NCBI GenBank assembly: GCA_021788015.1
Contig: JAJYLD010000001.1
Location: 145,581-209,580, forward strand
From: a bacterium
Lineage (GTDB): Bacteria > Patescibacteriota > Patescibacteriia > Patescibacteriales > JAKAJF01
Direction of reading: 5' to 3'
DNA length: 64,000 nucleotides
The position numbers and the translations under genes were made by a program. The notes beneath the pieces were generated by a model that was given only the letters and a program-made list of their open reading frames with translations, was not told where the DNA came from and searched no databases. Positions 1-64,000 of this stretch are shown here, one piece after another (positions within the stretch are counted from its first letter, which is position 1; each line of letters begins with the position of its first letter).

Positions 1-215
1 TCAATAATGCTTTGGTTTTTCCCGGAATTTTCCGCGGGCTTCTCGACGGAAAAATTAAAACCGTGACGACGGAAATAAAAGTGGCAGCAAGTCTGGCCAT
101 CGCTTATTCGATAAAACCTACCAGGACCAAATTATTGCCTTTGGTTACGGATAAAAATGTGGCAGTGGCGGTTGCGAAGGCAATAAAAAAATCCTCTTCA
201 AAGAAGGGACTTTAA
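1..215 (+). CDS. NAD(P)-dependent malic enzyme, C-terminal fragment (5' end outside window)
   Basis: The frame is open to the window edge. Translation NNALVFPGIFRGLLDGKIK...VAVAKAIKK matches the conserved NNxLxFPGIFRGxLD block near the malic enzyme C-terminus. TAA stop at 213-215. Confidence 0.7.
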   Translation, partial: NNALVFPGIFRGLLDGKIKTVTTEIKVAASLAIAYSIKPTRTKLLPLVTDKNVAVAVAKAIKKSSSKKGL

Positions 216-306
216 ATATTTGAAGACAAAAGGAGCAAATCCTATGATAGAGCATGGAATAGCAAATTAAAAGAGGTTAACACAAAAAATAAAATTAAAC
301 AATATC

Positions 307-915
307 ATGAAAAAAATAATTTTATTTTTAATCCCCGTTTTATTATTAACCGGCTGTTCGTTTAAAAGCGGACAGGTCAGAGGAGGAAACATGAAATTGG
401 AAAATAAAAAAATTTTAATGGTGGTCACGCCGAAAGATTTTCGCGACGAAGAATATCTCGAACCAAGAAAAATTCTCGAAGATGCGGGCGCGCAAATCAA
501 GGTGGCGTCGATTCAGGGAGGAACCGCCGTCGGAGTGAATGGCACAAGGGTAAATATCGATGTTTTGACCGGAGAAGCCGATCCGAAAGATTATGAGGCC
601 GTTCTTTTTGTCGGCGGACCGGGCATGGCCGAAATTTCGAATGACGATACTTTGAAATCCTTGGCATGGAATTTTTACAACGAGCAAAAACTGACAACCG
701 CGATTTGCGCGGCGCCCGCGGTTTTGGCCAAAGCGGGGATTTTAAAAGGAAAGAAAGCGACATCGTGGTCCGGAGTCGAAAAGGATGTCCGCCAAGGAGG
801 CGCGATTTTTACCGGCGCTCCGGTTACGGTAGACGGCAGGATAGTCACGGCCGACGGTCCGGCTTCGGCGCGGGCGTTCGGAGAGAAAGTTGCCGAAGTT
901 CTGAACAAGTTATAA
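307..915 (+). CDS. DJ-1/PfpI family protein (long form carries a lipoprotein signal)
   Basis: Nucleophile-elbow motif ICAAPAVLAKAGILKGKKATSW and VLFVGGPG. N-terminus MKKIILFLIPVLLLTGCS is a lipobox. Internal ATG at 391 is preceded by AGGAGG (381-386) and is an alternative start. Confidence 0.85.
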   Translation: MKKIILFLIPVLLLTGCSFKSGQVRGGNMKLENKKILMVVTPKDFRDEEYLEPRKILEDAGAQIKVASIQGGTAVGVNGTRVNIDVLTGEADPKDYEAVLFVGGPGMAEISNDDTLKSLAWNFYNEQKLTTAICAAPAVLAKAGILKGKKATSWSGVEKDVRQGGAIFTGAPVTVDGRIVTADGPASARAFGEKVAEVLNKL

Positions 916-990
916 AAATGCCGTTTGCCTTCAGCAGGTCTATATTTACCATGTCGCAATCGTAAATATAATATTATTTGGCGGTGCATG

Positions 991-1092
991 AAATTTCTAA
1001 TGGCTAAATTACAATTTCTAATAAAAAAATAAATGTCTAATTTGAAATTAGGAATTTTATTAGGAATTAGAAATTATAATTTAGAAATTTTT
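991..1092. repeat. AT-rich palindromic intergenic element (TAGAAATT family)
   Basis: Arms CTAAATTACAATTTCTAAT (1004-1022) and ATTAGAAATTATAATTTAG (1066-1084) are reverse complements. Related copies occur at eight other sites in the window. Confidence 0.8.
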
Positions 1093-1172
1093 TATGTTCA
1101 CTCTTCATAAATACAAATTTACTAAGTCGCCAATTACAAATTTCTTATTTCCGATTTCAAATTTTTAGGAGT

Positions 1173-1739
1173 ATGAATCTTTTGGATTTTTTAAAATTAA
1201 AGCGGAAACCGAAACTTTTGCTTCACGCCTGCTGTATCGGTTGCGGCGCTTATGTTATAAACGTACTAAAAGAGGACTTTAAGGTCACTCTGCTTTTTTA
1301 TAATCCTAATATTTTTCCGGAAGAAGAATATAAAAAACGGCTTGAAGACGCGAATCGGATCGCAAAAAAATTCGGATTGAAAGTCGTTGAACTCGGTTAT
1401 GATCATAAAAAATGGCTCGAAATGGCAAGGGGACGCGAAGCCGACCCGGAAAGAGGAGAAAGATGCAAGATTTGCTATGCCGAAAGAATGGAAATGGCGG
1501 CCAATTTCGCCAAGGAAAACGGATTTGATTTTTTTACCACAACCCTGACAGTAAGTCCGTACAAAGACGCAAGAGCGGTGAGTTTGATCGGAAACGAGTT
1601 GGCGCAAAAATACAACGTGCGATATTTAGACCGCGATTTTAAAAAACAAGACGGTTATAAAAAATCGATTCAGCTTTCTCATGAACTTTGCATCTATCGC
1701 CAAAATTATTGCGGATGCGAATTTAGTTTTCGTATATAA
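1173..1739 (+). CDS. queH: epoxyqueuosine reductase QueH (DUF208)
   Basis: 188 aa with the Cys pattern LLLHACCIGCG ... RCKICY ... YRQNYCGCEFS and TTTLTVSPYKD, typical of QueH. Confidence 0.85.
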   Translation: MNLLDFLKLKRKPKLLLHACCIGCGAYVINVLKEDFKVTLLFYNPNIFPEEEYKKRLEDANRIAKKFGLKVVELGYDHKKWLEMARGREADPERGERCKICYAERMEMAANFAKENGFDFFTTTLTVSPYKDARAVSLIGNELAQKYNVRYLDRDFKKQDGYKKSIQLSHELCIYRQNYCGCEFSFRI

Positions 1740-2029
1740 AGAATAAAATTTAGACGCTTCGCTAGGAGTTACTTTTTTGCCCTCCAAAGGAGGGTAAATA
1801 ACCAAGAAAGTAACCAAACCCGTCCGCGATGCTTCGCATAGCGATGCGGGCGGGGAAGTTCAGGGGCTCCAATTTCCCGACATCTTTCGGGACTCGATTT
1901 CGCCCCCGAACCCCATGATGCTTTAAAATCCGAAAAATTCGAGAGTTTAAAATAATTTTTAATCATGAATTTTGATTTGCAAAAATAGTTATAAATGTTA
2001 TAATAAGGGCATAAAAATAAAAACCAATT

Positions 2030-3073
2030 ATGGACTTTAAAGCTTTTTTCGAGGAGGCGATAAAACAGAAAGCGTCGGATTTGCATCTGGTGGGAGGCAG
2101 CGTTCCGACAATCAGAGTCGACGGAGAATTATTTAAATTGGGTCCCGATCCGGTTAACTCAAACGATTTGGAAAAAGAAGTCAGGGCTTTGATTGGAGAA
2201 AAAAAATGGGAAAGATTTCTGCGCAGGAGAGAACTCGATTTCTCCGAAGAGTTGATCGGAACGCGATTTAGAATCAATTTGCATTTTCAAGAAGGGAAAA
2301 TCGGTCTTACGGCAAGGTTGGTTCCGGAAGCCGTTCCCTCTCCCGAAGAAGTCGGTTTTGATGAGGTCATTTACAAGTTAACCCATCTCCAGGACGGCCT
2401 CATTATCGTTACGGGACCGTCGGGAAGCGGAAAATCGACGACCTTGGCTTCAATGATAAACATAATCAATCACGAAAGAAGGGCTCATATTATCACGATT
2501 GAAGATCCGATTGAGTATTATTTTAAAGAAGAGCAAAGCATAATCGAGCAGAGAGAGCTCGGCTCGGACACGACGAGTTTCGCCGAAGCCTTGAAATACG
2601 CTTTGCGTCAGGATCCGAACATAATCATGGTCGGAGAAATGCGCGACTTGGAAACGATTACCGCCGCGCTTACCGCGGCGGAAACCGGACACCTTGTCTT
2701 GACGACTTTGCATACCTTTACCGCTCCGGAAACAATCGACAGAATCGTCAGTATTTTTCCGGCGCACAAGCATCAAGAAATTCTGGTGCAACTTGCTTCG
2801 GTTTTGCGGGCGGTCATTTCGCAGCAACTTATTCCAAAAATTGACGGCGGGCGGATCGCGGCGAGGGAGATAATGATAAACAACAGCGCGATCGCCAATT
2901 TAATCCGAGGTAACCAGATCGGCCAAATTTATTCCGCCATTCAAACGGGGAAAAAAGAAGGCATGGTAACCATGAACAAAGCCATAGATAATTTATACGA
3001 AAAAGGGTTAATTTCTGCCGAGGTGTCTCAAAATCGAAAACGCGATTTGGAAACCCAATCGGTTTATTACTAA
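2030..3073 (+). CDS. pilT: type IV pilus retraction ATPase PilT
   Basis: Walker A GPSGSGKSTT, ITIEDPIEY, Asp box IIMVGEMRD, His box TGHLVLTTLHT; 347 aa. Confidence 0.85.
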   Translation: MDFKAFFEEAIKQKASDLHLVGGSVPTIRVDGELFKLGPDPVNSNDLEKEVRALIGEKKWERFLRRRELDFSEELIGTRFRINLHFQEGKIGLTARLVPEAVPSPEEVGFDEVIYKLTHLQDGLIIVTGPSGSGKSTTLASMINIINHERRAHIITIEDPIEYYFKEEQSIIEQRELGSDTTSFAEALKYALRQDPNIIMVGEMRDLETITAALTAAETGHLVLTTLHTFTAPETIDRIVSIFPAHKHQEILVQLASVLRAVISQQLIPKIDGGRIAAREIMINNSAIANLIRGNQIGQIYSAIQTGKKEGMVTMNKAIDNLYEKGLISAEVSQNRKRDLETQSVYY

Positions 3074-3074
3074 T

Positions 3075-3404
3075 ATGACGCCGGAAAGATGGAAAAACAT
3101 AAAAGACGAAATCAGGGACAGTTTTGAAGTTCTGGACAGCGGAAGCTACCACGAAGACGAAGAGGGAGGTATTGATACCGAATTTATCGAATTTAAGGGG
3201 CCATTAGGCTTGATGCGCCTTGAATTTATAGCCAAACCGATCGTTCTTGATAAAAAAACGACATTTTCCCGTCGAATCGGGTCGGAGACGAAAGTCGAGT
3301 ATATTTACAGCGAAGAAGAAAAAAGTCATAAATTTAAAATTTACAAATGGAACGATGAAACCGATGATTGGGAAGAAGTCGACCAAAAACATTTTACCCT
3401 ATAG
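3075..3404 (+). CDS. hypothetical protein (acidic, 109 aa)
   Basis: ATG lies 1 nt after the pilT stop. The ORF has native composition. No motif recognised. Confidence 0.45.
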   Translation: MTPERWKNIKDEIRDSFEVLDSGSYHEDEEGGIDTEFIEFKGPLGLMRLEFIAKPIVLDKKTTFSRRIGSETKVEYIYSEEEKSHKFKIYKWNDETDDWEEVDQKHFTL

Positions 3405-3451
3405 TTTTTAGGTTTTAGTTATTTAAAAATACTGTAAACCTAAAACCTGAT

Positions 3452-3853
3452 ATGAAAAATCTCATCAAAATTTTAATCGTTTTACTTCTTTTGGGCGGTG
3501 CGGCTTTTTTTTATTATCTCGGAAAAGGCGACTTAAAAAAAGAAATCAGCTCGGTTCAAATCGCGAGAGAAGCAAACAATAAGCAAGAGAAACTCGTAAA
3601 CGATTACAAGTCCGGTCTCAAATCGGCGTTAAACGGTTATAATCCTGATTCCTCGAACTTGGATCAGGTTACAAACATAAAAAACAGAATCCTTAATTTA
3701 ACGGTACCGACTCAATTTAAAGATTTACATTTGAATCTTGTTTTTGCTTTCGTAAAAATGGAAGATTATTTTAAAACCGGCAATCAAGACGAAAAGGTCG
3801 CAAGCGAAAAAATGTTAAATGAAGCGAGGCAAAGCTATTCCTGGCTTAACTAA
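3452..3853 (+). CDS. hypothetical N-terminally membrane-anchored protein
   Basis: 133-aa ORF with one N-terminal hydrophobic helix (LIKILIVLLLLGGAAFFYYL). Confidence 0.5.
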   Translation: MKNLIKILIVLLLLGGAAFFYYLGKGDLKKEISSVQIAREANNKQEKLVNDYKSGLKSALNGYNPDSSNLDQVTNIKNRILNLTVPTQFKDLHLNLVFAFVKMEDYFKTGNQDEKVASEKMLNEARQSYSWLN

Positions 3854-3855
3854 TT

Positions 3856-4623
3856 ATGGAGAAACGTTTTTTACCATTTCTCGCTTCATTTTCCACTCTG
3901 GCGCTGCTGGAGATTTTTCTTTATCAGCCGCATTTTGTTTATTTTATTCTTGCGCTGGTCGATTATGTTTTGTTTTATGCCGCGTACAAACTTACAAAAG
4001 ATAATCTTATCGATAAACGATGGTGGAATCTGATGATTTTGCCCATCGTCTTTACGGACGGTTTGATCGGTTATTCCACACTTATTCCTTTTCGATCTTT
4101 TTTCGGGTCCATACAACTTTTATTTTTATTTGACATTTTTTTTGTTTATATTTATTTGCGGGCCGTATATTTTTATCTGGTTTTTCCCACGGAAGACCGG
4201 AAGACAAGCCTTGAAAACATTTCCTCTTGCGGAAATTTCCTTTCTTATTTTTTTATTTCTTCTCTGATCTTCGGCTTGCAATCTTTCGTGAACGCGTCAG
4301 TCTGGCCGCTCTTGCTTCTAATTATTTTGGCGAGCGGCGTTCTGGTATATCAAATGATTTGGGCCAGCATCGATAAAATCAAAGAAAATTTGATTTATAT
4401 CGCCGTCAGTTGTTTAATCTTGGCTGAATTGGCGGGAGCCATCTTTTATTTGCCGTTTAATTTCAATATAATGGGCTTGAGCCTCGCCATAATTTATTAT
4501 GTCATGACGGGTTTAATCAGAGTACGATTGCGCGGAACTTTGAATAAAAGGATAATAAAAGTTTATTTGGGCGTCGGCATCGCGAGTATTTTTATCATTT
4601 TATTAACCGCAAGATGGGTTTAA
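3856..4623 (+). CDS. hypothetical polytopic membrane protein
   Basis: 255-aa ORF with multiple hydrophobic segments, starting 3 nt after the preceding stop. Confidence 0.55.
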   Translation: MEKRFLPFLASFSTLALLEIFLYQPHFVYFILALVDYVLFYAAYKLTKDNLIDKRWWNLMILPIVFTDGLIGYSTLIPFRSFFGSIQLLFLFDIFFVYIYLRAVYFYLVFPTEDRKTSLENISSCGNFLSYFFISSLIFGLQSFVNASVWPLLLLIILASGVLVYQMIWASIDKIKENLIYIAVSCLILAELAGAIFYLPFNFNIMGLSLAIIYYVMTGLIRVRLRGTLNKRIIKVYLGVGIASIFIILLTARWV

Positions 4624-4709
4624 ATTTATAGGTTTCTGGTTTATGGTCCGAGTAATTTTTATACTCTCTATAACCCATAAAGCTAAAACATAAAAACCTT
4701 TTAATATTT

Positions 4710-5822
4710 ATGAAAAAAAATAGATTATTATCAAACATAATCATCTCCGTCCTTATCGGAGCTTTAAGCGGTTTCGCGGCCGGCACAATTTCGAATTCTT
4801 ATTTCCAGAAAATTTACGACGCCTCGTTGGGAGAGATAAATTTTTCCAACGGCAATTATCGCGGCTCGAATCTTGTAATTCGCGATCCGGGGAAAGTTGT
4901 CGTCCAGGAAAACGACATGGTTCAGCAAACTCTAAATTCGGTCCAGAGCAGTTTGGTCGGGATAATCGACAATTCCAAAAATAAAATCGATGACAAAAAA
5001 TTAAGCGATTTTTACCGCGCGGACGAATCGGCCGGCCAAGGATTTATTATGACGAGCGACGGCTGGATTCTGACGAATTTTAAAATTGATAAGTCCGGCG
5101 ACTATTCGGTTGTCACTTCGGATGATAAAATTTATCCGATAGACAAAATTGTAACAGATAAATTGACTCCGTTTTATTTTATTCATATCTCCGCCCTGGA
5201 CTTGCCGGTGAGAAAATTCGCCGACCCGACTAGTATAAACACGGGTGAAACGGCGTTGGTCGCGAACTGGAACGGCAACGATATCGTCACGTCGGTTAAA
5301 AACGCCAACGTTGAAACCCATGATAATCTTACAAGATCAAGCGACGGTTTTTATACTTCGATCAGTCTTGCCGATAACCCGGACGGCGGTTTGGTCGTCT
5401 TGGATCTGGCCGGTAACGTAATCGGATTTAACAGGGGCGGACAAATCGAGCCGATATATCATTTGACCGCGGCTTTTCAAAGTCTGCTCACCTATAAAGA
5501 AATCAAAAGGCCGAGTCTCGGGGTGAATTACATAAATTATTCGGATTTGGTTCCTTTAAAATCGACTTCGAATTTAGATTATAAAGGAGCTTTGATTTAT
5601 AAAGATAAGTCCGGGATAGCGGTCGTCTCCGGTTCGAGCGCGAGCGCGGTCGGCCTTAAGGAAGGCGATACGATTTTGGCCGTGGACAATACGAATATCG
5701 ATCAGAACGACAATTTGACCGATGTTATCCAAGGCTATAATGCCGGCGATACGGTTATGGTTACGTATTTAAGGAACGGGGTGAAAAATCAAATCGCGGT
5801 GAAATTGGGAGAATTGAAATAA
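4710..5822 (+). CDS. HtrA/DegP-like protein with PDZ domain, catalytic triad apparently lost
   Basis: GQGFIMTSDGWILTN aligns to GTGFLISSDGLILTNKH of the canonical paralog at 42863. The His position reads FK. The GNSGGP serine box reads NPDGGL. The PDZ-like segment GLKEGDTILAVDNTNI is retained. Confidence 0.7.
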   Translation: MKKNRLLSNIIISVLIGALSGFAAGTISNSYFQKIYDASLGEINFSNGNYRGSNLVIRDPGKVVVQENDMVQQTLNSVQSSLVGIIDNSKNKIDDKKLSDFYRADESAGQGFIMTSDGWILTNFKIDKSGDYSVVTSDDKIYPIDKIVTDKLTPFYFIHISALDLPVRKFADPTSINTGETALVANWNGNDIVTSVKNANVETHDNLTRSSDGFYTSISLADNPDGGLVVLDLAGNVIGFNRGGQIEPIYHLTAAFQSLLTYKEIKRPSLGVNYINYSDLVPLKSTSNLDYKGALIYKDKSGIAVVSGSSASAVGLKEGDTILAVDNTNIDQNDNLTDVIQGYNAGDTVMVTYLRNGVKNQIAVKLGELK

Positions 5823-5845
5823 AAATTAAGGGGGGGCTTATTAAA

Positions 5846-6136
5846 ATGGGCCACAGCAGGAGAAAGATACTGATTTCAATCAGTGGTAGCGATTTAGATT
5901 ATATTCGGCTTGCATTAAAAGAGTTTACGGTAAGAGAAGGTGAAAATAATCCTTTCATCTTCGTTCTTGATCGTTTGATAAAGAAAGAGATAAAAGATTC
6001 GCCCAAAGGAAACCTAGAACTTTCTCGCGGTGCCAAAGCCGGGGTTTCCCGAGCTCTTGAGATGGCCTCAAGATGTTTACTCGTTTCGGATCGCGACAGG
6101 CGCGCTTACCGGTGCCTCGTGAAAAAATTTTTGTGA
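5846..6136 (+). CDS. hypothetical protein (96 aa)
   Basis: ORF preceded by AAGGGGGG about 10 nt upstream. No recognisable motif. Confidence 0.35.
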   Translation: MGHSRRKILISISGSDLDYIRLALKEFTVREGENNPFIFVLDRLIKKEIKDSPKGNLELSRGAKAGVSRALEMASRCLLVSDRDRRAYRCLVKKFL

Positions 6137-6162
6137 AAGGGATTAAGCCCTTTCTTTTTTTT

Positions 6163-6360
6163 GCTCCGCAGGGCCCTCCGCGGGCAGCGGCCCCTTTTTT
6201 TAGAAAGAAGGGACGCAAAAAAGCGCTCCCGTTGAAAAATTGCTAAATTTTTCCGGTATGCCTGACAAAATTTCAAACTCGCTCCTAACGTCGCTCAAAC
6301 AGTGAAATTTTGTAACGGCATTTCGAAAAAATTCTTAACGTAATTTTTCAAAGGTCGCAA
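6163..6360 (+). repeat. 198-bp hairpin-dense intergenic repeat, copy 1
   Basis: Roughly 90% identical by eye to 42648-42846, with a few substitutions and small indels. Starts with GGGCC...GGCCC followed by T7 (terminator-like). It also contains the hairpins GAAAAATT-GCTA-AATTTTTC and ACAAAATTTCA...TGAAATTTTGT. Confidence 0.85.
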
Positions 6361-6401
6361 TCGTTTTTTTGTTTTCTCGCCTTCTTATTTCTTTGATTTT
6401 G

Positions 6402-6410
6402 TGTTATAAT
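6402..6410 (+). promoter_or_regulatory. extended -10 promoter element (TGTTATAAT) upstream of pgk
   Basis: TTTTGTGTTATAATAA is also found at 50266-50281. The -10 hexamer ends 6 nt before the pgk ATG, implying a leaderless or near-leaderless mRNA. Confidence 0.4.
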
Positions 6411-6416
6411 AATTTT

Positions 6417-7607
6417 ATGCACATTAAGTCGATTAGAGAAGCGAAAAATTTAAAAGAAAGGAGGGTTTTCTTGCGCTCCGATTTTAATGTACCTATTGTA
6501 AAAGGGAAAATACTCGACGATTATAAATTAATTTCCAGTCTGCCCACGATTCGTTTTCTTTTGAGCAATAAATGCAAAATCATAATCGGGACTCACCTGG
6601 GCAGCCCGAAAGGAAAAAGTTCGGCTTTTTCCACAAAACCGATTGCGTTGAGACTCGGTAGGATGCTCGGTAAGAAAATAAAGTTCGTTAACGACTGTAT
6701 AGGCGCGAAAGTTGAAAAAGAAATAGAGAAAATGAAAGACGGAGAAATTTTATTTCTGGAAAACTTGCGATTTTACAAAGAAGAAAAGAAAAATAAAAAA
6801 TCATTCGCGAAAAAACTCGCCCGTTTGGCCGATATTTACGTGAACGACGCTTTCGGCGTAAGTCATAGGAAACATGCTTCCGTCAGCGCGATAAGAAAAT
6901 ATCTGCCCCATTACGCCGGACTTTTGATGGAAAAAGAAATTTTAAACTTAAACAAGATTTTGCATCCGAGTAAACCGTTCGTTGTCGTCATGGGCGGAGC
7001 GAAAATTGCGACCAAATTGCAAATTCTTGAACGATTCGAAGGCAAGGCCGATTATATTCTTCTGGGCGGATCGCTCGCCAACACGCTTTTATCGATTTTG
7101 GGATACGAAGTGGGGAAATCAAGAGTGGAAACGGATGATATGAGCCTTACGCATCAGCTTATTTCTTTTTACAAGCGATGCAAAAATAAAAAAGTCATTC
7201 TGCCTCTGGATTTCGCCGTTTCCCAAAGCAAAGACGGAAAGGGAAACGCGAAAATAAAAACCCTGGGAAACGTCGATAAAAAAGATTACATTTTCGACAT
7301 CGGACCGAAGACTATTTCTTTTTATGCGAAATTCATAAAGAAGGGAAATACGATTGTTTGGAACGGACCCTTGGGCATGTTCGAGAATTCTCATTTTAAG
7401 CACGGAACGATTTCAATCGCGAGAACAATAGCGGCAAGGTCGACCGGCGCCGCTTTCGGAGTGGCCGGTGGAGGGGAAACGGTCGAGGCTTTGAAGGCGA
7501 CGCACATGATGGATTATGTCGATTGGGTTTCGACCGGCGGCGGCGCCATGCTTTCGTATTTGAACGGCGAGAAAATGCCGGGACTGAAAGGAATTGTTAG
7601 ACGATAA
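6417..7607 (+). CDS. pgk: phosphoglycerate kinase
   Basis: FNVP, HLGSPKG, ENLRFYKEE, VNDAFGVSHR, GGAKIATK, WNGPLGMFE, GGGETV. The ORF-track TTG start at 6369 lies in promoter/repeat DNA; ATG 6417 is preferred. Confidence 0.93.
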   Translation: MHIKSIREAKNLKERRVFLRSDFNVPIVKGKILDDYKLISSLPTIRFLLSNKCKIIIGTHLGSPKGKSSAFSTKPIALRLGRMLGKKIKFVNDCIGAKVEKEIEKMKDGEILFLENLRFYKEEKKNKKSFAKKLARLADIYVNDAFGVSHRKHASVSAIRKYLPHYAGLLMEKEILNLNKILHPSKPFVVVMGGAKIATKLQILERFEGKADYILLGGSLANTLLSILGYEVGKSRVETDDMSLTHQLISFYKRCKNKKVILPLDFAVSQSKDGKGNAKIKTLGNVDKKDYIFDIGPKTISFYAKFIKKGNTIVWNGPLGMFENSHFKHGTISIARTIAARSTGAAFGVAGGGETVEALKATHMMDYVDWVSTGGGAMLSYLNGEKMPGLKGIVRR

Positions 7608-7608
7608 A

Positions 7609-7692
7609 TTCTAATTTTTAAATTATAATTTCTAATGCCTCCTTTTGTAATTAGATATTTTATTAGAAATTGGAAATTATAATTTAGAAATT
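7609..7692. repeat. AT-rich palindromic intergenic element (TAGAAATT family)
   Basis: AAATTATAATTTCTAAT (7620-7636) pairs with ATTAGAAATTGGAAATTATAATTT (7662-7685), directly after the pgk stop. Confidence 0.8.
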
Positions 7693-7792
7693 TTTATTTT
7701 CGTTGTGCCATAATCTTCCGAAATGGATCCTGATTGGATTATCGGCAGAATCCTCTTGCGAGAGATTCCGTAGCGACGCAAAATAAAAATAT

Positions 7793-8293
7793 ATGAAGCT
7801 ATACAGACTTAGTCCAATAAAAAACGAAGAGCAGCTGCAAGAAGCTATAAGATATATCCATACTTCCTGTCACAAACTTTGCAAGCTGTCATTAGGAAAG
7901 TATCTGCGAATTGCTGGAAATATCGGTATCTTTTGCCATTACGACGATGAATATGCGTTTCTGACAAAACTGAGAGAGAAATTAACCGATCCATCTGACA
8001 ATATTTATCAGAAATATTTTCGTTTGCGTAAGCCGATTGTCATCCCCGCATATGATGACGTACCGGAAACGGCTTACATCTATCTTTATATACGCAAACC
8101 AGACCCATATCGTTATCAAGTCGGAGACATCGATTTTTATTTAGAACCAGAAAAATATGCGGAACTTAAGAAATCATTATCAGGCGGCCAGCATATTAGA
8201 GGCGCAAGAGTTTTTGAACGCTCAGATCCAGATATGATTGAGTTATATAATCCCGACATGGACATCCTTGCCTATGTAAGGATAAGTCAATGA
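7793..8293 (+). CDS. hypothetical protein (166 aa)
   Basis: Clean ORF between pgk and eno, ending TGA-TAA. No recognised motif. Confidence 0.5.
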   Translation: MKLYRLSPIKNEEQLQEAIRYIHTSCHKLCKLSLGKYLRIAGNIGIFCHYDDEYAFLTKLREKLTDPSDNIYQKYFRLRKPIVIPAYDDVPETAYIYLYIRKPDPYRYQVGDIDFYLEPEKYAELKKSLSGGQHIRGARVFERSDPDMIELYNPDMDILAYVRISQ

Positions 8294-8409
8294 TAACATT
8301 GAAAAATTCCGTTGCAAAATTATAATTTCAAATAAAAAACAGTAAACAGACGACAGGAGATAGAATTTAAAATCTGTTTTCTGTCGTCTGTTATCTGTTT
8401 ACTAAATTT

Positions 8410-9669
8410 ATGAAAATAAAAAACATAATCGCTCGGGAAATTCTTGATTCAAGAGGCAACCCGACTGTGGAAGTGAAAGTAGAGCTGGACAATGGCATAG
8501 TCGCGAAAGCGAGCGTGCCGTCCGGCGCTTCGACTGGAATCCACGAAGCTTGGGAAATGCGCGACGGCGATAAAAATCGTTACGGCGGTTTGGGCGTGCT
8601 TACGGCCGTAAAAAATGTCAACACAAAAATTAAAAAAGAATTGGTCGGCATGGACGTAACCGATCAAAAGAAAATCGACGAAGCCATGATTAAATTGGAT
8701 GGAACGGAAAATAAAAGAAAACTGGGAGCGAACGCTATCTTAGGAGTTTCTCTCGCAGCAGCTCGCGCCGGCGCTATGGCCAAGAAAAAAGAATTGTACG
8801 AATATCTAGCCTCGACTTATGATTTTAAAAAGCCCGATTCGATGCCGACGCCGTCATTTAATATTTTTAATGGCGGTAAGCACGCGGATACGAATTTGGA
8901 TTTTCAGGAATTCATGATCATTCCGCTCAAAAAAACAAGCTTTGCCGAGAAAGTGAGAATGGGCGCGGAAATTTTCCATGAACTCGGTCATGTTCTAAAA
9001 AAAGCCGGTTTCGATACCGACGTCGGAAACGAAGGCGGATACGCGCCGGATATTTTTTCAAGCGTGCAGGCGATCGAATTGATCGTGGCCGCGATGATTA
9101 ACGCCGGTTACAAGCCTGGAGAAGATGTCGGCTTGGGCATTGACGTCGGTTCGTCCGTTCTTTACGACAAAGAAAAGAAAAAGTATATTTTCAAGCTCGA
9201 TCAGGCTCAATTCACAAATAAGACTCTGGTCGGACTGTATTACGAATGGTTCAGAAAATTTCCGATCGTTTCGATCGAGGACGGTTTGGCCGAAGACGAT
9301 TGGGACGGCTGGCGCGATTTAACAAAAGAACTTGGTCAAGATATTCTTCTGATCGGCGACGATTTGTTTACCACGAACGTGAACAGACTGCGCATGGGAT
9401 TACAAGAGAAAGTGGCGAACGCGATTCTGATCAAACCGAATCAGGTCGGAACTTTGACCGAAACGATGGAATGCGTCAAGCTCGCGCAAAAGCACAATTA
9501 TAAAATCATGGTTTCGCATAGGAGCGGGGAAACGACGGATGATTTTATCGCCGACTTGGCAGTCGCCGTCGGATCGGATTATATAAAATCAGGTTCTTTG
9601 TCCCGCGGCGAGAGACTGGCGAAATATAATCGGTTGATGGAAATAGAAGAGAGTCTAAAAAATTCCTAA
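8410..9669 (+). CDS. eno: enolase
   Basis: IIAREILDSRGNPTVEV, SVPSGASTG, IEDGLAEDDW, LIKPNQVGTLTE, SHRSGETTD. Confidence 0.97.
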   Translation: MKIKNIIAREILDSRGNPTVEVKVELDNGIVAKASVPSGASTGIHEAWEMRDGDKNRYGGLGVLTAVKNVNTKIKKELVGMDVTDQKKIDEAMIKLDGTENKRKLGANAILGVSLAAARAGAMAKKKELYEYLASTYDFKKPDSMPTPSFNIFNGGKHADTNLDFQEFMIIPLKKTSFAEKVRMGAEIFHELGHVLKKAGFDTDVGNEGGYAPDIFSSVQAIELIVAAMINAGYKPGEDVGLGIDVGSSVLYDKEKKKYIFKLDQAQFTNKTLVGLYYEWFRKFPIVSIEDGLAEDDWDGWRDLTKELGQDILLIGDDLFTTNVNRLRMGLQEKVANAILIKPNQVGTLTETMECVKLAQKHNYKIMVSHRSGETTDDFIADLAVAVGSDYIKSGSLSRGERLAKYNRLMEIEESLKNS

Positions 9670-9760
9670 ATTATGATTTCTAAGTTCTAATTAATTTTTA
9701 ATTTTAAAATTAGACATTTATTTTTTTTATTAGAAATTATAATTTAAAAATTAGAAATTT
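9667..9760. repeat. AT-rich palindromic intergenic element (TAGAAATT family)
   Basis: TAAATTATGATTTCTAA (9667-9683) pairs with TTAGAAATTATAATTTA (9730-9746). It overlaps the eno stop codon. Confidence 0.8.
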
Positions 9761-9764
9761 TATC

Positions 9765-11336
9765 ATGGCTGTAAAAAAACAAAAACAATCTAATAACCTT
9801 CCCTTGATTCTCGTTATCCTCGACGGTTGGGGAATAGCGGAACCGAATAGGGGCAACGCGGTTACGCTAGCGAAAACGCCGGTTATGAATCGATTGCGCG
9901 AGAGATATCCTTATACAGAACTTTGCGCCTCGGGGAATTGCGTCGGCTTGCCTCCGTTTCAGTCCGGAAACAGCGAAGCCGGGCATATGAATATCGGCGC
10001 GGGAAGACTTGTCGAGCAGGATTCGGTCAAAATCAGCAAAAGCATCAATGATGGCACGTTCTTTAAGAACGCCGCGTTTCTCGAAGCGATCAGACATGTC
10101 AAAAAGAACAAAACAAAATTGCATTTGATGGGCATGCTTTCCGAAGGGTCGAGTCCGCACAGCGATCCCGACCATATCGTTGCCTTGGTGGTCTTGGCAA
10201 AAAATTTTGGCGTTAAAGATGTTATTTTGCATTTATTTACCGATGGCCGCGATTCGCCGAAATTTGCTTCCTTAAAAATGGTAAATTTTATCGAAAAAAG
10301 TTTTAAAAACAATGAATGCGTCGGGACGATTATGGGCCGTTTTTACGCCATGGACCGAAAAAAAGAATGGGAAAGAACGGAAAAAGCGTATAACGCCCTC
10401 GTACTCGGCCAAGGAAAAAAGGCGGAAAGCGCAGAGGAAGCGATAAGCGAGAGTTATAACAGAGGCGAAACAGATGAATTTATCGAGCCTTATGTCATTA
10501 CGAAAGACGATAAAATTACTCCGCGCATCGGCGACGGCGACAGCGTCATATTTTTTAATTTAAGATCGGACCGAGCGAGGCAACTCGCGAAAGTTTTTGT
10601 CCAGAGCGATTTTAATGGAAAAAACCCCGGTTCGTTCAAAAGAAAAAAGATTTTAAAAAATTTGCGTTTCGTGGCCATGACCGATTTCGGTCCGGATTTG
10701 GACAGTATTCTCACCGCCTATCCGGCGGTCGATATTGTCGAGACCTTACCCATGGCTTTGAAAAGTCTGCGCCAATTATATATAGCCGAAACGGAAAAAT
10801 ACGCCCATGTCACATATTTTTTTAACGGCGGGTATGTGGGTACGGTCGCTGGCGAAACTCAATTTATGATTCCGTCTCCGCATGTGAAATATTATGACGA
10901 AACGCCGTGTATGAGCTCGAAGCCGCTCGCTCGGACAATCGTCGACAATGTAAAGAAAGGAAAATATGATTTTACCGTCTTGAATTTCGCCGCGCCGGAC
11001 ATGATCGGGCATACCGGCGATTTGAAAGCGGGAATAAAGTGCATTTCATGCGTGGATAAAGAGCTGGGCAAAATTGTTAACGCTTATCTCCGAAAAGGAG
11101 GAACGGTTGTAATTACGGCGGATCATGGTAATATTGAAGAGATGATTAATTTAAAAACGGGAGAAGTCGATACCGAGCATTCGACAAACCCCGTGCCGTT
11201 TTTAGTTGTAAACGATAAAATGAAAAAAATGAAATTGAAAAAAAATGGCAGTTTGTCCGATGTCGCGCCTACGATTCTAGAATTGTTGGGTGTAAAAAAA
11301 CCCAAGGAAATGACGGGAAGGAGCCTTATAAAATAA
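9765..11336 (+). CDS. gpmI: 2,3-bisphosphoglycerate-independent phosphoglycerate mutase, paralog 1
   Basis: LDGWG, GNSEAGHMNIGAGR, TDGRDS, ETEKYAHVTYFFNGG, NFAAPDMIGHTG, ITADHGN. Confidence 0.93.
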   Translation: MAVKKQKQSNNLPLILVILDGWGIAEPNRGNAVTLAKTPVMNRLRERYPYTELCASGNCVGLPPFQSGNSEAGHMNIGAGRLVEQDSVKISKSINDGTFFKNAAFLEAIRHVKKNKTKLHLMGMLSEGSSPHSDPDHIVALVVLAKNFGVKDVILHLFTDGRDSPKFASLKMVNFIEKSFKNNECVGTIMGRFYAMDRKKEWERTEKAYNALVLGQGKKAESAEEAISESYNRGETDEFIEPYVITKDDKITPRIGDGDSVIFFNLRSDRARQLAKVFVQSDFNGKNPGSFKRKKILKNLRFVAMTDFGPDLDSILTAYPAVDIVETLPMALKSLRQLYIAETEKYAHVTYFFNGGYVGTVAGETQFMIPSPHVKYYDETPCMSSKPLARTIVDNVKKGKYDFTVLNFAAPDMIGHTGDLKAGIKCISCVDKELGKIVNAYLRKGGTVVITADHGNIEEMINLKTGEVDTEHSTNPVPFLVVNDKMKKMKLKKNGSLSDVAPTILELLGVKKPKEMTGRSLIK

Positions 11337-11342
11337 TTATGA

Positions 11343-11575
11343 GTCCCGTTAGAAGCCGCGATCGCTTCAATGGGAATTGGTTAAATTTACAGGAGGACTT
11401 TAATAGCTTATGCAGGTTTATGCAATCAATTTCTTGATCGCGATCCCGATATTACAAATCCTGTCGGATTTGGCTACGGGACAAGTTCTATCGCACAAAA
11501 CTTATTTTTAACCACGTCTCGCCCCGTAGTCACCGAGTTTACGAGGTGTACTACCGGGGTCTGCTTCTAACGGGA
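11343..11575 (+). other. about 230-nt GC-richer structured element closed by a 12-13-bp helix (candidate ncRNA, regulatory leader or MITE)
   Basis: CCCGTTAGAAGC (11344-11355) is the exact reverse complement of GCTTCTAACGGG (11563-11574). Internal hairpins include CGCGATC/GATCGCG, AAATCC-TGTC-GGATTT, TCCCG/CGGGA and CCCCGTAGT...ACTACCGGGG. The 3' arm abuts the ATG of the next gene. Confidence 0.45.
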
Positions 11576-13149
11576 TGAACAAAACTTCAAATAGACCAAA
11601 GCCAGTCGTTCTAATCGTATTGGACGGTTGGGGCGTTACCCAGCCTTATAGCGGCAATGCCATAACCCAGGCAAATACGCCGGTTATGAAAGAGCTGCTT
11701 TCAAAATATCCATCCATGACCATAATGGCCGCCGGAGAGGCGGTCGGTTTGCCCTGGGGAGAAAACGGTAACAGTGAAGTCGGCCACCTTAATCTCGGAC
11801 TGGGCCGAATTTTGTATCAAGACCTGCCTCGAATCAATAAGGCCATAAGCGACAATTCAATTTATGAAAATAAAATTTTAAATAAAGCTATCGAACATGT
11901 CGAAAAAAATAATTCTAAATTGCATTATATCGGGCTCTTGTCCAATGGCGGCGTACACGCCTCAATAGAACATCTTCAGGCGCTTTTGTTTTTCGCCAAA
12001 GAAAAAAAAGTTAAAGATGTTTATGTGCATGTCATTTTGGACGGCCGCGACACCCTTTACAATAGCGGCATCAATTTCGTTAAGGATATCGAAAGATTTT
12101 TTAAAGAATACGGAGTGGGGAAAATTGCGACCATTTCCGGACGTTTTTATGCCATGGATCGGGATAATCATTGGGACAGAGTTGAAAAAGCTTATAAGGC
12201 TATGACCAAGGGCGAGGGGAATAAGGCTGATACGGCGGAGAGCGCCATTGAAGAGAGCTACGGGAAAAAAATTTACGACGAGGAATTTGTGCCAACGGTT
12301 ATCGATGAAAATGGTTTGGTCGGAAACGGAGATGCTGTCGTTTTTTTTAATTTTCGGCCCGATCGCGCTCGCCAACTTACAAAAGCTTTTGTTCTTTCCG
12401 ATTTCGACAAGTTCGAAAGGAAAAAAATAAAAGATTTGGAATTCGCGACATTCACCGAATACGAAAATGGCTTGCCGGTCGATATCGTATTTGAACCGGA
12501 AGTGATAAGTAACACTTTGGGAGAGGTCATTTCAAAAGAAGGCTTAAAGCAGCTTCGTATCGCCGAAACGGAAAAATACGCCCACGTCACTTACTTTTTT
12601 AACGGCGGCAAAGAAACAAAGTCGGAAGGGGAAGAACATGCCCTTATTCCTTCGCCGCATGTGGAAAGTTACGATTTGAAGCCGGAAATGTCCGCCTTCG
12701 AATTAACAGATAGAGTTTTAAAGGAAATTGCCAAAAATGAATTTGATTTTATTCTCATAAATTTCGCCAATGCCGATATGGTCGGCCATACGGGCAATAT
12801 GAAGGCGACAATCAAAGCCGTGGAATCGATCGATAAATGCTTGGGAAAAATCACTAAAGCGGTTTTGGCGAAAGGCGGTGTGATTTTGATTACGGCGGAT
12901 CATGGAAACGCGGAAGTGGTTTTTAATATGCAAACGGGAACGATAGATAAAGAGCATTCCGCCAATCCCGTACTGTTCATCGTTATTGGAAATGAATTTG
13001 AAGGAAAAAATTTGGGCGGCCAGGACGCGCCCGGCGGAGATTTGAGCTTGCTTCAGCCGCAGGGTATTTTATCCGACGTGGCCCCGACCGTTTTAAAACT
13101 TATGGGCATACCGAAACCGAGGGAGATGACGGGAAGATCGCTGATTTAA
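11575..13149 (+). CDS. gpmI: 2,3-bisphosphoglycerate-independent phosphoglycerate mutase, paralog 2
   Basis: LDGWG, GNSEVGHLNLGLGR, LDGRDT, ETEKYAHVTYFFNGG, NFANADMVGHTG, ITADHGN. Clearly divergent from paralog 1. Confidence 0.93.
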   Translation: MNKTSNRPKPVVLIVLDGWGVTQPYSGNAITQANTPVMKELLSKYPSMTIMAAGEAVGLPWGENGNSEVGHLNLGLGRILYQDLPRINKAISDNSIYENKILNKAIEHVEKNNSKLHYIGLLSNGGVHASIEHLQALLFFAKEKKVKDVYVHVILDGRDTLYNSGINFVKDIERFFKEYGVGKIATISGRFYAMDRDNHWDRVEKAYKAMTKGEGNKADTAESAIEESYGKKIYDEEFVPTVIDENGLVGNGDAVVFFNFRPDRARQLTKAFVLSDFDKFERKKIKDLEFATFTEYENGLPVDIVFEPEVISNTLGEVISKEGLKQLRIAETEKYAHVTYFFNGGKETKSEGEEHALIPSPHVESYDLKPEMSAFELTDRVLKEIAKNEFDFILINFANADMVGHTGNMKATIKAVESIDKCLGKITKAVLAKGGVILITADHGNAEVVFNMQTGTIDKEHSANPVLFIVIGNEFEGKNLGGQDAPGGDLSLLQPQGILSDVAPTVLKLMGIPKPREMTGRSLI

Positions 13150-13154
13150 AAATG

Positions 13155-13185
13155 CCCCCTTTAACAAAGGGGGTTAGGGGGTTTT
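13155..13185 (+). terminator. hairpin plus T-tract after gpmI paralog 2
   Basis: CCCCCTTT-AAC-AAAGGGGG followed by TTAGGGGGTTTT. Confidence 0.45.
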
Positions 13186-13579
13186 GAAAGGTAAAATTTT
13201 TAGAATCGAATTTCTGGTTCAAAACTCAAATTTCAAAAGTCGAAACCGCAGCTAAAAATTCAAAACTAATCAGCTTCGGTTAGAGCGATAACTCCTAACT
13301 CTTGGTTACACAAGAGCCAAATACTGCGGACTATTAATATTTAAACGTTTGCATCCTAGACTCCAGGTATAACCTGGAGCCAGCAAGGACCGCTCAAAAG
13401 GCGGCTTTTAAAATTCCTTTACTGGCTCCATGCTTTGCGTGGAGCCGAAATGTAGACCGTTTCCAATTATATAATTGGCGCCTGCTTGTAACTCGCCACG
13501 GTGCAAGCCGTGGATTTGGTTCGCAATTTGGCTCCACGGCCCTGTCGGGGATTATGGAGTCAGAAAAATATAGAAATGT

Positions 13580-13622
13580 TTTAAAAATAAAAAACCCGCA
13601 TACTTAAAAGTAACGCGGGTTA
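13580..13622 (-). terminator. rho-independent terminator of the minus-strand methyltransferase gene
   Basis: On the minus strand, AACCCGC...GCGGGTT (13593-13621) is followed by TTTTTATTTTTAA. Confidence 0.6.
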
Positions 13623-13630
13623 GAAAAAAA

Positions 13631-14485
13631 TTATACAAATTGCCCGATTGTCCAGATTTCTCCGGAAGAGAGTTTTTCCTGAAGACCCGGCTCCAGGCTC
13701 TGGCCGTAACCCGGCACGAGATCGAGCTGCTTTCGCCGGTTATAGCTCAAGCCATGTCCGCGCAAGAAGTCTTCGATTGCGGCGGTATCGGGAAAAGGAT
13801 AGAAATCCTGCCCCGACAAATGAGCCATGACAGCGAAAAGCGCGCGGCCCAGTTCGCCCTCTCTCCACGTCTTCATGTCATGCGTCGTTATAAAATCCTG
13901 GCTCGTGGCGAATAAGACACTGCCAGGCCGGCGGCGTATCACCTGTTTTACGGAACCGATGAAAGCATTTTTTTTCTCATCCGGCAAATAGGCGAGCAGA
14001 CCGGCGCAAGCCATTGCAATCGGTCCTTCCGGCAGCAGTTTCGTTGTTCTGCAAATAGAAATCGCCGATGTCGCATCGGCGGCAATGAAACGATGATTCG
14101 GCCGCAAACCGACCAGCTGTTTTATAAGTGCCTGCTTGATCCTGATCATTCCCGAAAGGTCCGTTTCTACCACATGTTGGCGCGGGTCACCCGCAAAAAT
14201 CGTCCCCCGCGGATCATAACCGCTGGCGAACTCAAGCAGGTTTATGTACCCCACGTTCTCAATAGCCCTCGATAGGGCCAGATGCCGCAGAGGCAACATT
14301 GCCTCGAACACTTTACGAGCGGCATCGAAATACGCGCCGTACCCGCATTTCACAAAGGCCTTGTATATCTCGGCCTCTGCTTCTCTAATTACGGCAATCT
14401 CCCAGGCATACTGAATGCCCGAATGCATATTGCCGAGAGCAACTATAAGCGCGGTATTACTGACATGATTACTGCCGTTATTCAT
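13631..14485 (-). CDS. SAM-dependent O-methyltransferase-like protein (leucine carboxyl methyltransferase superfamily-like), high GC
   Basis: 284 aa. The layout INLLEFASGYDPRG ... VVETDLSGMIRIKQ ... FIAADATS ... ACAGLLAYLPDE resembles LCMT-type methyltransferases. Strong SD AAGGAGGG 5 nt before the ATG. Visibly GC-richer than its neighbours. Confidence 0.5.
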   Translation of the reverse strand: MNNGSNHVSNTALIVALGNMHSGIQYAWEIAVIREAEAEIYKAFVKCGYGAYFDAARKVFEAMLPLRHLALSRAIENVGYINLLEFASGYDPRGTIFAGDPRQHVVETDLSGMIRIKQALIKQLVGLRPNHRFIAADATSAISICRTTKLLPEGPIAMACAGLLAYLPDEKKNAFIGSVKQVIRRRPGSVLFATSQDFITTHDMKTWREGELGRALFAVMAHLSGQDFYPFPDTAAIEDFLRGHGLSYNRRKQLDLVPGYGQSLEPGLQEKLSSGEIWTIGQFV

Positions 14486-14621
14486 GATTCCCTCCTTGGG
14501 TTTATGCCGAATTTATACAAGTATGGCCATATTTCCCTAATTCAATATTGTAAGATCTAAAAATTGTAAGGATCTAAAAACATTTTAAAGTAACATAATT
14601 AAGAAAGTGTGTCAATAGTTG

Positions 14622-14654
14622 TTAAAAATTAAAAAACCGCTTCAAAAGGCGGTT
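14622..14654 (-). terminator. rho-independent terminator (minus strand)
   Basis: AACCGC-TTCAAAAG-GCGGTT (14635-14654), with a T-run on the minus strand (A-run 14620-14636). Confidence 0.6.
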
Positions 14655-14693
14655 TTATAAATGGTAAAAGTAAAAATCAAAGATGGCGTATGT

Positions 14694-15164
14694 TTATTTT
14701 TCTTTGTACGCTTTTAATATTCTTTTAACCGCTTCCACGTGAGCTGCATATACAGGATTATCGTATGTTTTATTTAACTGATCTTGGGATTCCTGACTCA
14801 TATAGTGTTGATATACAGCTTCAGGATTTGTCATGTCAATTTTCTCTTCGCCTGTTATTGGATCCGTAAAATATTTAGACAAACTAGAACCTCCCATATG
14901 TGCTATCGCATCGATATCGTGCAGTATGTCTCCCGTAGGTTGAAAATCGTTAATCATTTGTGCTATTTTTTGTTTTTCCGCATCTATTTGTTTTTCCGCA
15001 TCCAAGGCAAATCCTTGTACTGCTTCGATAGTCATGATTTTTAATTCATTTAAACTAGAATTAGCTAGTTGATTTTGGTCAATACCTTTTGCTCCGGCAA
15101 CAAAATTACGTAAAAAACCTTCAGCTTGTTCCGGATTTTTTTCCGAGATAAAATCGGCAAACAA
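14694..15164 (-). CDS. hypothetical protein; the frame continues upstream through one in-frame TGA to an ATG at 15305
   Basis: 156-aa ORF from a TTG start. The same frame upstream reads MKENIFNKSEAEQPKSANLGVEFSTFIKK-TGA-SPEVAEKLKDILPNLAI, then joins this ORF. Confidence 0.5.
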   Translation of the reverse strand: MFADFISEKNPEQAEGFLRNFVAGAKGIDQNQLANSSLNELKIMTIEAVQGFALDAEKQIDAEKQKIAQMINDFQPTGDILHDIDAIAHMGGSSLSKYFTDPITGEEKIDMTNPEAVYQHYMSQESQDQLNKTYDNPVYAAHVEAVKRILKAYKEK

Positions 15165-15406
15165 TATCGCAAGGTTCGGTAAGATGTCTTTTAACTTTTC
15201 AGCTACTTCAGGACTTCATTTTTTTATAAAAGTGCTAAATTCAACACCTAAATTAGCACTTTTTGGTTGTTCGGCTTCGCTTTTATTAAATATGTTTTCT
15301 TTCATAAATTTTATAGTTGGATGAAAAAAATAGTATTATTCCATCTAACTTACTTAAATAGATTTCGGATAATTGTGCTTGGCATTTATCCGAAATATTT
15401 ATAATT

Positions 15407-15844
15407 TTAAAAATAAAAAAATCCGATCAAACTGATAATGAGACCAATTAAACTTCCGACAATGACTTGCGCCGGGGTGTGGCCGATTTTTTCAAGAAGG
15501 TGAGGATAATGTTCTGGCAATGAAATTTCATCGCGTTTAAGATCTTTTACTAAAACATTTAAAATATGGCCATGCTCGCCCAGGTAGCGGCGGATGCCAA
15601 GGGCGTCGCGGATGACAACGGCGGCCAGAATAAAACTGATCGCAAAAGCGGGAGAGGCCCAACCTTCTTGAAGTCCCGCAATCGTGGCCAGGGACACGAC
15701 CATGGCGCTATGTCCAGAAGGCATTCCGGAATAGGCGAAAATCGATTTAAATTTGTATTTCTGCCGGTTTGATTTGAAAAAGAATTTCAAAAATTGGGCG
15801 AATAGCCCCGCGATTATGGGCAGAACAAGCATTTTATAATCCAT
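15407..15844 (-). CDS. divergent PAP2 family membrane protein (DUF212)
   Basis: 145 aa, about 4 TM helices, with SGMPSGHSAMVVSLA and IRDALGIRR motifs typical of DUF212. Confidence 0.8.
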   Translation of the reverse strand: MDYKMLVLPIIAGLFAQFLKFFFKSNRQKYKFKSIFAYSGMPSGHSAMVVSLATIAGLQEGWASPAFAISFILAAVVIRDALGIRRYLGEHGHILNVLVKDLKRDEISLPEHYPHLLEKIGHTPAQVIVGSLIGLIISLIGFFYF

Positions 15845-15939
15845 GTTGATAGTTTAGCAAAATTTTTATTTTTTGAAAATGTTTCAATCTTGACATTTTT
15901 TGTAAGGTAAAGTAATATTTAAAATCAGATCTTTATAAA

Positions 15940-16068
15940 GCCACTGTAGCTCAGTCGGGTAGAGCACCTCTGAAGGTAATCTTTCTGACTGGGCAAGCGC
16001 TGGCTCGGATTAGAAAAAATCCTTCATGAAAGAGGGGGTCGCGGGTTCAATTCCCGTCGGTGGCTCCA
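15940..16068 (+). tRNA. tRNA gene interrupted in the anticodon loop (Gly-like body, anticodon unresolved)
   Basis: Acceptor GCCACTG/CGGTGGC, D arm GCTC-AGTCGGGTA-GAGC, variable GGGTC, T arm GCGGG-TTCAATT-CCCGT, encoded TCCA. The anticodon stem halves CCTCT (15967-15971) and AGAGG (16031-16035) are separated by 59 nt instead of 7. Confidence 0.7.
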
Positions 16069-16179
16069 AAAATTCGGGCATTGCCCATAAAAACAGTCTC
16101 TTTTATAGAGACTTTTATTTTATAAAAATCATAAATGGAAACGAGCAACCACCTCCTGCCAAAAGGGTTTTTTAATCCC

Positions 16180-16208
16180 TTGACATACCTCAAAAAAGAA
16201 ATTACAAT
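16180..16208 (+). promoter_or_regulatory. sigma70-type promoter of groES-groEL
   Basis: TTGACA (16180-16185), 17-nt spacer, TACAAT (16203-16208). Confidence 0.6.
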
Positions 16209-16219
16209 ACTAATGTATT

Positions 16220-16246
16220 TTAGCACTTTAAGCTTTAGAGTGCTAA
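16220..16246 (+). promoter_or_regulatory. CIRCE operator (HrcA binding site)
   Basis: TTAGCACTT-N9-GAGTGCTAA has one mismatch to the consensus TTAGCACTC-N9-GAGTGCTAA. It sits just downstream of the -10. Confidence 0.85.
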
Positions 16247-16253
16247 CTAAGAT

Positions 16254-16333
16254 AACTCAAAACTCAAATGTTAAAACTCAAAGCTACAACTTAAAACTCA
16301 AAACTTTTTAGTTTTGGTTTTGCATTTTGAGTT
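16254..16333. repeat. AAAACTCAAAAC-family imperfect palindrome, copy upstream of groES
   Basis: TAACTCAAAACTCAAATGTTAAAACTCAAAGCTACAACTTAAAACTCAAAACTTTTTAGTTTTGGTTTTGCATTTTGAGTTA. A near-copy lies at 16671-16773. Confidence 0.75.
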
Positions 16334-16345
16334 AATAATAATTGT

Positions 16346-16669
16346 ATGTCAGAAGAACAAAAATTATCTAACGGGGTAAAAAAAATAAAACCGCTTCACG
16401 ACATGATCGTAATCAAACCGATAACCGAAGACGAGGTTGCAAAATCGGGAATCGTTTTACCCGAAACCGTGGACAAGGAAAAACCGGAAAAAGGAGAAGT
16501 CGTAGCGACCGGTCCGGGAAAACTTTTGGAAAACGGTCAGAGAGCGCCTATGGGAGTTAAGGTCGGAGACAAGGTTATGTTTAAAAAATATTCGCCGGAT
16601 GAGGTTAAGATTGATAAAGAAGAATTCCTGGTGATTAGCGAGAGCGATGTAATTGCGATAATTGAATAA
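16346..16669 (+). CDS. groES: co-chaperonin GroES
   Basis: IKPLHDMIVIKP, mobile loop region, VATGPG, GDKVMFKKY; 107 aa directly upstream of groEL. Confidence 0.93.
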   Translation: MSEEQKLSNGVKKIKPLHDMIVIKPITEDEVAKSGIVLPETVDKEKPEKGEVVATGPGKLLENGQRAPMGVKVGDKVMFKKYSPDEVKIDKEEFLVISESDVIAIIE

Positions 16670-16670
16670 A

Positions 16671-18424
<1,754 letters not shown>

Positions 18425-18464
18425 GCGCGTAACATAAAACGCGTAACGCATAACGAATATCTAA

Positions 18465-18495
18465 AAAAGTCTACTTGTAAAAGGTAGACTTTTTA
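18465..18495 (+). terminator. rho-independent terminator after groEL
   Basis: AGTCTAC-TTGTAAAAG-GTAGACT followed by TTTT. Confidence 0.65.
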
Positions 18496-18591
18496 GATGA
18501 AATCGGTTTTATTTTATTTCCCGAAATTTAATTACGTTATGCGTTATGAGTTGCGCGATTTTGACACTAAAACAAAAATATTATAAAATTC

Positions 18592-18631
18592 GGTTAGATG
18601 GTTAATCGGTTAATTAGTTAAATGGTTAACA
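18592..18631 (+). repeat. five tandem 8-bp units GGTTAANN
   Basis: GGTTAGAT GGTTAATC GGTTAATT AGTTAAAT GGTTAACA. They lie downstream of a putative TTGACA-17-TAAAAT promoter (18570-18598) and upstream of the 18694 ORF. Confidence 0.7.
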
Positions 18632-18693
18632 GTTTTAATTAACTGCGCGACTAATCAAATAATTAACCAATCAAAATTAACTAAAACAAAACT

Positions 18694-18927
18694 ATGGCCA
18701 ACATTTTTAAGCCATTGGGAAGAAAAATAAACAACATGGTTTTTTCTTTAATCGTGACCGGTTTTATTTTGCTCATCCTCGGCGTCCTTATCGTCTGGAC
18801 GGATTTTACCCTGCGTATTGTCGTGGGCATGATCACGATCGCGGTTGCCTATGTCTTTTTTTACGGCGCCTGGAAAATATGGTCGGTGAAAAAAGATCTT
18901 GAAAAATTTTTTAAGATTAAACTGTAA
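18694..18927 (+). CDS. small two-helix membrane protein (77 aa)
   Basis: The ORF has two hydrophobic segments (VFSLIVTGFILLILGVLIVW and VVGMITIAVAYVFFYGAW). Confidence 0.5.
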   Translation: MANIFKPLGRKINNMVFSLIVTGFILLILGVLIVWTDFTLRIVVGMITIAVAYVFFYGAWKIWSVKKDLEKFFKIKL

Positions 18928-19054
18928 TTTCTACTAATTTCAATCCATTACAAATAAAAAATGGGAGGTTTAAATAATTCCATTTTCATTTTTTTACACC
19001 GAATTTAAGTATTTGTAAATTTGTAACAAGGTTTGTAATTTGTGGGAGAAGCAT

Positions 19055-19513
19055 ATGAAAAAATATTCAAAATTTATCGCAATTTTTGCGGTCGCTCTTT
19101 TTTTGACCGCTTGCAGCCGGCAAGTGAATATGGATCAGCCCGACGCAAACGGCAATTATGATTTCTCAGACTCTTATTTGGGCTTCAGTTTGATTTTGCC
19201 GAAAGAATTCGATCATTATCAATTCCAAAGGGTCGATAAAGCCGATTATTCCGATTTGGAATTTTTTGTTCCCACAAGCGACACTTCGATTCCGAAAGAA
19301 GTGCCCGGTTACGGCGAACCGATCATAGTCCGCGTTTACAACAAAAGCGCGTGGGACGGTTCCGATCAGAAAAATTCCGGTTTTGTAAAAATCGGAGAAA
19401 AAGGCGATAAGGTTTACGCGATGGAATTTTGGCAAAAAATACCGAAAGATTGGCAGAGTGTATGGAATGATAACATGAAAAACGAAATCAAAAATTCATT
19501 TAAGATTAATTAG
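19055..19513 (+). CDS. putative lipoprotein
   Basis: MKKYSKFIAIFAVALFLTACS lipobox. GGGAGAAG precedes ATG 19055, which is preferred over the ORF-track start at 19040. Confidence 0.6.
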   Translation: MKKYSKFIAIFAVALFLTACSRQVNMDQPDANGNYDFSDSYLGFSLILPKEFDHYQFQRVDKADYSDLEFFVPTSDTSIPKEVPGYGEPIIVRVYNKSAWDGSDQKNSGFVKIGEKGDKVYAMEFWQKIPKDWQSVWNDNMKNEIKNSFKIN

Positions 19514-19698
19514 GCTGAACCACTGAATAAAAACTGAAAGCACCTGATTACACTGAAAACGCTTCTACTTTTAGGAAGCGTTTTATATTTTGTTACTTAA
19601 AAATAACTAAGCTTTGGAAAAATATTTGTAAATTTGTGTTAAAATTTATAGAGTTGCCATTAGTTGATTTTTTTGTCAAATCGTGTTAGACTAAAAGC

Positions 19699-21354
19699 AT
19701 GTTAAATCCCACATTAAATCGAAAAACCGAGAAAAATTTTGAAATTACGGAAAACGCGAAAAAGCTTTTTCAGGTTATTTACAATGAGCAAAACAAAAAT
19801 GAAGACGATGAAAACGAGCCGAAATTAAAAGTTTCCGTCTTGATTTCGAAAATGGCTTTTTATTACGAAAAAATACGTAACTCCGTCGATTACAAAGAGG
19901 AATATTTGCTTCGCAAAAACGCGATTTTAAGAATTCTAAGAAGGCAGATCGTGCTCGAAGGCATGGTTAAGGAAACGAGCAGCAACGAAATCTCCAAAAA
20001 TTTATTGGTCGAGCTGATTCGCGCCGGCTATTTAAAAAATAATAATGTTCCGGAATATAAAATCGACGAAATCGGGAAGATAGTGAACAAATACATAAAA
20101 CTTCGCAATTACAGTCTGGTCGCTTTTCAAAAAACCGAAAATTTTAAAACAAAACGTGAATTGGTTAATTGGATTCTTTTTATAGCCGCTTCGGAAATAG
20201 AAGAGAAGCTCGGAAGAAATAAAATCACTCAAGTCGAAATCAATGAAATTTATGAAATTCTGAGTTCGGCCATAAAACTTCCGGAAGATTCTCCGTTCGA
20301 AGCCGATCGGGAAATTCAAATTTTCGTAAGCATCCATCGCAATCTTCTAAAATTCGATTCGGACATGATCGGATTTATTTTGTTCAAATATTACAATGCG
20401 GACTGGACCGATCCCTCCGACGAAAAGATTAAAAAAATCGGGGAGAATATAGAAATTCTGCGGCAAGCCATCAATCGACAACTAGCTCATCCTTTGGCCG
20501 GACAATTGAACAAAATCGTCAACCGTTACACGGTTTATTTTTCGATTCTTTCGGAAGTAATCGAAGAAAATCCCGTCTTGGTTTACAACAGCTTTAAAGA
20601 CGACCCCAAAGCTTTTCCGAGAAACATAAAAAAAATCTGCAACAGGAGATACGGGCAAGCGAAATCCAAATTATGGCGAGCGGCGGTTCGAAGCATAATT
20701 TACATATTTTTAACAAAATCCATTTTCGCGATCGCCATCGAAATTCCTGCTACTAAATTTTTCGGAGACGCGTTAAACATGACCGCTCTGGCGATTAATG
20801 TAAGCTTCCCCGCGCTTTTGCTTTTTTTGATTGTTTTGTTCACTAAATTGCCTTCGGAAAAAAATACGGAGGACATAATCGCGGGGATAAACAATATTGC
20901 TTTCGAGGGGCATAAGAACGAAGAAATACGCTTGCGTCAGGCGGCCAAAAGAAATAAATTTTTAAATTCCGTTTTCGGAAGTTTATATTCCGTCACTTTT
21001 TTGTTTTCCGTCGGATTTATCATCTGGGCTCTCGATAAAATCGGATTTAACTTCGTAAGCATAACCATTTTCCTCTTCTTCCTGGCCTTCGTCAGTTTCT
21101 TCGCCATCCGCATAAGAAAGAACGCGCACGAATTGATCATTGTCGAAAGCAGGGAAAATATTTTTACTTTTTTGACCGACTTCTTTTATATTCCGATTGT
21201 CGCTTTCGGGAAATGGCTTTCGGAAAAATTTTCAAGAATCAATTTGTTTGTCTTTATCCTTGACTTTATAATCGAATCTCCGTTTAAGATTTTTGTCGAT
21301 ATCGCCGAGGAATGGACGAAATATATAAGGGAAAGAAAAGAAGACATTGTATAA
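19699..21354 (+). CDS. hypothetical large membrane protein (551 aa)
   Basis: Soluble, helical-looking N-terminal two thirds, then several C-terminal TM segments. No motif I can name. Confidence 0.55.
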   Translation: MLNPTLNRKTEKNFEITENAKKLFQVIYNEQNKNEDDENEPKLKVSVLISKMAFYYEKIRNSVDYKEEYLLRKNAILRILRRQIVLEGMVKETSSNEISKNLLVELIRAGYLKNNNVPEYKIDEIGKIVNKYIKLRNYSLVAFQKTENFKTKRELVNWILFIAASEIEEKLGRNKITQVEINEIYEILSSAIKLPEDSPFEADREIQIFVSIHRNLLKFDSDMIGFILFKYYNADWTDPSDEKIKKIGENIEILRQAINRQLAHPLAGQLNKIVNRYTVYFSILSEVIEENPVLVYNSFKDDPKAFPRNIKKICNRRYGQAKSKLWRAAVRSIIYIFLTKSIFAIAIEIPATKFFGDALNMTALAINVSFPALLLFLIVLFTKLPSEKNTEDIIAGINNIAFEGHKNEEIRLRQAAKRNKFLNSVFGSLYSVTFLFSVGFIIWALDKIGFNFVSITIFLFFLAFVSFFAIRIRKNAHELIIVESRENIFTFLTDFFYIPIVAFGKWLSEKFSRINLFVFILDFIIESPFKIFVDIAEEWTKYIRERKEDIV

Positions 21355-21488
21355 GAATTTCTAATTTCTAAATTCTCAATCAGACATAAATTCAAAAAAT
21401 ATAAATCCAAATGATCAAAACGTTTTGAATTTTTAATTCTGTCATTTGATATCGTTTAGAAATTAGATATTATGATTTAGGATTTTTG
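21355..21488. repeat. AT-rich palindromic intergenic element (same family as the RNase P insertions)
   Basis: The right end TTGATATCGTTTAGAAATTAGATATTATGATTTAGGATTT parallels TTGATATTGTTTAGTATTTAGAATTTAGGATTT in 62850-63020. There is an inner AAATTCAAAA...TTTTGAATTT palindrome. Confidence 0.7.
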
Positions 21489-21544
21489 TTAATCGGAATT
21501 TATTCGAATGTTTAAATTGCAAATTTGATTTTAAATTTACGTCC

Positions 21545-22297
21545 ATGTCCGTACTGTACATCGTCGGAACGCCGATCGGAAATTTGGAAGATATAAGTCT
21601 GCGCGCGCTCAGAATTTTGGGCAGCGTTGATTTTATATTGTGCGAAGACACTCGAGTGACAAAAAAATTGCTCGAGCATTACAAAATAAACACGCCGACA
21701 GTTTCTTATCATGAACATTCGGACGAGAGAAAAATAAACGAGATTTTAACCTTTTTGGCCGACGGTAAAAGTTTAGCGTTGGTAACCGACGCCGGTACGC
21801 CGGGAATTTCCGATCCCGGAGGAAAATTAATCGGGCGAGTTATCGAGAGATTCAATATTGGAGCCGATCCGGACGCGCCTGTGCAAATCGAATCGGTGCC
21901 CGGTCCTTCCGCCGTAACGGCCGCTCTTTCCATTTCCGGAATTCCGACCGACAAATTCGTATTCATGGGCTTTCCGCCGCATAAAAAAGGAAGACAGACT
22001 TTTTTGCGCAAAATAATCGAAAGCGAATATCCGGTTGTCGTTTATGAATCAAAATATCGAATTTTAAAATTTTTGGATGAGCTTAAGAGAATTTCGGAAG
22101 GCAAGCTGGTTTTATGGTCGGAAGATGAAGCGGACGAAATGAAGAAAAAAATTCATCTCACTTCGATCGTTGTTTTCCGCGAGCTTTCAAAAATGCATGA
22201 AACCGTTTATCGCGGCAATCTTGATTCTGTAATTGAAAAAATTAAAAGCAAACCCGAAGAGCAAAAAGGTGAATTCGTAGTGGTAATCGGGAAATAA
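21545..22297 (+). CDS. rsmI: 16S rRNA (cytidine1402-2'-O)-methyltransferase
   Basis: LYIVGTPIGNLEDISLRALRIL, ILCEDTRVTKKLL, DAGTPGISDPG, VPGPSA. Confidence 0.88.
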   Translation: MSVLYIVGTPIGNLEDISLRALRILGSVDFILCEDTRVTKKLLEHYKINTPTVSYHEHSDERKINEILTFLADGKSLALVTDAGTPGISDPGGKLIGRVIERFNIGADPDAPVQIESVPGPSAVTAALSISGIPTDKFVFMGFPPHKKGRQTFLRKIIESEYPVVVYESKYRILKFLDELKRISEGKLVLWSEDEADEMKKKIHLTSIVVFRELSKMHETVYRGNLDSVIEKIKSKPEEQKGEFVVVIGK

Positions 22298-22310
22298 AAA
22301 AATAAACAAA

Positions 22311-23906
22311 ATGAATAAATTTTATATCACAACCCCAATCTATTACGTAAACGCCAACCCTCATATTGGCCACACTTATACCACGGTCGCCGCGGATGTC
22401 TTGGCGCGTTTTCATCGCCTGATCGGAGACAAGACTTTTTTCTTAACCGGAACGGACGAGCACGGCGCAAAAATCGAAGAATGGGCACGCGATGCCGGTT
22501 TGAAACCGCAAGAATTTGTCGATCGGGTTTCGGCAAAATTCCAATTCATTTGGAATGAATTGAATATTTCAAATGACAGATTTATCAGAACAACGGAAAG
22601 TGAGCACATGAGAGCTGTGCAAAATGCCTTGGAATTCATGTACAAAAAAGGCGATATTTACAAAGGCGAATATGAAGGTCTTTACTGTCGCGGTTGCGAG
22701 CAATTTAAAACAGAAAGAGATTTAATCGACGGATTATGCCCGGATCACAAAGTCGCTCCGGAGTTGATGAAAGAGGAGTGCTATATGTTTAAAATGTCAA
22801 AATACCGGGATGAAATTTTGAAAAAAATCGAAAAAGACGAATTTAAAATTTTACCGGCGGAAAGAAAAAACGAAATTTCGAGTTTCTATAAAAATGAAAA
22901 GTTGGAAGATGTTTCTTTTTCCCGCAAAAACGTGAAATGGGGAATACCGTTGCCTTGGGACGAAACACACACGACTTATGTCTGGGCCGATGCTTTTTTA
23001 AATTATTTAACAGGTCTCGGCTGGACCGGACCGGAAGATAAAAATGGTTCATGGCGGGAATATTGGCCTGCCGATGTGCATTTAATGAGCAAAGACATCT
23101 TGCGCGTCCATGCCACGATTTGGCCGGCCATGCTTTTGTCTTTGGGGCTCGGGCTTCCGCGCGAACTTTTTATACATGGTTTTTTTCTTGTTGACGGTCA
23201 GAAAATGAGCAAATCTTTGGGCAATGTCATTTCGCCGGAAGATTTGATGAATAGATACGGCGTCGACGGAACGAGGTATTTGTTAATGAGCGCGACTCCT
23301 TTCGGTCATGACGGCGATATCGGCTGGAATAAATTCGATGAAAAATATAATGCCGACCTTGCGAATGGAATCGGCAATCTGGTTGCGAGATCGATTACCC
23401 TAGCCGAGAAAGCCTCCCTTATTAAGGGGGACAGAGGGGATTTAACTCAAAACTCGAAAATCCCGGAAGCAGAACAAGCTCGCTACGGGGCAGGCAAAAC
23501 TCAAAACCACAACTTAAAATTCAAAACTGAAATTGAACAAAGCTGGAAAACGTATCAAGAAAATTTACTTGAATTAAAAATTGATAGCGCGATAGACGTT
23601 ATTAATAAGCGAATTAAATTTCTTGACGGTTATATAACCGAAATGAAGCCTTGGGAAATGATTAAAAATAGCAATGAAAATACAGGCGAAGTAATGTATA
23701 ACGTTTTGGAAAGTTTGCGCCACGTCGCTCTTATGCTTTGGCCGTTTATGCCGGAAACTGCGGAAAAAATTTATGAGAGTTTGGGGTTGGACATGGGGAA
23801 AGAAATGGCCGAAGATAAAAAATTCGAAGACGCGATTGAATGGGGCGGGCTTAGTTTCGAAACAAAAATCAAAAAAGGCGGAGTTCTATTTCCGAGAATT
23901 TTTTAA
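22311..23906 (+). CDS. metG: methionine--tRNA ligase
   Basis: YITTPIYYVNANPHIGH (HIGH motif), KMSKSLGN, GNLVARS anticodon-domain helix. Contains a repeat-derived in-frame insertion at about 23405-23530. Confidence 0.93.
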   Translation: MNKFYITTPIYYVNANPHIGHTYTTVAADVLARFHRLIGDKTFFLTGTDEHGAKIEEWARDAGLKPQEFVDRVSAKFQFIWNELNISNDRFIRTTESEHMRAVQNALEFMYKKGDIYKGEYEGLYCRGCEQFKTERDLIDGLCPDHKVAPELMKEECYMFKMSKYRDEILKKIEKDEFKILPAERKNEISSFYKNEKLEDVSFSRKNVKWGIPLPWDETHTTYVWADAFLNYLTGLGWTGPEDKNGSWREYWPADVHLMSKDILRVHATIWPAMLLSLGLGLPRELFIHGFFLVDGQKMSKSLGNVISPEDLMNRYGVDGTRYLLMSATPFGHDGDIGWNKFDEKYNADLANGIGNLVARSITLAEKASLIKGDRGDLTQNSKIPEAEQARYGAGKTQNHNLKFKTEIEQSWKTYQENLLELKIDSAIDVINKRIKFLDGYITEMKPWEMIKNSNENTGEVMYNVLESLRHVALMLWPFMPETAEKIYESLGLDMGKEMAEDKKFEDAIEWGGLSFETKIKKGGVLFPRIF

Positions 23907-23908
23907 TA

Positions 23909-23993
23909 TTGTCATTCTGGAGCATAGCGTAGCGAAGCGATAGAATCTCAAGATCCTATCGGTCGTTCGTGCCCCACTCCCTCCAGGATGACA
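23909..23993. repeat. GAATGACA-family hairpin element (long variant)
   Basis: TGTCATTCTGGAG ... CTCCAGGATGACA terminal inverted repeats, located between metG and cvpA. Confidence 0.7.
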
Positions 23994-24006
23994 CAAAAAC
24001 AAAAAT

Positions 24007-24516
24007 ATGCTTATCATCGACATTATTCTTCTCGTCATTCTCGCCGGTTTTATCTTCTATGGATTTGCCGTGGGCCTCATAAGAATGATCGGTTCGCTTG
24101 TCGCCCTTGTTGTCGGCGTTTGGGTCGCGAGCCATTATTATCTCGCCGCCTTCGATCTGGTGCGGAATTTATTTTCCAAGCATAGCGATATCGGAAAAAT
24201 AATTTCTTTCGTTGTCCTATTCATTTTAGCCGACAGCTTAGTAAGCCTTGTCTTTGCGCTTTTGGACAGGGCTTTTAATTTGATGGCCCTGATCCCTTTC
24301 GTAAGCTTGTTTAATCGTTTGGGTGGGGCCATTTTGGGTTTGCTTGAAGGAGCAATCTCCTTGGGCGTAATTTTGCTTCTTATTTACAGATATAACTTTA
24401 TCGGTTTGTTTTTCGATCGATTTTTAATCGGTTCGCGTATCGCGCCATTTTTAATTAAAACCGCGAACGTAATCGCGCCTCTGATTCCGGAAATTTTAAG
24501 CAGGATAAAGATGTAA
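24007..24516 (+). CDS. cvpA: CvpA family membrane protein
   Basis: 169 aa. N-terminus IDIILLVILAGFIFYGFAVGLIRMIGSLVALVVG and the four-TM layout are typical of CvpA. Confidence 0.75.
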   Translation: MLIIDIILLVILAGFIFYGFAVGLIRMIGSLVALVVGVWVASHYYLAAFDLVRNLFSKHSDIGKIISFVVLFILADSLVSLVFALLDRAFNLMALIPFVSLFNRLGGAILGLLEGAISLGVILLLIYRYNFIGLFFDRFLIGSRIAPFLIKTANVIAPLIPEILSRIKM

Positions 24517-24520
24517 AAAT

Positions 24521-26056
24521 ATGAAGAAAATTTGGCGAAAAAATTTTGAAATCAAAAAAACATGCTATCAGCTTCTCGCTGAATCGGCGGAATCATTTTT
24601 CGTTTTTCAGAAACCGACTTTAAATAAATATTATTTAAAAGAAGGCGTAATGGTTTCTGAAAACGGAGATAATATCGGGAGTTATTTTGTCAAAAATGAA
24701 TTGCGTGATTTGATTAAAAATACTTTGGATGCAATTATTAAAAATCCTAAAAGAGTGCATGGAATTCATGAAAAGGCTATTAAATATAATAAAGATTTCT
24801 TTTTAGAACTGAAAAAGGCGGAAAAAATAAATTTGGAAAATTTATCAAAAACAGAACTCATTAAATTATATAAACATCTCTTTAAATGGCTTCAGCTTGG
24901 CCATGGTTACAGTTTACCTACAACATGGTTCATTGATTCGGATGGAGAAGATCTGAGTCATTATTTATTGGATTTAATTGGAAAGAAGGTTAAGGAGAAT
25001 AAGTTAAATATCAGCGCGCCCGAAGCTTTCAGTATTTTAACTACCCCTGCCCAGGAAAGCATGGCTCAAGCGGAAGAAAAAGAAATGTATGCTATTTTAA
25101 AATTTATTCAAGAAAATAATGCGGCTCTAAAAGTTTTTTCCAACAAGAATCGGGAATCCATAGAAAGCAATTTGGTAAAAATTGATAAAAAATTAAGAAA
25201 CAAAATTATAAATCATTTTAAAAAATGGAGATGGATGCCGTATACTTATGTGGGTCCGGCCTATAATTTGGATTATTATTTGGACATCTGGTCTTCTCTT
25301 TTAAAACAGAAATCCGATCCTGATGAAGAAATAAAAAAATTGGAGTTAGCGAAAAAAGAAACATTAATAAGAAGAGCGGGGTTAATAAAAGATTTGTATT
25401 TGTCACAAAAAGAAAAAGCAATTTTTGATTTGGCCGCCGAAATTGTTTGGCTTAAAGGTCTACGCAAAGAAGTTTCGTTTTTTGGTTTTTACGTAATCGA
25501 CAAAGTTCTAAAGGAAATGGGTAAGAGAGCGGGATTCTCCTTGATGCAGATGAAATATGTCGCCTTTAACGAGATGAAAAATTTTGAAAATTTTTCTTCG
25601 GATGAATTGAATTCAAGAATAAAATTTAGTGTCATTTATTCCAAGTCGGGAAAATTTAAAATTTTCAACGGAAAAAAAGCGAAAGATTTTTTAAAAAAAC
25701 AAAATTTTGAGAAAATTATTTTAAAAGATTCCGGAGAATTAAAAGGAACATGCGCTTACGTCGGAAGGGCAAGAGGTGCGGTCAAGATTATAAATACTCC
25801 CGAAGAAATGGGGAAAATGCAGAAAGGTGACATAATGGTTGCACACACAACATTTCCCAGTCTTGTACCCGCCATGAAAAAAGCGGCGGCGATTGTAACC
25901 GATGATGGAGGAATTACTTGCCATGCCGCAATTGTAGCGCGAGAGTTAAGAACGCCGTGCATTGTCGGTACAAAAAATGCGACTTACATTTTGAAAGACG
26001 GCGATAAAGTTGAAGTCGATGCGGAAAAAGGGATAATTAAAAAAGTAAATTCTTGA
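24521..26056 (+). CDS. S1: divergent helical N-domain fused to a C-terminal PEP-utilizer phosphohistidine swivel domain
   Basis: C-terminus GRARGAVKIINTPEEM...GDIMVAHTTFPSLVPAMKKAAAIVTDDGGITCHAAIVARELRTPCIVGTK...VEVDAEKGIIKK. N-domain landmark KKWRWMPYTYVGPAY. No ATP-grasp or TIM-barrel motifs seen. Confidence 0.85.
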   Translation: MKKIWRKNFEIKKTCYQLLAESAESFFVFQKPTLNKYYLKEGVMVSENGDNIGSYFVKNELRDLIKNTLDAIIKNPKRVHGIHEKAIKYNKDFFLELKKAEKINLENLSKTELIKLYKHLFKWLQLGHGYSLPTTWFIDSDGEDLSHYLLDLIGKKVKENKLNISAPEAFSILTTPAQESMAQAEEKEMYAILKFIQENNAALKVFSNKNRESIESNLVKIDKKLRNKIINHFKKWRWMPYTYVGPAYNLDYYLDIWSSLLKQKSDPDEEIKKLELAKKETLIRRAGLIKDLYLSQKEKAIFDLAAEIVWLKGLRKEVSFFGFYVIDKVLKEMGKRAGFSLMQMKYVAFNEMKNFENFSSDELNSRIKFSVIYSKSGKFKIFNGKKAKDFLKKQNFEKIILKDSGELKGTCAYVGRARGAVKIINTPEEMGKMQKGDIMVAHTTFPSLVPAMKKAAAIVTDDGGITCHAAIVARELRTPCIVGTKNATYILKDGDKVEVDAEKGIIKKVNS

Positions 26057-26114
26057 GATAAAAATACTAATTTAAACATGTTTTTGCGATAAACAAAAAT
26101 ATGTTTGCAAATTT

Positions 26115-26564
26115 ATGAACCTGGATCAACAAAACTTGCCCGGAGTTACTCCGGAGATCGAACTTAATTCTTTGATAGAAAAGACAAAATCTGCGGTGGA
26201 GGAGATAAGAAGATCTGTTAAATTTGGTAATCTTCCCGAAAAAAAAGATTGGCCGAATCTTTTAAATGAACTTAAAGAAGGGGCGGGCAGACTTCAATGG
26301 CTGGAAGATGTACATGGCTTATCTACCACAGATAAGGTGCCGAGTTGGCCACAAGGTATTCGTCGTTATTTATTGGAAGCTTTGGGCGAATTATTCATAC
26401 CCAAAAAAATGACGGATGAGGAAAGAGTAAAATTAGAAAATCTTATAAGAAAATATAGAGCAGCTTTGAGTCAATGGCAGACGGAATTAGTGGAAAGATT
26501 ATGCCATAAGAATGGAATAGAAAGGGAAGTAATAGAGCCTGAGTATTTCAAGGAACCGCTTTAA
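26115..26564 (+). CDS. hypothetical protein inside the swivel-domain array (149 aa, no swivel domain)
   Basis: Clean ORF between S1 and S2. No recognisable motif. Confidence 0.5.
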   Translation: MNLDQQNLPGVTPEIELNSLIEKTKSAVEEIRRSVKFGNLPEKKDWPNLLNELKEGAGRLQWLEDVHGLSTTDKVPSWPQGIRRYLLEALGELFIPKKMTDEERVKLENLIRKYRAALSQWQTELVERLCHKNGIEREVIEPEYFKEPL

Positions 26565-26576
26565 AAAAATTTCATT

Positions 26577-28016
26577 ATGAAAGCAGAATGGATTTCATTC
26601 GAATGGCCGGGTTATCATCTTTATCAGGCAATCGCGCCGATGGAGGCATGGGTGCATGATTTCGCGAAATACGATTGCCAAATTTCCAAAATGGTCGTTT
26701 CCTATTCAAGGGGCGCCACTTCTTTTTATTATTTAAAAAATGAATACGAAAGTTACGGCAAGAAATTTTTTGAAAAGGTGAAAAATAATCCCGCCTTGAT
26801 GTTTAAAGTCCTTGAAGAAGTCGACAAAACGGCGGAAGCCGTATTTAAGCTGGGTAAGAAATTCGCCTATGTCGATTTTAAAAAATTGAATGACAAAAAA
26901 ATTTTAAAAATACATAACCAGCTTTTTAAATTGGATGAAATTCTTTGGCGAAGGGGCCAAATCCAAAACCTTTTGGAGCTTCATAATAATTATTTAACCG
27001 AGCATATCAAGGGAATCCTAGAAGAAAAATTCGGAAAAAATAATGTAGTACAATATTTCGATTACCTCACTCGTCCTTCGTATAAAAGCATGTCAATCAG
27101 GCAGGACGAGGACTTCCTAAAAATGCTTAAAAAATATCGGCAAGGAGTAAAAGATAAATCGTTAATGATAAAAAATCACTGGAAAAAATATTCCTGGATG
27201 ATATACGGGTGGGCCGGGCCCGCTTTTGAAATAAAATATTTTGAAAATAATTTTAAGGAAGCGCTAAAAGCGAAAATAAATTACGTAAAAAGTAAATCCG
27301 ATATTAATAAAGATAAAGTCGCGGCAAAAACAAGGTTGTGGGTACTGTCAAAAATGGACGAAAAAGAAAAAAGACTCGCTGTTCTTCTCAGAACTTTAGT
27401 TGACATGAAATTAAAAAGAGTGGACGCCCATTCTCTAACCTTTTTTATTGCCGATAAGATAAATGCGGAAATCGCCAAAAGAAAATTTATTTCCGTAAAT
27501 CAGATTAGAACGGTTCCGGCGCTTGAGATGCGTAAATTAATGAGCGGTAAAATCACTAAAGAAGAAATGAATAGAGATTACGAATTCGTTTTATATTGGT
27601 TTGAAAAAGGCAAAAAAGTTAGAAAAATAAATGGCATCGAAGCGAAAGTGAAAATTACAAAAATTCTTGCAAGTATTCCAGGAGTAAAAAAATCCAATTT
27701 AATAAAAGGTGAAATGGCTTATGCCGGCAAGGTAAGAGGCAAAATTAAAGTTATTTTGGAACAAAAAGATTTTAGAAAATTTAAAAGGAATGAAATTTTA
27801 GTAACAAGAATTACCGATCCGTCCTATGTGCCTATAATGAAAATGGCGCAAGCCATAATTACCGATATCGGAGGGATAACCTGCCATGCCGCCATAGTTT
27901 CGAGAGAATTAAAAAAGCCCTGCGTAATCGGAACAAAAATCGCGACAAAAGTTTTGAAAGATGGCGATTTGGTCGAGGTGGATGCGGAGAAAGGAGTCGT
28001 AAAAATAATAAAATAG
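26577..28016 (+). CDS. S2: divergent N-domain plus PEP-utilizer swivel domain
   Basis: GKVRGKIKVI...EILVTRITDPSYVPIMKMAQAIITDIGGITCHAAIVSRELKKPCVIGTKIATKVLKDGDLVEVDAEKGVVKII. N-domain landmark KKYSWMIYGWAGPAF. Confidence 0.85.
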   Translation: MKAEWISFEWPGYHLYQAIAPMEAWVHDFAKYDCQISKMVVSYSRGATSFYYLKNEYESYGKKFFEKVKNNPALMFKVLEEVDKTAEAVFKLGKKFAYVDFKKLNDKKILKIHNQLFKLDEILWRRGQIQNLLELHNNYLTEHIKGILEEKFGKNNVVQYFDYLTRPSYKSMSIRQDEDFLKMLKKYRQGVKDKSLMIKNHWKKYSWMIYGWAGPAFEIKYFENNFKEALKAKINYVKSKSDINKDKVAAKTRLWVLSKMDEKEKRLAVLLRTLVDMKLKRVDAHSLTFFIADKINAEIAKRKFISVNQIRTVPALEMRKLMSGKITKEEMNRDYEFVLYWFEKGKKVRKINGIEAKVKITKILASIPGVKKSNLIKGEMAYAGKVRGKIKVILEQKDFRKFKRNEILVTRITDPSYVPIMKMAQAIITDIGGITCHAAIVSRELKKPCVIGTKIATKVLKDGDLVEVDAEKGVVKIIK

Positions 28017-28021
28017 TTTTT

Positions 28022-29038
28022 ATGAAAAAAATAGTTTTTCAAAAAAATTACACAAGAGATACGAGCTTGGTTGTCCAAAAGCTATGGTTCAAGGCGCATG
28101 ACAAAGCCATAAATGATTTTTTAAAAAGCAAAAAAGAAATTTTCGGCATCGATCACTTAAATAACGGCTCAATTGAGATTTGGGAAAATGCCGATTTATT
28201 AAAAAAACTAAAATCGATTTTGGTTAAAAAATCTTTTCAATCTAAAAATAAAATTTTTTCAATATTAAACAGGACAAAAATTGAAATGAAAGAATTTGAA
28301 AAACTTTGGAAAAGAAAATATTTATCCGATAGGAACGAGCTGGTTGCTTTTATAAATAAAGCCGAGAAAATGATGTATGCCAATTTACTTTATTCATATC
28401 TTTGTCTTGAGAAAGGCGCGGAAAAGGAAATTAAAAATTTGGCCGGCGAGCTTCGGGCCGCAGATCATTTTTTTGCGCATAGCGATAATCTTATAAGAAA
28501 TAGCATCAAAAAAATTTTTCCGTCCGCGAAAGATTTTGAAAATTGCATTACCATAAACGAAATAAAAAACAATAAAATTCCATCGGCGGAAATTTTAAAA
28601 AAACGTTTATCTTCTTTTTTTCAGGATTCGGGAAAAGAAAAATTTTTAGGAGATTTGCGAACATTTCAAGCTAAACATCCGGAATATATTTTTATAAACG
28701 GCGATTCAAAAAACTCGAGGATTATAAAAGGCCAAATCGCCAACAGAGGAAAAATTACGGGAAGAGTTAAGATTGTCAGGCGCAACAATGACATGCTTAA
28801 AATTAAAAAAGGAGATATAGTGGTTTCTCCGATGACTACTCCGGCAATAGTGTCGGGTTTAAAAAAAGCTTCCGGAATTGTGACTGACGAAGGCGGAATG
28901 CTTTGTCATGCGGCTGTGATTTCACGCGAATTAAATATTCCATGCGTCATCGGAACAAAGATTGCGACGAAAGTTTTAAAGGACGGCGATTTGGTTGAAG
29001 TAGACGCGAATAAAGGGGTAATAAAAATTCTCAATTAA
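28022..29038 (+). CDS. S3: short (338 aa) N-domain plus PEP-utilizer swivel domain
   Basis: GKITGRVKIV...GDIVVSPMTTPAIVSGLKKASGIVTDEGGMLCHAAVISRELNIPCVIGTKIATKVLKDGDLVEVDANKGVIKILN. Confidence 0.85.
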   Translation: MKKIVFQKNYTRDTSLVVQKLWFKAHDKAINDFLKSKKEIFGIDHLNNGSIEIWENADLLKKLKSILVKKSFQSKNKIFSILNRTKIEMKEFEKLWKRKYLSDRNELVAFINKAEKMMYANLLYSYLCLEKGAEKEIKNLAGELRAADHFFAHSDNLIRNSIKKIFPSAKDFENCITINEIKNNKIPSAEILKKRLSSFFQDSGKEKFLGDLRTFQAKHPEYIFINGDSKNSRIIKGQIANRGKITGRVKIVRRNNDMLKIKKGDIVVSPMTTPAIVSGLKKASGIVTDEGGMLCHAAVISRELNIPCVIGTKIATKVLKDGDLVEVDANKGVIKILN

Positions 29039-29073
29039 TTTTTTTCTGGATTCCCGCCTGCGCGGGAATGACA
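29039..29073. repeat. GAATGACA-family intercistronic hairpin
   Basis: TTTTTTTCTGGATTCCCGCCTGCGCGGGAATGACA, with stem ATTCCCGC/GCGGGAAT. Ends 5 nt before the next ATG. Confidence 0.8.
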
Positions 29074-29078
29074 AAGAT

Positions 29079-30575
29079 ATGAAACAAAAAAATCCAAAAT
29101 ATTTAAATGATAATGATCCATGGATTCTGGCGGAAGATATACCGGATATAGATTTTCAGTTTGCGCAAATCTGGCTTTCCTCATTTGCCAATGACCTTAG
29201 CCGTTCGTGCGGAAAAAATTATAAAAAAATTGTTTGTGTTTTTAACGGCTTAAATCTCAAGTTTTATTATGGAGATAAGGATTCCGATGATTTTGCAAAC
29301 CATTTATTAAATAAAATCGTAAAAACTCCCGCCTTCGGAAATAAAATTAATAAGAATATAAGAATTTTTTCCGATAAGCTTAAAAAAAATTCCGAGGAAA
29401 TTACGGGGAAAGCTTTGGTAAAAATGAGTAATGGAGAATTGATTTCTTTTTATAATAAGCTAGATAAATTGCATACGGAATTATATATCTGGGGATGGTT
29501 GCCGAATGCCGCAGATATGTTCCATGTAAACTTTACAAATTATTTAAAAAATTCGCTTGCGAAAAAACTTCCGGAAGAAGAGTTGAATAAAGCCTTGGTT
29601 CTGCTTTCAAATAGCGAAGAAAAAAGCGTTTTTAATCTTGAGCACGAATCTTTTCTGAAAATTATTTCTTTAAAACAAAATGGCAAAAGTCAAAAAGAAA
29701 TCGATAAAGCCATTTCTAAACATCTCAAGCGCTATTTTCACCTTAAGCATTTATGGATAGGGAAGGACGGAGTTTATGATTATGATTATTACGTTAGCGA
29801 AATAAAAAAATTCATTAAATCAAAAGAAAATGCGGGGAAATTATTGAAAAAAGAAAATACGATTTTTAAGGATGCTTTGCGCGAAAAGAACGCATTGATT
29901 AAGAAACTAAAACTGACAAAAAAGGAAATAGAAATTTTTGATGTTTATGCCGAATTCGCCGTAACCAAGGCTTATCGAAGAGATGCGCAACTCTTTTGGG
30001 CCTACAAAATGGACTTTGTTTTTCAAGAGCTTTCGAGGCGTTTAAATTTGTCCATAATTGAAACGCGATTTATGTTCCCGAATGAAATTGCGGATTCATT
30101 GCGTAATGGAGTAAAAAAGAAATTGAGAGAGGAAATAAAAAAGAGAACAAAACATTGTGTTTACTATGTTGAAAAAGGAATCGATAAAATGCTTTATAAT
30201 AAAGAAGCGAAAGAATTTGAGAAAAAATTGGAAACAAAGCAGGATAATGATATAAAAGAATTTTCTGGCCAGACCGCGTGCCTGGGCGAAGCGAAAGGAT
30301 ATGTAAGAGTTATAAACTCCGTAACGGAAATCAAAAAAATGGAAAAGGGAGATATTCTTGTCAGTATCGCCACCAATCCGGATATTGTGCCGGCTATGAA
30401 GAAAGCGGCCGCGATTATAACCGAGCAGGGCGGAATCACTTCGCACGCCGCGATTGTTTCACGCGAATTAAATATTCCATGTGTCATCGGAACAAAGATT
30501 GCGACGAAGGTTTTAAAGGACGGCGATTTGGTCGAGGTTGACGCAAATAAGGGAGTTATAAAAATTCTTAATTAA
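29079..30575 (+). CDS. S4: divergent N-domain plus PEP-utilizer swivel domain
   Basis: GEAKGYVRVI...GDILVSIATNPDIVPAMKKAAAIITEQGGITSHAAIVSRELNIPCVIGTKIATKVLKDGDLVEVDANKGVIKILN. N-domain landmark KRYFHLKHLWIG. Confidence 0.85.
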   Translation: MKQKNPKYLNDNDPWILAEDIPDIDFQFAQIWLSSFANDLSRSCGKNYKKIVCVFNGLNLKFYYGDKDSDDFANHLLNKIVKTPAFGNKINKNIRIFSDKLKKNSEEITGKALVKMSNGELISFYNKLDKLHTELYIWGWLPNAADMFHVNFTNYLKNSLAKKLPEEELNKALVLLSNSEEKSVFNLEHESFLKIISLKQNGKSQKEIDKAISKHLKRYFHLKHLWIGKDGVYDYDYYVSEIKKFIKSKENAGKLLKKENTIFKDALREKNALIKKLKLTKKEIEIFDVYAEFAVTKAYRRDAQLFWAYKMDFVFQELSRRLNLSIIETRFMFPNEIADSLRNGVKKKLREEIKKRTKHCVYYVEKGIDKMLYNKEAKEFEKKLETKQDNDIKEFSGQTACLGEAKGYVRVINSVTEIKKMEKGDILVSIATNPDIVPAMKKAAAIITEQGGITSHAAIVSRELNIPCVIGTKIATKVLKDGDLVEVDANKGVIKILN

Positions 30576-30628
30576 TTTTTTTCCGGATTTTTGCCGGAAG
30601 TTCATCCGCCTTGGCGGACGAAATGACA
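30575..30628. repeat. GAATGACA-family intercistronic hairpin (double-hairpin variant)
   Basis: TTTTTTTCCGGATTTTTGCCGGAAGTTCATCCGCCTTGGCGGACGAAATGACA. Confidence 0.7.
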
Positions 30629-30636
30629 TTAATTAT

Positions 30637-32169
30637 ATGAATCCAAAAAATGAAAAATGGTCGCATATAGCAAAAGAATATGTAGTAAGTTTATTCCCCA
30701 ATATTATGCTGGCGGAAGCTTTTATAAACGGAGTAAATAAATCAGCAGAAAAAAATTTAAAATTTTGGGCGCAGAGATATGAAGATAATTCATGCCAATA
30801 TCTTGCCAAAAAATCGGATTGGGCGAAAGTGAGCGGACCTTTTGCGAAAAAAGTTTTAGGCAGCCCGGAATTTTTAGGCGTGATCATGAAAAAAATGCAA
30901 GAGAATTTAAAAACATCTCTTGCTTTTGCCGCAAAAGTTAATCGCATGAATTTAAAGAATAGCGCGAACGCGGATTTATTAAAATTGTATAATGAGTTTA
31001 ACCGTTTAAATAAAGACGTGTATGATTATGGACTTGCCTTGGTACTTTTGGATTTTCAAGAAACTACATATATTTCAGATGCGCTTTCCAAATATTTAAA
31101 AGGAAAGGTTGAGGCGGAAAAATATTCGGATTATTTTTCAATATTGACGACGACTCCGAAAAGAACTGCGGCGCGAGAAGAGGAAATTAGCCTGTTGAAA
31201 ATAATTTCTAAAATAAAAAATAAACAAAAATTGTTAAATGCTTTTCTAAATAAATCAGCGGATGAATTGGCCGAAAATTTTTTAAAATTAGATAAAAATA
31301 TTCATAAGGAAATTTTACTGCATGCAAAAAAATACGCCTGGACAACCTATGTTTACGAAGGCCCGGGTCAGACATATAATGATTTTATTTTGACCGTCAA
31401 AGAATTTTTATCAAGAAACATTAATCCTGAATTGAAATTGAAAGAAATTTTTGAAAGTGAAAAAAATTTAAAAACAAAACAGGCAGAGTATTTAAAAGCG
31501 CTTAAGCCTGATAAATATAATAAAAATTTGATTAAATTGTCGCGAGATGTCGCTTTTGTAAAATTTTGGCGCAGAGAACAGCAATCCCGTTCTTACTATC
31601 TGATTGAACCCCTTTTGAAAGAAATGGCTCGACGACTAAACTTATCGGTGAAGCAAATAAGATTTCTACTTCCGGAAGAATTGAATGGAGCTTTAAAGGG
31701 CAAAGAAATTGATTTGGAAAAAATAAACAGAAGAATTAAATTATGCATCTTGTCATGCGAAAACGGAAGGGGGGTAAAATTACTTGAAGGGAAAAATGCC
31801 GAAAAATTTCTTAAAACGGTTGAAAAAGAAAAAATTGATTATAATTTGAAAGAACTAAAGGGGCAAACCGCATGCCCGGGATACGCCAAAGGCAAGGCCG
31901 TAATCGTCAATGTGCCTGATGATATGAAAAAAATGGGCGATGGGAATATTTTAGTTTCGTTTTCCACCAATCCCAACCTTATGCCGGCGATCAGAAAAGC
32001 ATCCGCGATTATTACGGACGAAGGCGGTTTGACTTGCCATGCCGCAATTGTTTCGCGCGAATTAAATATTCCTTGCGTAGTCGGGTTAAAAGTGGTTTCG
32101 AAAATAATAAAAGACGGAGAAACGGTTGTAGTGGATGCGAATAAAGGAGTGATTAAAAAATTAAAATAA
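30637..32169 (+). CDS. S5: divergent N-domain plus PEP-utilizer swivel domain
   Basis: GYAKGKAVIV...GNILVSFSTNPNLMPAIRKASAIITDEGGLTCHAAIVSRELNIPCVVGLK...VVVDANKGVIKKL. N-domain landmarks KKYAWTTYVYEGPG and LLKEMARRLNLSVKQIRFLLPEEL. Confidence 0.85.
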   Translation: MNPKNEKWSHIAKEYVVSLFPNIMLAEAFINGVNKSAEKNLKFWAQRYEDNSCQYLAKKSDWAKVSGPFAKKVLGSPEFLGVIMKKMQENLKTSLAFAAKVNRMNLKNSANADLLKLYNEFNRLNKDVYDYGLALVLLDFQETTYISDALSKYLKGKVEAEKYSDYFSILTTTPKRTAAREEEISLLKIISKIKNKQKLLNAFLNKSADELAENFLKLDKNIHKEILLHAKKYAWTTYVYEGPGQTYNDFILTVKEFLSRNINPELKLKEIFESEKNLKTKQAEYLKALKPDKYNKNLIKLSRDVAFVKFWRREQQSRSYYLIEPLLKEMARRLNLSVKQIRFLLPEELNGALKGKEIDLEKINRRIKLCILSCENGRGVKLLEGKNAEKFLKTVEKEKIDYNLKELKGQTACPGYAKGKAVIVNVPDDMKKMGDGNILVSFSTNPNLMPAIRKASAIITDEGGLTCHAAIVSRELNIPCVVGLKVVSKIIKDGETVVVDANKGVIKKLK

Positions 32170-32170
32170 T

Positions 32171-33649
32171 ATGAGATGGACAAAAATTTGGTCTGATAGG
32201 CCATATCCGCCTTTTCTAATGGACCTTGTAACTGGCGCAACTGTGCAAGGATTAAAAAAGATATTTCCGGAAAGCGAAATACGACAAGGCGTGAATTACT
32301 GGAAGAACGCTTCTTCGTCTTATTATTATCCCGAAAATGAACTTAATGTAACAATGGGAAAAATTGCAAAAAAGGCCATTAAGAATCCAAAATTTTTATT
32401 AAATTTTTTTCAAAAAGGATTTGTCCTTTCCAAAGAACTGCGAAAATTTATCGAAAAAAAGGATCTGTCACGTTTAGATAAAAAAAGAGACAAAGAATTA
32501 TTAAAAATAGCAGATGAGGCTTCAAAGAAGTTTTTCAATTTTTATTCCTATGGCACGGTCGCATCTTTGCTTGGTTACACGACTGAAAATCCGATTTATT
32601 CAAAAATGGATACTATTGTAAAAATTAAAGGAAGGGGGCACAAGAAAATTCAGCAATATGTCGAAGCATTAACCAATCCGCCGAAAAGATTGAAAATTCA
32701 TGAACTCGAATTGGAAACGCTCGAAATCGCCGAAAAGGTGAAACGCATAGGATTAAAAACTAAGGCGCAAATATCAAAAAAATTTCAAGATGAATTGGAT
32801 AAACTTGTTGAAAAATTCGCATGGATGTCATTTGATTTTTGCGATTCTATTTTCTGGGATCGCGATCATTTCGCAAAATTAGTAGTAGAAAAAATTAATA
32901 GCGGAATAAGAAAAAGAATTAGTTTTTTAATTGATTACGAAAAAAACACGACTAAGCATTTTATTTCGGCATCTAAGAAAATGAAGCTGAATAATGAAGA
33001 AGTGAAAATTTTTAAATTAATCGGTAGCTTGGGATATTATAAATGGCTGAGAGAATACGAATTTCAAAAAGCTTTTTTCCTCTTTAAACAGGTTCAGGAC
33101 GAGTTCGGTCGCCGTATCGGACTTACAACTTTAGAATCGAAGTTTTTATTACCAGACGAGTATAAAAAGGCATTAACAAATAAAAAATTTTATAAAAAGT
33201 TGATTAAAAATCGGATGAAAGAGCTATTGATAGTTAATAAAAGGAATGCCAGGGTTATATTGGAAGGCAAAAAGGCGAAGAAAGAATTTTCTAAAATTGA
33301 AAAAGGGGCAGAGTTCAAGTTTGACGGAGCTGAAATAAGGGGTAATCCGGCAAGTTCCGGTTATGCGAAAGGGAAAGTTAAAATTATAAACAGTTCAAAA
33401 GAAATGAGAAAGATGAACAAAGGAGACATTTTAGTTTCTCAGGCGACAACACCGGAAATAATTTCCGCCATGAAAAAGGCGGCGGCGATAATTACAAATG
33501 AAGGCGGCATTACATCGCACGCCGCCATTATTTCAAGAGAACTAAAGATTCCCTGTGTAATCGGAACAAAGATAGCCGCACAAGTTTTAAAGGATGGCGA
33601 GGTGGTCGAGGTAGATGCGAATAAGGGAATAATTAAAAAGCTAGAATAA
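32171..33649 (+). CDS. S6: divergent N-domain plus PEP-utilizer swivel domain
   Basis: GYAKGKVKII...GDILVSQATTPEIISAMKKAAAIITNEGGITSHAAIISRELKIPCVIGTK...VEVDANKGIIKKLE. The start is 1 nt after the S5 stop. Confidence 0.85.
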   Translation: MRWTKIWSDRPYPPFLMDLVTGATVQGLKKIFPESEIRQGVNYWKNASSSYYYPENELNVTMGKIAKKAIKNPKFLLNFFQKGFVLSKELRKFIEKKDLSRLDKKRDKELLKIADEASKKFFNFYSYGTVASLLGYTTENPIYSKMDTIVKIKGRGHKKIQQYVEALTNPPKRLKIHELELETLEIAEKVKRIGLKTKAQISKKFQDELDKLVEKFAWMSFDFCDSIFWDRDHFAKLVVEKINSGIRKRISFLIDYEKNTTKHFISASKKMKLNNEEVKIFKLIGSLGYYKWLREYEFQKAFFLFKQVQDEFGRRIGLTTLESKFLLPDEYKKALTNKKFYKKLIKNRMKELLIVNKRNARVILEGKKAKKEFSKIEKGAEFKFDGAEIRGNPASSGYAKGKVKIINSSKEMRKMNKGDILVSQATTPEIISAMKKAAAIITNEGGITSHAAIISRELKIPCVIGTKIAAQVLKDGEVVEVDANKGIIKKLE

Positions 33650-33656
33650 TAAAAAA

Positions 33657-34262
33657 ATGCAAAAAAATAAAATCAAACTTATCATTCTTGACGCTTACGG
33701 TCCGGTTATTACCGGCGGCTATCCGGCAACCTGCAAATATTTAGGGAAAATATTTAAAAAAAACTGGAAAGATGTATTTCAGATAGTTTATCGGAAATAT
33801 TTTAATATGGCGGCGGAAAGAAAGATAACACAACAGGAAGCCTGGGAAGAAGCGATCAAAGAACTGAATATGCCCATAAGCGTAAAAAAATTAAAAAAGA
33901 TCCATTACGATTTTATGGATCTGAACAAGCCGGTTATAAAGTATGTGAAACAAAATAATTTAAGCGGTGCAAAAATTTTGCTTTTAAGTAAAAACACGAG
34001 AAGCCAGTTTTATGATGTTAATAAAAAAACAGGATTCAGAAAAGAATTTAAATATATTATAAACACATGGGAATTGGGGCTGCCGAAAGCGAGTAAGGAA
34101 ACAATGGAATTGATCAAGCAAAAATTCAAAGTGCAATCGGAAGAGATTTTATATACCGATGACCAGGAAGAAAATTTAATCGAGGCGAAAAAGATGGGCA
34201 TAAAAACTATTTTTTATCAAAATTTTAATCAATTTAAAAAAGAGTTTAAAAAATATGAATAA
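33657..34262 (+). CDS. HAD superfamily hydrolase-like protein (DAYG-type motif I)
   Basis: Motif I IILDAYGPV, motif II LLSKNT, C-terminal ILYTDDQEENLIEAKKMGIKTIFY (motifs III/IV). Overlaps the next gene by 8 nt. Confidence 0.6.
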   Translation: MQKNKIKLIILDAYGPVITGGYPATCKYLGKIFKKNWKDVFQIVYRKYFNMAAERKITQQEAWEEAIKELNMPISVKKLKKIHYDFMDLNKPVIKYVKQNNLSGAKILLLSKNTRSQFYDVNKKTGFRKEFKYIINTWELGLPKASKETMELIKQKFKVQSEEILYTDDQEENLIEAKKMGIKTIFYQNFNQFKKEFKKYE

Positions 34263-34572
34263 AATTAGCGGGGTCGTTGCGTCTTCCGGCAAAGCGAAAG
34301 GAACCGCACGAATCGTTTTGGATCAAAATGAATTTGAAAATTTAAAACAAGGTGAAATTTTGATTACCAACCTTAAACCGGATCATGTTTTGGTTTTAAA
34401 AAAATCGGGAGCGATTGTAACGGATGAGGGGGGCATAACGTCGCACCTGGCAAAAGCGGCGAGAGAATTGAAAAAGCCGTGCATTGTAAATACGGGAAAC
34501 GGAACGCAGGTTTTTAAAACCGGCGATGCGATTGAAGTTGATGCGGAAAAAGGAATAATTACAAAATTATAA
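34255..34572 (+). CDS. S7: stand-alone PEP-utilizer swivel domain protein (105 aa)
   Basis: GKAKGTARIV...GEILITNLKPDHVLVLKKSGAIVTDEGGITSHLAKAARELKKPCIVNTG...IEVDAEKGIITKL. No N-terminal extension. Confidence 0.8.
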   Translation: MNKISGVVASSGKAKGTARIVLDQNEFENLKQGEILITNLKPDHVLVLKKSGAIVTDEGGITSHLAKAARELKKPCIVNTGNGTQVFKTGDAIEVDAEKGIITKL

Positions 34573-34589
34573 GATCTTTGAAAAAGAAG

Positions 34590-34630
34590 AAAGCCGGCCC
34601 TTGCGTGTTTTTCACGTAGGTACCGGCTTT
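34590..34630 (-). terminator. long hairpin terminator (minus strand; possibly bidirectional)
   Basis: AAAGCCGG...CCGGCTTT with inner CGTG-AAAAA-CACG. The minus strand continues TCTTCTTTTTC. Confidence 0.55.
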
Positions 34631-34658
34631 GTAAACTAGACCGTTCTGCCTACCTTGC

Positions 34659-35225
34659 TTAGGGAGCCGGAATAGTCCTGGGATCGTGGACCTCGATGGA
34701 GCCGTCATCCTGGAGGAAGAAGTCGAGGTACTCCATCTCTTTAAGGGACGGAATTCCTTCGTAGCCCAGGGCTATTGTGGCGAGAGGGATGATGGGGTCG
34801 TGTCCGAGGGCAAGACCGAAACCATTGTCCGGCATAGCATCGAACATTTTCTTTACCCCAGTCAAGGCATCGTTTGCCCAGATAGTAATTTGCTCACCTG
34901 TGTGGCCCGCCATGTAGACGGCCTCGATGTTGGTTTTGCCGGCATTTACAGCGGCCTTAAACCCATTATTCACCATTATCGCAAAGAGCTCTTCGGTTCC
35001 GATCTCGGCGACGGGCGTATGGACCCTGACGCCGGGCTGGCAGCCGACTTGGCAGATGTAGGCCAGGGCGGTCTGCACCGTCCGGTATATGCCATAGAAA
35101 ATGTCAGTGTATTTTGCCCCAATTGCTTTTTCCTGAACATATGCAATACCCTTGGGACCAATGGTGTTGTTGGCCCCGTCCTTAATTGAGTGTCTTACAT
35201 ACCTGATTTTTTTAACTGGTTTCAA
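34659..35225 (-). CDS. histidine phosphatase superfamily-like protein, high GC, antisense to the array
   Basis: IRYVRHSIKDG (RHG-like motif), YRTVQTALAY (RAxQTA-like motif), LALGHDPIIPLA (second His). TTG start with AAGGAGG 8 nt upstream. Composition is much GC-richer than the flanks. Confidence 0.55.
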   Translation of the reverse strand: MKPVKKIRYVRHSIKDGANNTIGPKGIAYVQEKAIGAKYTDIFYGIYRTVQTALAYICQVGCQPGVRVHTPVAEIGTEELFAIMVNNGFKAAVNAGKTNIEAVYMAGHTGEQITIWANDALTGVKKMFDAMPDNGFGLALGHDPIIPLATIALGYEGIPSLKEMEYLDFFLQDDGSIEVHDPRTIPAP

Positions 35226-35413
35226 ATTCTAAACCTCCTTAAATTTCCAGCATTTCTATCCGCTCAGCGGATTACTAGCAAATGTCTGGATTGCTATTTC
35301 TGTTTTTTTAGCAATTGTGAAAAGATCAAATCATATTAACATACCACGAAATCATAAATACGTCAAGTATTTTAAAATAAAAGTATTAATTTAAGCTAAA
35401 TTTAAACAAAAAT

Positions 35414-36361
35414 ATGCCAGAAAAATTTACAAAAGCATTTAAAGAACTTACAAAGAATAACACTGATATTGCCGGTGGAAAGGGCGCTTCCTTGGGCGAG
35501 ATGACTAACGCGAAAATTCCGGTTCCGCCCGGATTTGTAATCTTGGCACCTGCTTTTGATAAATTTTTAGAGGAAACGGATTTGGGAGTAGAAGTCGAAT
35601 CGATTTTAAAGAAATTAAATTTTAAAGAAATACATTCAGTTTCAAAAGCTTCGGAATTGATCCGAGACAGGATAGATGGAGCCAGAATTCCCGATGATAT
35701 AAAAAAGTTGATTCTGGCGGATTTTAAAAAAATGAAAACAAAATTTGTCGCCGTCCGGTCGAGTGCGACGGCAGAGGATTCGTCGGTCGCCTCCTGGGCG
35801 GGAGAACTTGAAAGTTATTTGGATACAACCGAAAAATCGCTTTTAGAGAATGTAAAAAGATGCTGGTCATCGTTATTTACTCCGCGCGCGATTTTTTATC
35901 GTCATGAAAAGAAATTACACAAAACAAAAGTGAGCGTGGCTGTCGTCGTTCAGCAAATGGTCGAATCGGAAATTTCCGGAATTGCGTTTACGGTTCATCC
36001 GGTTACACGTGATAAAAACCAAATGATCATCGAGGCCGGTTGGGGTCTCGGCGAGGCGATTGTCTCCGGACAGGTTACTCCCGATGCTTACGTTTTGGAC
36101 AAAAGAGATTTTTCGATCATGGACATAAATGTTTCCGCGCAAGAAATGATGATTACCCGAAAGCCGGGCGGCGGAGTGAAGCATGTGAAAGTTTTAAAAG
36201 CAAAAAAGGAAAAGCAAAAATTAACCGGAAAGCAAATCATCGACCTCGCAAAAATTTGCTCGACAATCGAAAAGCATTATAAAAAACCGCAGGATATCGA
36301 ATGGGCCTTCGCGAAAGGAAAATTTTATATCACTCAATCGCGGCCGATAACGACATTGTAA
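35414..36361 (+). CDS. stand-alone PPDK_N / PEP synthase-type ATP-grasp nucleotide-binding domain protein
   Basis: GGKGASLGEM, IPVPPGFVI, VAVRSSATAEDS, WAGELESYL, VAVVVQQMV, ISGIAFTVHPVT, IIEAGWGLGEAIVSG, QDIEWAF..FYITQSRPITTL. Ends where the swivel domain begins in full-length enzymes. Confidence 0.88.
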   Translation: MPEKFTKAFKELTKNNTDIAGGKGASLGEMTNAKIPVPPGFVILAPAFDKFLEETDLGVEVESILKKLNFKEIHSVSKASELIRDRIDGARIPDDIKKLILADFKKMKTKFVAVRSSATAEDSSVASWAGELESYLDTTEKSLLENVKRCWSSLFTPRAIFYRHEKKLHKTKVSVAVVVQQMVESEISGIAFTVHPVTRDKNQMIIEAGWGLGEAIVSGQVTPDAYVLDKRDFSIMDINVSAQEMMITRKPGGGVKHVKVLKAKKEKQKLTGKQIIDLAKICSTIEKHYKKPQDIEWAFAKGKFYITQSRPITTL

Positions 36362-36383
36362 AATATTAAGTTAATGAAATTTT

Positions 36384-37829
36384 ATGGCGCAAAAATGGTT
36401 TACTTTAAAAAGAAACGCAACATTGCATCATGTAGTTCCTATCTCTAAAAGTATTGTCACAAACCTTAAAGATTTAATTGGCATAGGTTTTAACAAGCAT
36501 GCATGTATTTTTAAAAACGGCGAGCAACTAAGTTGGAATTATGAAGTAAAGGGCTTGGATCAAGTTGCAAATTTTATGTTGCAAAATTTAAACTATGAAT
36601 TTAATTATAATATAGAAAAAAAATGGAGATTTTATGCCAATACTTTAGAAAAAATTTTTAAAAAATTAGAAAAAATCAAAATAGATAAAATTTCGGATAA
36701 AGTATTAAACCAAATTTATAGTGATTTGATGCATAATCTTGAAATTGAGAGCGCGTATGGAACATTGAGTGATTTTTTGAGCAGCGATTTGATTAAAAAT
36801 AAAGTTATCGAGCATTTAAAAAATATTCCGAATATCAAATCAAGTGATTTAGATAGAATGTTGGGAGTTGCTACGATTTCAATTTTTAAATCTCCTTATG
36901 CTCGCGAGCAAGAAGAAATTTTTAAATTAGCTATTAAAAAAGGAAGCGGAGAAAATATAAACAAAAAAATAGAAGAGCATGCAAACAAGTATTGGTTTAT
37001 TCAAAACGATTACAAAGATTCTTTTAAATTAACCGACGATTATTTTCGTAGCCAAATTAAATCACTTTTAAAGAATAAAAATATTTTAAAAGATTATGAG
37101 GAATCGATAAAAAAACCGCTTAGCTTGGTGAGTGAAAAAAAGAAATTAATTCAGACTGCGAAAAAAGCGGATATTGGATTTTATGAATTGTTAAGGATGA
37201 TCGATATCCATGTAAAATTATGGGATTTAAAAAAAGTAGTGATGCAAAAGTCTTTCTATTATTTAGATTTACTTTTGAAAGAAATCGCTCTAAGGTTCAA
37301 CTTATCATTTGAAGATATAAAATGGCTGTCTCCCGAAGAGGTATTATTGTTATTTAAAAATAAAAAAATCAAAAATATAAAATCCAGAAAAAATAGTTGC
37401 ATTTTGCTTGTACAAACCGGAAGTATTAATATTTTAACCGGCGTAAAAGCAAAGCAAATTATTAAAAAAGTGGAAGGAAAAATTCCGAAGGATTTAAAAG
37501 AATTAAAAGGGCAAATAGGAAATCTCGGCAAAATAAAGGGAAGGGTAAAAAAAATTTTTGATCCGAAGAATGGAAAAATTAATCAGGGCGAGATATTAGT
37601 AACTGGAATGACAACCCCGGATTTTATTTCATTAATGAAAAAGGCCGGAGCTTTTATTACCGACGAGGGAGGAATTACATGTCATGCCGCGATTGTGGCA
37701 CGAGAACTTAACAAGCCCTGTGTCATTGGCACTAAAATCGCAACGAAAGTTTTAAAAAACGGCGATCTGGTCGAAGTTGACGCGAATAAAGGGGTAGTAA
37801 AAATTTTAAAACATGGAAAAAATAAATAA
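36384..37829 (+). CDS. S8: divergent N-domain plus PEP-utilizer swivel domain
   Basis: GKIKGRVKKI...GEILVTGMTTPDFISLMKKAGAFITDEGGITCHAAIVARELNKPCVIGTKIATKVLKNGDLVEVDANKGVVKILK. N-domain landmark LLKEIALRFNLSFEDIKWLSPEEV. Confidence 0.85.
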   Translation: MAQKWFTLKRNATLHHVVPISKSIVTNLKDLIGIGFNKHACIFKNGEQLSWNYEVKGLDQVANFMLQNLNYEFNYNIEKKWRFYANTLEKIFKKLEKIKIDKISDKVLNQIYSDLMHNLEIESAYGTLSDFLSSDLIKNKVIEHLKNIPNIKSSDLDRMLGVATISIFKSPYAREQEEIFKLAIKKGSGENINKKIEEHANKYWFIQNDYKDSFKLTDDYFRSQIKSLLKNKNILKDYEESIKKPLSLVSEKKKLIQTAKKADIGFYELLRMIDIHVKLWDLKKVVMQKSFYYLDLLLKEIALRFNLSFEDIKWLSPEEVLLLFKNKKIKNIKSRKNSCILLVQTGSINILTGVKAKQIIKKVEGKIPKDLKELKGQIGNLGKIKGRVKKIFDPKNGKINQGEILVTGMTTPDFISLMKKAGAFITDEGGITCHAAIVARELNKPCVIGTKIATKVLKNGDLVEVDANKGVVKILKHGKNK

Positions 37830-37840
37830 AATTAAGAATT

Positions 37841-38773
37841 ATGAAATTTAATAAATTAGTTTTATACGATTTAAAAACGAGTCCGCTTGAAAAAGACTTT
37901 GTTGATAAGCTGAAAAAATTTTCAAAATCAGTAAAAATTGTATTTGCCAAAGGTGAATATGAAAGAGCTTTGAAACCGAAAGATTTAGAGGGAGTAGACG
38001 CGTTAATAATTAGGCCTTTCGATTTTTATAAAGATGATTTATTTAAAAAATCAAATTTAAAATATATAGGCACGATGCATACGGATATTTCTCATTTCAA
38101 TAAAAATTTTTTAAAGGAGAAGGGAATTACCATAACGAATGTCGCCGGATATTCGACGGAAGCAGTTGCCGAATTGACTATTTCGGCTCTTTTAAACATA
38201 TCGAGACGAACTCATGAAGGCATGAATTATGTTAAAAATGGTCATTGGGGATTCGAAAAATTCATGGGATGGGAATTAAAAGGAAAAACTTTGGGAATTA
38301 TCGGATTGGGAAATATCGGGAAAAGAGTGGCTGAGATTGCGCAAGCATTCGGGTTGAAAATAATTTATTTTTCACCGACAAGAAAAAAAGAATTGGAAAA
38401 AGTGGGCATTAAATACAAAACATTGGAGATTTTATTAAAAGAAAGCGATATCGTAAGCTTGCATTGTTCCTTGAATGAAAAAACAAAAAATATTTTAAAT
38501 AAATCGAATTTGAAATTATTGAAGCATGGAGCCGTGCTGTTAAATTCCGCGCGTTCTGAGCTGGTTGATTTAGGCGCGTTTTATGAATTATGCAAAAGCA
38601 AAAAGATTTCCGCATGGTTTGAAGCCATTGAAGATGAAAAAATAAGAAATAAATTTAGAAAATTGGACAATGTTTTTCTTACGCCTCATTTCGGCTGGAT
38701 GACAATAGAGGCGCAGCAAAGATTAAGAGAGGCCACTTTAGAAAATATTGAGAATTTTTTAAAACGAAGTTAA
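37841..38773 (+). CDS. D-isomer-specific 2-hydroxyacid dehydrogenase family protein
   Basis: NAD fold GKTLGIIGLGNIGKRVA, SDIVSLHCSLNEKT, LLNSARSELVD, LTPHFGW (catalytic His region). Confidence 0.85.
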   Translation: MKFNKLVLYDLKTSPLEKDFVDKLKKFSKSVKIVFAKGEYERALKPKDLEGVDALIIRPFDFYKDDLFKKSNLKYIGTMHTDISHFNKNFLKEKGITITNVAGYSTEAVAELTISALLNISRRTHEGMNYVKNGHWGFEKFMGWELKGKTLGIIGLGNIGKRVAEIAQAFGLKIIYFSPTRKKELEKVGIKYKTLEILLKESDIVSLHCSLNEKTKNILNKSNLKLLKHGAVLLNSARSELVDLGAFYELCKSKKISAWFEAIEDEKIRNKFRKLDNVFLTPHFGWMTIEAQQRLREATLENIENFLKRS

Positions 38774-38809
38774 TTTTTTTCTGGATCCCGGATCAGGTTC
38801 GGGATGACA
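38774..38809. repeat. GAATGACA-family intercistronic hairpin
   Basis: TTTTTTTCTGGATCCCGGATCAGGTTCGGGATGACA, with stem ATCCCG/CGGGAT. Confidence 0.75.
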
Positions 38810-38814
38810 AAAAT

Positions 38815-40239
38815 ATGGAAAAAATACCAAAATATTTTTCAAATCTGCGATGCGAATTTACGCGACCGCATTCTGTTCAGCGGGATGAATTTGTGGCTTT
38901 GTCTTGCTCGATTCCGGGGAAAATGCGCATGGCTTCGATACCATATAAATTAGGAGCCAGAGCTATAAATTTTGATAAAGATGACGCGAAAATTTGTTAT
39001 GAAAAAATCATTAGAGGAATGATGAAAAATTATTCCCAATATGAAAAAATATATAAAAACTCAACAGAGGATTTGCACAAGGCGTCAAAAGCCGTCGCAA
39101 AATCTATCAAATTAACTAACAAGGAAAAAGCTAAAATTTTTCGCTGCTGGCTAAAAGCGCAAAAAAATTTTTTTATTCCAGTGGTTGCGCCCTTTGCGGT
39201 TGAATACACTCTTGACGATCAATGCCGAAAATTATTAAAGAACCGATTCGGAAATAGGGCGGAAGAAATTTTTTCAATTATTTCTTCTCCGACTAAAATT
39301 AATTTTTATCAAAAAATGCGTTTGGATATAGATAAAACTGTAATTTCAAAAAGAATAAATTATACTTCGATAGAAAAATTAATTGAAAAATATTCTTGGT
39401 ATGGTGAGTATTCATATGTCGAACCGCTTTTCGATGAAAAATATTTTCAAAAAGAGCTGGCTAAATTAACCAAAGAAAAAGCGATTGAAGAAAAGAATCA
39501 TATCCTCGGAGATGTTCGGAAAAATATAAAAGCATTTGTCGCTTTGCAGAAGAAAATAAAAGATCCGAAAATAAAAATAATGGCCAAAGTTTTGAATGAT
39601 TATACTTTTCTTCGAACAGATAGAGTCGAAAATTTTAAACTTGCGCAATCACGGGTACGCACCCTCTTTAAATTTATTGAAAAAGAATTGAATGGAAAAA
39701 CAAAAAACAAATGGACGCATTTTGATATAGCTAATTTCACTAATCAGGAAATACTCGATTTTCTTGAAAAAGGAAAAATTCCAAATAAAAAAGAAATAAA
39801 GAAGCGGGTTAGTCATAATTATATTTATTATTTCGACACCGAACCCCATTTTATTTACGATTCCAAAATTATTAAGGAGGCTCAAAAAATAATTGATGAA
39901 TCTGAAAAGAAAAATCAAGAAATAAAAGGTTTGATCGCTTTCAATGGAAATGTAAAGGGTAAAGTCGTTATGGTGTCTAGTAAAAATGATTTGTCAAAAG
40001 TAAAAAAAGGAATGGTTTTAGTTGCAAAGACAACTATGCCTGATTATACTTACGCCATGAGATTAGCGGCAGGATTTGTAACGGAAGAAGGAGGAATAAC
40101 ATCGCATGCCGCAATCATTGCTCGTGAACTTAAGAAACCTTGCATAGTCGGTACAAGAAATTGTACTAAAGTTCTAAAAAATGGGGATATGGTCGAAATT
40201 GACGCAAACAAGGGGGTTGTTAAAATTTTAAAGAAATAA
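38815..40239 (+). CDS. S9: divergent N-domain plus PEP-utilizer swivel domain
   Basis: GNVKGKVVMV...GMVLVAKTTMPDYTYAMRLAAGFVTEEGGITSHAAIIARELKKPCIVGTR...VEIDANKGVVKILKK. N-domain landmark EKYSWYGEYSYVEP. Confidence 0.85.
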   Translation: MEKIPKYFSNLRCEFTRPHSVQRDEFVALSCSIPGKMRMASIPYKLGARAINFDKDDAKICYEKIIRGMMKNYSQYEKIYKNSTEDLHKASKAVAKSIKLTNKEKAKIFRCWLKAQKNFFIPVVAPFAVEYTLDDQCRKLLKNRFGNRAEEIFSIISSPTKINFYQKMRLDIDKTVISKRINYTSIEKLIEKYSWYGEYSYVEPLFDEKYFQKELAKLTKEKAIEEKNHILGDVRKNIKAFVALQKKIKDPKIKIMAKVLNDYTFLRTDRVENFKLAQSRVRTLFKFIEKELNGKTKNKWTHFDIANFTNQEILDFLEKGKIPNKKEIKKRVSHNYIYYFDTEPHFIYDSKIIKEAQKIIDESEKKNQEIKGLIAFNGNVKGKVVMVSSKNDLSKVKKGMVLVAKTTMPDYTYAMRLAAGFVTEEGGITSHAAIIARELKKPCIVGTRNCTKVLKNGDMVEIDANKGVVKILKK

Positions 40240-40274
40240 TTTTTTTCTGGATTCCCGCCTGCGCGGGAATGACA
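40240..40274. repeat. GAATGACA-family intercistronic hairpin
   Basis: Identical to 29039-29073 (TTTTTTTCTGGATTCCCGCCTGCGCGGGAATGACA). Confidence 0.8.
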
Positions 40275-40916
40275 TTTTTCTTTTTTATGTATTTTTTAGA
40301 TTTACTTGGGACATTGGCATTTGCAATTTCAGGCGCTTTCAAGGCAAAGGGGAGGGCGCTTAATATTTTTGGCGTGGTTTTCTTAGGAATCGTTACGGCC
40401 ATGGGCGGCGGCACCGTTCGCGACCTCATCATAAACCGAACGCCGTTATTTTACTTAAAAGATTTCAATTATTTACTGGTTGCGGTAATCGGTTCTATTC
40501 TGGCTTATTTTGTTCCTTCATTTTTTAAAAAACGCTATTCACTTTTTCGACTGCTTGATTCGATCGGTCTCGCCACTTTCGCCATTATTGGCGTGTCCGT
40601 TACTTATCATCATCTCTTCGGAAAATTTTCTTTGATTTCGCTTTTGGCCTCCGTATTCTTGGGCGTGCTTACCGCTTCCGGCGGCGGCATTTTGCGCGAT
40701 GCGATTGTCAGTGATATACCATTTGCACTGATGCACGGTTCGAATTACATCAAATCGGCATTCTGGGGCGCTTTGATTTTTTACGTTTTAATGTTCATGA
40801 ATTTGACTCTGGCCATTGTTGTATCCATGACTTTTGCTTTGTTCTTGCGAGAAGTCGCTTCTGAATATGGAATTTATAAAAAAGTGTTTAGAAATAATTT
40901 TACAAAAACATCTTAG
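40269..40916 (+). CDS. TRIC/UPF0126 family cation channel-like membrane protein
   Basis: Two internal repeats: LLGTLAFAISGAFKA...TAMGGGTVRDLI and SIGLATFAIIGVSV...TASGGGILRDAI. ATG 40269 lies inside the hairpin repeat, so ATG 40287 is an alternative start. Confidence 0.8.
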   Translation: MTFFFFMYFLDLLGTLAFAISGAFKAKGRALNIFGVVFLGIVTAMGGGTVRDLIINRTPLFYLKDFNYLLVAVIGSILAYFVPSFFKKRYSLFRLLDSIGLATFAIIGVSVTYHHLFGKFSLISLLASVFLGVLTASGGGILRDAIVSDIPFALMHGSNYIKSAFWGALIFYVLMFMNLTLAIVVSMTFALFLREVASEYGIYKKVFRNNFTKTS

Positions 40917-40929
40917 CGATTGCGTTTTG

Positions 40930-40988
40930 TTTTTTTCTGGATTCCCGCCTGCGCCAGCCTCGCCGAGTCTAGGCGGGCAGGAATGACG
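40930..40988. repeat. GAATGACA-family hairpin (expanded variant)
   Basis: TTTTTTTCTGGATTCCCGCCTGCGCCAGCCTCGCCGAGTCTAGGCGGGCAGGAATGACG. Confidence 0.7.
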
Positions 40989-40999
40989 ATTCATTTTTT

Positions 41000-41698
41000 A
41001 TGGAAATTATAAAAATAAGTGACAAAAATTTAATTAAGAAAACTGTCGAGTATTTAAAAATGGATGGAGTTGTTGTTTATCCGACCGATACGATTTACGG
41101 TATCGGTTGTTTGGCTACGGACAAAAATGCGATCAAAAAAATTTTTAAAATAAAACAGAGGGGAAAACAGAAAGGCATGATTATTTTGGTTGACAGCATA
41201 AAAATGGCAAAAAAATATTGCGAGATTTCAAAAGAACAAGAGAAAATACTGGAAGAGGTGTGGCTTTTAACGAAACCTCGCCCCAGCCCTCTCCTTAGTA
41301 AGGAGAGGGGGAAACTCCCTTTACCCTTTTTAACAAAAGGGGAGGCTGTTACCCTTATTCTTAAATCTCGCGGAATATTACCGAAAGAGTTGTCGGGCGG
41401 GAAGAAAACTCTCGCGGTTAGATTGCCAAAAAATGATTTTCTTATTAAACTTATAAAAAAGGCCGGCGCGCCGATCGTGTCGACAAGTTTAAACTTGAGC
41501 GGGGAAAAACCGCTTAAAAATGTGAAAGACCTTGAAAAAACTCTGCATGTGAACCTTTATTTTGGTTCTATCCGTAATAAAAAAATAGGGAATTTTAAAA
41601 AGAAAATAGACTTAGTAATCGATGCCGGAACTGTAAAGGGAAGGCCGTCGAGAGTGGCGGATATTCGAGATGTGGAGAAAATAAAAATAATAAGGTAA
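41000..41698 (+). CDS. tsaC: L-threonylcarbamoyladenylate synthase (YrdC/TsaC family) with an in-frame repeat insertion
   Basis: VVVYPTDTIYGIGC, LAVRLPKNDF, PIVSTSLNLSGEKP, IDLVIDAG. The conserved WPGPLT-type segment is split by about 22 aa, encoded by GC hairpin DNA at about 41272-41345. Confidence 0.8.
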   Translation: MEIIKISDKNLIKKTVEYLKMDGVVVYPTDTIYGIGCLATDKNAIKKIFKIKQRGKQKGMIILVDSIKMAKKYCEISKEQEKILEEVWLLTKPRPSPLLSKERGKLPLPFLTKGEAVTLILKSRGILPKELSGGKKTLAVRLPKNDFLIKLIKKAGAPIVSTSLNLSGEKPLKNVKDLEKTLHVNLYFGSIRNKKIGNFKKKIDLVIDAGTVKGRPSRVADIRDVEKIKIIR

Positions 41699-41817
41699 AT
41701 AAATTTAAAATTTTTAATTTTGTAATTTTTAAATAACATTCTAATTTTTAATTTCTAAGTTTAAAAATTTAGTCATTAAAAATTGTTTGGAAATTAAAAA
41801 TTATAAAATTGAAAATT
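41699..41817. repeat. AT-rich palindromic intergenic element
   Basis: Arms AATTTTTAATTTTGTAATTTTTAA and TTGGAAATTAAAAATTATAAAATTGAAAATT. The core TTAAAAATTTAGTCATTAAAAATTGTTT is shared with 48330-48442. Confidence 0.75.
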
Positions 41818-42645
41818 ATGTTAATTGATACTCATTCCCATGTGAATTTTAGCGCGTTCAAGGACGATGCCGACGCGGTGATACGAAGATCTCTTGAAAA
41901 CGAGACCTGGCTTATTAACGTGGGCTCGGATTATAAAACCTCAAGGCGCGCGCTCGAATATGCGAACAAATACGAAAAAGGCGTTTATGCCGCAATCGGA
42001 TTGCACCCGATCCATACCCAAGAAACGGAAGAAGACGGGATAAAAATTCATAAGGAAGAATTCAATTATGAATTTTACGAAAAATTGGCAAAATTCGAAA
42101 AAGTGATCGCTATAGGCGAAATCGGACTGGATTATTATCGCATTGATCCGGCCCAAGACGTTCATGCAATAAAAGAAAAACAAAAAGAAGTTTTTTACGA
42201 ACAATTAAAGTTGGCGGCGCTTTCGAATTTGCCAGTGATAATTCATTGCCGGCAGGCGCATGACGATCTTCTTGAAATTTTAAAGGATTTCAAAAAAGAA
42301 TTCAGAGATTATTTGCCCAAAAACAAACCGTGGGCGGTTATGCATTGTTTTTCCGGAGATGAAAACTTGGCATGGGAATATTTTTCGCTCGGGCTGATCG
42401 TTTCTTTTACCGGCTTAATCACATTTTCAAAACAATGGGACGATTTGATTCGTAAATTGCCCATGGATAAATTTATGGTCGAAACCGATTGCCCGTTTAT
42501 GACTCCGGAGCCGTTTCGAGGCCAGAGAAACGAACCAATGCTTGTGAAATATGTCGCGCAAAGGATTGCGGAAATTAAAAATTTGCCCGTCGAGAGGATC
42601 GCGGAAGCGACGACGGAAACGGCAAGGAAGTTTTTTAGTATATAG
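41818..42645 (+). CDS. tatD: TatD family metal-dependent hydrolase
   Basis: MLIDTHSHV, GEIGLDYY, VIIHCR, VMHCFSG, VETDCPFMTP. Confidence 0.9.
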   Translation: MLIDTHSHVNFSAFKDDADAVIRRSLENETWLINVGSDYKTSRRALEYANKYEKGVYAAIGLHPIHTQETEEDGIKIHKEEFNYEFYEKLAKFEKVIAIGEIGLDYYRIDPAQDVHAIKEKQKEVFYEQLKLAALSNLPVIIHCRQAHDDLLEILKDFKKEFRDYLPKNKPWAVMHCFSGDENLAWEYFSLGLIVSFTGLITFSKQWDDLIRKLPMDKFMVETDCPFMTPEPFRGQRNEPMLVKYVAQRIAEIKNLPVERIAEATTETARKFFSI

Positions 42646-42647
42646 CG

Positions 42648-42846
42648 GCTCCGCAGGGCCCTCCGCGGGCAAGCGGCCTCTTTTTTTAGAAAAAAGGGAC
42701 GCAAAAAAGCGCTCCCGTTGAAAAATTGCTAAATTTTTCCGGTATGCCTGACAAAATTTCAAACTCGCTCCCAACGTCGCTCAAACAGTGAAATTTTGTA
42801 ACGGCATTTCGAAAAAATTTTTAAAGCAATTTTTCAAAGGTCGCAA
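42648..42846 (+). repeat. 198-bp hairpin-dense intergenic repeat, copy 2
   Basis: Near-identical to 6163-6360. Begins 3 nt after the tatD TAG and ends 17 nt before the htrA ATG. Confidence 0.85.
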
Positions 42847-42862
42847 ATTATATTATTTAAAT

Positions 42863-43987
42863 ATGAGCAAATCAAAAATAACCAAAAAATTTTTAATCAT
42901 ATTAGCTTTTTTTCTTTTATTGTCAGGATCAACGTATTTCGCTGCCTTAAATTTTAGAACTGCAGCAGCCGGAAAGTTTCAATTGGACGAACAGGCGGCG
43001 ACGATAATGGCGATAAAAAAGACCATGCCCGCGGTCGTAAGCATAATTGTTTACGATGAAGAGAGCGTCGTTACTTATAATGTCGATACCGGCGACCAAA
43101 CTTCGGAAAAACAAAAGGTGGAAAAAGGCGAGGGCACGGGATTTTTAATCTCGTCGGACGGTTTGATTTTGACGAATAAACACGTTGTTGAAGCCGCCGA
43201 CAACGAAAGCACCGCGCAGTATCGTGTAATTTTGAATTCGGGAAAGCAATATTACGCGCAACTAATCGGTAAAGATCCCATTAACGATTTGGCGGTTATA
43301 AAAATTTTTGACAAGAATTTGCCCTATGTTAATTTGGGCGATAGCGACAAACTGCAAATCGGAACGACCGTAATCGCGATCGGCAACGCTTTGGGCCGCT
43401 ATCAAAACAGCGCCACCAAAGGAATCGTAAGCGGTTTGGGACGAAGCATCTACGCTTCCGATCAAGTCGGAAACGCCGAATCGCTCGACAATGTCATCCA
43501 AACCGACGCCCAAATCAATCTCGGAAATTCCGGCGGCCCTTTGATAAATCTCGACGGGAATGTCGTCGGCATAAACGTGGCCATGGACGAATCCGGATCG
43601 TCAATCGGTTTCGCCATTCCCATAAATGACGCCAAGCCGGTAATAACTTCCGTAAAACAATCAGGGATGATAATAAGGCCGAGATTGGGAATAAGCTATG
43701 TCATGATCACGCCTGAGTTGGTTCAAGATAAAAATCTGCCGCGCTCAAACGGCGCTCTTATTTCAAGCGACGGAACCAATCCGGCCGTCACGCCGGATTC
43801 GCCGGCAGACAAAGCCGGACTGGAGGAAGGGGATATAATTTTTGAAATAAACGGGATCAAACTGGAAGGTAAAAACACTCTGCTTTCGGTTGTGCAGAAA
43901 TACAAACCGGGAGATAAAATCGGCTTAAAAGTCCAGAGAGGAAACAAGGTTTTTATAAGAACCGTTGTTTTGGATCAATTTAAATAG
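42863..43987 (+). CDS. htrA: HtrA/DegP family serine protease with PDZ domain
   Basis: Canonical triad context: ILTNKHVV, INDLAVIKI, GNSGGPLINLDGNVVGIN. PDZ segment GLEEGDIIFEINGIKL. ATG 42863 is preferred because the ORF-track start lies in the repeat. Confidence 0.9.
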   Translation: MSKSKITKKFLIILAFFLLLSGSTYFAALNFRTAAAGKFQLDEQAATIMAIKKTMPAVVSIIVYDEESVVTYNVDTGDQTSEKQKVEKGEGTGFLISSDGLILTNKHVVEAADNESTAQYRVILNSGKQYYAQLIGKDPINDLAVIKIFDKNLPYVNLGDSDKLQIGTTVIAIGNALGRYQNSATKGIVSGLGRSIYASDQVGNAESLDNVIQTDAQINLGNSGGPLINLDGNVVGINVAMDESGSSIGFAIPINDAKPVITSVKQSGMIIRPRLGISYVMITPELVQDKNLPRSNGALISSDGTNPAVTPDSPADKAGLEEGDIIFEINGIKLEGKNTLLSVVQKYKPGDKIGLKVQRGNKVFIRTVVLDQFK

Positions 43988-44023
43988 TTTTGCGTAACAC
44001 GTAACGCATAACAGAATGAAATT

Positions 44024-44788
44024 ATGAAGCGAAATTTTTTGGCCAAATCATTTAATAAAATATCCGAATCTTACGATAGATATCGCCCGGGTTATCCGTT
44101 GGAATTGATAGATTACATTATAAAAACTTCTAAAATAAATAAGCGTTCAAAAATTTTAGAAATCGGATGCGGCACCGGCAAAGCAACCGCATTATTTTTA
44201 AGAAAGGGATTTCATGTTACAGCCGTTGAACCGGGGAAAAATCTGATTGAAGCGGCCCAAAAAAATTTAAATAAATATAAGGAAATTGATATAGTAAACA
44301 AAAAATTTGAAGCCGCGAAATTAAAAAGTGATTATTACGATTTGGTTTTTTCCGCCTCCGCTTTTCATTGGGTCGATCCGGAAATCGGTATCAAAAAATT
44401 GAAAAATATTTTAAAACCGGAAGGGTATTTTGCTTTCTTTTGGTCTCATACCGATTACGACCATTCTGAAGTTTGGAGAAAGATAAAAAAAGTTTTTCAA
44501 AAATACTATCACTTAAATAATTTTGCGGCAACCAATAATTCGCATTCAAATTTGGCTTTGCAAAAAATTAAGAATAGTAATTTTTTTAACAAAATAGAAT
44601 CTCGCGCTTTTCCGGTTTATGGAAGCATTAAACTAAAAGATTATTTTGAATTGATAAAAACATATTCATGGATAGCCGTTATGAATAAAAAAAGACAAAG
44701 CGAATTTATAAAAGAATTATCCGACTTTTTAAAAAAGGATTTAAATATAAAGAGAACAAATAAATTGATAATCGGCAGAAAAAGGTAA
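44024..44788 (+). CDS. class I SAM-dependent methyltransferase
   Basis: Motif I ILEIGCGTGKAT, post-I VTAVEPG, DLVFSASAFHW. Confidence 0.8.
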   Translation: MKRNFLAKSFNKISESYDRYRPGYPLELIDYIIKTSKINKRSKILEIGCGTGKATALFLRKGFHVTAVEPGKNLIEAAQKNLNKYKEIDIVNKKFEAAKLKSDYYDLVFSASAFHWVDPEIGIKKLKNILKPEGYFAFFWSHTDYDHSEVWRKIKKVFQKYYHLNNFAATNNSHSNLALQKIKNSNFFNKIESRAFPVYGSIKLKDYFELIKTYSWIAVMNKKRQSEFIKELSDFLKKDLNIKRTNKLIIGRKR

Positions 44789-44960
44789 CTTTCGCGAAAC
44801 TTGCGCTATCAAATGAGCGTATTATAATAATAGGAGAGCTGCAAAGCTTTCTTGTTTTTAAAAAGCGCCCTCCTTTATAAATGAGGGTTGGGAGGTTAAA
44901 GATAAATTCAGAAAATCACTCCCTAAATACCCCCCCCTTCAAGGGGGAGCAAAATGAAAT

Positions 44961-45890
44961 ATGATAGAGATTGAAAATTTAAGCAAAAAATTCGGTTCAG
45001 AAATCATTTTGGATAAACTTACCCTTTCGGTTAAAAAAGGCGAAATTTTGGGCTTTTTGGGGCCTAACGGAGCCGGCAAGACGACCACCATGAAAATCGT
45101 CACCTCTTTTTGGCCGGCAAGCGAAGGCGACGTAAAAATTGACGGCATCTCGGTAAACGAAGATTCTCTGAAAACGCGAGCCAAGATCGGTTATTTGCCC
45201 GAAACCGTACCGCTTTACGATGACATGAAGGTGTATGAATATTTAAAGTTTGTCGCCCAAATGCGCGGGATTAAAAAGGAAGATTTTGAAAATAGGATAA
45301 AGGATGTTTCGGAAAGCTGCGGCTTAAATCAAGTGTTAGGCAAGCCGATTGACGAACTCTCGAAAGGTTATCGGCAAAGAGTGGGACTGGCGCAGGCGAT
45401 CATTCATAATCCCGACGTATTGATTTTGGACGAGCCGACGACGGGGCTCGATCCGAACCAAATCGCCGAAATCCGCGATCTCATAAAAAAAATCGGCAAA
45501 GAAAAAACCGTAATTTTTTCGACCCATATTTTAAGCGAAGTGAGCGCCGTTTGCGATCGTGTAATTATTATCAACAAGGGCAAGATTGTCGGCGAAGGAA
45601 CGCCGGGCGAGCTTATACAAAAAGCGGGAAACAAAGAAGTTATTTACGTGAAAATAAAAGGAAATGAAAATGAAGTTTTAAACAAACTTAAAGCTATGGA
45701 AGATGTGGATAGTGTCGAAGAAAAAGACAAAGAATCCGAAGAGATTTACGGATATGAAATCGAGCCGAAAACGGGAGTCGATATTCGCGAAAAATTATCG
45801 AAACTGGTGATGGAATCGGGTTGGAGTATTTTGGAATTCAGTAAAAATACAGTGAGTTTGGAAGATGTATTTAGGGAATTGACGAAGTAA
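44961..45890 (+). CDS. ABC transporter ATP-binding protein (ABC-2/GldA-like)
   Basis: Walker A GPNGAGKTT, signature LSKGYRQRV, Walker B LILDEPTTGLD, H-loop STHIL. Confidence 0.92.
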   Translation: MIEIENLSKKFGSEIILDKLTLSVKKGEILGFLGPNGAGKTTTMKIVTSFWPASEGDVKIDGISVNEDSLKTRAKIGYLPETVPLYDDMKVYEYLKFVAQMRGIKKEDFENRIKDVSESCGLNQVLGKPIDELSKGYRQRVGLAQAIIHNPDVLILDEPTTGLDPNQIAEIRDLIKKIGKEKTVIFSTHILSEVSAVCDRVIIINKGKIVGEGTPGELIQKAGNKEVIYVKIKGNENEVLNKLKAMEDVDSVEEKDKESEEIYGYEIEPKTGVDIREKLSKLVMESGWSILEFSKNTVSLEDVFRELTK

Positions 45891-45914
45891 AAAAATAAAG
45901 TTGTTGTCTCGCTT

Positions 45915-46030
45915 TTAAATGTCTAAATTGTAATTTCTAATTTCTAATAAAATGTTCAATGACAAATTTTAAAATTTAGATACTTTGAAATTTTATTGGA
46001 AATTATAATTTAGAAATTAGAAAATTTTTA
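45915..46030. repeat. AT-rich palindromic intergenic element (TAGAAATT family)
   Basis: TCTAAATTGTAATTTCTAATTTCTAAT (45922-45948) pairs with ATTGGAAATTATAATTTAGAAATTAGAAAA (45996-46024). Confidence 0.8.
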
Positions 46031-46045
46031 GCCCATAATTTTTTT

Positions 46046-46777
46046 ATGTCAAAAGAATATTTTAAAATTATCTGCACTCTTTTTAAGAAGGAACTTGCGA
46101 GTTATTTCAATTCGCCGATCGCTTATATTTTTATCGCCGTTTTTCTGGTTACCGGAAACTGGTTGTTTTTTAATTCGTTTTTTTTGGTAGGCGAGGCGAG
46201 TATGAGAAACTATTTTAATCTTTTGCCTTGGTTTTTCCTCTTTTTGGCACCGGCCCTGACCATGCGCCTTTGGGCGGAAGAAAAAAAATCGGGAACGATC
46301 GAATTTTTATTGACTTTGCCGGTTACCGATTGGCAGGTTGTCCTCGCGAAATTTTTCGGCGCGCTTACATTCATGTTCATAGCTTTGCTCCTTACCTTAA
46401 GCATTCCCATTACAATCGCTTCAATGGGCAATTTGGATTGGGGAGTGATTATCGGAAGCTATCTCGGTTCGTTATTTTTGGGAGGCGCGTATCTGGCTCT
46501 GGGCTTATTTATTTCCAGTCTTACCAAAAATCAAATCATCGCATTCGTCCTCGGTCTTGTCGCTTCTTTCGCCGCATTTATCGTCGGCGCCGATTTCGTA
46601 TTGGCCGGCGCGCCGCAGTTCGCGGTTCCGATTATACAATTCTTGGGCTTGGGCACTCATTTTAACAATATTTCCATGGGCGTAATCGATACGAAAGATA
46701 TCGTTTATTATATTTCATTCATTTTCTTGTTTTTATGGCTGAATGCGAAAGTAATAAGCAAAAGAGAGTGGAAATAA
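46046..46777 (+). CDS. ABC-2 type transporter permease (GldF-like)
   Basis: 243 aa, about 6 TM helices, immediately downstream of the ATPase. Confidence 0.75.
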   Translation: MSKEYFKIICTLFKKELASYFNSPIAYIFIAVFLVTGNWLFFNSFFLVGEASMRNYFNLLPWFFLFLAPALTMRLWAEEKKSGTIEFLLTLPVTDWQVVLAKFFGALTFMFIALLLTLSIPITIASMGNLDWGVIIGSYLGSLFLGGAYLALGLFISSLTKNQIIAFVLGLVASFAAFIVGADFVLAGAPQFAVPIIQFLGLGTHFNNISMGVIDTKDIVYYISFIFLFLWLNAKVISKREWK

Positions 46778-46805
46778 AATAATTTTCAATTTTAAGTGAG
46801 ATGTT

Positions 46806-48329
46806 ATGAACTTAAGCAAGAAAACTAAAATCAATTTAAATTTCGGCGCGACCGTTGTAATTGTCATCGGAATTTTGGCGGTGCTTAATTTTTTCTCTTA
46901 TAACATTTTTCACCGTTTTGATTTGACGCAAAACAAGGATTATTCGCTTTCGAACGAAAGCAAGCAAACGGCGGGGAATTTGAATGATATCGTCAATATA
47001 AATGTTTATTTAAGCGGAAACCTCCCGAGCCAATATGTAAATTTACGCCAGGATATCGGAGATATTCTGGACGAATACGCGAGTTATTCGAAAGGAAAAG
47101 TAAAAGTCGCTTTTATCGATCCGAAAGACGACAAGAATTTGCAAAGCGAGTTGTATGCAGACGGAATTCCCGAATTGCAATTTAACGTTTTGCAAAAAGA
47201 TCAATATCAAGTTGTTAACGGCTACATGGGCATACTCATTCAATACGGGGACAAGAAAGAACCGATTCCGGTCGCGGACAATACAAAAAACTTGGAATAT
47301 GAAATCACCTTGGCCATAAAAAAAGTAACCGGCCAGATAAACGCGAATGTCGGTTTTGCGACAAGCAACGGAATTTTAAGCACGACCAACGATATCAGCG
47401 ACGCCTACAAAAGTATCGCGGACATGTACAATGTGGAAAATGTCGATTTGAATTCAAAAATTCCCGAAGATTTGAACACATTGATAATCGTCGGCCCCAA
47501 GGATAAATTTACAACCGACGAACAGAAAAATATCGACGCTTTTTTGATGCGCGGCGGCTCCATTCTGTTTCTTCTTGACGGCGTAAAGATCGATACCGGC
47601 CTTATCGCTTCGGCGAACAATGTCGGATTGGACAATCTGCTTGAAAATTACGGATTGAAATTGAATCATGATTTGGTTTTGGATACATCCGCGGGAATGG
47701 CATCGTTTACGCAAGGATTTTTATCTTTCGCGACTCCTTATCCTTTCTGGCCCAAGATTACGCAAGAAGGCTTTGATCGGAACGATACCGCGGTGGCCAA
47801 ACTGGGAAGCTTGATTTTGCCCTGGGCATCGAGCGTTGAAACAACGTCTAACATGGACAAAAGCAACAGCGTTTCTTATTTGGTAAAAACCACAAATGAG
47901 GCGTGGAGACAAACAAAGAATTTCGATTTGAATCCGCAGACCGCGTTTAATTCGAAAGACGGAAACAACCAATACGATCTGGCGATTGCGGCGTTTGGAA
48001 AATTCAAAAGCGCTTTCGGAAACGGCGAAACGAATAACGGTCGCATCATTTTGGTCGGAAACAGCCAATTTCTCGAAGATAAATTCCTGAACAATGCCCC
48101 CGATAATTTGGTCTTTTTTCAAAATCTGGTTGACAGCCTGAGTTTAGACCAAGGCATGATCGCGATTCGTTCAAAAGGTTTGACCGAGCGTCCGATTAAA
48201 AATGTTTCGGATGCGGAAAAAGCTTTCGCAAGGTACGGAAACATTTTCGGCTTGACCGTTATCGTTTTGATTTTCGGATTGGCAAGATATTATTTAAGGA
48301 GAAGGATAAAATCGGATAATAACTTTTAA
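46806..48329 (+). CDS. GldG-like ABC transporter auxiliary protein
   Basis: 507 aa with N- and C-terminal TM anchors around a large exported domain, third gene of the ABC cluster. Family assignment rests on architecture and context. Confidence 0.55.
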   Translation: MNLSKKTKINLNFGATVVIVIGILAVLNFFSYNIFHRFDLTQNKDYSLSNESKQTAGNLNDIVNINVYLSGNLPSQYVNLRQDIGDILDEYASYSKGKVKVAFIDPKDDKNLQSELYADGIPELQFNVLQKDQYQVVNGYMGILIQYGDKKEPIPVADNTKNLEYEITLAIKKVTGQINANVGFATSNGILSTTNDISDAYKSIADMYNVENVDLNSKIPEDLNTLIIVGPKDKFTTDEQKNIDAFLMRGGSILFLLDGVKIDTGLIASANNVGLDNLLENYGLKLNHDLVLDTSAGMASFTQGFLSFATPYPFWPKITQEGFDRNDTAVAKLGSLILPWASSVETTSNMDKSNSVSYLVKTTNEAWRQTKNFDLNPQTAFNSKDGNNQYDLAIAAFGKFKSAFGNGETNNGRIILVGNSQFLEDKFLNNAPDNLVFFQNLVDSLSLDQGMIAIRSKGLTERPIKNVSDAEKAFARYGNIFGLTVIVLIFGLARYYLRRRIKSDNNF

Positions 48330-48442
48330 AATTTTTTAATTTTATAATTTTAAAATAATGTCCCAATTTTTAATGACTAAATTTATTTAAAAATTTAGTC
48401 ATTAAAAATTGTTTAAAAATTAAAAATTAAGAATTTAAAATT
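48330..48442. repeat. AT-rich palindromic intergenic element
   Basis: Perfect inner inverted repeat CAATTTTTAATGACTAAATTT / AAATTTAGTCATTAAAAATTG, flanked by AT-rich arms. Confidence 0.8.
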
Positions 48443-48502
48443 AAATCGCGACATCGTTTTGATTATTTAATTTACTAAAATTACTCTTTAGTAATTTGGG
48501 AT

Positions 48503-48769
48503 ATGAAGATATTAAGATTTACTGCCATTTGGTGCATGTACTGCCTTTATATGAAAAGTTTTTGGGAAGAGTTTGAACATGAATTGAACTCTGTTCAAAT
48601 CGAAGAGTTTGATGCCGATGACAATTCCGACATGCATAAAAAATTCAACATCAAAGACGTTCCGACCGTAATCATCACGGACGATAACGATCATGAATTA
48701 ATTCGAATAGAGGGAGCGAAAGAAAAAGATGAATTAAAAAGGTTAATTCAAGACACTATTAAAAAATAA
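48503..48769 (+). CDS. thioredoxin-fold protein (WCMYC motif)
   Basis: 88 aa. FTAIWCMYC (CxxC), then FNIKDVPTVII (cis-Pro loop-like). Confidence 0.65.
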   Translation: MKILRFTAIWCMYCLYMKSFWEEFEHELNSVQIEEFDADDNSDMHKKFNIKDVPTVIITDDNDHELIRIEGAKEKDELKRLIQDTIKK

Positions 48770-48773
48770 TTTT

Positions 48774-49700
48774 ATGCCAGAACAAAATTTATCCAAAGGG
48801 ACAAGAAAAAATTTAATTTTGGGAGCGATTTTGGTCGTGCTTATCGCCCTTGCCTACGCTTATCAAGGGCCTCTCCGAAAATGGCAAAACAGCTTGGGTG
48901 CGCCCGTCAATTTTTTGGCCGGCATCGATACGGCAAAAATCGATAAAATCGAACTGACGCAAAACGGCAAGAGTTACGAGTATGATAAAAATGGCGATAA
49001 TTGGTTCGAAGCGGGAAGCAAGAAATTCCCCCTAACCGAAGGGAAGGTTCAAAGTTTTTTGGATGAATTTAAAAAGGTGCAAAATTCGGCAATAATCCTT
49101 GTCAGCGCGAATAAAAACAAAAAAAGCGATTTTCAAACCGACAATTCCGGAGTTGAGGTTAAACTAAGCGGAAATAATGTTTCCATAGATTTTGTCTCTG
49201 GAAAATTGGGAAGCGATTTTATTTCGACATACGTCTCGAAATCGGATTCTAACGAAACATATTCCGTAAAAGGCGCTTTGGCGAGCTATTTGGAAAATCC
49301 GGATTGGCGAGATCCCACAATTTTTTCTTCCGACGAAACTAATATTACAAAGATTAGGTTTCAGTATCCCGGCCGACAATTTACGATTGAAAAAAAGAAT
49401 AATAAATGGGTCGGATCGTCCGGTTTGATTTTGAATGCAAACAAAGTTAATGCGGTTTTATCCGAAATGTCGGTTTTGTATGCGGCGGAAATTCCCGATC
49501 AGACATTTGCGGGAACCGGCTTGGAAAAACATTCGATTATCGTGGAAGCTGGCGGGAAGGGGATTGATAATGTGATTATGATCGGCGATAAAAATAAAGA
49601 AGGTTTGTATTATGCGAAAACCGGAAAGAGCGACAATATTTATTTGATTACGCAGAAAGATCGGGATGCTTTAAATAAAAAAGTTGCGGATTTGGAATAA
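48774..49700 (+). CDS. membrane-anchored exported protein (DUF4340-like, typical partner of GldG-like genes)
   Basis: N-terminal anchor LILGAILVVLIALAYAY. Assignment is based on position after the GldG-like gene and is tentative. Confidence 0.4.
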   Translation: MPEQNLSKGTRKNLILGAILVVLIALAYAYQGPLRKWQNSLGAPVNFLAGIDTAKIDKIELTQNGKSYEYDKNGDNWFEAGSKKFPLTEGKVQSFLDEFKKVQNSAIILVSANKNKKSDFQTDNSGVEVKLSGNNVSIDFVSGKLGSDFISTYVSKSDSNETYSVKGALASYLENPDWRDPTIFSSDETNITKIRFQYPGRQFTIEKKNNKWVGSSGLILNANKVNAVLSEMSVLYAAEIPDQTFAGTGLEKHSIIVEAGGKGIDNVIMIGDKNKEGLYYAKTGKSDNIYLITQKDRDALNKKVADLE

Positions 49701-49706
49701 TCAAAT

Positions 49707-50192
49707 ATGAACAGTTACGAAAAAAATAATCCGCTGGAAATGCCAGGAAATAAAATCGAAAATAAAAAGATTCCATTGGAAGTTTTGGATCAGAGAAACC
49801 CTAATTTTTCTTCACAATTTAACTTGGATGGTTTTCTTACCGATCTTAATATTCTCATGACTGATAAAAGTTTATTTCTTGATCAACAAAGTAAATACGG
49901 GAAATATTTTCAGCATGCGACAGCAGAATCGAACCATTTGTCAGAAAGCCTTAGGCAAGCAAAAGCTATCCGAATAACCATAACTAATCACGTAATTCCG
50001 CAACATTTAGAACCGGGAGTAAATGCCACAATTGTGACCATAGATACGATTATAGACGAAAAAAACGGAAGGCGTACAGTCTTAAGGTTTAATGAAGATG
50101 GTACTTATCGTTCTGGTTCGGGGACGCGAGGTATTAAAATGAGGGAGCCAAAAGAACTGGAAGGCGCTCCTCTTATTACGGATGAACAGTAA
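49707..50192 (+). CDS. hypothetical protein (161 aa)
   Basis: Clean ORF, no motif recognised. Confidence 0.45.
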   Translation: MNSYEKNNPLEMPGNKIENKKIPLEVLDQRNPNFSSQFNLDGFLTDLNILMTDKSLFLDQQSKYGKYFQHATAESNHLSESLRQAKAIRITITNHVIPQHLEPGVNATIVTIDTIIDEKNGRRTVLRFNEDGTYRSGSGTRGIKMREPKELEGAPLITDEQ

Positions 50193-50270
50193 AAATTATG
50201 GATAAATAATCAAAATAAAAAATTTAGCGGAGGGTCATCATCGGGCCCTTTTTCTCATTATTCTATTTTG

Positions 50271-50279
50271 TGTTATAAT
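50271..50279 (+). promoter_or_regulatory. extended -10 promoter element (TGTTATAAT) upstream of the PfkB kinase gene
   Basis: Carries the same 16-nt string TTTTGTGTTATAATAA as the pgk upstream region. Confidence 0.4.
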
Positions 50280-50297
50280 AAAATCAAACACAAACCC

Positions 50298-51302
50298 ATG
50301 CTTCATAAAATTTTTAAACGTAAAAAATTCGATATTCTTACGATCGGCGGAGCGACCGAGGATTACGCCTTGCATACCGATGAAGGCGTGCTTATTAAAA
50401 ATTCCGAAGACGTTTTAAGGCAAAGACTTCTCGGATTTGAATATGGGGCCAAGATTAACATCACAAAAACCAATCTCTCCTTCGGCGGCGGAGCGGCGAA
50501 CGCGTCCGTGGCGGCGAGTCTCCTGGGCTTGAAGTCCGCTTGTCTTGCGGCGGTCGGCCACGACGGTCGCGGCGAAAGAATAATTAAAAATTTAGAACGT
50601 AAAAAAGTCAATGCTTCTTTGGTGCGGGGAGTCAAAGGTACGGATTCTGGCCTTTCCTTTTTGCTTGTCGGCAACGATCATGAGCATATCGTCTTTTCGT
50701 CGCGAGGCGCGAACAGCTTCCTAAAAATAAACGGCCGTGATTTAAAAAATTGCAACTTATCAAAATGGCTTTATCTGACTTCGCTTTCGGGAGAATGGGA
50801 AGATGCGCTTAAAAATGTTTTTAAAACAAAAAACGCCGCGATCGCTTGGAATCCCGGCCATGTTCAGCTCAAAGCGGGAGTGAAAAAAATCGGAAAATAT
50901 TTAAAAAAGACCGGTGTTTTAATCGTGAATAAGGACGAAGCGATCGAACTCGCGGTCTCCGACAAAAAATTCAAAAGAAAACCGGAAGAATTTTTAAACG
51001 AAATGGATAACTTGCTTTCGATTTTGAAATCATTCGGCCCGAAAATCGTCGTCATCACGAACGGAAAATTCGGCGCGCACGCTTTTGACGGCAAAATAAA
51101 TTATTTCCAGCCGGTAGAACAGGAGAAAAAAAAGGTCGATACGACCGGCGTCGGCGACGCTTTCGGCTCTTCTTTCATATCCGGTCTCATACTTTATAAA
51201 AATGACATAAAAAAAGCTTTGCATCTGGGGGCCAGAAATACCGCTTCGGCCATAGGCCATGAAGGAGCGCAGAACGGATTACTTACCAAGAGAGATTTAT
51301 AA
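50298..51302 (+). CDS. PfkB family carbohydrate kinase
   Basis: N-terminal ILTIGGATEDY, GGGAANASVA, C-terminal signature DTTGVGDAFGSSFISG. ATG 50298 is preferred. Confidence 0.85.
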   Translation: MLHKIFKRKKFDILTIGGATEDYALHTDEGVLIKNSEDVLRQRLLGFEYGAKINITKTNLSFGGGAANASVAASLLGLKSACLAAVGHDGRGERIIKNLERKKVNASLVRGVKGTDSGLSFLLVGNDHEHIVFSSRGANSFLKINGRDLKNCNLSKWLYLTSLSGEWEDALKNVFKTKNAAIAWNPGHVQLKAGVKKIGKYLKKTGVLIVNKDEAIELAVSDKKFKRKPEEFLNEMDNLLSILKSFGPKIVVITNGKFGAHAFDGKINYFQPVEQEKKKVDTTGVGDAFGSSFISGLILYKNDIKKALHLGARNTASAIGHEGAQNGLLTKRDL

Positions 51303-51310
51303 TAAATAAT

Positions 51311-53332
51311 ATGAAGCTAAAAACATTCTTATATCCAAAAAGCATAGCTCTTATCGGCGCTTCCCGGCACAGAGAAAAAGTCGGGTTTCAAATTTTGAAC
51401 AATTTGATTATTAACGGCTATAAGGGGAAAATTTATCCGATCAATCTGAATGAAAAGATAATTCTCGGTTTGAAAGCGTATAAAAGCGTGACCGATTTAA
51501 AAAAAGCCGATCTGGCGGTTGTCGCCATCCCTTCCCAATTCGTGGCGGAGGAAATAAAGAAATGCGCGCGCAAAGGCATAAAAAATATAATCATAATCAG
51601 CGCCGGTTTTTCGGAAGTCAACGCCGAAGGGAAGGCGCGAGAAATGGAAATCCAAAAATTGGCCGTCAAGCATAAACTCAATATCCTGGGGCCGAATTGT
51701 TTCGGCATCATCAATACGGAAAATAATTTAAACGCGACTTTCGCCAAACCGAAAAATAAAAAAGGAGATATCGCTTTTATCACCCAGTCCGGAGCAATCG
51801 CGAGCGCCGTTTTGGATTGGGTTCAGGATAAAAATATCGGTTTCTCGAAATTTGTCAGCCTCGGAAACGAAGCCGGTCTCGATGCGGATGATTTTTTTGA
51901 ATTTTTCATAAGAGACAAGGAATCCAAAATTGTCGCCGCCTATCTCGAAGAAATCAACGACGGCAAAAAATTCATGGAAGTCGTTTCCCGTCTGGTGAAA
52001 GTAAAACCGGTGGCGATTTTAAAAAGCGGAAAAACGAAGGCGGGCGCCAGCGCGGCCATGTCTCACACGGGAAGCTTGGCTGGGTCGTACGAAGCGATAA
52101 GAACCGGATTAAGGCGGGTCGGCGCGATCGAATTGAACGATCTTGAAGATATGTTCGACTTGTTTTTGTTTTTGGAAAAAGCGAATAAAATAAAAAATAA
52201 TGAAATCGCTTTAGTTTCGAATGCCGGCGGACCCTTGGTTGCGACTACCGATTTGATCGAAAATAGCAATCTGAAATTCAGCCAATTTTCGGAAAAATTG
52301 AAAAAGAAACTTAAAAATATCTTGCCTCCGGTCGCTACAATAAAAAACCCGCTTGATATAATAGGCGATGCGGACGCGAAAAGATACGAGCTTGCTCTTG
52401 AAAATATTTTAAAATACGATTCCGCGAGCAGCGTGATCGTCATTTTAACTCCGCAAACTTCGACGGAGATAGAAAAAACGGCCCTAATAATCGCAAAACT
52501 CTCAAAAAAATACAAGAATAAAAATATTTATACGAGTTTTATCGGCGGCGAATCGTTAAAGAAAGCAAAATTAGTTTTAGAAAAGGCGGGTGTTTTGGAT
52601 TTTGAATTTCCGAATAAAATAATTTCAAGTCTTTCCCGAGCGGTTTTCGCAAAAAACGGAAGGAAATTAAAAATTTATAAAAGCTTGGATGCGAAATCGA
52701 CGGAAGCTGAAAACAAGCAGCTTGACTTTCTGCGTTCGATAAAAATTTTGAAATCTTATAAAATTCCTTTTGTCAGAACCGTAAAAATCAAAAATATTGA
52801 CGATTTGAAAAAAATAAAATATCCCGCCGTGCTCAAGGTGACCGGGAAAAATTTGATTCATAAAACGGAAGAGAAAGCGGTCGACTTGAATTTAGGAAAT
52901 CGGGCCGCCGCCGAAAAAGCTTTTCACGGTTTTAAAAAATTGCTTGAGGAAAAAGAAAATTATTGTATAGCCCAACCCATGGTCCGAGGCGAAATAGAGA
53001 TGATAGCCGGATTTAAAAGGGACAAGTCTTTCGGTCCGATTTTAATGGTCGGCATGGGCGGGATTTATACGGAAGTTTTTAAAGATGTGCAAACCGAAAT
53101 TGATGATTTGAATCCGGAAAGGGAAGAAGATATGTTGGAAAAATTGAAGATATATCCGATTTTGAAAGGAGCGCGCGGGCGGGATGGCGTAAATTTGGAG
53201 ATGTTGAAAAAAGTTTTGACAAATTTGGCCCGTCTGGCTCGGGAAAGGGGAGAAATCCAAGAGCTTGATATCAATCCCTTGATTCTCGGTAAAGACGAAG
53301 TCATGGCGACTGATATCAGAATGATAATTTAA
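51311..53332 (+). CDS. acetate--CoA ligase (ADP-forming) / acyl-CoA synthetase, fused alpha-beta
   Basis: CoA-binding PKSIALIGAS, ITQSGAIASAVLDW, phospho-His loop MSHTGSLAG, C-terminal ATP-grasp region. Confidence 0.85.
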   Translation: MKLKTFLYPKSIALIGASRHREKVGFQILNNLIINGYKGKIYPINLNEKIILGLKAYKSVTDLKKADLAVVAIPSQFVAEEIKKCARKGIKNIIIISAGFSEVNAEGKAREMEIQKLAVKHKLNILGPNCFGIINTENNLNATFAKPKNKKGDIAFITQSGAIASAVLDWVQDKNIGFSKFVSLGNEAGLDADDFFEFFIRDKESKIVAAYLEEINDGKKFMEVVSRLVKVKPVAILKSGKTKAGASAAMSHTGSLAGSYEAIRTGLRRVGAIELNDLEDMFDLFLFLEKANKIKNNEIALVSNAGGPLVATTDLIENSNLKFSQFSEKLKKKLKNILPPVATIKNPLDIIGDADAKRYELALENILKYDSASSVIVILTPQTSTEIEKTALIIAKLSKKYKNKNIYTSFIGGESLKKAKLVLEKAGVLDFEFPNKIISSLSRAVFAKNGRKLKIYKSLDAKSTEAENKQLDFLRSIKILKSYKIPFVRTVKIKNIDDLKKIKYPAVLKVTGKNLIHKTEEKAVDLNLGNRAAAEKAFHGFKKLLEEKENYCIAQPMVRGEIEMIAGFKRDKSFGPILMVGMGGIYTEVFKDVQTEIDDLNPEREEDMLEKLKIYPILKGARGRDGVNLEMLKKVLTNLARLARERGEIQELDINPLILGKDEVMATDIRMII

Positions 53333-54942
53333 TGTTCAAGAAATTATTTTCCGGACAAATCAACAGTATTACCACGGCCGCTATACTAGTGGCCTTTTCT
53401 TCGTTAATGTCTCGTTTTTTGGGGATTTTTCGAGATCGGATTCTTGCCGGTCAATTCGGCGCGACAAACACTCTCGACATGTATTACGCCGCTTTTCGCG
53501 TCCCCGATTTCCTTTATAATCTTTTGATTTTGGGCGCGCTTTCCGCCGGATTTATTCCCATTTTCACGCTCATAAAGGAAAAAGCCGAAGAGAAAGAAGC
53601 GTGGAATTTTGTCAGCAATATTTTAAACATCATCGCCGTTTTTTTTATCGCCGTTTCCGCGCTTGGCGTAATTTTCGCCTTGCCGCTTACCAAACTGATA
53701 GCTCCCGGTTTTTCCCCTCTCGACCAGAGAACCACGGCCGCACTCACGAGAATAATGTTTCTATCGCCGTTTTTTCTCGGACTCTCGGGGGTGGTCGGCG
53801 GCGTTTTGCAAACTTACAAACGATTTTTTGTTTATTCGTTGGCTCCTATTTTTTATAACATAGGCATAATCATCGGCGCGTTGTTTTTTGTTCCCGTTTG
53901 GGGCATATACGGCCTGGCCTGGGGAGTCGTTTTGGGCGCTTTGATGCATATGTCCGTGCAGTTGCCGACGCTGTTCGGCCTCGGATATAAATATTCTCCG
54001 CGCTTCAATTTAAAAAGCAAAAATGTTCGCCATATCGTCAAAATCATGATTCCGCGAACCATGAGCTTGGCAACGACCCAAATCAACCTGCTCGTAATCA
54101 CGATTATCGCCTCGACCCTCGCCAGCGGTTCGCTCGCCATTTTTAATTTCGCGAGCAACTTGCAAACTTTCCCCGTCGGCATTTTCGCGATTTCTTTCGC
54201 CATCGCCGCTTTTCCGACTTTTTCATCGTTCGCTTTCGACAAAAAGAAATTGGTTGAAAATTTTTCTTCGTCTTCGCGCCAAATCCTTTTTTTTATTTTA
54301 CCGTCGATGGTTCTTTTGTATACTTTGCGCGCCCAAATTATCCGCGTCGTTTTGGGAACGGGACGTTTCAATTGGACGGATACGATTTTGACCATGACCG
54401 CTCTCGGCTATTTTTCTTTTTCATTGTTCGCTCAAAGCCTTGTTCCGCTTCTGGTACGAGTTTTTTACGCGCGACACGATTCAAAAACGCCGTTTTTAAT
54501 CGGGCTCATTTCCGACGGTTCGAATGTTTTTCTTTCCTTTTGGCTCGGGCATAAAATGGGCGTGGCCGGACTGGCGCTCGCGTTTTCAATCGCCAATATC
54601 ATTTATTTCGCGATACTTTGGATCGTTTTGCGGGCGGAGCTCGGGACACTGGACGAACTGAAGATCGCTTTTTCGACTTTGAAATTCGCGGCCGCGGCCG
54701 CTATGAGCGCGGGAGTGATTCAGGTAATGAAGCTGGCTGTTTTGCCGTTTATAAACATGAACAAAACATGGGGTGTTTTTATGCAGGGTTTTATCGCGGG
54801 AGGAGTGGGAATTTTAGTTTACCTTTTGATTTGTTATATTTTGAAAAGCGAAGAATTGTTTAATTTCGCTCGCGGCATAAAAAGGCGCATGCCCTGGCGG
54901 AAACTGGAAATTCCGGATCAGGGGGAAGCTAGAGGAATTTAA
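53332..54942 (+). CDS. murJ: lipid II flippase MurJ
   Basis: SRFLGIFRDRILAGQFGA, DMYYAAFRVPDFLYNLL, about 14 TM helices. The start overlaps the preceding stop (ATGA-type junction). Confidence 0.9.
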   Translation: MFKKLFSGQINSITTAAILVAFSSLMSRFLGIFRDRILAGQFGATNTLDMYYAAFRVPDFLYNLLILGALSAGFIPIFTLIKEKAEEKEAWNFVSNILNIIAVFFIAVSALGVIFALPLTKLIAPGFSPLDQRTTAALTRIMFLSPFFLGLSGVVGGVLQTYKRFFVYSLAPIFYNIGIIIGALFFVPVWGIYGLAWGVVLGALMHMSVQLPTLFGLGYKYSPRFNLKSKNVRHIVKIMIPRTMSLATTQINLLVITIIASTLASGSLAIFNFASNLQTFPVGIFAISFAIAAFPTFSSFAFDKKKLVENFSSSSRQILFFILPSMVLLYTLRAQIIRVVLGTGRFNWTDTILTMTALGYFSFSLFAQSLVPLLVRVFYARHDSKTPFLIGLISDGSNVFLSFWLGHKMGVAGLALAFSIANIIYFAILWIVLRAELGTLDELKIAFSTLKFAAAAAMSAGVIQVMKLAVLPFINMNKTWGVFMQGFIAGGVGILVYLLICYILKSEELFNFARGIKRRMPWRKLEIPDQGEARGI

Positions 54943-54975
54943 ATTAGGAATTAGGAATTAGGGATTAGGAATTAG
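54942..54975 (+). repeat. tandem heptamer AATTAGG x5
   Basis: AATTAGG AATTAGG AATTAGG GATTAGG AATTAG, directly after the murJ stop. Confidence 0.8.
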
Positions 54976-55073
54976 TTTCCTTTCTTAGTAAGAGGGCCAG
55001 GAGATTTATTATGTTCGCTCAGGCGGCTCGGCCCGGATAGCATTTTGACATAATAGCATGATAATATAAAATT

Positions 55074-55487
55074 ATGAATATTGAAAATGTTAATAAAATT
55101 AAATCAGTGTTATCAAAAATTGAATCTGAAGAAATAAGAATTAAATTACGTAGAGCTGTTAAAGGTTGGGGTCGCGGTGATTTAGATGAGGCATTTGAAT
55201 TATATGAAGAATTCGGTTTGGGCGTTTTTAGAAAGCTCCCAGAAACATATTGGCGAATAAAAAAAGATACTATTCAATTATTTAGGGCCATAAGCGAAGA
55301 AGAATTACAAAGAGGTCCTTATAGATTTGCAGGAACAGATATGGAAAAAATTCAAAGATTAACTTCATGGTCAAGAAACAGAAAATTTGTTGAGGAATGG
55401 GCAGGTAAAGAAAAAATAGCTTCAGGCAGAAACGGCATTGTAATCTGCATGGAAGCAGAGCAAAATGATATAGCTTTTTTCCGGTAA
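55074..55487 (+). CDS. hypothetical protein (137 aa)
   Basis: Clean ORF behind a possible TTGACA...TATAAA promoter. No motif recognised. Confidence 0.45.
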   Translation: MNIENVNKIKSVLSKIESEEIRIKLRRAVKGWGRGDLDEAFELYEEFGLGVFRKLPETYWRIKKDTIQLFRAISEEELQRGPYRFAGTDMEKIQRLTSWSRNRKFVEEWAGKEKIASGRNGIVICMEAEQNDIAFFR

Positions 55488-55668
55488 ATTCTCCTCATTA
55501 CAAAACCGAAGAAGAAGTTGTTATAGCTGACCATTATTTAAAAAAAGACAAGTTAAAAAATATCAATGATTCGGAATAACTCACTGACTCCTGAACCCGG
55601 AGTCTAAATGCAGATGTTTGACGGTTTGGATAATTTTAGATAAAATTTCGACAAAGGGGGGAGAAAAA

Positions 55669-55932
55669 ATGCGCAACGCATTAGAAATAGCTAGAAAAGC
55701 GGGTCGTCTTGGTTCTTTGGCTTATAACGCGACGTTGCTTTCCAGGGGCGTACCTCCCTGGAGTATGCAATCATGCGTGCCCGGTTATTCCGTAAGTCCG
55801 GCGGAAGAATTTTCTCGCTTGGAAAGTGAAGAGATGGATAATTTAGAAAGGCAGCTCATCCAGGAAGCGCTTAAACGGGCTCGTGCTCGTCCTAAAAAGA
55901 AGGAAAGAAAAAATACAAAAGAGAAGTCTTAA
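55669..55932 (+). CDS. hypothetical protein (87 aa, basic C-terminus)
   Basis: ATG 55669 is preceded by AAGGGGGGAG. The ORF-track start at 55618 is less likely. Confidence 0.4.
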   Translation: MRNALEIARKAGRLGSLAYNATLLSRGVPPWSMQSCVPGYSVSPAEEFSRLESEEMDNLERQLIQEALKRARARPKKKERKNTKEKS

Positions 55933-56025
55933 ATGACTTCTATTTTTATTTGACTTTTATTTCAAAAAATATTAAAATTTATTCATGGTTTGCGCTGAAT
56001 GCATGCCATTTTTAGTATTAGAAGA

Positions 56026-57831
56026 ATGAATAAAATTAGAAACTTTTGCATAATAGCACATATCGATCATGGCAAGTCCACACTGGCCGACCGCATGCTT
56101 GAAATTACCGGAACGATTGAAAAGCGGAAAATGAAAGATCAGATTTTGGATCGGATGGAACTTGAACGCGAAAGGGGAATTACAATCAAACTTCAACCCG
56201 TAACCATGAATTACAACGGTTATGTTTTGAATTTAATCGATACTCCGGGCCATGTGGATTTTACATATGAGGTTTCAAGAAGTCTGGCGGCGGTCGAAGG
56301 CGCCATTTTACTCGTGGATTCGACGCAAGGAATCCAGGCGCAAACATTGGCTAACTTGTATTTGGCCATGGAGCAGGACTTAACCATAATTCCGGTCGCG
56401 AACAAAATCGATCTGCCCGCTTCCGATTTGGCAAAAACAAAAAACGAAATCGTTAAACTGTTAGGCTCGGATGAGAAGGAAATTCTAAGCGCTTCCGGGA
56501 AAACCGGATTTGGAGTAAAGGAAATTCTGGACGCGGTTATCGAAAGAATCCCCGTGCCGAAAGGCGAAAGCGGAAAGCCGCTCCGCGCCCTGATTTTCGA
56601 TTCGAATTACGACGAGTATCGCGGCGTTGTCGCGTATGTAAGAATTATCGACGGCGAAATAAAAAAGGGGGACAAGGTTCATTTTATGGCCACGGGAGCA
56701 AAAACGGAAGCGTTGGATGTCGGAATATTCAGGCCCGATTACAGTTCGACCGGAATTTTAAAAACGGGAGAAATCGGTTACATAGTCACCGGTTTTAAGG
56801 ATGTAAGCGAATGCCGCGTGGGTGATACCGTCACTTTGAGCGGTTCCCTTGACAAAGGAGGCGAAGAAGTATTTAATTCTATTGAACCTCTTCAAGGTTA
56901 CGAGCAAGTCAAGCCGATGGTTTTTGCCGGAATTTTCCCGAAAGAAGGAAATGAATTTCAGGCCCTGCGCGACGCGATTGAAAAATTAAAATTGAACGAT
57001 GCTGCCTTGTTTTACGAGCCGGAGCAATCGCAGGCTCTCGGTTTCGGATTCAGGTGCGGTTTTTTGGGGCTTTTGCATCTGGAAATTTTTCAGGAGAGAT
57101 TGAAACGCGAACATAATCTGGAATTGATCGTAACCACGCCGAGCGTCGCTTATAAAATTTATAAAAAAGACGGGGCGGAAGAAATTGTTCGTACGCCGCA
57201 AAAATTGCCCGATCAGACGGAAGCGGAAAAAATCGAAGAGCCTTGGGTTTCTTTGGATATCATAACGCCGAAAGAGTTTTTGGGCGGGATCATGAATTTA
57301 ACTCAAGAAAAGAGAGGAATTTATAAAAATACGGAATATATCGACGAAACCAGGGCGATTTTGCATTATGAAATTCCCATGGCCGCGATTTTGACCGATT
57401 TTTATGATAAAATAAAAAGTGTAAGCTCCGGATACGCTTCAATCAATTATGAATACATGGATTATCGCGAGGCGGATGTGGTCAGGATGGATATTTTGGT
57501 GGCGGAAGAACCCGTCGAAGCTTTGGCCCTGATCGTTTATCGCGACGAGGCGTTTCGCAGAGGGAAAGACATTGTCGAAACGTTAAAAGAGACATTGCCC
57601 AAACAGATGTTCGTAATCAAATTGCAGGCGGCGGTCGGCGGAAAAATTATCGCCGCGGAAAAAATCTCCGCTTTGCGTAAAGACGTAACCGCTAAGCTTT
57701 ACGGCGGAGACGTGACCCGCAAAAGAAAATTGCTTGAAAAGCAAAAGAAGGGCAAAAAGAAAATGATGAGCGCGGGGAAGGGGAGCGTCGAGATCCCGAG
57801 CGATACTTTTATTAAGATTTTAAAAAAATAA
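56026..57831 (+). CDS. lepA: elongation factor 4 (LepA)
   Basis: IRNFCIIAHIDHGKSTLADR, DTPGHVDF, NKIDLP, and the LepA-specific C-terminal domain (ISALRKDVTAKLYGGDVTRKRKLLEKQKKGKK). Confidence 0.95.
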   Translation: MNKIRNFCIIAHIDHGKSTLADRMLEITGTIEKRKMKDQILDRMELERERGITIKLQPVTMNYNGYVLNLIDTPGHVDFTYEVSRSLAAVEGAILLVDSTQGIQAQTLANLYLAMEQDLTIIPVANKIDLPASDLAKTKNEIVKLLGSDEKEILSASGKTGFGVKEILDAVIERIPVPKGESGKPLRALIFDSNYDEYRGVVAYVRIIDGEIKKGDKVHFMATGAKTEALDVGIFRPDYSSTGILKTGEIGYIVTGFKDVSECRVGDTVTLSGSLDKGGEEVFNSIEPLQGYEQVKPMVFAGIFPKEGNEFQALRDAIEKLKLNDAALFYEPEQSQALGFGFRCGFLGLLHLEIFQERLKREHNLELIVTTPSVAYKIYKKDGAEEIVRTPQKLPDQTEAEKIEEPWVSLDIITPKEFLGGIMNLTQEKRGIYKNTEYIDETRAILHYEIPMAAILTDFYDKIKSVSSGYASINYEYMDYREADVVRMDILVAEEPVEALALIVYRDEAFRRGKDIVETLKETLPKQMFVIKLQAAVGGKIIAAEKISALRKDVTAKLYGGDVTRKRKLLEKQKKGKKKMMSAGKGSVEIPSDTFIKILKK

Positions 57832-57936
57832 TGTGACGCTAATATGCGAATAAATACGAATGCCGCTAATCGCGAATAAGAAACATTCGCAATTCGTGGA
57901 TTGGCATTTATTAGTAGATTGGCATAATATTTCTAT

Positions 57937-58035
57937 ATGAAGAAATCAAAAATTGAAATACTCTGGATCATTTTGAGTTTTTTTGTAATATTAAGTATGG
58001 TCGCTTGGACATTCGGGTTGATGTTTTTAAAATAA
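57937..58035 (+). CDS. possible 32-aa single-helix membrane peptide
   Basis: MKKSKIEILWIILSFFVILSMVAWTFGLMFLK. Below the ORF-track cutoff and supported only by its hydrophobic pattern. Confidence 0.25.
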   Translation: MKKSKIEILWIILSFFVILSMVAWTFGLMFLK

Positions 58036-58041
58036 AAAAAG

Positions 58042-58060
58042 AGCCCTCGAAACGAGAGCT
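58042..58060 (-). terminator. rho-independent terminator of the zinc-ribbon gene cluster (minus strand)
   Basis: Minus strand AGCTCTCG-TTT-CGAGGGCT followed by CTTTTTTTATTTT. Overlaps the TAG stop. Confidence 0.6.
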
Positions 58061-58265
58061 AGTTGATTGAAAAGTCCGCGCGCATGGCGCTGAAGTCGGA
58101 TCGCGGGGGCGTAAAATAAATGAACCAGATTTTTGTTTCTCCGCACGTTTTTGTAAGCGCACACGGTTCCATCGCGCCGCCGCAAATAGGGCAGCGGCTA
58201 CCCGCGAACACATGCTGCTCGTGGCCGCAATCCGGACATTCACAGTTTGTTTTGAGAATGTTCAT
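58059..58265 (-). CDS. mini zinc-ribbon protein 1 (68 aa)
   Basis: CECPDCG-x10-CPICGG. SD-like GAAGGGA upstream of the ATG. Confidence 0.6.
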   Translation of the reverse strand: MNILKTNCECPDCGHEQHVFAGSRCPICGGAMEPCALTKTCGETKIWFIYFTPPRSDFSAMRADFSIN

Positions 58266-58278
58266 TTTCTTTTTCCCT

Positions 58279-58503
58279 TCAGTTATTCCAGTATTGGGTG
58301 TTTAAAAGGAAAGTTGAATTTATCATGATTCCGAATCTTATCCTCTCGAATTCTTCATTTGAAACGGTCAGTCTGCAAATTGTGGTTTTTCGCAAGACAC
58401 CTTTTTCGCAACGGGGACACGGCGAATACGAGACGGCGGATTCTATATGCTTACAAACGTTACATTTGCAAAGTATGGGAATAGAGGAATTTGAAATGTG
58501 CAT
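58279..58503 (-). CDS. mini zinc-ribbon protein 2 (74 aa)
   Basis: CKCNVCK-x10-CPRC. Strong SD AAAGGAGGGGG upstream of the ATG. Confidence 0.6.
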   Translation of the reverse strand: MHISNSSIPILCKCNVCKHIESAVSYSPCPRCEKGVLRKTTICRLTVSNEEFERIRFGIMINSTFLLNTQYWNN

Positions 58504-58614
58504 AATGCCCCCTCCTTTCCTTTTTTATATTAATTCAATAAAAAAATATTTTTGTCAATTATCAAGGAAGAAAAACCCTCGAGATTTCTCGAGAGTATGG
58601 AATGCATGAAGATT

Positions 58615-58824
58615 TTACAATGTAAGAGGTCTGGCGGTCGCTGCGTAGAGAAAAAATTGCGCGGATGCCAGTGAAAAAAAGCCACCCCCGCAGAAACATT
58701 TGTTTCCCGCGCAAGTAAGTTTTATGTTTCCGCACCGGTCGCACATGCACATAACTTTTGCGCATTTGCCTTTCATTACCCTAATTCCCCCGTCCTCGCC
58801 ACCTTTGTTATTTGAACGAACCAT
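58615..58824 (-). CDS. mini zinc-ribbon protein 3 (69 aa)
   Basis: CMCDRCG-x10-CFCGGG. SD GGAGGG upstream. Own hairpin CTCGAG-AAAT-CTCGAG plus T-run downstream. Confidence 0.6.
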   Translation of the reverse strand: MVRSNNKGGEDGGIRVMKGKCAKVMCMCDRCGNIKLTCAGNKCFCGGGFFSLASAQFFLYAATARPLTL

Positions 58825-58881
58825 TTATTAAACCCTCCAAACTGGAAATTTTGACCACCATGTTAACAAAAAAATAAAAAA

Positions 58882-60663
58882 ATGTCAAGCATAAAGGTAG
58901 AAAAAAAATGGCAGCTTATGCCTAAAATCACGAAAGAATCGATAAAAAAATATCCGGGATACAATCCGGTGATTTTGCAGCTTCTTTATAATCGCGGTCT
59001 TACCGAAAAGAACGAAATCGAATCTTTTTTAAACCCCGGCGACAATATTATGAATGATCCGTTTCTTTTCAGAAATATGGGCAAGGCTTTGGATTTGATC
59101 ATTTCGCACATAAAAAACAAGAATAAAATCGTCGTTTACGGAGATTACGACGCTGACGGCGTAACTTCTTCGACGATTTTGGTCGAAACTTTGAATGTTT
59201 TAAAAGCGGACTCCGACGTTTATATCCCGAATCGGGTTACCGAAGGATACGGATTGAACAAAGGTGCGATCGAGATCATAAAAAAGATGGGCGCAAAATT
59301 GATTATTACGGTAGACGGCGGAATCAGAAATAAAGAAGAAGTCGAGTATGCGAAAATCTTGGGGTTGGACGTTATTATTACCGATCATCATACCCCCTCG
59401 GACGATGAAAATAATTTGCCGGATTGCTTGATCATAAATCCTTTGGTTAAAAATGAATCTTATCCGTTCAAACAACTGGCGGGCGTGGGCGTGGCTTTTA
59501 AGTTGGCGAAGGCCTTGATCGGCAAAGCGAAAATTACGGACGAGGAAAAAAGAAAGCTCGAAGACAGAATGTACGATTTGGTCGCGATCGGAACCGTTTC
59601 CGATTGCGTGACCGTGCTTGGCGAAAACAGATATTTCATAAAACGGGGTTTGGAAATTTTAAACCAGAAGAAAAGAAAAGGACTGAACGAGCTTATAAAA
59701 ATCGCGCAGGTGAGCGGCGCGAAACGTCTCGATTCCTGGAATATCGGTTTCCAAATCGGCCCCAGATTGAACGCGGCCGGCCGACTCGAGCACGCCAATA
59801 CTTCTTTTGAACTTTTAATCACGAAAAATGAAAACGATGCCGAAGAAATCGCGCGCAAACTTAATGAAAGAAATTCCGAACGGCAGAAGATTACGGAAGA
59901 AATCATGGCCGAAGTGGAAGCGCAAATAAATCCTGAAGATAAAATTTTAATCGGCGTCTGTCCCGAAGATTATGAAACGGAAGCGTGGAAAGAAGGAGTT
60001 ATCGGACTCGTCGCCGGGAAAATTTCCGATAAGTATTATCGTCCGGCGCTTGTTATAACCCGAAGCGAAAACGGCATGAAGGGATCGGGGAGGAGCATCG
60101 AAGAATTCAATCTCATTAGAGCCATTGACGAGGCAAGCGAGTTTTTAACGCGGTACGGAGGGCATCCGGCGGCTTGCGGATTCAGCTTGCTTCCGGAAAA
60201 TTTGGACGGTTTTGTAAAAAAAATAAAAGAGATAGCGAACATGAAATTGAAGGGGGTGGAACTGAAGCCGAAAATAATCATCGAAACGGAAATCGGCCTT
60301 GAGGAAATAAACGAAGAATTGTTCGGCGAAATTGAAAAATTCGGGCCGTTCGGCAATGACAACAACCGGCCGGTGTTTGTAAGCAAAGGGACGATTGTCG
60401 ATAAAATATTCATGGGCGCGGAAGGCCAACATGTCAAATTTAAATTAAAGAACGAGAAATCAGGTCTTTTAAGCGCTATCGGTTTCGGTCAAAGTGAAAA
60501 TTTTAAAGATTTTCAAATAGGGGACACAATCGATATTGTTTATTATCTCGATTTGAACGAATTTAACGGTAGGCGGGAAATTCAATTAAAAATTTTGGAC
60601 AGCAAAGCTTCTCGCCAAACGCCATTCTTCTTAAATCTGCAAAATGTCGGCGAAAGAGTTTAA
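58882..60663 (+). CDS. recJ: single-stranded-DNA-specific exonuclease RecJ
   Basis: DHH motifs VVYGDYDADGVTS, ITVDGG, IITDHH; DHHA1 motif GGHPAACGF. Confidence 0.92.
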   Translation: MSSIKVEKKWQLMPKITKESIKKYPGYNPVILQLLYNRGLTEKNEIESFLNPGDNIMNDPFLFRNMGKALDLIISHIKNKNKIVVYGDYDADGVTSSTILVETLNVLKADSDVYIPNRVTEGYGLNKGAIEIIKKMGAKLIITVDGGIRNKEEVEYAKILGLDVIITDHHTPSDDENNLPDCLIINPLVKNESYPFKQLAGVGVAFKLAKALIGKAKITDEEKRKLEDRMYDLVAIGTVSDCVTVLGENRYFIKRGLEILNQKKRKGLNELIKIAQVSGAKRLDSWNIGFQIGPRLNAAGRLEHANTSFELLITKNENDAEEIARKLNERNSERQKITEEIMAEVEAQINPEDKILIGVCPEDYETEAWKEGVIGLVAGKISDKYYRPALVITRSENGMKGSGRSIEEFNLIRAIDEASEFLTRYGGHPAACGFSLLPENLDGFVKKIKEIANMKLKGVELKPKIIIETEIGLEEINEELFGEIEKFGPFGNDNNRPVFVSKGTIVDKIFMGAEGQHVKFKLKNEKSGLLSAIGFGQSENFKDFQIGDTIDIVYYLDLNEFNGRREIQLKILDSKASRQTPFFLNLQNVGERV

Positions 60664-60785
60664 TTTAAACAAAAGAAAAAACCTGACTGCCGGCAGGCAG
60701 GTAAGAGCAAGAAAGACAAGAAAATTTTCTATTTTTATTTATCTTCTTACCCTTCTGGTTTTTGTGAGTTCGTAATATAAAAAGA

Positions 60786-61199
60786 ATGAATAAAAAGCTA
60801 ATTATTTATACCGATGGCGGAGCGCGAAATAATCCCGGACCTGCCGGGATCGGCGCAGTGTTGATGGATGAAACCGGAAAAATAATCGCGGAAATAAGCG
60901 AGTATATAGGCTCGGCGACAAACAATCAGGCGGAGTATAAAGCCGTTATCGCCGCTTTGGCCAAAGCGAAGGAGCTCGGCGCGACCGAACTTGAATTTTT
61001 TCTCGACAGCGAACTTGTCGTAAAGCAATTGAATCGCGAATACAGAGTCAAAGACAAGGATTTGGCTCCATTGTTCGTGCGAATTTACAATTCAACTCTC
61101 GGTTTTAAAAAGGTAACTTTTACTCATGTTCCCAGAGAAAAAAACAAGGAAGCGGACAGATTGGTGAATTTGGCGATTGACAAAGGAATGGGGAATTAA
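60786..61199 (+). CDS. rnhA: ribonuclease HI
   Basis: IIYTDGGARNNPGPAGIG, NNQAEYKAVIAAL, DSELVVKQL, REKNKEADRLVN (DEDD residues in place). Confidence 0.88.
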   Translation: MNKKLIIYTDGGARNNPGPAGIGAVLMDETGKIIAEISEYIGSATNNQAEYKAVIAALAKAKELGATELEFFLDSELVVKQLNREYRVKDKDLAPLFVRIYNSTLGFKKVTFTHVPREKNKEADRLVNLAIDKGMGN

Positions 61200-61229
61200 T
61201 TTAATTAAGCGCGCATAGCATTGAAGAAT

Positions 61230-61301
61230 GGTCGTTTAACTCAGCGGTAGAGTGCTTCGTTCACATCGAAGAAGTCGCTGGTTCAAATCCAGCAACGACC
61301 A
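61230..61301 (+). tRNA. tRNA-Val (CAC)
   Basis: Acceptor GGTCGTT/AACGACC, D arm ACTC-AGCGGTA-GAGT, anticodon arm CTTCG-TTCACAT-CGAAG, variable AAGTC, T arm GCTGG-TTCAAAT-CCAGC, discriminator A. CCA is not encoded. Confidence 0.88.
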
Positions 61302-61302
61302 C

Positions 61303-62313
61303 ATGGCAGAAATTAAAAACAGCGAGAAAACTCAAGGTTATTTTTCCGTTTTTGCCGCAATAATCGGCAATTCTTTTTTGACCGTAATAAAATTCACGGC
61401 CTGGTTTTTTTCCGGATCAAGCGCTTTATTTTCCGAATCGGTCCATAGTTTCGCCGATACCTTGAACCAATCCCTGCTCATGATCGGAATCAGAAAATCG
61501 AAAAAGAAAGCGGACGAGGAATTTTCTTACGGATACGGGCAGGAAAGATTTTTATGGGCTTTGATTTCGGCCGTAGGGATTTTTTTCTTGGGTTCGGGAG
61601 TAACGGTTTATCACGGTATAAATTCATTGGCTCATAAAGAATCAATTCATATAAACCAATTTACGATAATCGTGCTGCTCGTTTCACTCATCATCGAAAC
61701 AATCACTTTCTCTACCGCCGCCAGGGAACTTTGGAAAAATAGAAATGGCGACAAACTGAAAGAAATTTTTGAAAACGGCGACCCGGCCACGATCGCGGTT
61801 ATTTATGAAGACGGAGTTGCGGTTATCGGCATTCTGATCGCCATCTCGAGCATTATTCTAAGCTCGCTTACAAAAGAAATTTTTTGGGACTCTTTTGGTT
61901 CGATCTTAATCGGCGTCATGCTTGGAATAATGGCAATTTTATTAATTAAAAAGAACGGATCTTTTTTAATAAAAAAAGCCATCCCGGAAGACATGAAGGA
62001 AAAAATCATAGAGATACTCGAGGCCGATCCCGTAATCGAAAAAGTGATCGATTTTAAATCGTCTATTCTCGACATAGGATCTTATCATATAAAATGCGAA
62101 ATTGAATTTAACGGTCCGGCCTTGATGAAAGAAAGAAAATTTTTAAAAGAGGATTATGAATCGGTAAAAGACAATTTTGAAGAATTTAAAAAATTGATTA
62201 TGGAATACGCAGATCGAATTCCGCGCGTAATCGGAAAAAGAATAGATGATATTGAAAAAAAGATTCAGAAAGAAATTCCCGGAATCGAGCATATCGATAT
62301 TGAGATAAATTAG
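61303..62313 (+). CDS. cation diffusion facilitator family transporter
   Basis: FSESVHSFADTLNQ motif in TM2, six TM helices, plus a C-terminal cytoplasmic domain. ATG 61303 is preferred because the ORF-track start overlaps the tRNA. Confidence 0.85.
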   Translation: MAEIKNSEKTQGYFSVFAAIIGNSFLTVIKFTAWFFSGSSALFSESVHSFADTLNQSLLMIGIRKSKKKADEEFSYGYGQERFLWALISAVGIFFLGSGVTVYHGINSLAHKESIHINQFTIIVLLVSLIIETITFSTAARELWKNRNGDKLKEIFENGDPATIAVIYEDGVAVIGILIAISSIILSSLTKEIFWDSFGSILIGVMLGIMAILLIKKNGSFLIKKAIPEDMKEKIIEILEADPVIEKVIDFKSSILDIGSYHIKCEIEFNGPALMKERKFLKEDYESVKDNFEEFKKLIMEYADRIPRVIGKRIDDIEKKIQKEIPGIEHIDIEIN

Positions 62314-62397
62314 TGAACATTGACAAATTCTGTATTTTCGTTAATATATCAAATTCACATTGTTTTGTGAAAATCGCTCTCTAAAAAAGGAGGAGAA

Positions 62398-62613
62398 GTG
62401 AAATTAATACGGATTGATTATCATACTGGGAGTATTTCAGTTGTGGGTCCTTTTGAATCGGATGAGACGGCTGGCGCATTTTTATTATCCTGCGGTTTTG
62501 ACCACTCACCTTGTAGTGGTGAGTGGGACAGCACTAATTACGCCAATGCACGCATCATAAATCCGACCGCCCCCGACGCAATCAGGGAAACGCTCATAAA
62601 TAAAAGATTTTAA
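62398..62613 (+). CDS. hypothetical protein (71 aa)
   Basis: GTG start with strong SD AGGAGGAG upstream. No motif recognised. Confidence 0.45.
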   Translation: MKLIRIDYHTGSISVVGPFESDETAGAFLLSCGFDHSPCSGEWDSTNYANARIINPTAPDAIRETLINKRF

Positions 62614-62639
62614 GGCGCTTTTTAAGGCGCTTTTTTTAT

Positions 62640-62668
62640 TTGACTTTCATCAAAGAAAATGGTATTAT
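62640..62668 (+). promoter_or_regulatory. sigma70-type promoter upstream of RNase P RNA
   Basis: TTGACT (62640-62645), 17-nt spacer, TATTAT (62663-62668). Confidence 0.55.
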
Positions 62669-62849
62669 CAAATCGTAAAATGTTCCTTAAATTTTATTAA
62701 AATCAAGGTAAGCGGATGGCCGCCCCGGTTTGCCGGGGAGGAAAGTCCGGACTTCTCTCGATTTTCAAATCGAGAAAGCGGCAGTGGGTAACGCCCACCG
62801 CTACGATAGCGATATCGGAGTAGGGAAAGTGCCACAGAGACAATACTAA

Positions 62850-63020
62850 CCAGCGCGGAGCACTGGAAATTCTAAGCACTAATATCTAAATCCTAAACGA
62901 ATTTCAAAATTAAATGTTCAAAATCTAAAACTGTTTTGAATTTATAATTTTGATTATTTGATATTGTTTAGTATTTAGAATTTAGGATTTGGGGTTTCCA
63001 TTGCTCTGCGGTGGCAAAAG
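62850..63020 (+). repeat. 171-nt hairpin insertion in RNase P RNA (P12 position)
   Basis: GC stem CCAGCGCGGAGCACTGG / CCATTGCTCTGCGGTGG encloses an AT-rich palindrome. Identical to 63137-63307 except for one base. Confidence 0.9.
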
Positions 63021-63136
63021 GTGAAAAGTCTTCAGGTGTTATTGGTTGATTAGGATATCCGATTGACTAATAGCTACTGAAATCGCACCCGCGCGAGCGG
63101 AATGCGCGGCAAACCCTGCCTGAAGCAAGAGCAAAG

Positions 63137-63307
63137 CCAGCGCGGAGCACTGGAAATTCTAAGCACTAATATCTAAATCCTAAACGAATTTCAAAATTAA
63201 ATGTTCAAAATCTAAAACTGTTTTGAATTTATAATTTTGATTATTTGATATTGTTTAGTATTTAGAATTTAGGATTTGGGGTTTCCATTGCTCCGCGGTG
63301 GCAAAAG
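63137..63307 (+). repeat. 171-nt hairpin insertion in RNase P RNA (P15-P17 position)
   Basis: Second copy of the same 171-nt sequence, located between AGCAAGAGCAAAG and TGGCTCGCTTGA. Confidence 0.9.
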
Positions 63308-63438
63308 TGGCTCGCTTGATTCCGAAGGTAACTTCGGAGCCAGATAGATGGCCATCGCCCCCCCAAAGGGTACAGAATCCGGCTTACAGCTTGCCCTGAT
63401 TTTAATAAAATTTAAGATTAATAGATTAATCCCCATTT

Positions 63439-64000
63439 ATGAAGAGATCGGAACTCTTTTTTTCGTTTTTATTGGTTCCTCTGGATTTCATCATGATCGT
63501 CTTGGCCGGGGTTTCGGCCTACTATATCCGTTTTTCAGAATTCACCCGGGAAATTAGGCCGGTTATTTTTAATTTGCCTTTTCATTCTTACTTTAAAATC
63601 GTTCTTTTTATCGCGCTTTTGTGGATTTTGATTTTCGCTTTGGCCGGACTGTACAATATAAAAAGCGCGCGCAAACTGGCAAAAGAAATAATCCGAGTGA
63701 TTTTAGCCTGTTCGACAGGCCTTGTTTTGATCGTAATTTTAATTTTTTTCAGGCGGGAACTTTTTGATTCAAGATTTATAGTTTTGGCCGGCTGGTTGCT
63801 TGCGATCGTTTACGTGGGCATAAGCAGAAGCCTTGTCAGGGCCGTACAAAGAGACTTATTCAAGAGCGGAGTCGGTGTTCATAAAATCGTTCTCGTCGGA
63901 TCAAGTAAAACCACGGACAGTCTTATGAAAGCTTTTTCGACGAATTCTTATTCCGGATTCGAAGTCGTGAAAAGATTGCGCGATTTTAACATCGAAACGG
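63439..64000 (+). CDS. polyprenyl-phosphate sugar phosphotransferase (WbaP/EpsB-like), N-terminal part; 3' end outside window
   Basis: Open frame from ATG 63439 to the window end, so absent from the ORF track. MKRSELFFSFLLVPLDFIMIVLAGVSAYYIRF plus 4 TM helices, then KIVLVGSSKTTDSLMKAF, typical of the N-terminal half of bacterial sugar transferases. Confidence 0.6.
   Translation, partial: MKRSELFFSFLLVPLDFIMIVLAGVSAYYIRFSEFTREIRPVIFNLPFHSYFKIVLFIALLWILIFALAGLYNIKSARKLAKEIIRVILACSTGLVLIVILIFFRRELFDSRFIVLAGWLLAIVYVGISRSLVRAVQRDLFKSGVGVHKIVLVGSSKTTDSLMKAFSTNSYSGFEVVKRLRDFNIET

Follow-up and report, generated by a model that had tools for sequence, protein, structure and literature searches.

Among the described systems closest to the element reported here, the Correia elements of Neisseria have TA as their target-site duplication. 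Members of the IS1380 family (for example ISEcp1) have termini that start with CC, inverted repeats of about 14-15 bp and duplications of 4-5 bp, and ISEcp1 carries an outward promoter. Y1 transposases (IS200/IS605, RAYT) insert beside a fixed short target without duplicating it. REP/REPIN elements, to our knowledge, make no variable target-site duplications. In phage T4, the split ribosome-binding sites of genes 38 and 25 are bridged by a hairpin. MITEs, which are non-autonomous DNA transposons, have been defined in general terms (PMC11602168, PMC3184786). Repeats that provide a promoter, a ribosome-binding site as well as an ATG directly upstream of genes are known from Neisseria (REP2) and Borrelia (IR-A and IR-B) (PMC3184786; Morelle et al. 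2003 cited there).

We analyzed a stretch of 64,000 nucleotides, called the window here, in which an element of 232 nt (11344-11575) fills most of the spacer between two gpmI genes. In all likelihood, this spacer is a MITE whose family is spread through Patescibacteria, and not a dedicated regulator of gpmI.

The spacer between the gpmI genes

The products of gpmI-1 and gpmI-2 are both full-length cofactor-independent phosphoglycerate mutases, and they are 47% identical. The locus is organized as follows.

9765..11336, + strand: upstream paralogue gpmI-1 (523 aa), with 7 nt between its stop codon and the element
11339..11341, + strand: upstream "decoy" ATG, opening a 32-codon uORF (11339-11437) that runs into the element
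11340..11343, no strand: left copy of the target-site duplication, TGAG, with one mismatch to the right copy
11344..11356, no strand: left terminal inverted repeat TCCCGTTAGAAGC, from the comparison of termini across the family
11357..11442, no strand: remainder of the outer (short-MITE) body, with stem P2 around a domain of ~70 nt that differs between copies
11443..11562, no strand: 120-nt inner module (P3/P3a, linker, P4), with 80-88% identical copies elsewhere
11563..11575, no strand: right terminal inverted repeat GCTTCTAACGGGA, ending on the A of the gpmI-2 start codon
11575..13149, + strand: gpmI-2, an intact cofactor-independent phosphoglycerate mutase gene (524 aa); its N-terminus agrees with orthologues
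11576..11579, no strand: right copy of the target-site duplication, TGAA, which with base 11575 restores ATGAA

The arms of the inverted repeat pair perfectly (13/13) and are separated by 206 nt. At 45% G+C, the element exceeds the window (39%) and also the other spacers, which lie mostly at 9-30% although a few reach 40-55%. Its longest ORFs span 32-33 codons, leaving it no coding capacity. The predicted fold consists of a terminal stem around several hairpins, and the A of the gpmI-2 AUG and the preceding 12 nt lie within that stem. This fold beats those of shuffled sequences both as RNA (z = -5.05 on the + strand and -5.96 on the - strand) and as DNA (z = -6.27). An earlier note on this DNA had described a GC-rich spacer between gpmI paralogues, bounded by an inverted repeat whose 3' arm ends on the start codon, with a series of hairpins inside, and our analysis bears out all of this. 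The note had also seen no SD; that is true for gpmI-2 but is not special, as almost no gene in the window has one.

Taken alone, a single 13-nt inverted repeat is weak evidence and poor proof of an element. Inverted repeats of at least 13 nt within 300 nt occur at seven loci in the window, compared with a block-shuffle mean of 0.5 hits, and the remaining loci are mostly AT-rich intergenic palindromes. Chance is excluded by 16 other contigs, described below, in which this pair of termini returns at the same spacing. A promoter and terminator scan of the window copy predicted nothing inside the element, and blastn of the element against a phage database returned no match. Viral contigs scanned with ATCCCGTTAGAAGC gave 83 single hits, which is chance level, and none was paired at the spacing of the element.

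The operon eno-gpmI-gpmI (window 8410-13149) is kept in Falkowbacteria-like relatives (loci L115-L119), and both diverged gpmI paralogues are evidently maintained across relatives. The best named relatives of gpmI-2 come from Candidatus Falkowbacteria and other Patescibacteria, with at most 75% identity. In five relatives' loci (gpmI-2 identity 72-75%), the element is missing between the gpmI genes, a comparison between different species and not sister strains. The earlier note had proposed comparing homologous spacers, which turn out to offer no counterpart: in the relatives they measure 38 nt (L115), ~0 nt (L116) and 76-77 nt (L117-L119), and they are AT-rich and unrelated to the element. 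The gpmI-2 start reads ATGAACAAACAAGATTCAAATAGG in the closest relative, L115, and ATGAACAAAACTTCAAATAGA in the window, both of the ATGAAC type. This match indicates that the ATG at 11575 is the orthologous gpmI-2 start. Judged from these sequences, the tandem arrangement of gpmI is of old date, and the element was inserted only in the lineage of the window. Because the tandem is old and conserved in relatives, the same comparison indicates that the insertion is unconnected with the gpmI duplication.

The decoy ATG at 11339 is probably the original gpmI-2 start codon, left 5' of the insertion. The junction before insertion would have been TAA-TT-ATGAAC, and an empty allele would read TAATTATGAAC. 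This state is a reconstruction, since the window spacer retains only 7 nt to the left of the element compared with 38-77 nt in most relatives. The target-site duplication of the window copy is imperfect, with three of four positions matching (TGAG/TGAA).

ERZ27233565, an ENA assembly of the same population, breaks inside the element (contigs L001 and L002). Of these two contigs, one stops at 11484 and the other begins at 11419, so that they share 66 nt, and each is identical to the window where it covers it. Repeats are the typical cause of such breaks in de Bruijn assembly, and this break hints at more copies. From the source organism we have one copy, within the searched 64-kb window. Wherever the element is covered, both assemblies have it in the same orientation.

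The window holds other features of note. AT-rich intergenic palindromes stand at 7619-7686, 21360-21467, 45934-46023, 41742-41803 and 48364-48411, with the sequences AATTTCTAATTTCTAA...TTAGAAATTAGAAATT and TTTTTAATGACTAAATTT...AAATTTAGTCATTAAAAA; these may be terminators or a second repeat family. A repeat of ~35 nt, TTTTTTTCTGGATTCCCGCCTGCGCGGGAATGACA, occurs at 29039-29078, 38774-38814 and 40240-40268, one copy being diverged. Within one gene cluster, it forms a GC hairpin that precedes three start codons by 0-9 nt and in one instance directly abuts the ATG. At 15940-16065 (+) lies a tRNA gene (Rfam tRNA, 48 bits) that is 126 nt long and was not called by ARAGORN. By eye, ~55-60 nt are inserted between the two halves of its anticodon stem (CCTCT / AGAGG), a length too small for a group I intron of the kind that bacterial tRNAs usually carry. 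The RNase P RNA at 62704-63402 (+; class A, 144 bits) measures 699 nt against a model of 367 positions, with three large expansions: ~190 nt of A/T-rich sequence in one hairpin, plus 47 and 168 nt.

The family in Patescibacteria

We scanned one genome per species, a set that does not include the source genome, for the pattern CCCGTTAGAAGC-N(190-220)-GCTTCTAACGGG. The two 12-nt termini were found 190-220 nt apart in 16 contigs, nearly all of them from Patescibacteria MAGs (Paceibacterota, Sungiibacteriota, Saccharibacteria, Azambacteria and unclassified). Elements with the family-type termini (YCCCGTTAGAAGC...GCTTCTAACGGGR) or close variants (...GAAAT, ...GAGRC and others) number at least 33 and stand at unrelated loci; they measure 79-243 nt, some of them 79-130 nt and others 217-243 nt. 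Several genomes hold more than one copy: H14-bin029_1 has the element on four contigs, and L008, L012 and L104 have 3-4 copies each, the number being four in both L008 and L012. Tandem elements in L005, L007, L008 and L012 are spaced by exactly the duplicated 4-5 bp, nested elements occur in L009, L014 and L016, and L011 contains a 27-nt mini-hairpin of the family. Among 13 metagenome hits to the core pattern, five (L102, L105, L106, L108 and L113) are unrelated chance matches. In L017 (1248-1461), a contig binned as Planctomycetaceae, the termini lie inside a perfect long palindrome that extends into both flanks; this is probably an assembly artefact or a mis-binned fragment.

Target-site duplications were scored with termini of 13 bp, the outermost pair being T/A or C/G. 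Exact duplications of 4 bp flank 20/33 elements and exact duplications of 5 bp flank 4/33, for a sum of 24/33. The duplicated sequence varies by site (TGAA, TGGA, TGCA, TGCG, CTTG, TTGA, TCAA, TAAA, CTCG, CTCA, CCTG and others).

The small size without coding sequence, the terminal inverted repeats, the variable duplications, the several copies per genome elsewhere, the nesting and the presence or absence of the element at orthologous sites together identify the spacer as a MITE. The earlier note had offered, as one reading, a MITE-like element that landed between duplicated genes. The MITE-like part stands on the copies, the duplications, the tandem and nested arrangements and the empty sites, whereas the gene duplication is irrelevant to the insertion. 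The further copies that such a reading predicts lie in other genomes, the 64-kb window having just the one. By the tested criteria, with multiple dispersed copies seen in other genomes, the element is a MITE, except that a cognate autonomous element with a transposase was not found in the fetched loci. In these loci, a small sample, no pair of termini stood 0.7-3 kb apart, and no transposase and no ORF or protein recurred across unrelated loci. We infer both the transposase family and a cut-and-paste mechanism.

Alignment of the copies shows a composite build for the window copy, an outer element of ~110 nt combined with a 120-nt inner hairpin module, because each part also occurs alone. The outer body is found without the inner module at L012:4518-4629 (112 nt), where it adjoins long copies. 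The inner module is found without outer termini and with other flanks at L104:5835-5954, between convergent genes; it has no 4-bp duplication of its own. The composite moves as a unit. In the consensus fold, the 13-bp terminal stem (P1) is followed by P2, in which CGCGATC (11357-11363) pairs with GATCGCG (11436-11442) and closes the variable domain. The module then contributes hairpin P3/P3a (11445-11480), an A/T-rich linker (11481-11521) and the long hairpin P4 (11522-11559), and it contains four copies of a CCCG(N)TAG / CTA(N)CGGG motif resembling the termini.

We compared the window copy with copies from Sungiibacteriota and metagenomes (L015, L110/111/114, two in L012, L004, L109/L103, L107/L112 and, more distantly, L003). 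They agree with it at 80-88% identity over the left 21 nt and the right ~140 nt, and the ~70 nt in the middle vary freely. The inner module by itself is 80-88% identical to the copies in L015, L012, L004, L109, L110 and L107. Before bipA, at L107 6321-6564 and L112 8503-8746, the 120-nt module and the right terminus are present without a left terminus, and a TATAAT-like box lies just upstream of this truncated element.

The earlier note had suggested a covariation test, and on family copies it gives a signal. Double changes occur at nine pairs compared with 1.3 in shuffles, with 0/500 shuffles reaching the observed value and slid controls giving 0-6 pairs. The covarying pairs lie in P3a and P4, and the changes stem from three divergent copies. 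Mismatches of the G.T and A.C types are equally common (7 and 5, respectively), with no strand preference. Therefore, the fold cannot be assigned to sense RNA over DNA.

These data are consistent with the following course of events. A transposase supplied in trans would have recognized the termini and made a 4-bp staggered cut at TAA-TT-A|TGAA-C between the gpmI genes; across the family, the cuts of such a trans-acting transposase would be staggered by 4-5 bp. Repair would have duplicated TGAA, which now reads TGAG/TGAA. As the element ends in A, the right junction would have been rebuilt as ATGAAC, and the old ATG would have stayed upstream as a decoy. The element would be transcribed within the eno-gpmI-gpmI mRNA, where the 13-bp terminal stem and the internal hairpins may form a compact domain that draws both flanks together. 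In such a model, P1 would place native upstream sequence next to the AUG, which may underlie tolerance of the insertion. The folded element presumably lets translation of gpmI-2 continue in a host with SD-independent starts.

Start codons, orientation and rival explanations

At ~15 independent sites, a long ORF begins with an ATG made up of the element's last base and the two bases that follow it. The sites are as follows.

Window: gpmI-2
L004, two sites: RNase H-like protein and beta-CASP RNase
L008, three sites: membrane protein, IF-3 and nucleotidyltransferase
L012: O-antigen-ligase-like protein, behind three tandem copies
L013: YebC and RuvC
L107/L112: BipA
L104: HAD hydrolase
L003; L009; L015 and metagenome counterparts; L109/L103: further start-codon sites

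The element supplies only the A of the ATG, and the TG comes from the duplicated target. In nine matched products the Pfam domains start at residues 1-22, which indicates that the ORF starts are true N-termini. The window contains 45 ATGs at gene starts and 322 other intergenic ATGs (~7x commoner); for ATGAA the numbers are 23 and 41. All ~14 ATG-flanked insertions are on gene starts, which has a probability of 0.36^14 (~6e-7) under the most generous null, in which every intragenic insertion is assumed lost. Some nine other insertions of the family lie away from ATGs, in spacers or ambiguous positions.

Orientation was examined in the subfamily that carries CGCGRTC beside the left terminus, to which the window copy belongs. 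All ten of its ATG-abutting insertions share one orientation, with the P2/variable side distal and the module side beside the ATG (two-sided binomial P ~0.002). The gene was verified in nine of these, and in L006 it runs off the contig. The sole oppositely placed member, L010, is not at an ATG.

The old ATG survives upstream at most sites and, as a decoy, begins a uORF. Where these uORFs end is inconsistent, and in only 3/10 cases is it beside the real ATG. In L003 (2868-3115), the decoy uORF crosses the whole 243-nt element (80 codons) and meets its stop, a TAA within the right terminus, 4 nt ahead of the real ATG. At L008:581-659 and L104:4956-5076, the uORF stop overlaps the real start (ATGA).

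Gene leaders in the window are A/T-rich (for example AAAAAT-ATG-AAA) and almost devoid of SD motifs, about half of the genes begin with ATGAA, and nearly all lie on the + strand. A GC-rich, structured sequence directly before an ATG is abnormal here. Exact placement on start codons in a strict orientation is not ordinary for a passive MITE, and the bias may mean that the element has a function beyond being tolerated. Part of the pattern could arise from some preference for T(G)NA-like targets beside AT-rich DNA, given that in these genomes the TG met first behind an AT-rich leader usually belongs to the start codon. Selection would then have kept those insertions that rebuild an intact ATG and leave the gene expressible. 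The orientation bias would need a further factor, either a requirement at the RNA or promoter level or a strand-specific mechanism of insertion.

One such factor would be that the MITE is kept as a portable 5' leader, a tentative proposal that extends the transposon explanation and does not exclude it. By analogy with known repeats, a mobile cassette of this kind would, in the orientation seen here, bring along an outward promoter, or else a structure through which SD-independent initiation is enabled or regulated at the ATG that it helps to form. The abutted start codons include those of housekeeping genes that must stay expressed, and the checked sites are gene starts even though other intergenic ATGs are far commoner. 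The conserved 120-nt module lies next to the ATG in all ten ATG-abutting insertions of the oriented subfamily, and before bipA it persists with the right terminus though the left one is gone. With relaxed settings, a scan that took in all copies finds weak promoter-like hexamers within the module of most of them (GGGACA-17..19-TATTAT as well as TTGGCT-17-TATACT). However, these matches are weak (8-9/12), the sequence in which they lie is A/T-rich, and not one of them passes in the window copy. The presence of the inner module between convergent genes, which have no need of a leader, also speaks against a leader, as do the insertions away from start codons, the inconsistent uORF ends and the lack of a sense-strand signature in the pairing. 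A precedent for repeats placed upstream of genes exists in REP2 and the Borrelia IR repeats (PMC3184786). In its full form, the proposal would make these elements mobile structured 5'-leader cassettes of Patescibacteria that are targeted to start codons, or selectively retained there, in one orientation, and that use their fold or an internal promoter to enable or tune the SD-independent translation of the genes on which they land. We consider this full form doubtful.

If instead a Y1 single-strand transposase (RAYT or IS200/IS605-type) and not a DDE enzyme had moved a REP/REPIN-like repeat, the orientation bias would reflect strand-specific insertion relative to replication. The genes of the window lie nearly all on one strand, so that gene orientation and replication orientation are inseparable there. 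The hairpin units with CCCG(N)TAG / CTA(N)CGGG, down to the mini-hairpin in L011, and compensatory changes without strand preference, as expected of DNA hairpins, would also suit such an origin. We nevertheless find it improbable: the 4-5-bp duplications vary among sites, the terminal inverted repeats are genuine, and no RAYT gene was seen in the loci examined.

The earlier note had put forward a cis-regulatory or processing RNA that sequesters the gpmI-2 start and, separately, a free-standing small RNA. The strong fold, with the start codon drawn into the terminal stem, and the covariation of some hairpins would fit an RNA. The gpmI-2 regulator is not supported, because the orthologous spacer lacks the element in five relatives' loci and because the same element stands before genes of unrelated kinds; a generic influence on how any downstream gene is translated is possible. 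Neither RNA finds support in Rfam, where the region at E<=10 and the whole window at the gathering threshold gave no family for the element in the scan that the earlier note had suggested. Moreover, no promoter or terminator is predicted in the window copy, and the structure is equally good on either strand. Taken together, a dedicated gpmI-2 RNA or a small RNA gene is very improbable. The chance of an inverton, or of a fortuitous inverted repeat, is close to negligible. An inverted repeat flanking ~200 bp before a gene, and an independent assembly that breaks inside it, would suit an inverton, but dozens of copies stand at unrelated sites with target-site duplications, and no site was seen with an allele in the opposite orientation. 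The contig ends are also not symmetric at the repeat boundaries, contrary to the geometry of inversion. A fortuitous repeat is excluded by the recurrence of the termini.

Other candidates were rejected. For a cyanobacterial HIP1 origin, only 5 copies of GCGATCGC are present in 64 kb. Integron attC, retron msr-msd, group I intron, IS200/IS605 ends and bridge/omega RNA were dropped, because there is no adjacent protein gene, the order of core sites is wrong or variable duplications do not fit.

Significance and comparison with known systems

The reading that we prefer, a MITE insertion, has several consequences. Our literature search found no paper that links MITEs to CPR / Patescibacteria, and the terminal sequence appeared only as chance matches in unrelated papers; with no prior description found of such elements in this group or of these termini, this would be a new MITE family. 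Patescibacteria genomes are small and gene-dense. The right 140 nt of the element are 80-88% identical to Sungiibacteriota copies, whereas the closest gpmI-2 proteins found are only 75% identical. A family that crosses CPR lineages at this level of identity marks horizontal flow of DNA between these organisms. It would also account for contig breaks in CPR metagenome assemblies, and it is likely to mislead the prediction of gene starts and ncRNAs. It is unusual for an element to sit exactly, and in one orientation, on the start codons of housekeeping genes; if this reflects function, it would give a handle on SD-less translation initiation. Should the leader-cassette proposal be true, the element would be a transposable unit of gene-expression control in minimal genomes.

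In general build, the element resembles the Neisseria Correia elements (CREE), pneumococcal RUP and enterobacterial ERIC, which are non-coding sequences of ~80-240 bp with terminal inverted repeats. Like them, it has a target-site duplication and belongs to a family of many copies, and it is predicted to be co-transcribed with its neighbours and to give a strongly folding transcript. It differs from them in its unrelated terminal sequence, its duplication of 4-5 bp and its Patescibacteria hosts. Further differences are the frequent composite or nested build, the exact start-codon position of roughly half the insertions and, in the subfamily of the window, the use of one orientation. With REP/REPIN and RAYT, the family shares abundant short GC-rich palindromic units in tandem and inverted clusters; unlike REP/REPIN, it has variable target-site duplications in 24/33 copies. 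The likeness to IS1380 lies in the CC ends and the 4-5-bp duplication and is best taken as a lead only; unlike in that family, the fetched loci showed neither a transposase gene nor a full-length element that has these termini.

At the level of function, an analogy with the split sites of phage T4 is possible, in that a stable stem may set an upstream leader beside the start codon. In contrast to T4, the insert is far larger (232 nt) and the host lacks SD motifs. By analogy, the nearest parallel in behaviour would be the Neisseria REP2 and Borrelia IR repeats, which are likewise repeats of 120-180 bp with internal stem-loops that sit just upstream of genes and contribute the start ATG. REP2 has a recognizable promoter and RBS, and both REP2 and the Borrelia repeats lack terminal inverted repeats (PMC3184786). 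The element between the gpmI genes, in contrast, has no convincing promoter or RBS and supplies only the A of the ATG, but it is bounded by clear inverted-repeat termini and duplications.

Follow-up and report, generated by a model that had tools for sequence, protein, structure and literature searches.

A minus-strand gene lying inside a plus-strand array of phosphohistidine-type genes was confirmed as a real gene encoding a divergent branch-1 histidine-phosphatase-fold protein (hereafter HP). Relatives of HP occupy the same kind of array in other genomes, and the protein appears to be a conserved accessory component of the split-dikinase arrays of Patescibacteria. We lean, with somewhat less than even confidence, towards HP being a separately regulated phosphohydrolase that removes array-installed phosphate, more probably from small-molecule products than from phosphohistidine (His~P). 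The stretch of DNA analysed (64,000 nucleotides) is referred to as the window, and the features discussed are listed in Table 1.

Table 1. Window coordinates of the HP gene, its expression signals, its predicted active-site codons and the surrounding array.
Feature	Position	Strand	Remarks
HP coding sequence	34659..35225	-	188 aa, TTG start; from the ORF list
Shine-Dalgarno site AAGGAGG	35234..35240	-	8 nt upstream of the TTG start
Promoter-like site TTGACG-17-TGgTATGTT	35338..35366	-	consensus match only; extended TG
Hairpin and U-run terminator	34580..34630	-	separates HP from the convergent short swivel gene
R11-H12 codons, RH(S) motif	35190..35195	-	H12 is the predicted phospho-accepting nucleophile
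R48 codon, RTxQTA motif	35082..35084	-	predicted second phosphate-binding arginine
E74 codon	35004..35006	-	end of strand 3; candidate general acid (inferred)
H142 codon, GH[DS]P.I motif	34800..34802	-	predicted second catalytic histidine
Array	24521..40239	+	eight RIF-binding-like + swivel paralogs, HAD, ATP-grasp, short swivel, 2-hydroxyacid dehydrogenase
RIF-binding-like + swivel paralogs	starts at 24521, 26577, 28022, 29079, 30637, 32171, 36384, 38815	+	
HAD-family hydrolase	33657..34262	+	PF13419, PF00702
Stand-alone phosphohistidine swivel, 105 aa	34255..34572	+	PF00391, E 9e-20; convergent with HP
Stand-alone ATP-grasp (PPDK_N)	35414..36361	+	PF01326, E 3e-98; divergent from HP

The sequence-only reading had described HP as the only minus-strand gene of the array, much richer in GC than its surroundings, preceded by a strong Shine-Dalgarno (SD) site of a kind that most native genes lack and followed by a hairpin terminator of its own, and all four descriptions were borne out. 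HP is the sole long minus-strand ORF within 24.5-40.2 kb (the 16-kb array). Its GC content is 0.520, against 0.30-0.42 for the array genes and a window mean of 0.392, and its GC3 (0.624) is the highest among 53 scored window genes (z about 2.4-2.5). Codon usage is tilted to C- and G-ending codons alike, with leucine codons CTN and TTR in a proportion of 9 to 1. SD matches of at least 7 nt were found for only two of the 53 window genes, HP and the minus-strand gene at 13631-14485; in HP the site (TAAGGAGG) ends 8 nt ahead of the TTG start. The promoter-like site at 35366-35338 would give an independent transcript with a 5' UTR of about 100 nt, and consensus-like sites (TTGAC-16/17-TATAAT) also lie upstream of the homologs in three other loci (L009, L014 and L098). 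The terminator consists of an imperfect hairpin of 41 nt (34630-34590; -27.8 kcal/mol, z -2.64 relative to shuffled sequences) followed by a U-run, and is probably bidirectional. A scan of 33.5-36.5 kb, HP leader included, gave no Rfam family match. Alignment of nine HP upstream regions revealed nothing conserved besides the SD and the promoter-like boxes, and the leader therefore offers no riboswitch hint to a ligand.

The AlphaFold model of HP (pLDDT 94.6, pTM 0.90) was compared with the PDB using Foldseek, which returned 116 matches at E<=1e-3. The best 50 of these 116 were all histidine phosphatases (best E 1.2e-6, TMq up to 0.66) and mostly small-molecule enzymes, namely RosC, PhoE-like PGAM, TIGAR, phosphoserine phosphatase and CobC; SixA-like Alr0221 was among them. 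A 112-sequence profile (alignment A5) matched the putative SixA 4hbz, TIGAR, Alr0221 (3f2i) and PhoE in the PDB with E-values of 2e-5 to 4e-4. The putative SixA ranked first (E 2.3e-5) and Alr0221 third, with a gap of only about tenfold between the SixA-like and the small-molecule enzymes (TIGAR, PhoE). The profile alignment brought the RH, RTxQT and GHxP motifs into register with the solved structures. The predicted fold, the profile-level similarity and a conserved catalytic tetrad thus support membership of the histidine-phosphatase superfamily, the identity earlier suggested from the motifs VRHS (residues 10-13), RTVQTA (48-53) and GHD (141-143), each of which is present in HP.

That identity is not visible at the level of the standard family models. 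HP gave no PF00300 match even at E<=10, and six of 22 relatives gave colinear matches below threshold (best 17.8 bits, gathering threshold 21.7); the PF00300 search proposed in the sequence-only reading thus fails for HP at the Pfam threshold. No match to HP was found in NCBIfam, and a single-sequence phmmer search of the PDB returned nothing relevant. A 22-sequence profile also found nothing in the PDB, and the 112-sequence profile alone succeeded. An hhalign comparison of alignment A1 with E. coli SixA brought the RTxQT motif into register without reaching significance (probability 4%). The homologs comprise 22 close sequences and 340 representatives at 50% identity, a family with no Pfam or NCBIfam assignment that now gains a predicted fold, a predicted active site and a precise genomic context. 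A scan of genomes with alignment A2 matched one species representative, a Candidatus Komeilibacteria MAG. Together with the names attached to homologs of the array proteins, this locus is the basis for assigning the arrays to Patescibacteria. The longer relatives that were checked carry no signal peptides and no domain fusions, and their N-terminal extensions look like mis-called starts.

HP is predicted to be catalytically competent, if highly diverged, with a site formed by R11, H12 (the nucleophile), R48 and H142, and probably E74 as the acid. In the model R11-H12-S13 directly follows strand E3-11. R11 is kept in 147 of 161 relatives and H12 in 149, both aligned with the RH of 4hbz; R48 (140/161) aligns with RTRQT of 4hbz and stands opposite RAEQT of E. 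coli SixA, the latter alignment being by itself not significant. H142 (147/161) and P144 (150/161) align with GHAPTI of 4hbz. The complete tetrad is present in 134 of the 161 relatives, and some of the roughly 17% that lack one or more of its residues may, judged by these substitutions, be non-catalytic binders. Position 74 is E in 76 relatives and G in 53, and 152 have an acidic residue (D or E) at some position within 73-79. Three extra short helices (78-105 in the model) are inserted between strand 3 and the helix preceding strand 4; N99 and H108 are conserved residues tied to this insertion and, with K15, are specific to the family. The cap subdomains of the superfamily, which set small-molecule specificity, sit at the same position.

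The best structural matches of HP, RosC (9emu/8s6q), PhoE (1h2e/1ebb), CobC (6nru/6e4b) and TIGAR (3e9c/3dcy), are small-molecule phosphatases (E about 1e-6, TMq 0.5-0.66, identity only 10-17%). They share its catalytic tetrad and carry their cap where HP has its insertion; PhoE was aligned over residues 5-154 at the profile level. HP differs from these four in a shorter cap, an acid residue that is not conserved, the lack of a PF00300 match at the gathering threshold and a genomic context specific to CPR dikinase arrays.

The neighbours of HP encode nine PF00391 PEP-utilizers proteins, one PF01326 PPDK_N protein, one 2-hydroxyacid dehydrogenase and one hydrolase of the HAD superfamily, to which NagD also belongs; the last 8 nt of the HAD gene are shared with the start of the short swivel gene. 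The PPDK_N protein matches the first 310 positions of both the PEP synthase model and the rifampin phosphotransferase (RPH) model. The model of the protein encoded at 30637-32169 (pLDDT 94.0) matches the RIF-binding and swivel domains of RPH-Lm over 470-590 columns (E 2e-13, TMq about 0.6). In the GGxT[S/C]H motif of the nearly invariant swivel domain, T466 and H468 are invariant in 59 sequences. On domain matches and this model, the array proteins are predicted to be split RPH-like dikinases, with one stand-alone ATP-grasp and eight RIF-binding + swivel paralogs. The architecture is that of a two-component RPH-like dikinase of the HpeHI/CreHI/PpsAB type (PMC12167813), with the ATP-grasp on one polypeptide and the RIF-binding-like domain and swivel histidine on others. 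Relative to RPH (5fbs/5hv1), the RIF-binding and swivel domains are reproduced by the array proteins and the ATP-grasp by PPDK_N; unlike RPH, the array is split into separate polypeptides and is massively paralogous. PADLOC detected no known defence-system protein among HP, an array protein, PPDK_N, HAD, the short swivel and a methyltransferase. A literature search on such arrays or an associated histidine phosphatase found nothing. The large CPR arrays annotated as 'PEP-utilizing enzyme' can be read as split RPH-like dikinases with dedicated putative phosphatase partners, and would point to an extensive, regulated system of small-molecule (or phosphocarrier) phosphorylation in organisms of minimal metabolism.

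When relatives were examined for the presence of the gene, HP homologs (20-78% protein identity) were found in the same array type at about 22 independent (non-redundant) loci. Every homolog examined of roughly at least 25% identity sits in a PF00391/PF01326 array, which supports a functional tie between HP and the phosphohistidine array and upholds the link drawn earlier from the window. HP is antisense to the swivel and ATP-grasp genes in 28 of 28 occurrences. It is GC-richer in all of those loci (mean +0.14), and its GC content follows that of the host at a constant offset (Spearman 0.72, p 2e-4). An SD precedes the homolog in every locus checked (L002, L004, L006, L007, L011, L097 and L098). 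Most neighbours of the homologs in those loci have none; the few with a comparable site include the genes at 5931 of L002 and at 6006 (HP2) and 11190 of L004, and the NUDIX gene of L098.

Gene order is conserved as ...Sw-HAD-(short Sw)-HP(antisense)-Sw/ATP-grasp. The HAD gene is the most frequent neighbour of HP. In 12 of 20 loci that carry HP, and also in L098, it lies directly upstream, separated by no more than a single gene. The order HAD, short swivel, antisense HP is common to the window, L002 and L006, and the short swivel partner is limited to the window's close clade. HP evolves fast relative to the ATP-grasp (57-85% identity). Strict vertical co-evolution of the two is weakly supported, the correlation of their divergences being low (Spearman 0.28), and exchange between arrays is therefore possible; L020 and L022 combine a close ATP-grasp with a distant HP subfamily. 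Other divergent His_Phos_1 subfamilies also take the antisense slot, so that it is filled in 16 of 25 well-sampled arrays; three of the slot proteins exceed the Pfam PF00300 threshold, and some arrays carry two antisense histidine-phosphatase genes. A second RHG-motif family (HP2), HAD genes and NUDIX genes also occur in the arrays. The slot phosphatases are diverse in the same way as the substrate-binding domains, whereas the swivel domain is nearly invariant.

The mechanism that we tentatively favour is as follows. One stand-alone ATP-grasp would charge the swivel histidine of many RPH-like paralogs, and each paralog would hand the phosphate to its own bound substrate. Equipped on the opposite strand with a promoter, a strong SD and a terminator of its own, HP would be expressed independently of the kinases, probably antagonistically. 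We infer that it hydrolyses array-installed phosphate, most likely a phosphomonoester carried by one or several of the small-molecule products or intermediates. Such a role is favoured because several diverged His_Phos_1 subfamilies, sometimes two to an array, fit diverse small-molecule products better than one conserved His~P target. HpeHI, CreHI and PpsAB are characterised two-component small-molecule dikinases (PMC12167813), and the Hpe cluster encodes a dedicated phosphatase, HpeD, which acts on a downstream phospho-intermediate and is NagD-like, closest to E. coli NagD (PMC9618137). The likeness is one of functional analogy, a phosphohydrolase beside the split RPH-like dikinase HpeHI (PMC9618137, PMC12167813). 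HpeD, unlike HP, lies outside the histidine phosphatases, and the CPR array encodes a HAD protein in addition to HP. In the CPR arrays a single ATP-grasp serves as many as eight or nine swivel paralogs, where HpeHI is a 1:1 pair.

Some observations run against a product phosphatase. The candidate acid E74 is poorly conserved, part of the relatives lack tetrad residues, the best sequence-level PDB matches include the SixA-like 4hbz and 3f2i, and in the window's clade HP is convergent with a stand-alone swivel, a possible His~P carrier. The HAD phosphatase of the array could do the same job and HP another, and the antisense, GC-rich and SD-led signature has no account in the product-phosphatase model.

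A reading that we consider unlikely, raised in the sequence-only reading, has HP act in the manner of SixA. It would strip the phosphate of His~P, or of His~PP, from the swivel domains or the 105-aa carrier, and so reset or throttle the array. Like HP, SixA (E. coli b2340, TIGR00249), 4hbz and 3f2i are small single-domain branch-1 histidine phosphatases, and the RH(G/A/S), R-x-x-Q-T and G-H-x-P motifs of the SixA-like structures align with those of HP (GHxP with the GHAP of 4hbz). The small size of HP, the first rank of 4hbz and third of Alr0221 among the profile matches, a weak match of one family member to TIGR00249 and the convergent stand-alone swivel (window, L002 and L006) are consistent with such a role, and independent antisense expression would restrain a futile ATP cycle. 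For SixA itself, NPr and Ndk are known targets, from whose phosphocarrier His~P it removes the phosphate (PMC7948535, PMC6282199, PMC12934123). Both proteins have a phosphohistidine-transfer setting, predicted for HP and provided for SixA by NPr of PTS-Ntr (PMC7948535).

Against this, HP does not match the SixA equivalog TIGR00249, and its best-scoring relative (P0019) reaches 15.8 bits where the cut-off is 74.5. The E-values separate SixA-like from TIGAR and PhoE matches only about tenfold, and among the best 50 of the 116 Foldseek matches Alr0221 is the only SixA-like protein (ranks 47 and 49), the best being small-molecule phosphatases. The structure of SixA is pared down to a core of about 160 aa that lacks a substantial cap. 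HP has 188 residues with three extra short helices, E. coli SixA 161, and the helical insertion of HP is presumably longer than the corresponding segment of SixA; K15, N99 and H108 likewise set HP apart. HP is embedded antisense in dikinase arrays, whereas no linkage of sixA to its targets is known. The fast evolution of HP against a strongly conserved ATP-grasp and swivel motif, the occupation of the slot by several diverged subfamilies and the confinement of the short swivel partner to one clade also speak against a SixA-like role.

A broader and distinctly less probable proposal takes the signature itself as a control device. The shared ATP-grasp charger, the RPH-like swivels and antisense HP antagonists that discharge swivel or carrier His~P directly (His to His) would form a reversible phosphorylation module. 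If so, kinases and phosphatase would never be expressed at the same time, owing to their convergent transcription and to translation of HP that depends on an SD where the organism otherwise does without one. No earlier phosphohistidine phosphatase would then have been dedicated to a dikinase system.

Relay or mutase chemistry is improbable. Here H12 would accept a phosphate, for example from swivel His~P, in a charging likened to the priming of the dPGM histidine, and HP would be a phosphotransferase or mutase and not a simple hydrolase; alternatively, HP would dephosphorylate a regulatory phospho-Thr of the conserved swivel T-S/C-H motif. Mutases are members of the superfamily, as are protein phosphatases such as PGAM5, and these enzymes act via a phospho-His intermediate. 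The swivel residues T466 and H468 are invariant, and a poorly conserved general acid would slow hydrolysis of the phospho-enzyme. No evidence points specifically to this chemistry, HP does not match the dPGM models of Pfam and NCBIfam, and the loci showed no kinase of the PDRP/DUF299 type. Nor would glycolysis need HP as a dPGM, since two cofactor-independent PGAMs (9765-11336 and 11575-13149) are already encoded in the window.

From its composition, HP had been suggested to be horizontally acquired. The highest GC3 in the window, codons shifted to C- and G-ending forms, a strong SD in a genome otherwise without them and the weak correlation of HP and ATP-grasp divergences would suit a recently acquired foreign gene inserted by chance and functionally unrelated to the array. 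That origin is very improbable. About 22 non-redundant loci show HP in the same position, antisense and with a GC excess; the SD is conserved wherever checked, and no mobile-element genes flank HP in the window. HP GC follows host GC, and long residence under selection is therefore indicated; because the same signature is found in every related genome examined, HP is read as a built-in partner of the kinase cluster and not a recent insertion. Calls of horizontal transfer from composition alone can err in this way. Why one gene family should keep its antisense orientation and exceed its host in GC across about 22 lineages, with an SD in each case checked although nearly all other genes have none, is a puzzle that bears on the control of translation initiation and on gene-specific composition in CPR genomes.

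The overlapping 167-aa plus-strand ORF (34686-35189), a long frame co-directional with the array, can be dismissed as the true gene in place of HP, since equally long antisense frames arise in 98 of 300 synonymous-codon shuffles of HP, the frame is broken in L002, L004, L006 and L009, and the minus strand encodes a conserved family with a high-confidence fold. An antisense overlapping gene was likewise rejected as the source of the GC excess, the frame being reproduced by shuffling and not conserved. High expression was rejected as the source of the GC3 and the SD, since the genes for HU, GroEL, ClpP, IF2 and HSP20 on the same contigs lack an SD and do not stand out in GC3.

The HP gene starts with TTG and encodes 188 aa; from 24.5 to 40.2 kb no other long ORF lies on the minus strand. 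Its GC content is 0.520, as against 0.30-0.42 for the surrounding array genes and 0.392 for the window, and its GC3 (0.624) is the highest of the 53 genes scored; C- and G-ending codons are both affected, as is the choice of Leu codon family. The local contrast is exaggerated because the array genes (24-40 kb; GC 0.30-0.35, GC3 about 0.28-0.37) are AT-richer than housekeeping genes elsewhere in the window (GC about 0.40-0.47). A Shine-Dalgarno site (SD), TAAGGAGG, lies 8 nt 5' of the start, and a comparable site precedes just one other of the 53 genes. Upstream regions in the window are A/T-rich; 45 of the 53 genes have no SD-like match and six a 4-nt match at most, and the source organism is otherwise essentially SD-less. 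The gene is preceded by a promoter-like TTGACG-17-TATGTT and followed by a long hairpin and a U-run. The strand, GC contrast, rare SD and terminator described in the sequence-only reading were all recovered, and by its predicted signals HP forms a transcription and translation unit of its own, antisense to the array.

HP itself had no match in Pfam or NCBIfam, and PF00300 gave colinear, sub-threshold matches in 6 of 22 relatives; current family models are not sensitive enough to detect HP. A word-indexed search returned 22 homologs, all unannotated and metagenomic, and an exhaustive HMM scan across 1.84 billion representatives returned 340 relatives at E<=1e-3 (most of the matches listed are 160-260 aa long, and a few are shorter fragments). 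The AlphaFold model built from the 22-sequence alignment (pLDDT 94.6) was compared with the PDB using Foldseek; of 116 matches at E<=1e-3, the best 50 belonged throughout to the histidine-phosphatase superfamily and included RosC, PhoE-like PGAM, TIGAR, PGAM5, phosphoserine phosphatase, CobC, Sts-2, dPGM and Alr0221. By sequence alone, a 112-sequence profile matched the putative SixA 4hbz (E 2.3e-5), TIGAR (1.9e-4), Alr0221 (3.4e-4) and PhoE (3.7e-4; residues 5-154), with the RH, RTxQT and GHxP motifs in register with the solved structures. The VRHS, RTVQTA and GHD landmarks noted earlier are all present. Among 161 diverse relatives R11 was conserved in 147, H12 in 149, R48 in 140 and H142 in 147, and the full tetrad in 134; the remainder (about 17%) lack one or more of these residues and may be pseudo-enzymes. 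Conservation does not extend to E74, the candidate acid (76/161), and an acidic residue occurs somewhere in 73-79 in 152/161. Family-specific conserved positions are K15, G76, N99, A102 and H108, and a helical insertion at residues 78-105 of the model holds several such positions. We conclude that HP is a genuine yet very diverged branch-1 histidine phosphatase, as its first description had suggested; it is catalytically plausible and probably active. The gene was unannotated until now, and its genomic role is new and consistent.

Around HP lie nine PF00391 swivel proteins (one a stand-alone 105-aa domain), a stand-alone PF01326 ATP-grasp, a HAD hydrolase and a 2-hydroxyacid dehydrogenase, in agreement with the His~P setting first proposed; eight 'RIF-binding-like + swivel' paralogs were counted within 24521-40239. 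The model of one array protein (pLDDT 94.0) matched the RIF-binding and swivel domains of the rifampin phosphotransferase RPH-Lm (E 2e-13, 470-590 alignment columns, TMq about 0.6), and sequence similarity to RPH (residues 701-864) agreed with it. These matches identify the array as a split rifampin-phosphotransferase-like dikinase system, a many-paralog counterpart of the two-component RPH-like small-molecule dikinases. In HpeHI, CreHI and PpsAB the ATP-grasp resides on one protein and the swivel and substrate domains on the other (PMC12167813); the array shares this separation but is multi-paralog. The RPH mechanism has been described (PMC4844700). Array-protein homologs exceed 2,000; the only name given to them is 'PEP-utilizing enzyme [Patescibacteria]', and those with a named source come from Falkowbacteria, Doudnabacteria, Buchananbacteria and Parcubacteria. 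Literature searches found no paper on these arrays or on the associated histidine phosphatase. None of the array components proper matched a PADLOC model; related arrays contain or adjoin an AbiEii toxin-like gene (L006:5141-5968) and a Fic/RhuM gene (L004:985-1974). One main value of the locus is a putative kinase/phosphatase system in CPR bacteria that is open to testing.

Genomic context was recovered for eight homologs (35-70% identity), and each of them lies in an array of this kind, antisense to the swivel genes. GTDB species representatives gave one match, in a Candidatus Komeilibacteria MAG, which is arranged in the same way, and a further homolog (39% identical) is likewise antisense within an array. 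Eighty metagenomic loci, collected around the stand-alone ATP-grasp and independently of HP, were HMM-scanned, and HP (at least 50 bits) was found in 9 of the 25 with at least three swivel ORFs. In 28/28 occurrences (about 22 non-redundant loci) HP was antisense to the array and its GC exceeded that of the rest of the locus (by 0.04 to 0.22, mean 0.14); the recurring order was ...Sw-Sw-HAD-(short Sw)-HP(antisense)-Sw/ATP-grasp, where Sw is a swivel gene. A strong SD precedes the homologs in L002, L004, L006, L007, L011, L097 and L098, and most neighbours lack one (exceptions: L002 5931, L004 6006, L004 11190 and the L098 NUDIX gene). Across 22 loci HP GC followed host GC (Spearman 0.72, p 2e-4). 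Such tracking with a constant offset is predicted by long residence and not by recent import; HP is not an insertion into the array, and the horizontal acquisition that the sequence-only reading drew from composition does not stand, while the tie to the His~P array does. Linkage of the HP subfamily to split-dikinase arrays is obligate. A distant relative (22% identity; GCA_964424615.1) lies outside any array, adjoined by RNase Y and ClpP genes, and is tetrad-degenerate, with VH replacing RH and A at the R48 position; its GC is 0.56 versus 0.38 for the locus, and its SD is GGAGG.

The antisense slot is broader than the HP family. Arrays were screened for ORFs that are antisense, GC-rich and SD-led, which returned HP and six further proteins, five of them histidine-phosphatase-like (three above the PF00300 threshold, two below); in the sixth (L024) the motif has degenerated to 'THG', and PF00300 gave no match. 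Relatives of these non-HP proteins were antisense in two more loci. The seven arrays with a diverged His_Phos_1 protein in the slot lack the HP family proper, and for the five slot proteins taken from the screen, high GC and an SD were conditions of selection. A broader profile found at least one histidine-phosphatase-like ORF in 16 of 25 well-sampled arrays; 19 of the 23 such ORFs were antisense with GC excess, and the four on the sense strand had host-like GC (L033 and L040 also match HP2; L045 and L087 are weak, unassigned matches). HP2, a second RHG-motif family of about 275 aa that recurs in the same arrays and is absent from the window, occurs on either strand with host-like GC and weakly matches dPGM and acid-phosphatase models.

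Coordinates of HP, array components and related features (plain numbers, window; L-prefixed, comparison loci)
Feature	Location	Strand	Remarks
Cofactor-independent PGAM	9765-11336	+	iPGM_N + Metalloenzyme
Cofactor-independent PGAM, tandem paralog	11575-13149	+	iPGM_N + Metalloenzyme
SD-led GC-rich gene	13631-14485	-	SD AAGGAGG; GC 0.526, GC3 0.58
Modelled array protein	30637-32169
Stand-alone swivel domain	34255-34572
HP	34659-35225	-	188 aa
ORF antisense to HP	34686-35189	+	167 aa
Stand-alone ATP-grasp	35414-36361
Distant HP relative	L097:10001-10561
NUDIX gene	L098:11379-11813		SD-led, GC-rich
Diverged His_Phos_1, antisense slot	L035:8201-8845		GC/SD screen
Diverged His_Phos_1, antisense slot	L047:9243-9872		GC/SD screen
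Diverged His_Phos_1, antisense slot	L078:8260-8973		GC/SD screen
Diverged His_Phos_1, antisense slot	L029:9033-9695		GC/SD screen
Diverged His_Phos_1, antisense slot	L040:3322-3933		GC/SD screen
Diverged His_Phos_1, antisense slot	L066:9000-9731		GC excess
Diverged His_Phos_1, antisense slot	L075:4458-5210		similarity alone
HP2	L004:6006-6860		SD AAGGAG
HP2	L009:331-1158
HP2	L013:3374-4195
HP2, further loci	L028, L030, L040, L041, L043, L080

HP would hydrolyse phosphate installed by the array, and we lean tentatively towards small-molecule phospho-products or intermediates as its target. This is favoured because the best structural relatives of HP are small-molecule enzymes, and because its insertion with conserved residues sits at the position of the superfamily cap subdomains. 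It is favoured also because HP (20-78% identity) has diverged much more quickly than the ATP-grasp (57-85%) and the nearly invariant swivel motif, and because several diverged subfamilies fill the slot, mirroring the diversity of the substrate-binding domains; some arrays carry two histidine phosphatases, beside HAD, HP2 and NUDIX genes. In the Hpe pathway a phospho-intermediate is later dephosphorylated by the cluster-encoded phosphatase HpeD (PMC9618137). That HP discharges the His~P of a swivel or carrier, the SixA-type role once thought tempting, is a less probable alternative: in its favour, SixA acts on phosphocarriers (PMC7948535, PMC12934123), HP adjoins a stand-alone swivel domain in the window clade, and the top sequence matches of its profile are SixA-like proteins with which it shares the GHxP motif; against it, HP falls below the SixA model. 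A mutase, relay or phospho-Thr enzyme is less probable still, and a glycolytic role is unnecessary because the window encodes two cofactor-independent PGAMs.

The combination of antisense orientation, GC excess and SD in HP is conserved, without an established explanation, and its stability is unusual and of value in itself. Recent transfer was rejected as its cause on the GC correlation, and high expression because the HU, GroEL, ClpP, IF2 and HSP20 genes have neither GC3 excess nor SD. An overlapping antisense gene was also rejected: the ORF opposite HP is as long as the codon usage of HP would predict (one at least as long arose in 98 of 300 synonymous shuffles), is not conserved in related loci, and is a by-product of HP composition, not a gene. 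More speculatively, HP expression could be controlled apart from the kinases, possibly to their mutual exclusion, and this might be achieved through convergent transcription together with translation that depends on an SD where the organism otherwise does not. Outside HP, strong SD and high GC coincide in the window only in 13631-14485, also on the minus strand, which weakly matches LCM/TIGR00027-type SAM-dependent methyltransferases; the L098 NUDIX gene has the same signature, and SD-led, GC-rich genes may form a class in these genomes.

Follow-up and report, generated by a model that had tools for sequence, protein, structure and literature searches.

Haloarchaea encode micro-proteins with two C(P)XCG-type knuckles, among them Brz of Halobacterium and HVO_2753, HVO_0758 and ~40–49 others of Haloferax volcanii, and the documented roles of C(P)XCG proteins are regulatory or adaptor-like (PMC2253796; PMC6562870; PMC10716476; PMC11241148). 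The three mini-genes described here lie between lepA and recJ in a 64,000-nucleotide stretch of DNA (the window) from a member of the CPR/Patescibacteria. They resemble the haloarchaeal proteins, which are likewise stand-alone, ~70 aa or less, often orphan or lineage-specific, and present as multiple unrelated copies per genome. The C(P)XCG motif occurs strictly in ORF1 (CPDCG, CPICG) and loosely in ORF2 (CNVCK and CPRCE, without the G) and ORF3 (CDRCG and CFCGG, the latter with CxC). However, the haloarchaeal proteins are archaeal and without detectable sequence homology to the ORFs, so that the likeness defines a descriptive class and no homology family. Nor are tandem arrays of them at a fixed genomic position known, and the extra conserved cysteine of our ORFs (CxCxxC) is not part of the C(P)XCG motif. 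Several Haloferax C(P)XCG proteins bind no zinc (PMC11241148), and hence zinc binding of ORF1–3 is not to be assumed.

Three other kinds of zinc ribbon invite comparison. The repeats of CapR (PF21817) and of DUF4379 (PF14311), the latter described as a 'probable treble-clef zinc finger', resemble the ORFs in a first knuckle h-x-C-x-C-x-x-C-G-[HYN] preceded by a K/T-rich stretch, and a second knuckle G-x-x-C-P-x-C-x-G. Uncharacterised small phage proteins in IMG/VR have an identical cysteine scaffold and spacing (CxCxxCG-x10/11-CPxCG) at sizes of 44–120 aa. Finally, the generic ribbons of eS27, Rpb12/RPABC4, bL33 and uS14 type Z, as well as rubredoxin-like knuckles, have the same two-knuckle fold that is predicted for the ORFs.

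The spacer between lepA and recJ holds ORFs of 68, 74 and 69 aa, all with an ATG start (Table 1). All three lie on the minus strand, antisense to the dominant gene direction, as the initial annotation of this DNA had pointed out. ORF3 is the copy adjoining recJ, with 57 bp between it and the recJ start, and a start at its M17 is a possible alternative. The block comprises two predicted transcription units, ORF3 alone and ORF2–ORF1, whose genes are 13 nt apart. Because the Shine-Dalgarno (SD) site of ORF1 overlaps the stop codon of ORF2, the latter two genes are probably a translationally coupled bicistron. It had been claimed that at least two of the ORFs have terminator hairpins of their own, and this is borne out for ORF3 and for ORF1, whose hairpin lies 7 nt beyond the plus-strand stop of TM32. 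For ORF2, which has ORF1 immediately downstream, we found no hairpin of its own, nor did we find a promoter-like site for the ORF2–ORF1 unit.

Table 1. Features of the lepA–recJ spacer and its flanking genes (positions in the window; SD strengths are duplex energies with the anti-SD).
Feature	Position	Strand	Description
lepA	55999..57831	+	Pfam GTP_EFTU, LepA_C
TM32	57937..58035	+	single-pass membrane mini-gene of 32 aa, conserved; found after lepA across the clade
Terminator-like hairpin and T-run at ORF1 stop	58042..58060	-	-10.6 kcal/mol; ends ORF2–ORF1 unit
ORF1 (P0001)	58059..58265	-	mini zinc-ribbon gene, 68 aa; scaffold CECPDCG-x10-CPICGG, two C(P)XCG motifs
SD of ORF1, GAAGGGA	58274..58280	-	overlaps ORF2 TGA stop; -5.6 kcal/mol
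ORF2 (P0002)	58279..58503	-	mini zinc-ribbon gene, 74 aa; scaffold CKCNVCK-x10-CPRC
SD of ORF2, AGGAGGGGG	58508..58516	-	4 nt upstream of ATG; -12.4 kcal/mol
Terminator-like hairpin and T-run after ORF3	58575..58596	-	18 nt past stop; -13.1 kcal/mol
ORF3 (P0003)	58615..58824	-	mini zinc-ribbon gene, 69 aa; scaffold CMCDRCG-x10-CFC
SD of ORF3, GGAGGG	58833..58838	-	8 nt upstream of ATG; -9.8 kcal/mol
Sigma-70-like promoter match for ORF3	58860..58888	-	TTGACA-17-TAACAT, with TG; consensus match only
recJ	58882..60663	+	Pfam DHH, DHHA1, RecJ_OB; divergent from ORF3

The three proteins share the scaffold CxCxxC-x11-Cx(1-2)C, with cysteines at C8-x-C10-xx-C13-x11-C25-xx-C28 in ORF1, at C12/14/17/29/32 in ORF2 and at C26/28/31/43/45 in ORF3, where the last knuckle is CxC. 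The initial annotation was thus right about the common scaffold, but gave its loop as 10 residues instead of 11. We searched all stop-to-stop segments of 30–140 aa in the six frames of 1.28 Mb with the pattern C.C..C.{9,13}C.{1,2}C, which matched only 5 of 18,705 segments. These were ORF1–3, the ORF in the same slot of a related locus (L004) and one out-of-frame chance match, and the recurrence of the scaffold is far beyond chance. Cysteine makes up ~10% of ORF1–3, versus 0.6% of native proteins. In the alignment of the ORFs the cysteines alone are invariant, with all 15 scaffold positions intact despite the divergence elsewhere, and no DNA-level similarity was found among the three ORFs. This agrees with the original description of them as small, rapidly diverging zinc-ribbon paralogues.

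The codon usage of the ORFs is atypical for the genome and foreign-looking. Their log-likelihood ratios per codon (-0.02, -0.26 and -0.06) compare with a native mean of 0.36 and a 5th percentile of 0.17, and also fall inside the upper range of wrong-frame sequence. The block was said to be richer in GC than its surroundings (lepA 0.445, recJ 0.423, the window 0.392). This holds for ORF1 (0.53) and ORF3 (0.48), but not for ORF2 (0.39), and the block as a whole has a GC content of 0.437. The strong SD sites attributed to the ORFs are present in all three, and most genes indeed lack one, with only 2 of 50 longest-ORF starts reaching -9 kcal/mol. Yet strong SDs are not confined to the block, as they occur in about one-fifth of the genes, including several other orphan small ORFs, once alternative starts are allowed.

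Might the ORFs simply have arisen by chance in non-coding spacer DNA? Their orphan status would fit this explanation, as would codon scores that overlap wrong-frame values and the finding that shuffled sequence yields as many terminators and promoters as the region does. Nevertheless, we regard it as very improbable, because a scaffold found in roughly 1 of 18,700 segments elsewhere occurs here in three adjacent copies and in a positional counterpart, SD sites and terminators are placed exactly at the ORF boundaries, and a related pair of slot genes is under purifying selection (see below).

The gene order MurJ-lepA-TM32-recJ-RNaseH (rnhA) is conserved in the clade, and synteny identifies TM32 as the ancestral edge of a variable slot. 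Useful metagenome loci were retrieved with a clade-specific N-terminal motif of RecJ; a contig scan with RecJ alone found no loci, and among the matches listed from a contig profile search with a RecJ alignment there were only distant relatives, all without slot genes. The lepA–recJ spacer measures 1053 bp here versus 90–150 bp in most of the ~55 related loci. Hence, the question raised earlier, whether the block is an insertion, can be answered in favour of an insertion or expansion. Around it, a search for flanking DNA repeats or target-site duplications gave only short matches, probably due to chance. Most clade members have no slot gene, and recJ follows directly after TM32.

The closest relatives, by contrast, often carry a single SD-led, self-terminated mini-gene on the minus strand just upstream of recJ. 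As ORF3 adjoins recJ, it is the positional equivalent of this single gene. The relatives' slot genes each have an SD (-8.6 to -11.9), most have a hairpin/T-run, and their products are usually a different, barely alignable zinc ribbon. For instance, the slot gene of L004 encodes 67 aa with the same scaffold (CxCxxCG-x10-CxxC), so the scaffold is present in at least one relative at the same position, where the initial annotation would have taken its absence from every relative, together with a lack of expression, as a sign of chance ORFs. The slot gene of L003 encodes 82 aa (CGACG..CPECG), that of L099 a Cys-rich protein of 70 aa, and those of L086 and L112 proteins of 93 and 75 aa, whereas the slot genes of L089 and L093 do not encode zinc-ribbon proteins. 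In the same spacer of relatives, nuclease genes of the GIY-YIG (L004) and DUF559 (L096, E 2.6e-27) types are found. Five loci compared showed no conserved promoter in the intergenic DNA between slot gene and recJ.

Two other assemblies of the organism are 100% identical at the ORFs and hence offer no polymorphisms for a dN/dS estimate that could gauge selection on ORF1–3 themselves. The slot genes of L086 and L112, however, are 55% identical with a dN/dS of 0.18, which indicates that selection acts on the proteins encoded by slot genes of this kind. From the gene anatomy, the scaffold, its recurrence in position and the purifying selection on this sister pair, we lean, with modest confidence, towards reading ORF1–3 as three genuine, lineage-restricted zinc-ribbon micro-protein genes in a hypervariable accessory slot upstream of recJ. 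They are orphan, rapidly diverging accessory genes that are triplicated here, a modest lineage-specific curiosity and no new kind of system.

The proximity to recJ raises the question of whether the slot gene could encode a small zinc ribbon, transcribed divergently, that regulates or partners recJ or the recJ–rnhA unit, comparable to Brz beside bop. In at least eight related loci the slot gene starts 37–74 bp from the recJ start, so that the promoters must overlap. At our locus the -35 element of the promoter-like site of ORF3 overlaps the recJ start codon, and no plus-strand promoter-like site was found directly upstream of recJ. Small C(P)XCG regulators provide a precedent (PMC2253796). Yet a dedicated regulator is expected to be conserved alongside a conserved enzyme, while the slot gene is absent from most clade members and its occupants are mutually unalignable, two of them not even being zinc proteins. 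We therefore think a regulator of recJ unlikely. A more far-reaching interpretation would see the slot in this subclade as a dedicated, fast-evolving zinc-ribbon micro-protein locus that modulates RecJ or DNA-end processing or counters mobile elements. The mini-proteins, of which each lineage would keep one (three in the present case), highly diverged, strongly translated, head-to-head with recJ and antisense to read-through from lepA-TM32 into recJ, would then be engaged in an arms race. CPR bacteria would thus have a class of conflict or regulatory locus that has not been described before, but we consider this a similarly doubtful proposition.

Sequence searches underline the orphan status of the genes. 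Word-seeded searches of 5.8 billion proteins, run with ORF1 and with a profile built from the three sequences, revealed no homologues of ORF1–3 and gave the ORFs themselves only. Pfam, NCBIfam, PHROGs and PADLOC, run on the ORFs and on the slot proteins of the relatives, gave only sub-threshold matches to generic zinc ribbons, such as an NCBIfam rubrerythrin-like domain at E 8e-4, which is under its cut-off. An exhaustive HMMER search with the ORF profile gave 82 matches, nearly all to multi-repeat CapR/DUF4379 proteins that sum weak repeats, some of which end in Vsr-like nuclease domains. Among single-module mini-proteins it picked up only P0194 (49 aa, E 5.8e-4), which has the same scaffold, and P0174.

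These matches would be compatible with a different history, in which the ORFs would be no functioning genes but decayed pieces of a multi-repeat CapR/DUF4379 array from a homing-endonuclease-like selfish gene that had once inserted into the hotspot. CapR-like repeats have been proposed as NUMOD-like DNA-binding modules of EDxHD/Vsr homing endonucleases (PMC12350094), and selfish nuclease genes do occur in the same spacer of relatives. An hhalign comparison of the ORF core with CapR units gave a probability of 96.3% (E 1.9e-9, with a 5-residue deletion), a test with some circularity, as it was the profile of the ORFs, along with a Cys regex, that had served to find the CapR units. A home-made CapR HMM scored 10.5, 11.9 and 1.7 bits on the ORFs (10–14 bits per unit were also recorded), while true CapR/DUF4379 members score 44–225 bits. 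The tail of ORF2, SNEEFERIRFGIMINSTFLLNTQYWNN, bears a weak likeness to the linker between CapR repeats, with SNEEF...IN...Y.NN resembling TNEEF..INPNIEVLGEYKNS. Moreover, ORF3 shares its reading frame with ORF2, and atypical codon usage would suit a remnant as well.

Several observations nevertheless make such a remnant improbable. All three ORFs have an ATG and an SD of their own, ORF3 also has a terminator and a promoter-like site, and decay would have to have spared every one of the scaffold cysteines while the rest diverged. The loop of CapR/DUF4379 repeats measures 16–17 residues with P..LL (16 in 244 of 277 repeats) instead of 11, and the invariant Trp (CGHxW) and LL motif of the family are not matched by the ORFs, in which the Trp is replaced by Q, E and K. 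The known proteins carry 3–14 repeats per chain, often with a C-terminal nuclease, whereas the ORFs here are stand-alone, ~70 aa long and spaced at 75–93 codons, a mismatch with a repeat of 62–68 aa. No nuclease-like ORF or nuclease remnant was found in the block, and the CapR HMM, run against all six frames of the DNA between the ORFs, yielded nothing significant. In addition, what the relatives have at this position are single mini-genes that are complete, including the pair under purifying selection. The Pfam models of CapR and DUF4379 did not match ORF1–3 at E <= 10, nor a concatenation of ORF2 and ORF1 at E <= 1. In view of the Pfam thresholds, the Trp, the loop length and the multi-repeat architecture, we rejected membership of the ORFs in CapR/DUF4379.

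The likeness to phage ribbons is similarly limited to the scaffold. The exact scaffold of ORF1 occurs in 43 viral loci of IMG/VR, many of them encoding proteins of 44–120 aa (e.g., L229, 45 aa; L245, 44 aa; L269, 63 aa; L270, 87 aa). Past the scaffold, however, there is no significant similarity, the fold search against BFVD was not significant, and many of the viral proteins are ~100 aa long and carry the ribbon as their C-terminal domain. A tblastn search of 50,697 phage genomes gave no match below E = 0.5.

Could the ORFs then belong to a conflict system, be it as a toxin-antitoxin pair, as an accessory of anti-phage defence, or as a factor against restriction or defence that a mobile element carries? 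The hotspot, the rapid turnover, the expansion of paralogues, the foreign-like codon usage and the bicistronic arrangement of ORF2 and ORF1 would all accord with this, as would a scaffold common to many small phage proteins. Nonetheless, PADLOC gave no matches, the best PHROGs match (E 0.0027) was to a 31-position family of unknown function, the phage genomes contained no counterpart at the threshold above, and the neighbourhood has no defence, integrase or phage genes. We judge this explanation quite unlikely, and the defence or anti-defence role that had been suggested for the ORFs finds no support in PADLOC or in a meaningful PHROGs E-value.

The neighbours of the block are lepA, recJ, RNase H, a cation-efflux gene and orphan small ORFs, and this also bears on a second suggestion of the initial annotation, secreted or modified peptides, according to which the ORFs would encode precursors of Cys-rich peptides made on the ribosome. 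Although the proteins are small, Cys-rich and hypervariable apart from their cysteines, they have no evident signal peptide or leader-core architecture, and no radical-SAM enzyme, cyclase, protease or ABC exporter is encoded nearby. Paired CxxC knuckles around a loop of 11 residues are, moreover, typical of a metal-binding ribbon. With neither a maturase nor an exporter among the neighbours, we give this suggestion hardly any credence.

Structure prediction, though of low overall confidence, is consistent with a ribbon. The AF2 model of ORF1 has two beta-hairpin knuckles with strands at residues 6–9 and 16–19 (pLDDT ~80 for residues 10–30, mean 62), and the mean pLDDT of ORF2 is 54. Foldseek found no match at E < 0.001 in PDB or BFVD, the best PDB matches being zinc ribbons at E >= 0.2. 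In sequence and fold, the best weak matches are likewise zinc ribbons (eS27, Rpb12 and the NrdD ribbon), all below family thresholds. In contrast to ORF1–3, ribosomal ribbons have basic N- and C-terminal extensions, are conserved and are encoded in ribosomal operons.

If ORF1–3 are accessory genes of a hypervariable slot, as we favour, the following scenario can be envisaged. A slot that in the closest relatives is empty, or holds one mini-gene or small selfish nuclease genes, would have seen its gene multiplied to three copies, which diverged until the metal-binding cysteines and a few flanking residues were left. Each protein would chelate one Zn2+ via four invariant cysteines (C10, C13, C25 and C28 in ORF1), and thereby fold into a two-knuckle zinc ribbon that may serve as a small DNA/RNA- or protein-binding module, while the unrelated C-terminal tails could give each copy a separate specificity. 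Zinc binding, a probable function as a binding module and a link with mobile elements are all inferred. The codon usage, the strong SDs, the hotspot location and the distant likeness to CapR/DUF4379 and phage ribbons suggest that the genes come from mobile elements, or help to deal with them, and do not serve housekeeping.

The practical importance of these genes is limited, as the fold is very common, nothing points to a new mechanism and the function can only be inferred. The slot itself, a variable site within the conserved lepA–recJ string where zinc-ribbon genes and selfish nucleases turn over, offers a useful natural setting in which to study how micro-proteins arise, duplicate and decay. 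The tiny genomes of CPR/Patescibacteria contain many unannotated small genes, and the present case shows that genuine micro-protein genes can be recognised by reading the sequence alone even where public gene callers annotate them inconsistently. Each of the three ORFs is annotated as a gene by at least one public pipeline, but the callers differ in their choice, with ORF1 and ORF2 called by NCBI, and ORF2 and ORF3 by ENA/Logan.

The three minus-strand mini zinc-ribbon genes ORF1, ORF2 and ORF3 lie between lepA and recJ exactly where the initial annotation placed them. The cysteine scaffold that it described is common to all three, although its loop spans 11 residues and not 10 (CxCxxC-x11-Cx(1-2)C). 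As also claimed, little else is shared: beyond the initiator methionine and the five cysteines, no position is invariant. Pairwise BLASTP aligned just the ~21–26-residue ribbon of ORF1/ORF2 (E 1e-3) and ORF1/ORF3 (E 1e-4) and gave no match between ORF2 and ORF3, and no DNA-level similarity was found among the three. The scaffold is not there by chance, since a regular expression for it matched only 5 of 18,705 stop-to-stop segments (30–140 aa) in 1.28 Mb comprising the window and related loci: ORF1–3, one same-position ORF in a relative, and one out-of-frame match inside a lepA gene.

Features of the lepA–recJ spacer in the window and in related loci (L-numbers); the slot is the position directly upstream of recJ
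Feature	Location	Strand	Description
lepA	window 55999-57831	+	flanks ORF1–3
TM32	window 57937-58035	+	conserved mini-gene directly after lepA
Terminator after ORF1	window 58042-58060	-	hairpin + T-run, -10.6 kcal/mol
ORF1	window 58059-58265	-	68 aa, mini zinc-ribbon
ORF2	window 58279-58503	-	74 aa, mini zinc-ribbon
Terminator after ORF3	window 58575-58596	-	hairpin + T-run, -13.1 kcal/mol
ORF3	window 58615-58824	-	69 aa, mini zinc-ribbon
recJ	window 58882-60663	+	flanks ORF1–3 on the other side
TM32 in relatives	L003 5502-5636; L004 5524-5685; L005 ~3662-3759; L086 3444-3542; L088 1652-1750; L089 3521-3619; others
GIY-YIG gene	L004 5212-5508	+	98 aa, expanded spacer
DUF559/Vsr-like nuclease gene	L096 2858-3229	+	123 aa, E 2.6e-27, expanded spacer
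Alpha/beta-hydrolase gene	L095 544-1296	+	expanded spacer
Slot gene	L004		67 aa, ...CKCEGCG-x10-CQEC, scaffold as in ORF1–3
Slot gene	L003		82 aa, CGACG-x8-CPECG
Slot genes, one distinct family	L086 3682-3963; L112 58-285	-	93 and 75 aa, CPACQ-x13-CPQCG + third CxxC
Slot gene	L099		70 aa, ten Cys
Slot gene	L089		85 aa, not Cys-rich
Slot gene	L093		105 aa, membrane protein
Slot empty	L005, L088, L090, L103

Each ORF has the Shine-Dalgarno (SD) site reported earlier, with anti-SD duplexes of −5.6, −12.4 and −9.8 kcal/mol for ORF1, ORF2 and ORF3, respectively; only 2 of 50 starts of longest ORFs in the window reach −9. A strong SD is unusual in this genome but not unique to the block, because once internal starts are allowed, it is also present in a number of native genes and in several further small orphan ORFs. 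The expected terminator hairpins were found after ORF3 and ORF1 and none after ORF2, whose stop codon overlaps the SD of ORF1 and lies 13 nt before the ORF1 ATG. This arrangement can be read as two putative transcription units, ORF3 by itself and an ORF2–ORF1 bicistron. A putative promoter upstream of ORF3 (TTGACA-17-TAACAT, a consensus match only) places its −35 element on the recJ start codon. Since the ORF1 terminator lacks a T-run on the plus strand and no plus-strand promoter-like site was found before recJ, transcription from lepA/TM32 may cross the block antisense and so reach recJ.

The block was also said to be GC-richer than its surroundings, which holds for ORF1 (0.53) and ORF3 (0.48) but not for ORF2 (0.39); the whole block has a GC content of 0.437, compared to 0.445 for lepA and 0.423 for recJ. 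Codon usage is clearly atypical, at −0.02, −0.26 and −0.06 bits per codon for ORF1–3 (native 70-codon chunks: mean 0.36, 5th percentile 0.17), in part because cysteine amounts to ~10% here versus 0.6% in native proteins. Most genes of this genome lack an SD, and four small or medium orphan ORFs elsewhere in the window, at 5846-6136 (+), 55669-55932 (+), 62398-62613 (+) and 34659-35225 (−), have no Pfam family and SDs of −11 to −12 kcal/mol. Strong SDs seem to be the hallmark of a group of lineage-specific genes.

Related loci came from contigs with the closest RecJ homologues, from a scan of GTDB, and from metagenomes scanned with an N-terminal RecJ motif specific to the clade. The best matches of the window RecJ are 62–64% identical, in Patescibacteria-group and Falkowbacteria MAGs. 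lepA adjoins recJ in ~55 loci, usually across 90–150 bp, whereas the window spacer of 1053 bp is the second largest seen, in line with an insertion or expansion here, a possibility raised earlier. The usual content is one conserved ~32-aa single-pass membrane mini-ORF, TM32 (MKRKKIVKIIWxIISxxVIFSMVLWTVGVAFM), which a strict regular expression detected in 36 of 60 lepA–recJ spacers of the clade. The exact window TM32 sequence is absent from the protein collection, and hence not called as a gene, and has no Pfam family; a promoter-like site for it lies at 57901-57928. Since relatives carry GIY-YIG, DUF559/Vsr-like and alpha/beta-hydrolase genes here, the spacer is a general insertion hotspot, with small minus-strand genes as further cargo.

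In the closest relatives (RecJ 59–66% identical), one minus-strand mini-gene recurs at the slot, 37–74 bp upstream of recJ, each time with a strong SD (−8.6 to −11.9) and mostly with a hairpin/T-run terminator. This constancy of position, orientation and anatomy argues against unrelated random insertions and in favour of an ancestral slot gene with extremely fast divergence and frequent loss or replacement. ORF3 is its positional counterpart, to which ORF2 and ORF1 have been added as further copies. Alternatively, a gene recurring beside recJ, and missing from the slot in four relatives, might act on recJ as a divergent regulator or be its partner, which we consider unlikely. The L086 and L112 slot proteins (SDs both AAAGGAGGA; three CxxC pairs; no family assigned) are 55% identical with a dN/dS of 0.18, so that this slot gene, at least, is a selected, conserved micro-protein. 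The initial annotation would have regarded ORF1–3 as chance ORFs if they were not expressed and no relative kept the scaffold; the L004 slot protein carries it, and chance ORFs are a very improbable explanation. In more distant Patescibacteria (RecJ ≤56%), no zinc mini-ORF occupied the slot among the matches listed, except a 96-aa double ribbon in L147.

ORF1, ORF2 and ORF3 are each singleton clusters in a collection of 15 billion proteins, and Pfam, NCBIfam, PHROGs and PADLOC scans returned no family at threshold. Gene callers disagree: ORF2 is called in every set, accompanied by ORF1 alone at NCBI and by ORF3 alone in ENA and Logan. Word-seeded homologue searches with ORF1 and with a three-sequence profile matched the ORFs alone. 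Two further assemblies of the organism, which cover 6.8 and 14.7 kb, match with 100% identity, leaving no polymorphism to analyse in ORF1–3.

Searched exhaustively with HMMER, the three-ORF profile had 82 matches at E < 1e-3, nearly all of them proteins of 250–1000 aa with 3–14 weak matches apiece. These multi-repeat matches are CapR (PF21817)/DUF4379 (PF14311) proteins, whose ~64-aa unit has the consensus ...TNEEFLEELKKINPNIEVLGEYKNSKTKIECKCKKCGHEWEATPSNLLRGKGCPKCA. Both knuckles match those of ORF1–3, and hhalign gave 96% probability for the ORF core against CapR units in a partly circular comparison; the ORF2 tail (SNEEFERIRFGIMINSTFLLNTQYWNN) resembles the CapR linker, which is suggestive only. 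In contrast, the loop of ORF1–3 is 5 residues shorter and the invariant Trp is missing. The Pfam CapR and DUF4379 models matched neither ORF1–3 nor an ORF2+ORF1 concatenation, and our own CapR HMM yielded just 10–14 bits. A decayed CapR-type array is an unlikely explanation of the block. For CapR-like repeats, a role as NUMOD-like DNA-binding modules in homing endonucleases of the EDxHD/Vsr type has been proposed (PMC12350094), which fits the nuclease genes in the lepA–recJ hotspot.

Further look-alikes include P0194, a 49-aa single-module protein with an identical scaffold. Many scaffold-bearing proteins of 44–120 aa also lie on IMG/VR viral contigs, and the exact ORF1 pattern occurs in 43 IMG/VR loci. 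Many viral contigs also carry a recurrent ~95–115-aa phage protein family, MAEYIE...ADVAPVVHGRWI..., ending in a CxCxxCG-x10/11-CPxCG zinc ribbon (e.g., L178, L180, L194, L206, L221, L234, L236). As a descriptive class, ORF1–3 fit the haloarchaeal C(P)XCG zinc-finger micro-proteins (PMC2253796, PMC6562870, PMC10716476, PMC11241148). AF2 predicted two beta-hairpin knuckles for ORF1 (pLDDT ~80 over residues 10–30, mean 62) and knuckles plus a C-terminal helix for ORF2 (mean pLDDT 54). When PDB and BFVD were searched by fold and sequence, only generic zinc ribbons came up, below significance. That peptides with such predicted knuckles are RiPP precursors seems most improbable.

With modest confidence, we favour genuine accessory zinc-ribbon micro-proteins, triplicated here in a hypervariable slot of the lepA-TM32-recJ-rnhA string. 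The Zn(Cys)4 ribbon would form a small nucleic-acid- or protein-binding module, and the divergent tails might confer the specificity of each protein. A link to mobile elements or to conflict, and not a housekeeping role, is what the composition, the SDs, the position in a hotspot and the distant affinities point to; an actual conflict or TA component is quite unlikely. Small zinc-ribbon proteins are very familiar both as a fold and as a class, which makes ORF1–3 new orphan members. The novelty is local and consists of the three genes in tandem and of a slot upstream of recJ that recurs, with fast turnover, within a single Patescibacteria subclade; specialists would find this mildly interesting and not surprising.

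Elsewhere in the window, a match to bacterial class A RNase P RNA (62704-63402) reaches 699 nt because of an internal 171-nt direct repeat (62850-63020 and 63137-63307; 99% identical, 287-nt spacing). The repeat may be a true internal duplication or may have arisen in assembly; in ENA, an independent assembly of the organism stops at 62990, within the first copy. At 15940-16065 (+), where ARAGORN called no tRNA, the Rfam tRNA model is fully covered over a 126-nt span (48 bits). This may be a tRNA with an intron or insert, as reported for CPR bacteria.

Follow-up and report, generated by a model that had tools for sequence, protein, structure and literature searches.

Two near-identical hairpins in the RNase P RNA gene of a Patescibacteria bacterium: a native P12 and a probable within-gene copy at the P16-P17 site

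RNase P RNA is an essential ribozyme, and finding the same long hairpin on two of its helices raises the question of how the second one arose and whether the first is native. Such a gene lies in a 64-kb stretch of bacterial DNA (hereafter the window). A sequence-only reading of the window had described a type-A RNase P RNA of roughly doubled size carrying two near-identical 171-nt copies, and had proposed the insertion or duplication of a mobile hairpin.

An RNase P RNA gene of about twice the consensus length

The gene, rnpB, occupies positions 62704-63402 on the plus strand. A cmscan search of the window with RF00010, the Rfam model of bacterial class A RNase P RNA, returned a full-length match (model positions 1-367) with 144.3 bits and an E value of 2e-44 against a gathering score of 100. 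The matched 699 nt are about twice the consensus length, so both the type-A assignment and the doubled size stand. The alignment displayed the type-A marks, namely both conserved P4 strands, P12, P13, P14 and P18. The P4 strands of the catalytic core were located by alignment and motif at 62738-62750 (GAGGAAAGUCCGG, 5' strand) and 63372-63386 (ACAGAAUCCGGCUUA, 3' strand), and the three core motifs quoted in the sequence-only reading were all recovered, with GAGGAAAGTCCGG starting at 62738 and ACAGAATCCGGCTTA at 63372-63386. The P18 hairpin (UCCGAAG GUAA CUUCGGA) was aligned at 63321-63338. In addition, a small extra hairpin (UCUCGAUUU / AAAUCGAGA) appeared as an insert between P5 and P7 at 62756-62775. 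It lies at the 5' P6 site, and a P12-type hairpin stands in place of P16-P17; the P6 pseudoknot, which involves P16-P17, is not part of the Rfam model.

The ends of the RNA are joined by an extended P1, whose strands at 62686-62722 and 63380-63416 form an inverted repeat with 37-nt arms and pair in the minimum-energy fold. The extension, put at about 28 bp beforehand, is real and comprises 20 perfect AT-only pairs (62686-62705 with 63397-63416) followed by 7 and 5 further pairs. AT-rich P1 extensions were also present in four relatives (L114, L097, L150 and L071). A promoter-like site of the sigma-70 type was found upstream on the plus strand at 62640-62668 by consensus match (10 of 12 positions), consisting of TTGACT, a 17-nt spacer and TATTAT with a TG before the -10 hexamer (extended -10). 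Transcription is expected to start a few bases upstream of 62686. The ATG of the next gene is at 63439, and no terminator was found between rnpB and this ATG.

The best non-self homologue of a neighbouring cation-efflux protein is 64% identical, and its homologues carry the labels Falkowbacteria, Parcubacteria or Patescibacteria. No rnpB was found at the loci of these homologues, whose gene neighbourhood differs from that of the window. The window's rnpB is predicted to be a functional gene of a Patescibacteria (CPR) bacterium related to genomes labelled Falkowbacteria or Moraniibacteriota, which forms part of an overall explanation that we consider probable.

The increase in size is largely a matter of two direct repeats. 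A repeat search returned two segments of 171 nt each at 62850-63020 and 63137-63307 with 99% identity. As had been claimed, they differ at a single base (170/171 identical), which is repeat position 158, with T at 63007 and C at 63294; the C converts a G.U pair into G-C and preserves the pairing. Aligned with RF00010, copy 1 is an insert inside P12 and copy 2 an insert inside P15, in agreement with the sites at P12 and within P15-P17 proposed earlier. Based on cmscan, folding and comparison with relatives, copy 1 is a P12 helix in the form of a 165-nt hairpin (62850-63014), in which a 17-bp basal stem (CCAGCGCGGAGCACUGG / CCAUUGCUCUGCGGUGG) carries an AT-rich distal part. Copy 2 is a P12-type hairpin at the P16-P17 site (63137-63301), located by cmscan and the repeat search.

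Each copy gives a single long hairpin at -68.6 kcal/mol (z = -11.2 relative to shuffled sequences), a nearly unbroken duplex of 65 bp. When the complete 731-nt transcript was folded, the 130 bases that pair in each copy all found their partners within the same copy. The plus strand reaches -68.2 kcal/mol with 65 pairs, including 9 G.U pairs, against -44.9 kcal/mol for the minus strand, which indicates a structure of the sense-strand RNA. Mispairing is an option: the 5' stem strand of copy 1 reaches -27.7 kcal/mol with its 3' counterpart from copy 2, against -25.5 kcal/mol within copy 1's own stem, and two identical 17-bp stems able to mispair should therefore come at a cost to the ribozyme. 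A self-splicing intron of group I or II was considered and rejected: no intron family reached the gathering threshold in the whole window, and the insert is a simple hairpin. No CRISPR or other RNA family matched the insert either, and the Rfam matches of the window were RNase P and tRNA only.

The AT-rich interior of copy 1 (62866-62997) shows a 7-nt periodicity of CUAAnnn units in alignment and self-match, and its kinship with palindromes in the intergenic spacers of the window, asserted in the sequence-only reading, was borne out. It aligned end to end, with one gap, with the intergenic palindrome at 21355-21485 (74% identity), scoring 56 against 13.2 +/- 2.1 in shuffles (z = 20). This palindrome starts right after a stop codon, lacks the GC basal stem and matches a covariance model built from 15 P12 hairpins with 44 bits at model positions 18-150 only. 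The same model matched six intergenic palindromes in the window, each of them with a 7-nt period, with 27-44 bits, three of them limited to model positions 18/19-149/150, which correspond to the AT-rich interior, and gave one weak match in 668 kb of 100 other loci. Moreover, the strongest self-match fell at a lag of 7 nt in both P12 arms (0.51 and 0.69) and in all eight intergenic palindromes tested, and AA and TT were invariant every 7 columns in the 15-hairpin alignment. By its sequence, the distal part of P12 belongs to the same family as the palindromes of the genome's intergenic spacers.

The long P12 of related genomes

Relatives were sought with DNA patterns based on core motifs of rnpB, which in a metagenome scan yielded at least 120 loci. 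Among the matches listed, the spacing of the two P4 strands was 269-479 nt in 80 loci that matched a strict pattern for the P4 3' strand, against 634 nt in the window; a looser pattern gave 98 loci with both strands and a largest spacing of 551 nt. The seven closest loci among the matches listed had, in alignment, a short P12 and a short P16-P17 exactly at the sites of the window's hairpins. A metagenome contig (L173) carries a P12 of 165 nt that has the same architecture as the window's but a different sequence.

A second scan covered species-representative genomes with a pattern that required a P12 of 152-182 nt. Fifteen species representatives matched, most of them labelled Falkowbacteria, Moraniibacteriota, Parcubacteria or Patescibacteria. 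The rnpB genes of the 10 with a full-model Rfam match, together with that of L173, measure 547-711 nt, and the 699 nt of the window are thus normal for the group. One P12 design recurred in 11 of the 15 genomes, with a length of 154-171 nt and 61-75% identity to the P12 of the window, combining a 17-bp basal stem of the form CCRNYGC...GCRNYGG with an AT-rich distal hairpin. These 11 representatives bear the same four labels, apart from two labelled Gammaproteobacteria.

The pairing of this helix is upheld by covariation. For the 15-hairpin alignment, RNAalifold predicted 34 pairs, 15 of which showed compensatory changes. In the alignment, 94% of cells were paired, against 29-50% when the partner columns were slid, and the covariation score of 0.359 compared with at most 0.128 in slid controls and was reached by none of 500 shuffles. 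Considering that relatives share a conserved, covarying P12 including its basal stem, copy 1 with its GC stem is the native P12 and not a recent insertion. The proposal of a mobile hairpin newly inserted at P12 thus fails, as the helix there is an ordinary lineage-specific one with orthologues in 11 species. Core identity to the window was 60-80% for long-P12 and short-P12 relatives alike and leaves the tree unresolved, so a single gain of the long P12 is deduced solely from P12 homology. Other helices are expanded in other species, including the P5/P7 site, P12, P13 and P15-P17; for instance, L200 contains an unrelated hairpin of about 180 nt in P13.

The second site gave the opposite picture, so that comparison with relatives separates the two copies: the one at P12 is shared and native, and the one at P16 is absent from delimitable relatives. 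In cmscan, copy 2 aligns as an insert of 168 nt within P15, where it takes the place of 33 model positions. The P15-P17 segment spans 177 nt in the window and 30-84 nt of unrelated sequence in relatives where it could be delimited, and copy 2 is accordingly not an ordinary helix of the lineage. No internal exact direct repeat of at least 18 nt was found in 98 other metagenome rnpB genes among the matches listed.

The exchange was narrower than the loss of the whole P15/L15-P17 module suggested beforehand. P16-P17 was swapped, whereas cmscan and the relatives show that P15 and both strands of the P15/P16 internal loop were kept. The P15 5' strand (GAGC, 63129-63132) is followed by the J15/16 linker (AAAG, 63133-63136), matched in relatives by GAGCAAA[C/G], and the J16/15 linker (CAAAAGUG, 63302-63309), which in relatives reads (N)AAAAGUGGCUC, precedes the P15 3' strand (GCUC, 63310-63313) that pairs with GAGC. 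Copy 2 is preceded by GAGCAAAG and followed by CAAAAGUGGCUC, both of which agree with the family consensus around P16, and the exchange falls precisely at the helix base. The tRNA CCA-pairing motif reads AGU in the window against the consensus GGU (AAGUG aligned to GGGUa). The absence of GGU does not exclude type-A membership, since many accepted members are without it, including 23 of 35 CPR RNase P RNAs as reported by Lui et al. (2021, PMC8172020), who also describe loss of P16 and P17 in CPR as 'not unusual'.

The borders of the transferred unit were refined by the same comparison. At the P12 site, CAAAAG followed by GUGAAAAG (63015-63028) forms the 3' base of P12 and the J12/13 linker in cmscan and in relatives, where AAAAGGUGAAAAG is conserved. 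The 171-nt repeat ends in CAAAAG, 6 nt for which relatives have matching sequence at both sites, indicating that the 165-nt hairpin itself, rather than 171 nt, was transferred. A reading of the copying direction from this 6-nt tail was rejected, because relatives have AAAAG natively 3' of both P12 (AAAAGGUGAAAAG) and P16 ((N)AAAAGUGGCUC).

A Moraniibacteriota genome (L198) displayed a related phenomenon. Its rnpB of about 870 nt scores 39.8 bits in Rfam against the threshold of 100 and contains three P12-type hairpins, at the P5/P7 site, at P12 and at P15-P17, indicating that copying recurs. The hairpin at the P5/P7 site, called A, directly follows the P4 5' strand, occupies the same site as the window's small hairpin at 62756-62775 and is 93.75% identical to the P12 of the same gene, called B, over 176 nt; the hairpin at P15-P17 is only about 64% identical to that P12. 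Of the 10 differences between hairpins A and B, 8 fall in the 34-nt basal stem and 2 in the 137-nt interior (Fisher p = 4e-5). The 8 stem differences fit four compensated base-pair swaps, two of which were verified explicitly. Homogenization of the interior and selection of the stems apart from each other against mispairing would each fit this pattern.

Origin and fate of the second hairpin

These results probably reflect a native P12 (copy 1) and a very recent within-gene copy of it at P16-P17 (copy 2), retained in a working type-A ribozyme; for copy 2, recent duplication within rnpB is the most likely origin. The earlier proposal was thus right about a duplication and wrong about a recent mobile insertion at P12. 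The P12 of the group carries a conserved expansion of about 165 nt, in which a basal stem of 17 bp, richer in G+C, supports a long AT-rich distal hairpin made of 7-nt repeats. The whole P12 hairpin would then have been copied within the gene, replacing the short P16-P17 exactly at the helix base. The direction from P12 to P16 is suggested by the orthology of the basal stem. The copying most likely took place by template switching or ectopic recombination, aided by the AAAAG that lies 3' of both sites. The catalytic core is presumed unchanged, and the RNA would work as an ordinary type-A RNase P with both hairpins expected to persist in the mature RNA as expansion segments. Both project from peripheral helices, whose length is highly variable among relatives, and the enzyme would be expected to tolerate them.

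The strongest alternative concerns how the RNA works rather than where the copies came from. RNase III might cut out the AU-rich duplexes after transcription, and the GC-richer basal stems of 17 bp would then keep the two or three remaining parts of the ribozyme attached to each other. A long, nearly uninterrupted duplex is the kind of substrate that RNase III cuts, and each hairpin provides one of 65 bp. The conserved design, with a G+C-richer clamp under an AT-rich distal part, would hold cut fragments together, and the 20-bp perfect extension of P1 also resembles a processing stem. However, the length of the hairpin is held at 154-171 nt in 11 species, and conservation of both sequence and pairing reaches deep into the distal part, which is more than a removable piece seems to need. 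No RNase III signature motif was found within the 64-kb window, which is too small for this to be informative. We regard such processing as doubtful, though it is the alternative to be taken most seriously.

Less probable is an old paralogue, in which an ancestral P12-type hairpin at P16, as in L198, was recently homogenized with P12 by gene conversion. The P15-P17 hairpin of L198 lends this some weight, as its low identity to the P12 of that gene marks an old copy, and the near-identical interiors and diverged stems of hairpins A and B suggest a homogenized interior. Yet a short, unrelated P16 occurs in every other delimitable long-P12 relative, L198 ranks by core sequence with the more distant relatives, and the copies in the window are identical in their stems as well as in their interiors. 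This route therefore seems unlikely.

An equally unlikely extension of the recurrence in L198 is that the 7-nt-repeat palindrome is an active, self-propagating hairpin module that spreads into RNA helix tips and intergenic spacers. Such a module may have a function, putatively as a protein-binding platform or a processing signal. If this were true, the RNase P RNAs of the group would be in the course of remodelling by a new mobile RNA/DNA element that moves from helix to helix, and the near-identical interiors and compensated stem divergence of L198 would be the signature of the mobile module.

The sequence-only reading itself, rendered as two independent insertions of a MITE-like mobile hairpin with the GC stems as terminal inverted repeats, is very improbable. 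The relationship of the interior to dispersed intergenic palindromes, the location of both copies at helix tips and the similar multi-site pattern of L198 agree with it, but the GC stem is orthologous to, and covaries with, the P12 stem of 11 other species. Neither copy has a target-site duplication (flanks ...ACTAA/GGTGA... and ...CAAAG/TGGCT...), no third copy of the GC stem was found within the 64-kb window, and the much better fold of the sense strand with its 9 G.U pairs is unexpected for inverted repeats acting as DNA.

It is hardly conceivable that one copy was made by wrong repeat resolution during assembly, even though the contig is metagenome-assembled, a 171-nt repeat is hard to span with short reads and two other assemblies break at copy 1, since the break positions need two different left-hand contexts of the repeat in the reads, the copies differ by one base and the same phenomenon occurs in L198 with copies diverged enough (94%) for unambiguous assembly. 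The two other assemblies are contigs from two other samples. They match the window at 100% identity for 11.7 kb and 6.8 kb and end at 62990 and 62879, which places the breaks in copy 1 after 141 nt in a k141 assembly and after 30 nt in a Logan assembly. Ends at k (141) and k-1 (30) indicate a graph branch at a genuine repeat boundary. Moreover, the 116 nt between the copies (63021-63136) contain P13, P14, the 3' strands of P11, P10, P7 and P5, and the P15 5' strand. Because a copy of the repeat lies on either side of these essential parts, no order other than the assembled one would give a complete gene.

Precedents and the growth of a ribozyme by its own helices

The closest precedent for a P12 of this kind, an analogue rather than a member of the same lineage, comes from heterocyst-forming cyanobacteria, in which Vioque reportedly described in 1997 heptamer STRR repeats inside the P12 of RNase P RNA. 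As there, the P12 of the window owes its length to repeats of 7-nt period, and repeats of that type are also dispersed in non-coding DNA. The two differ in phylum and in repeat sequence, and the CUAAnnn and CCAAnnn units of the window are not known to resemble the cyanobacterial STRR. Unlike the cyanobacterial repeats, those of the window form a long, covarying palindromic hairpin conserved across many species, and the whole helix has also been copied to a second site of the ribozyme.

Other large RNAs offer partial parallels. The intervening sequences of bacterial 23S rRNA, found in helices 25 and 45, are excised by RNase III. They resemble the hairpins of the window as extended stem-loops at the tip of a peripheral helix of an essential RNA, and the P16 copy is likewise patchy, whereas the P12 expansion is conserved. 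In the accretion view of eukaryotic rRNA expansion segments, helices are added peripherally around a fixed core. Growth at peripheral sites, the fixed core and the expansion of different helices in different species are common to both; in the window, however, the source of the added helix can be identified within the same molecule, at 99.4% identity.

Among Patescibacteria, the RNase P RNAs of CPR bacteria were reported as diverged, with missing helices and 'large extensions of helices' that include an extended P15 (Lui et al. 2021, PMC8172020). The RNA of the window has the same core and the helices P1-P5, P7-P15 and P18 as the type-A RNAs in that account. A conserved P12 expansion of about 165 nt, 7-nt repeats and the same hairpin on more than one helix do not appear to be described there. 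In the window, the two expansions are identical at 170 of 171 positions. A search of the literature on RNase P RNA in Patescibacteria and on rnpB in CPR found nothing beyond this paper. As far as could be found, the covarying P12 expansion of about 165 nt, its kinship with intergenic heptad palindromes and the copying from helix to helix have not been described before.

The view of how RNase P works is unchanged by these findings. They bring to light a group of giant bacterial RNase P RNAs, about 550-870 nt long, whose P12 carries an expansion of about 165 nt that is conserved and covaries. Some of these RNAs fall below the threshold of standard models, as seen for L198, which matters for the annotation of CPR genomes and for estimates of their completeness. 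That large RNAs grow by the addition of helices is usually deduced from ancient, diverged structures alone. Here, one helix of an essential ribozyme appears to have been copied onto another, so that the molecule grew recently and from a known source.

Ends of the window RNase P RNA gene

The type A RNase P RNA gene (rnpB, 62704-63402, plus strand) is enclosed by a perfect 20-bp AT-only duplex (62686-62705 paired with 63397-63416) that lengthens helix P1. A sugar-transferase-like gene with its ATG at 63439 lies downstream, and no terminator was found between the two genes. The AT-only duplex together with the terminator-free run into the next gene suggests that rnpB is co-transcribed with the sugar-transferase-like gene and would be freed by cutting of this putative processing stem.

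Heptamer repeats and an unusual tRNA

Long AT-rich palindromes built of 7-nt repeat units (e.g. TTCTAAn and CTCAAAA) occupy many spacers that separate same-strand genes in the window, including 979-1108, 7565-7721, 8337-8400, 9655-9769, 16254-16333, 16672-16773, 21355-21485, 41708-41806, 45901-46039, and 48335-48440. A stop codon frequently lies directly 5' of the palindrome, and the coding-strand fold was clearly better in 5 of the 8 palindromes tested. Their candidate roles are terminator, processing site, or mRNA stabiliser. On the metagenome contig L173, whose rnpB carries a 165-nt P12, the repeat run TACGAAT TATAAAT TACGAAT TATGAAT (636-670; identical sequence in locus L202) falls, on direct reading, within an apparent queuine tRNA-ribosyltransferase-like coding region adjoining rnpB; heptamer repeats may thus enter coding sequence too.

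A tRNA at 15940-16065 (plus strand; Rfam, 48.1 bits), not called by ARAGORN, has an anticodon loop of 59 nt in the Rfam match instead of the usual 7. The added 52-59 nt fold into a small hairpin, and CAU is readable as the anticodon in a UUCAUGA loop. In length the insert falls well short of a group I intron, and it does not lie at the canonical position 37/38. The 3' CCA end is gene-encoded in this tRNA but not in the tRNA-Val at 61230-61302.

Size variation among RNase P RNAs

On IMG/VR contigs classed as viral (L033, L012, L039, L060, L020, and L021), the two conserved strands of the RNase P RNA helix P4 lie only 150-190 nt apart, far below the size of any standard bacterial RNase P RNA. 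These loci could be minimal RNase P RNAs, from phages or misclassified CPR contigs.

The ~870-nt rnpB of a Moraniibacteriota genome (JBAQFQ010000004.1, locus coordinates about 6505-7380, minus strand) contains three P12-type hairpins, two of them 94% identical. Of the 10 differences between these two, the 137-nt interior holds only two and the basal stem eight (p = 4e-5); the eight would fit four compensated pair swaps. This gene scores 39.8 bits in Rfam, below threshold, and standard annotation would therefore overlook it. The 687-nt rnpB of a Falkowbacteria genome (QIIF01000030.1, 3420-4106) combines the long P12 with a nearly perfect, unrelated hairpin of ~180 nt in the P13 region, and the 252-nt segment holding that hairpin folds at -110.7 kcal/mol. 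Within the long-P12 rnpB group, the peripheral helix that is expanded differs between species.
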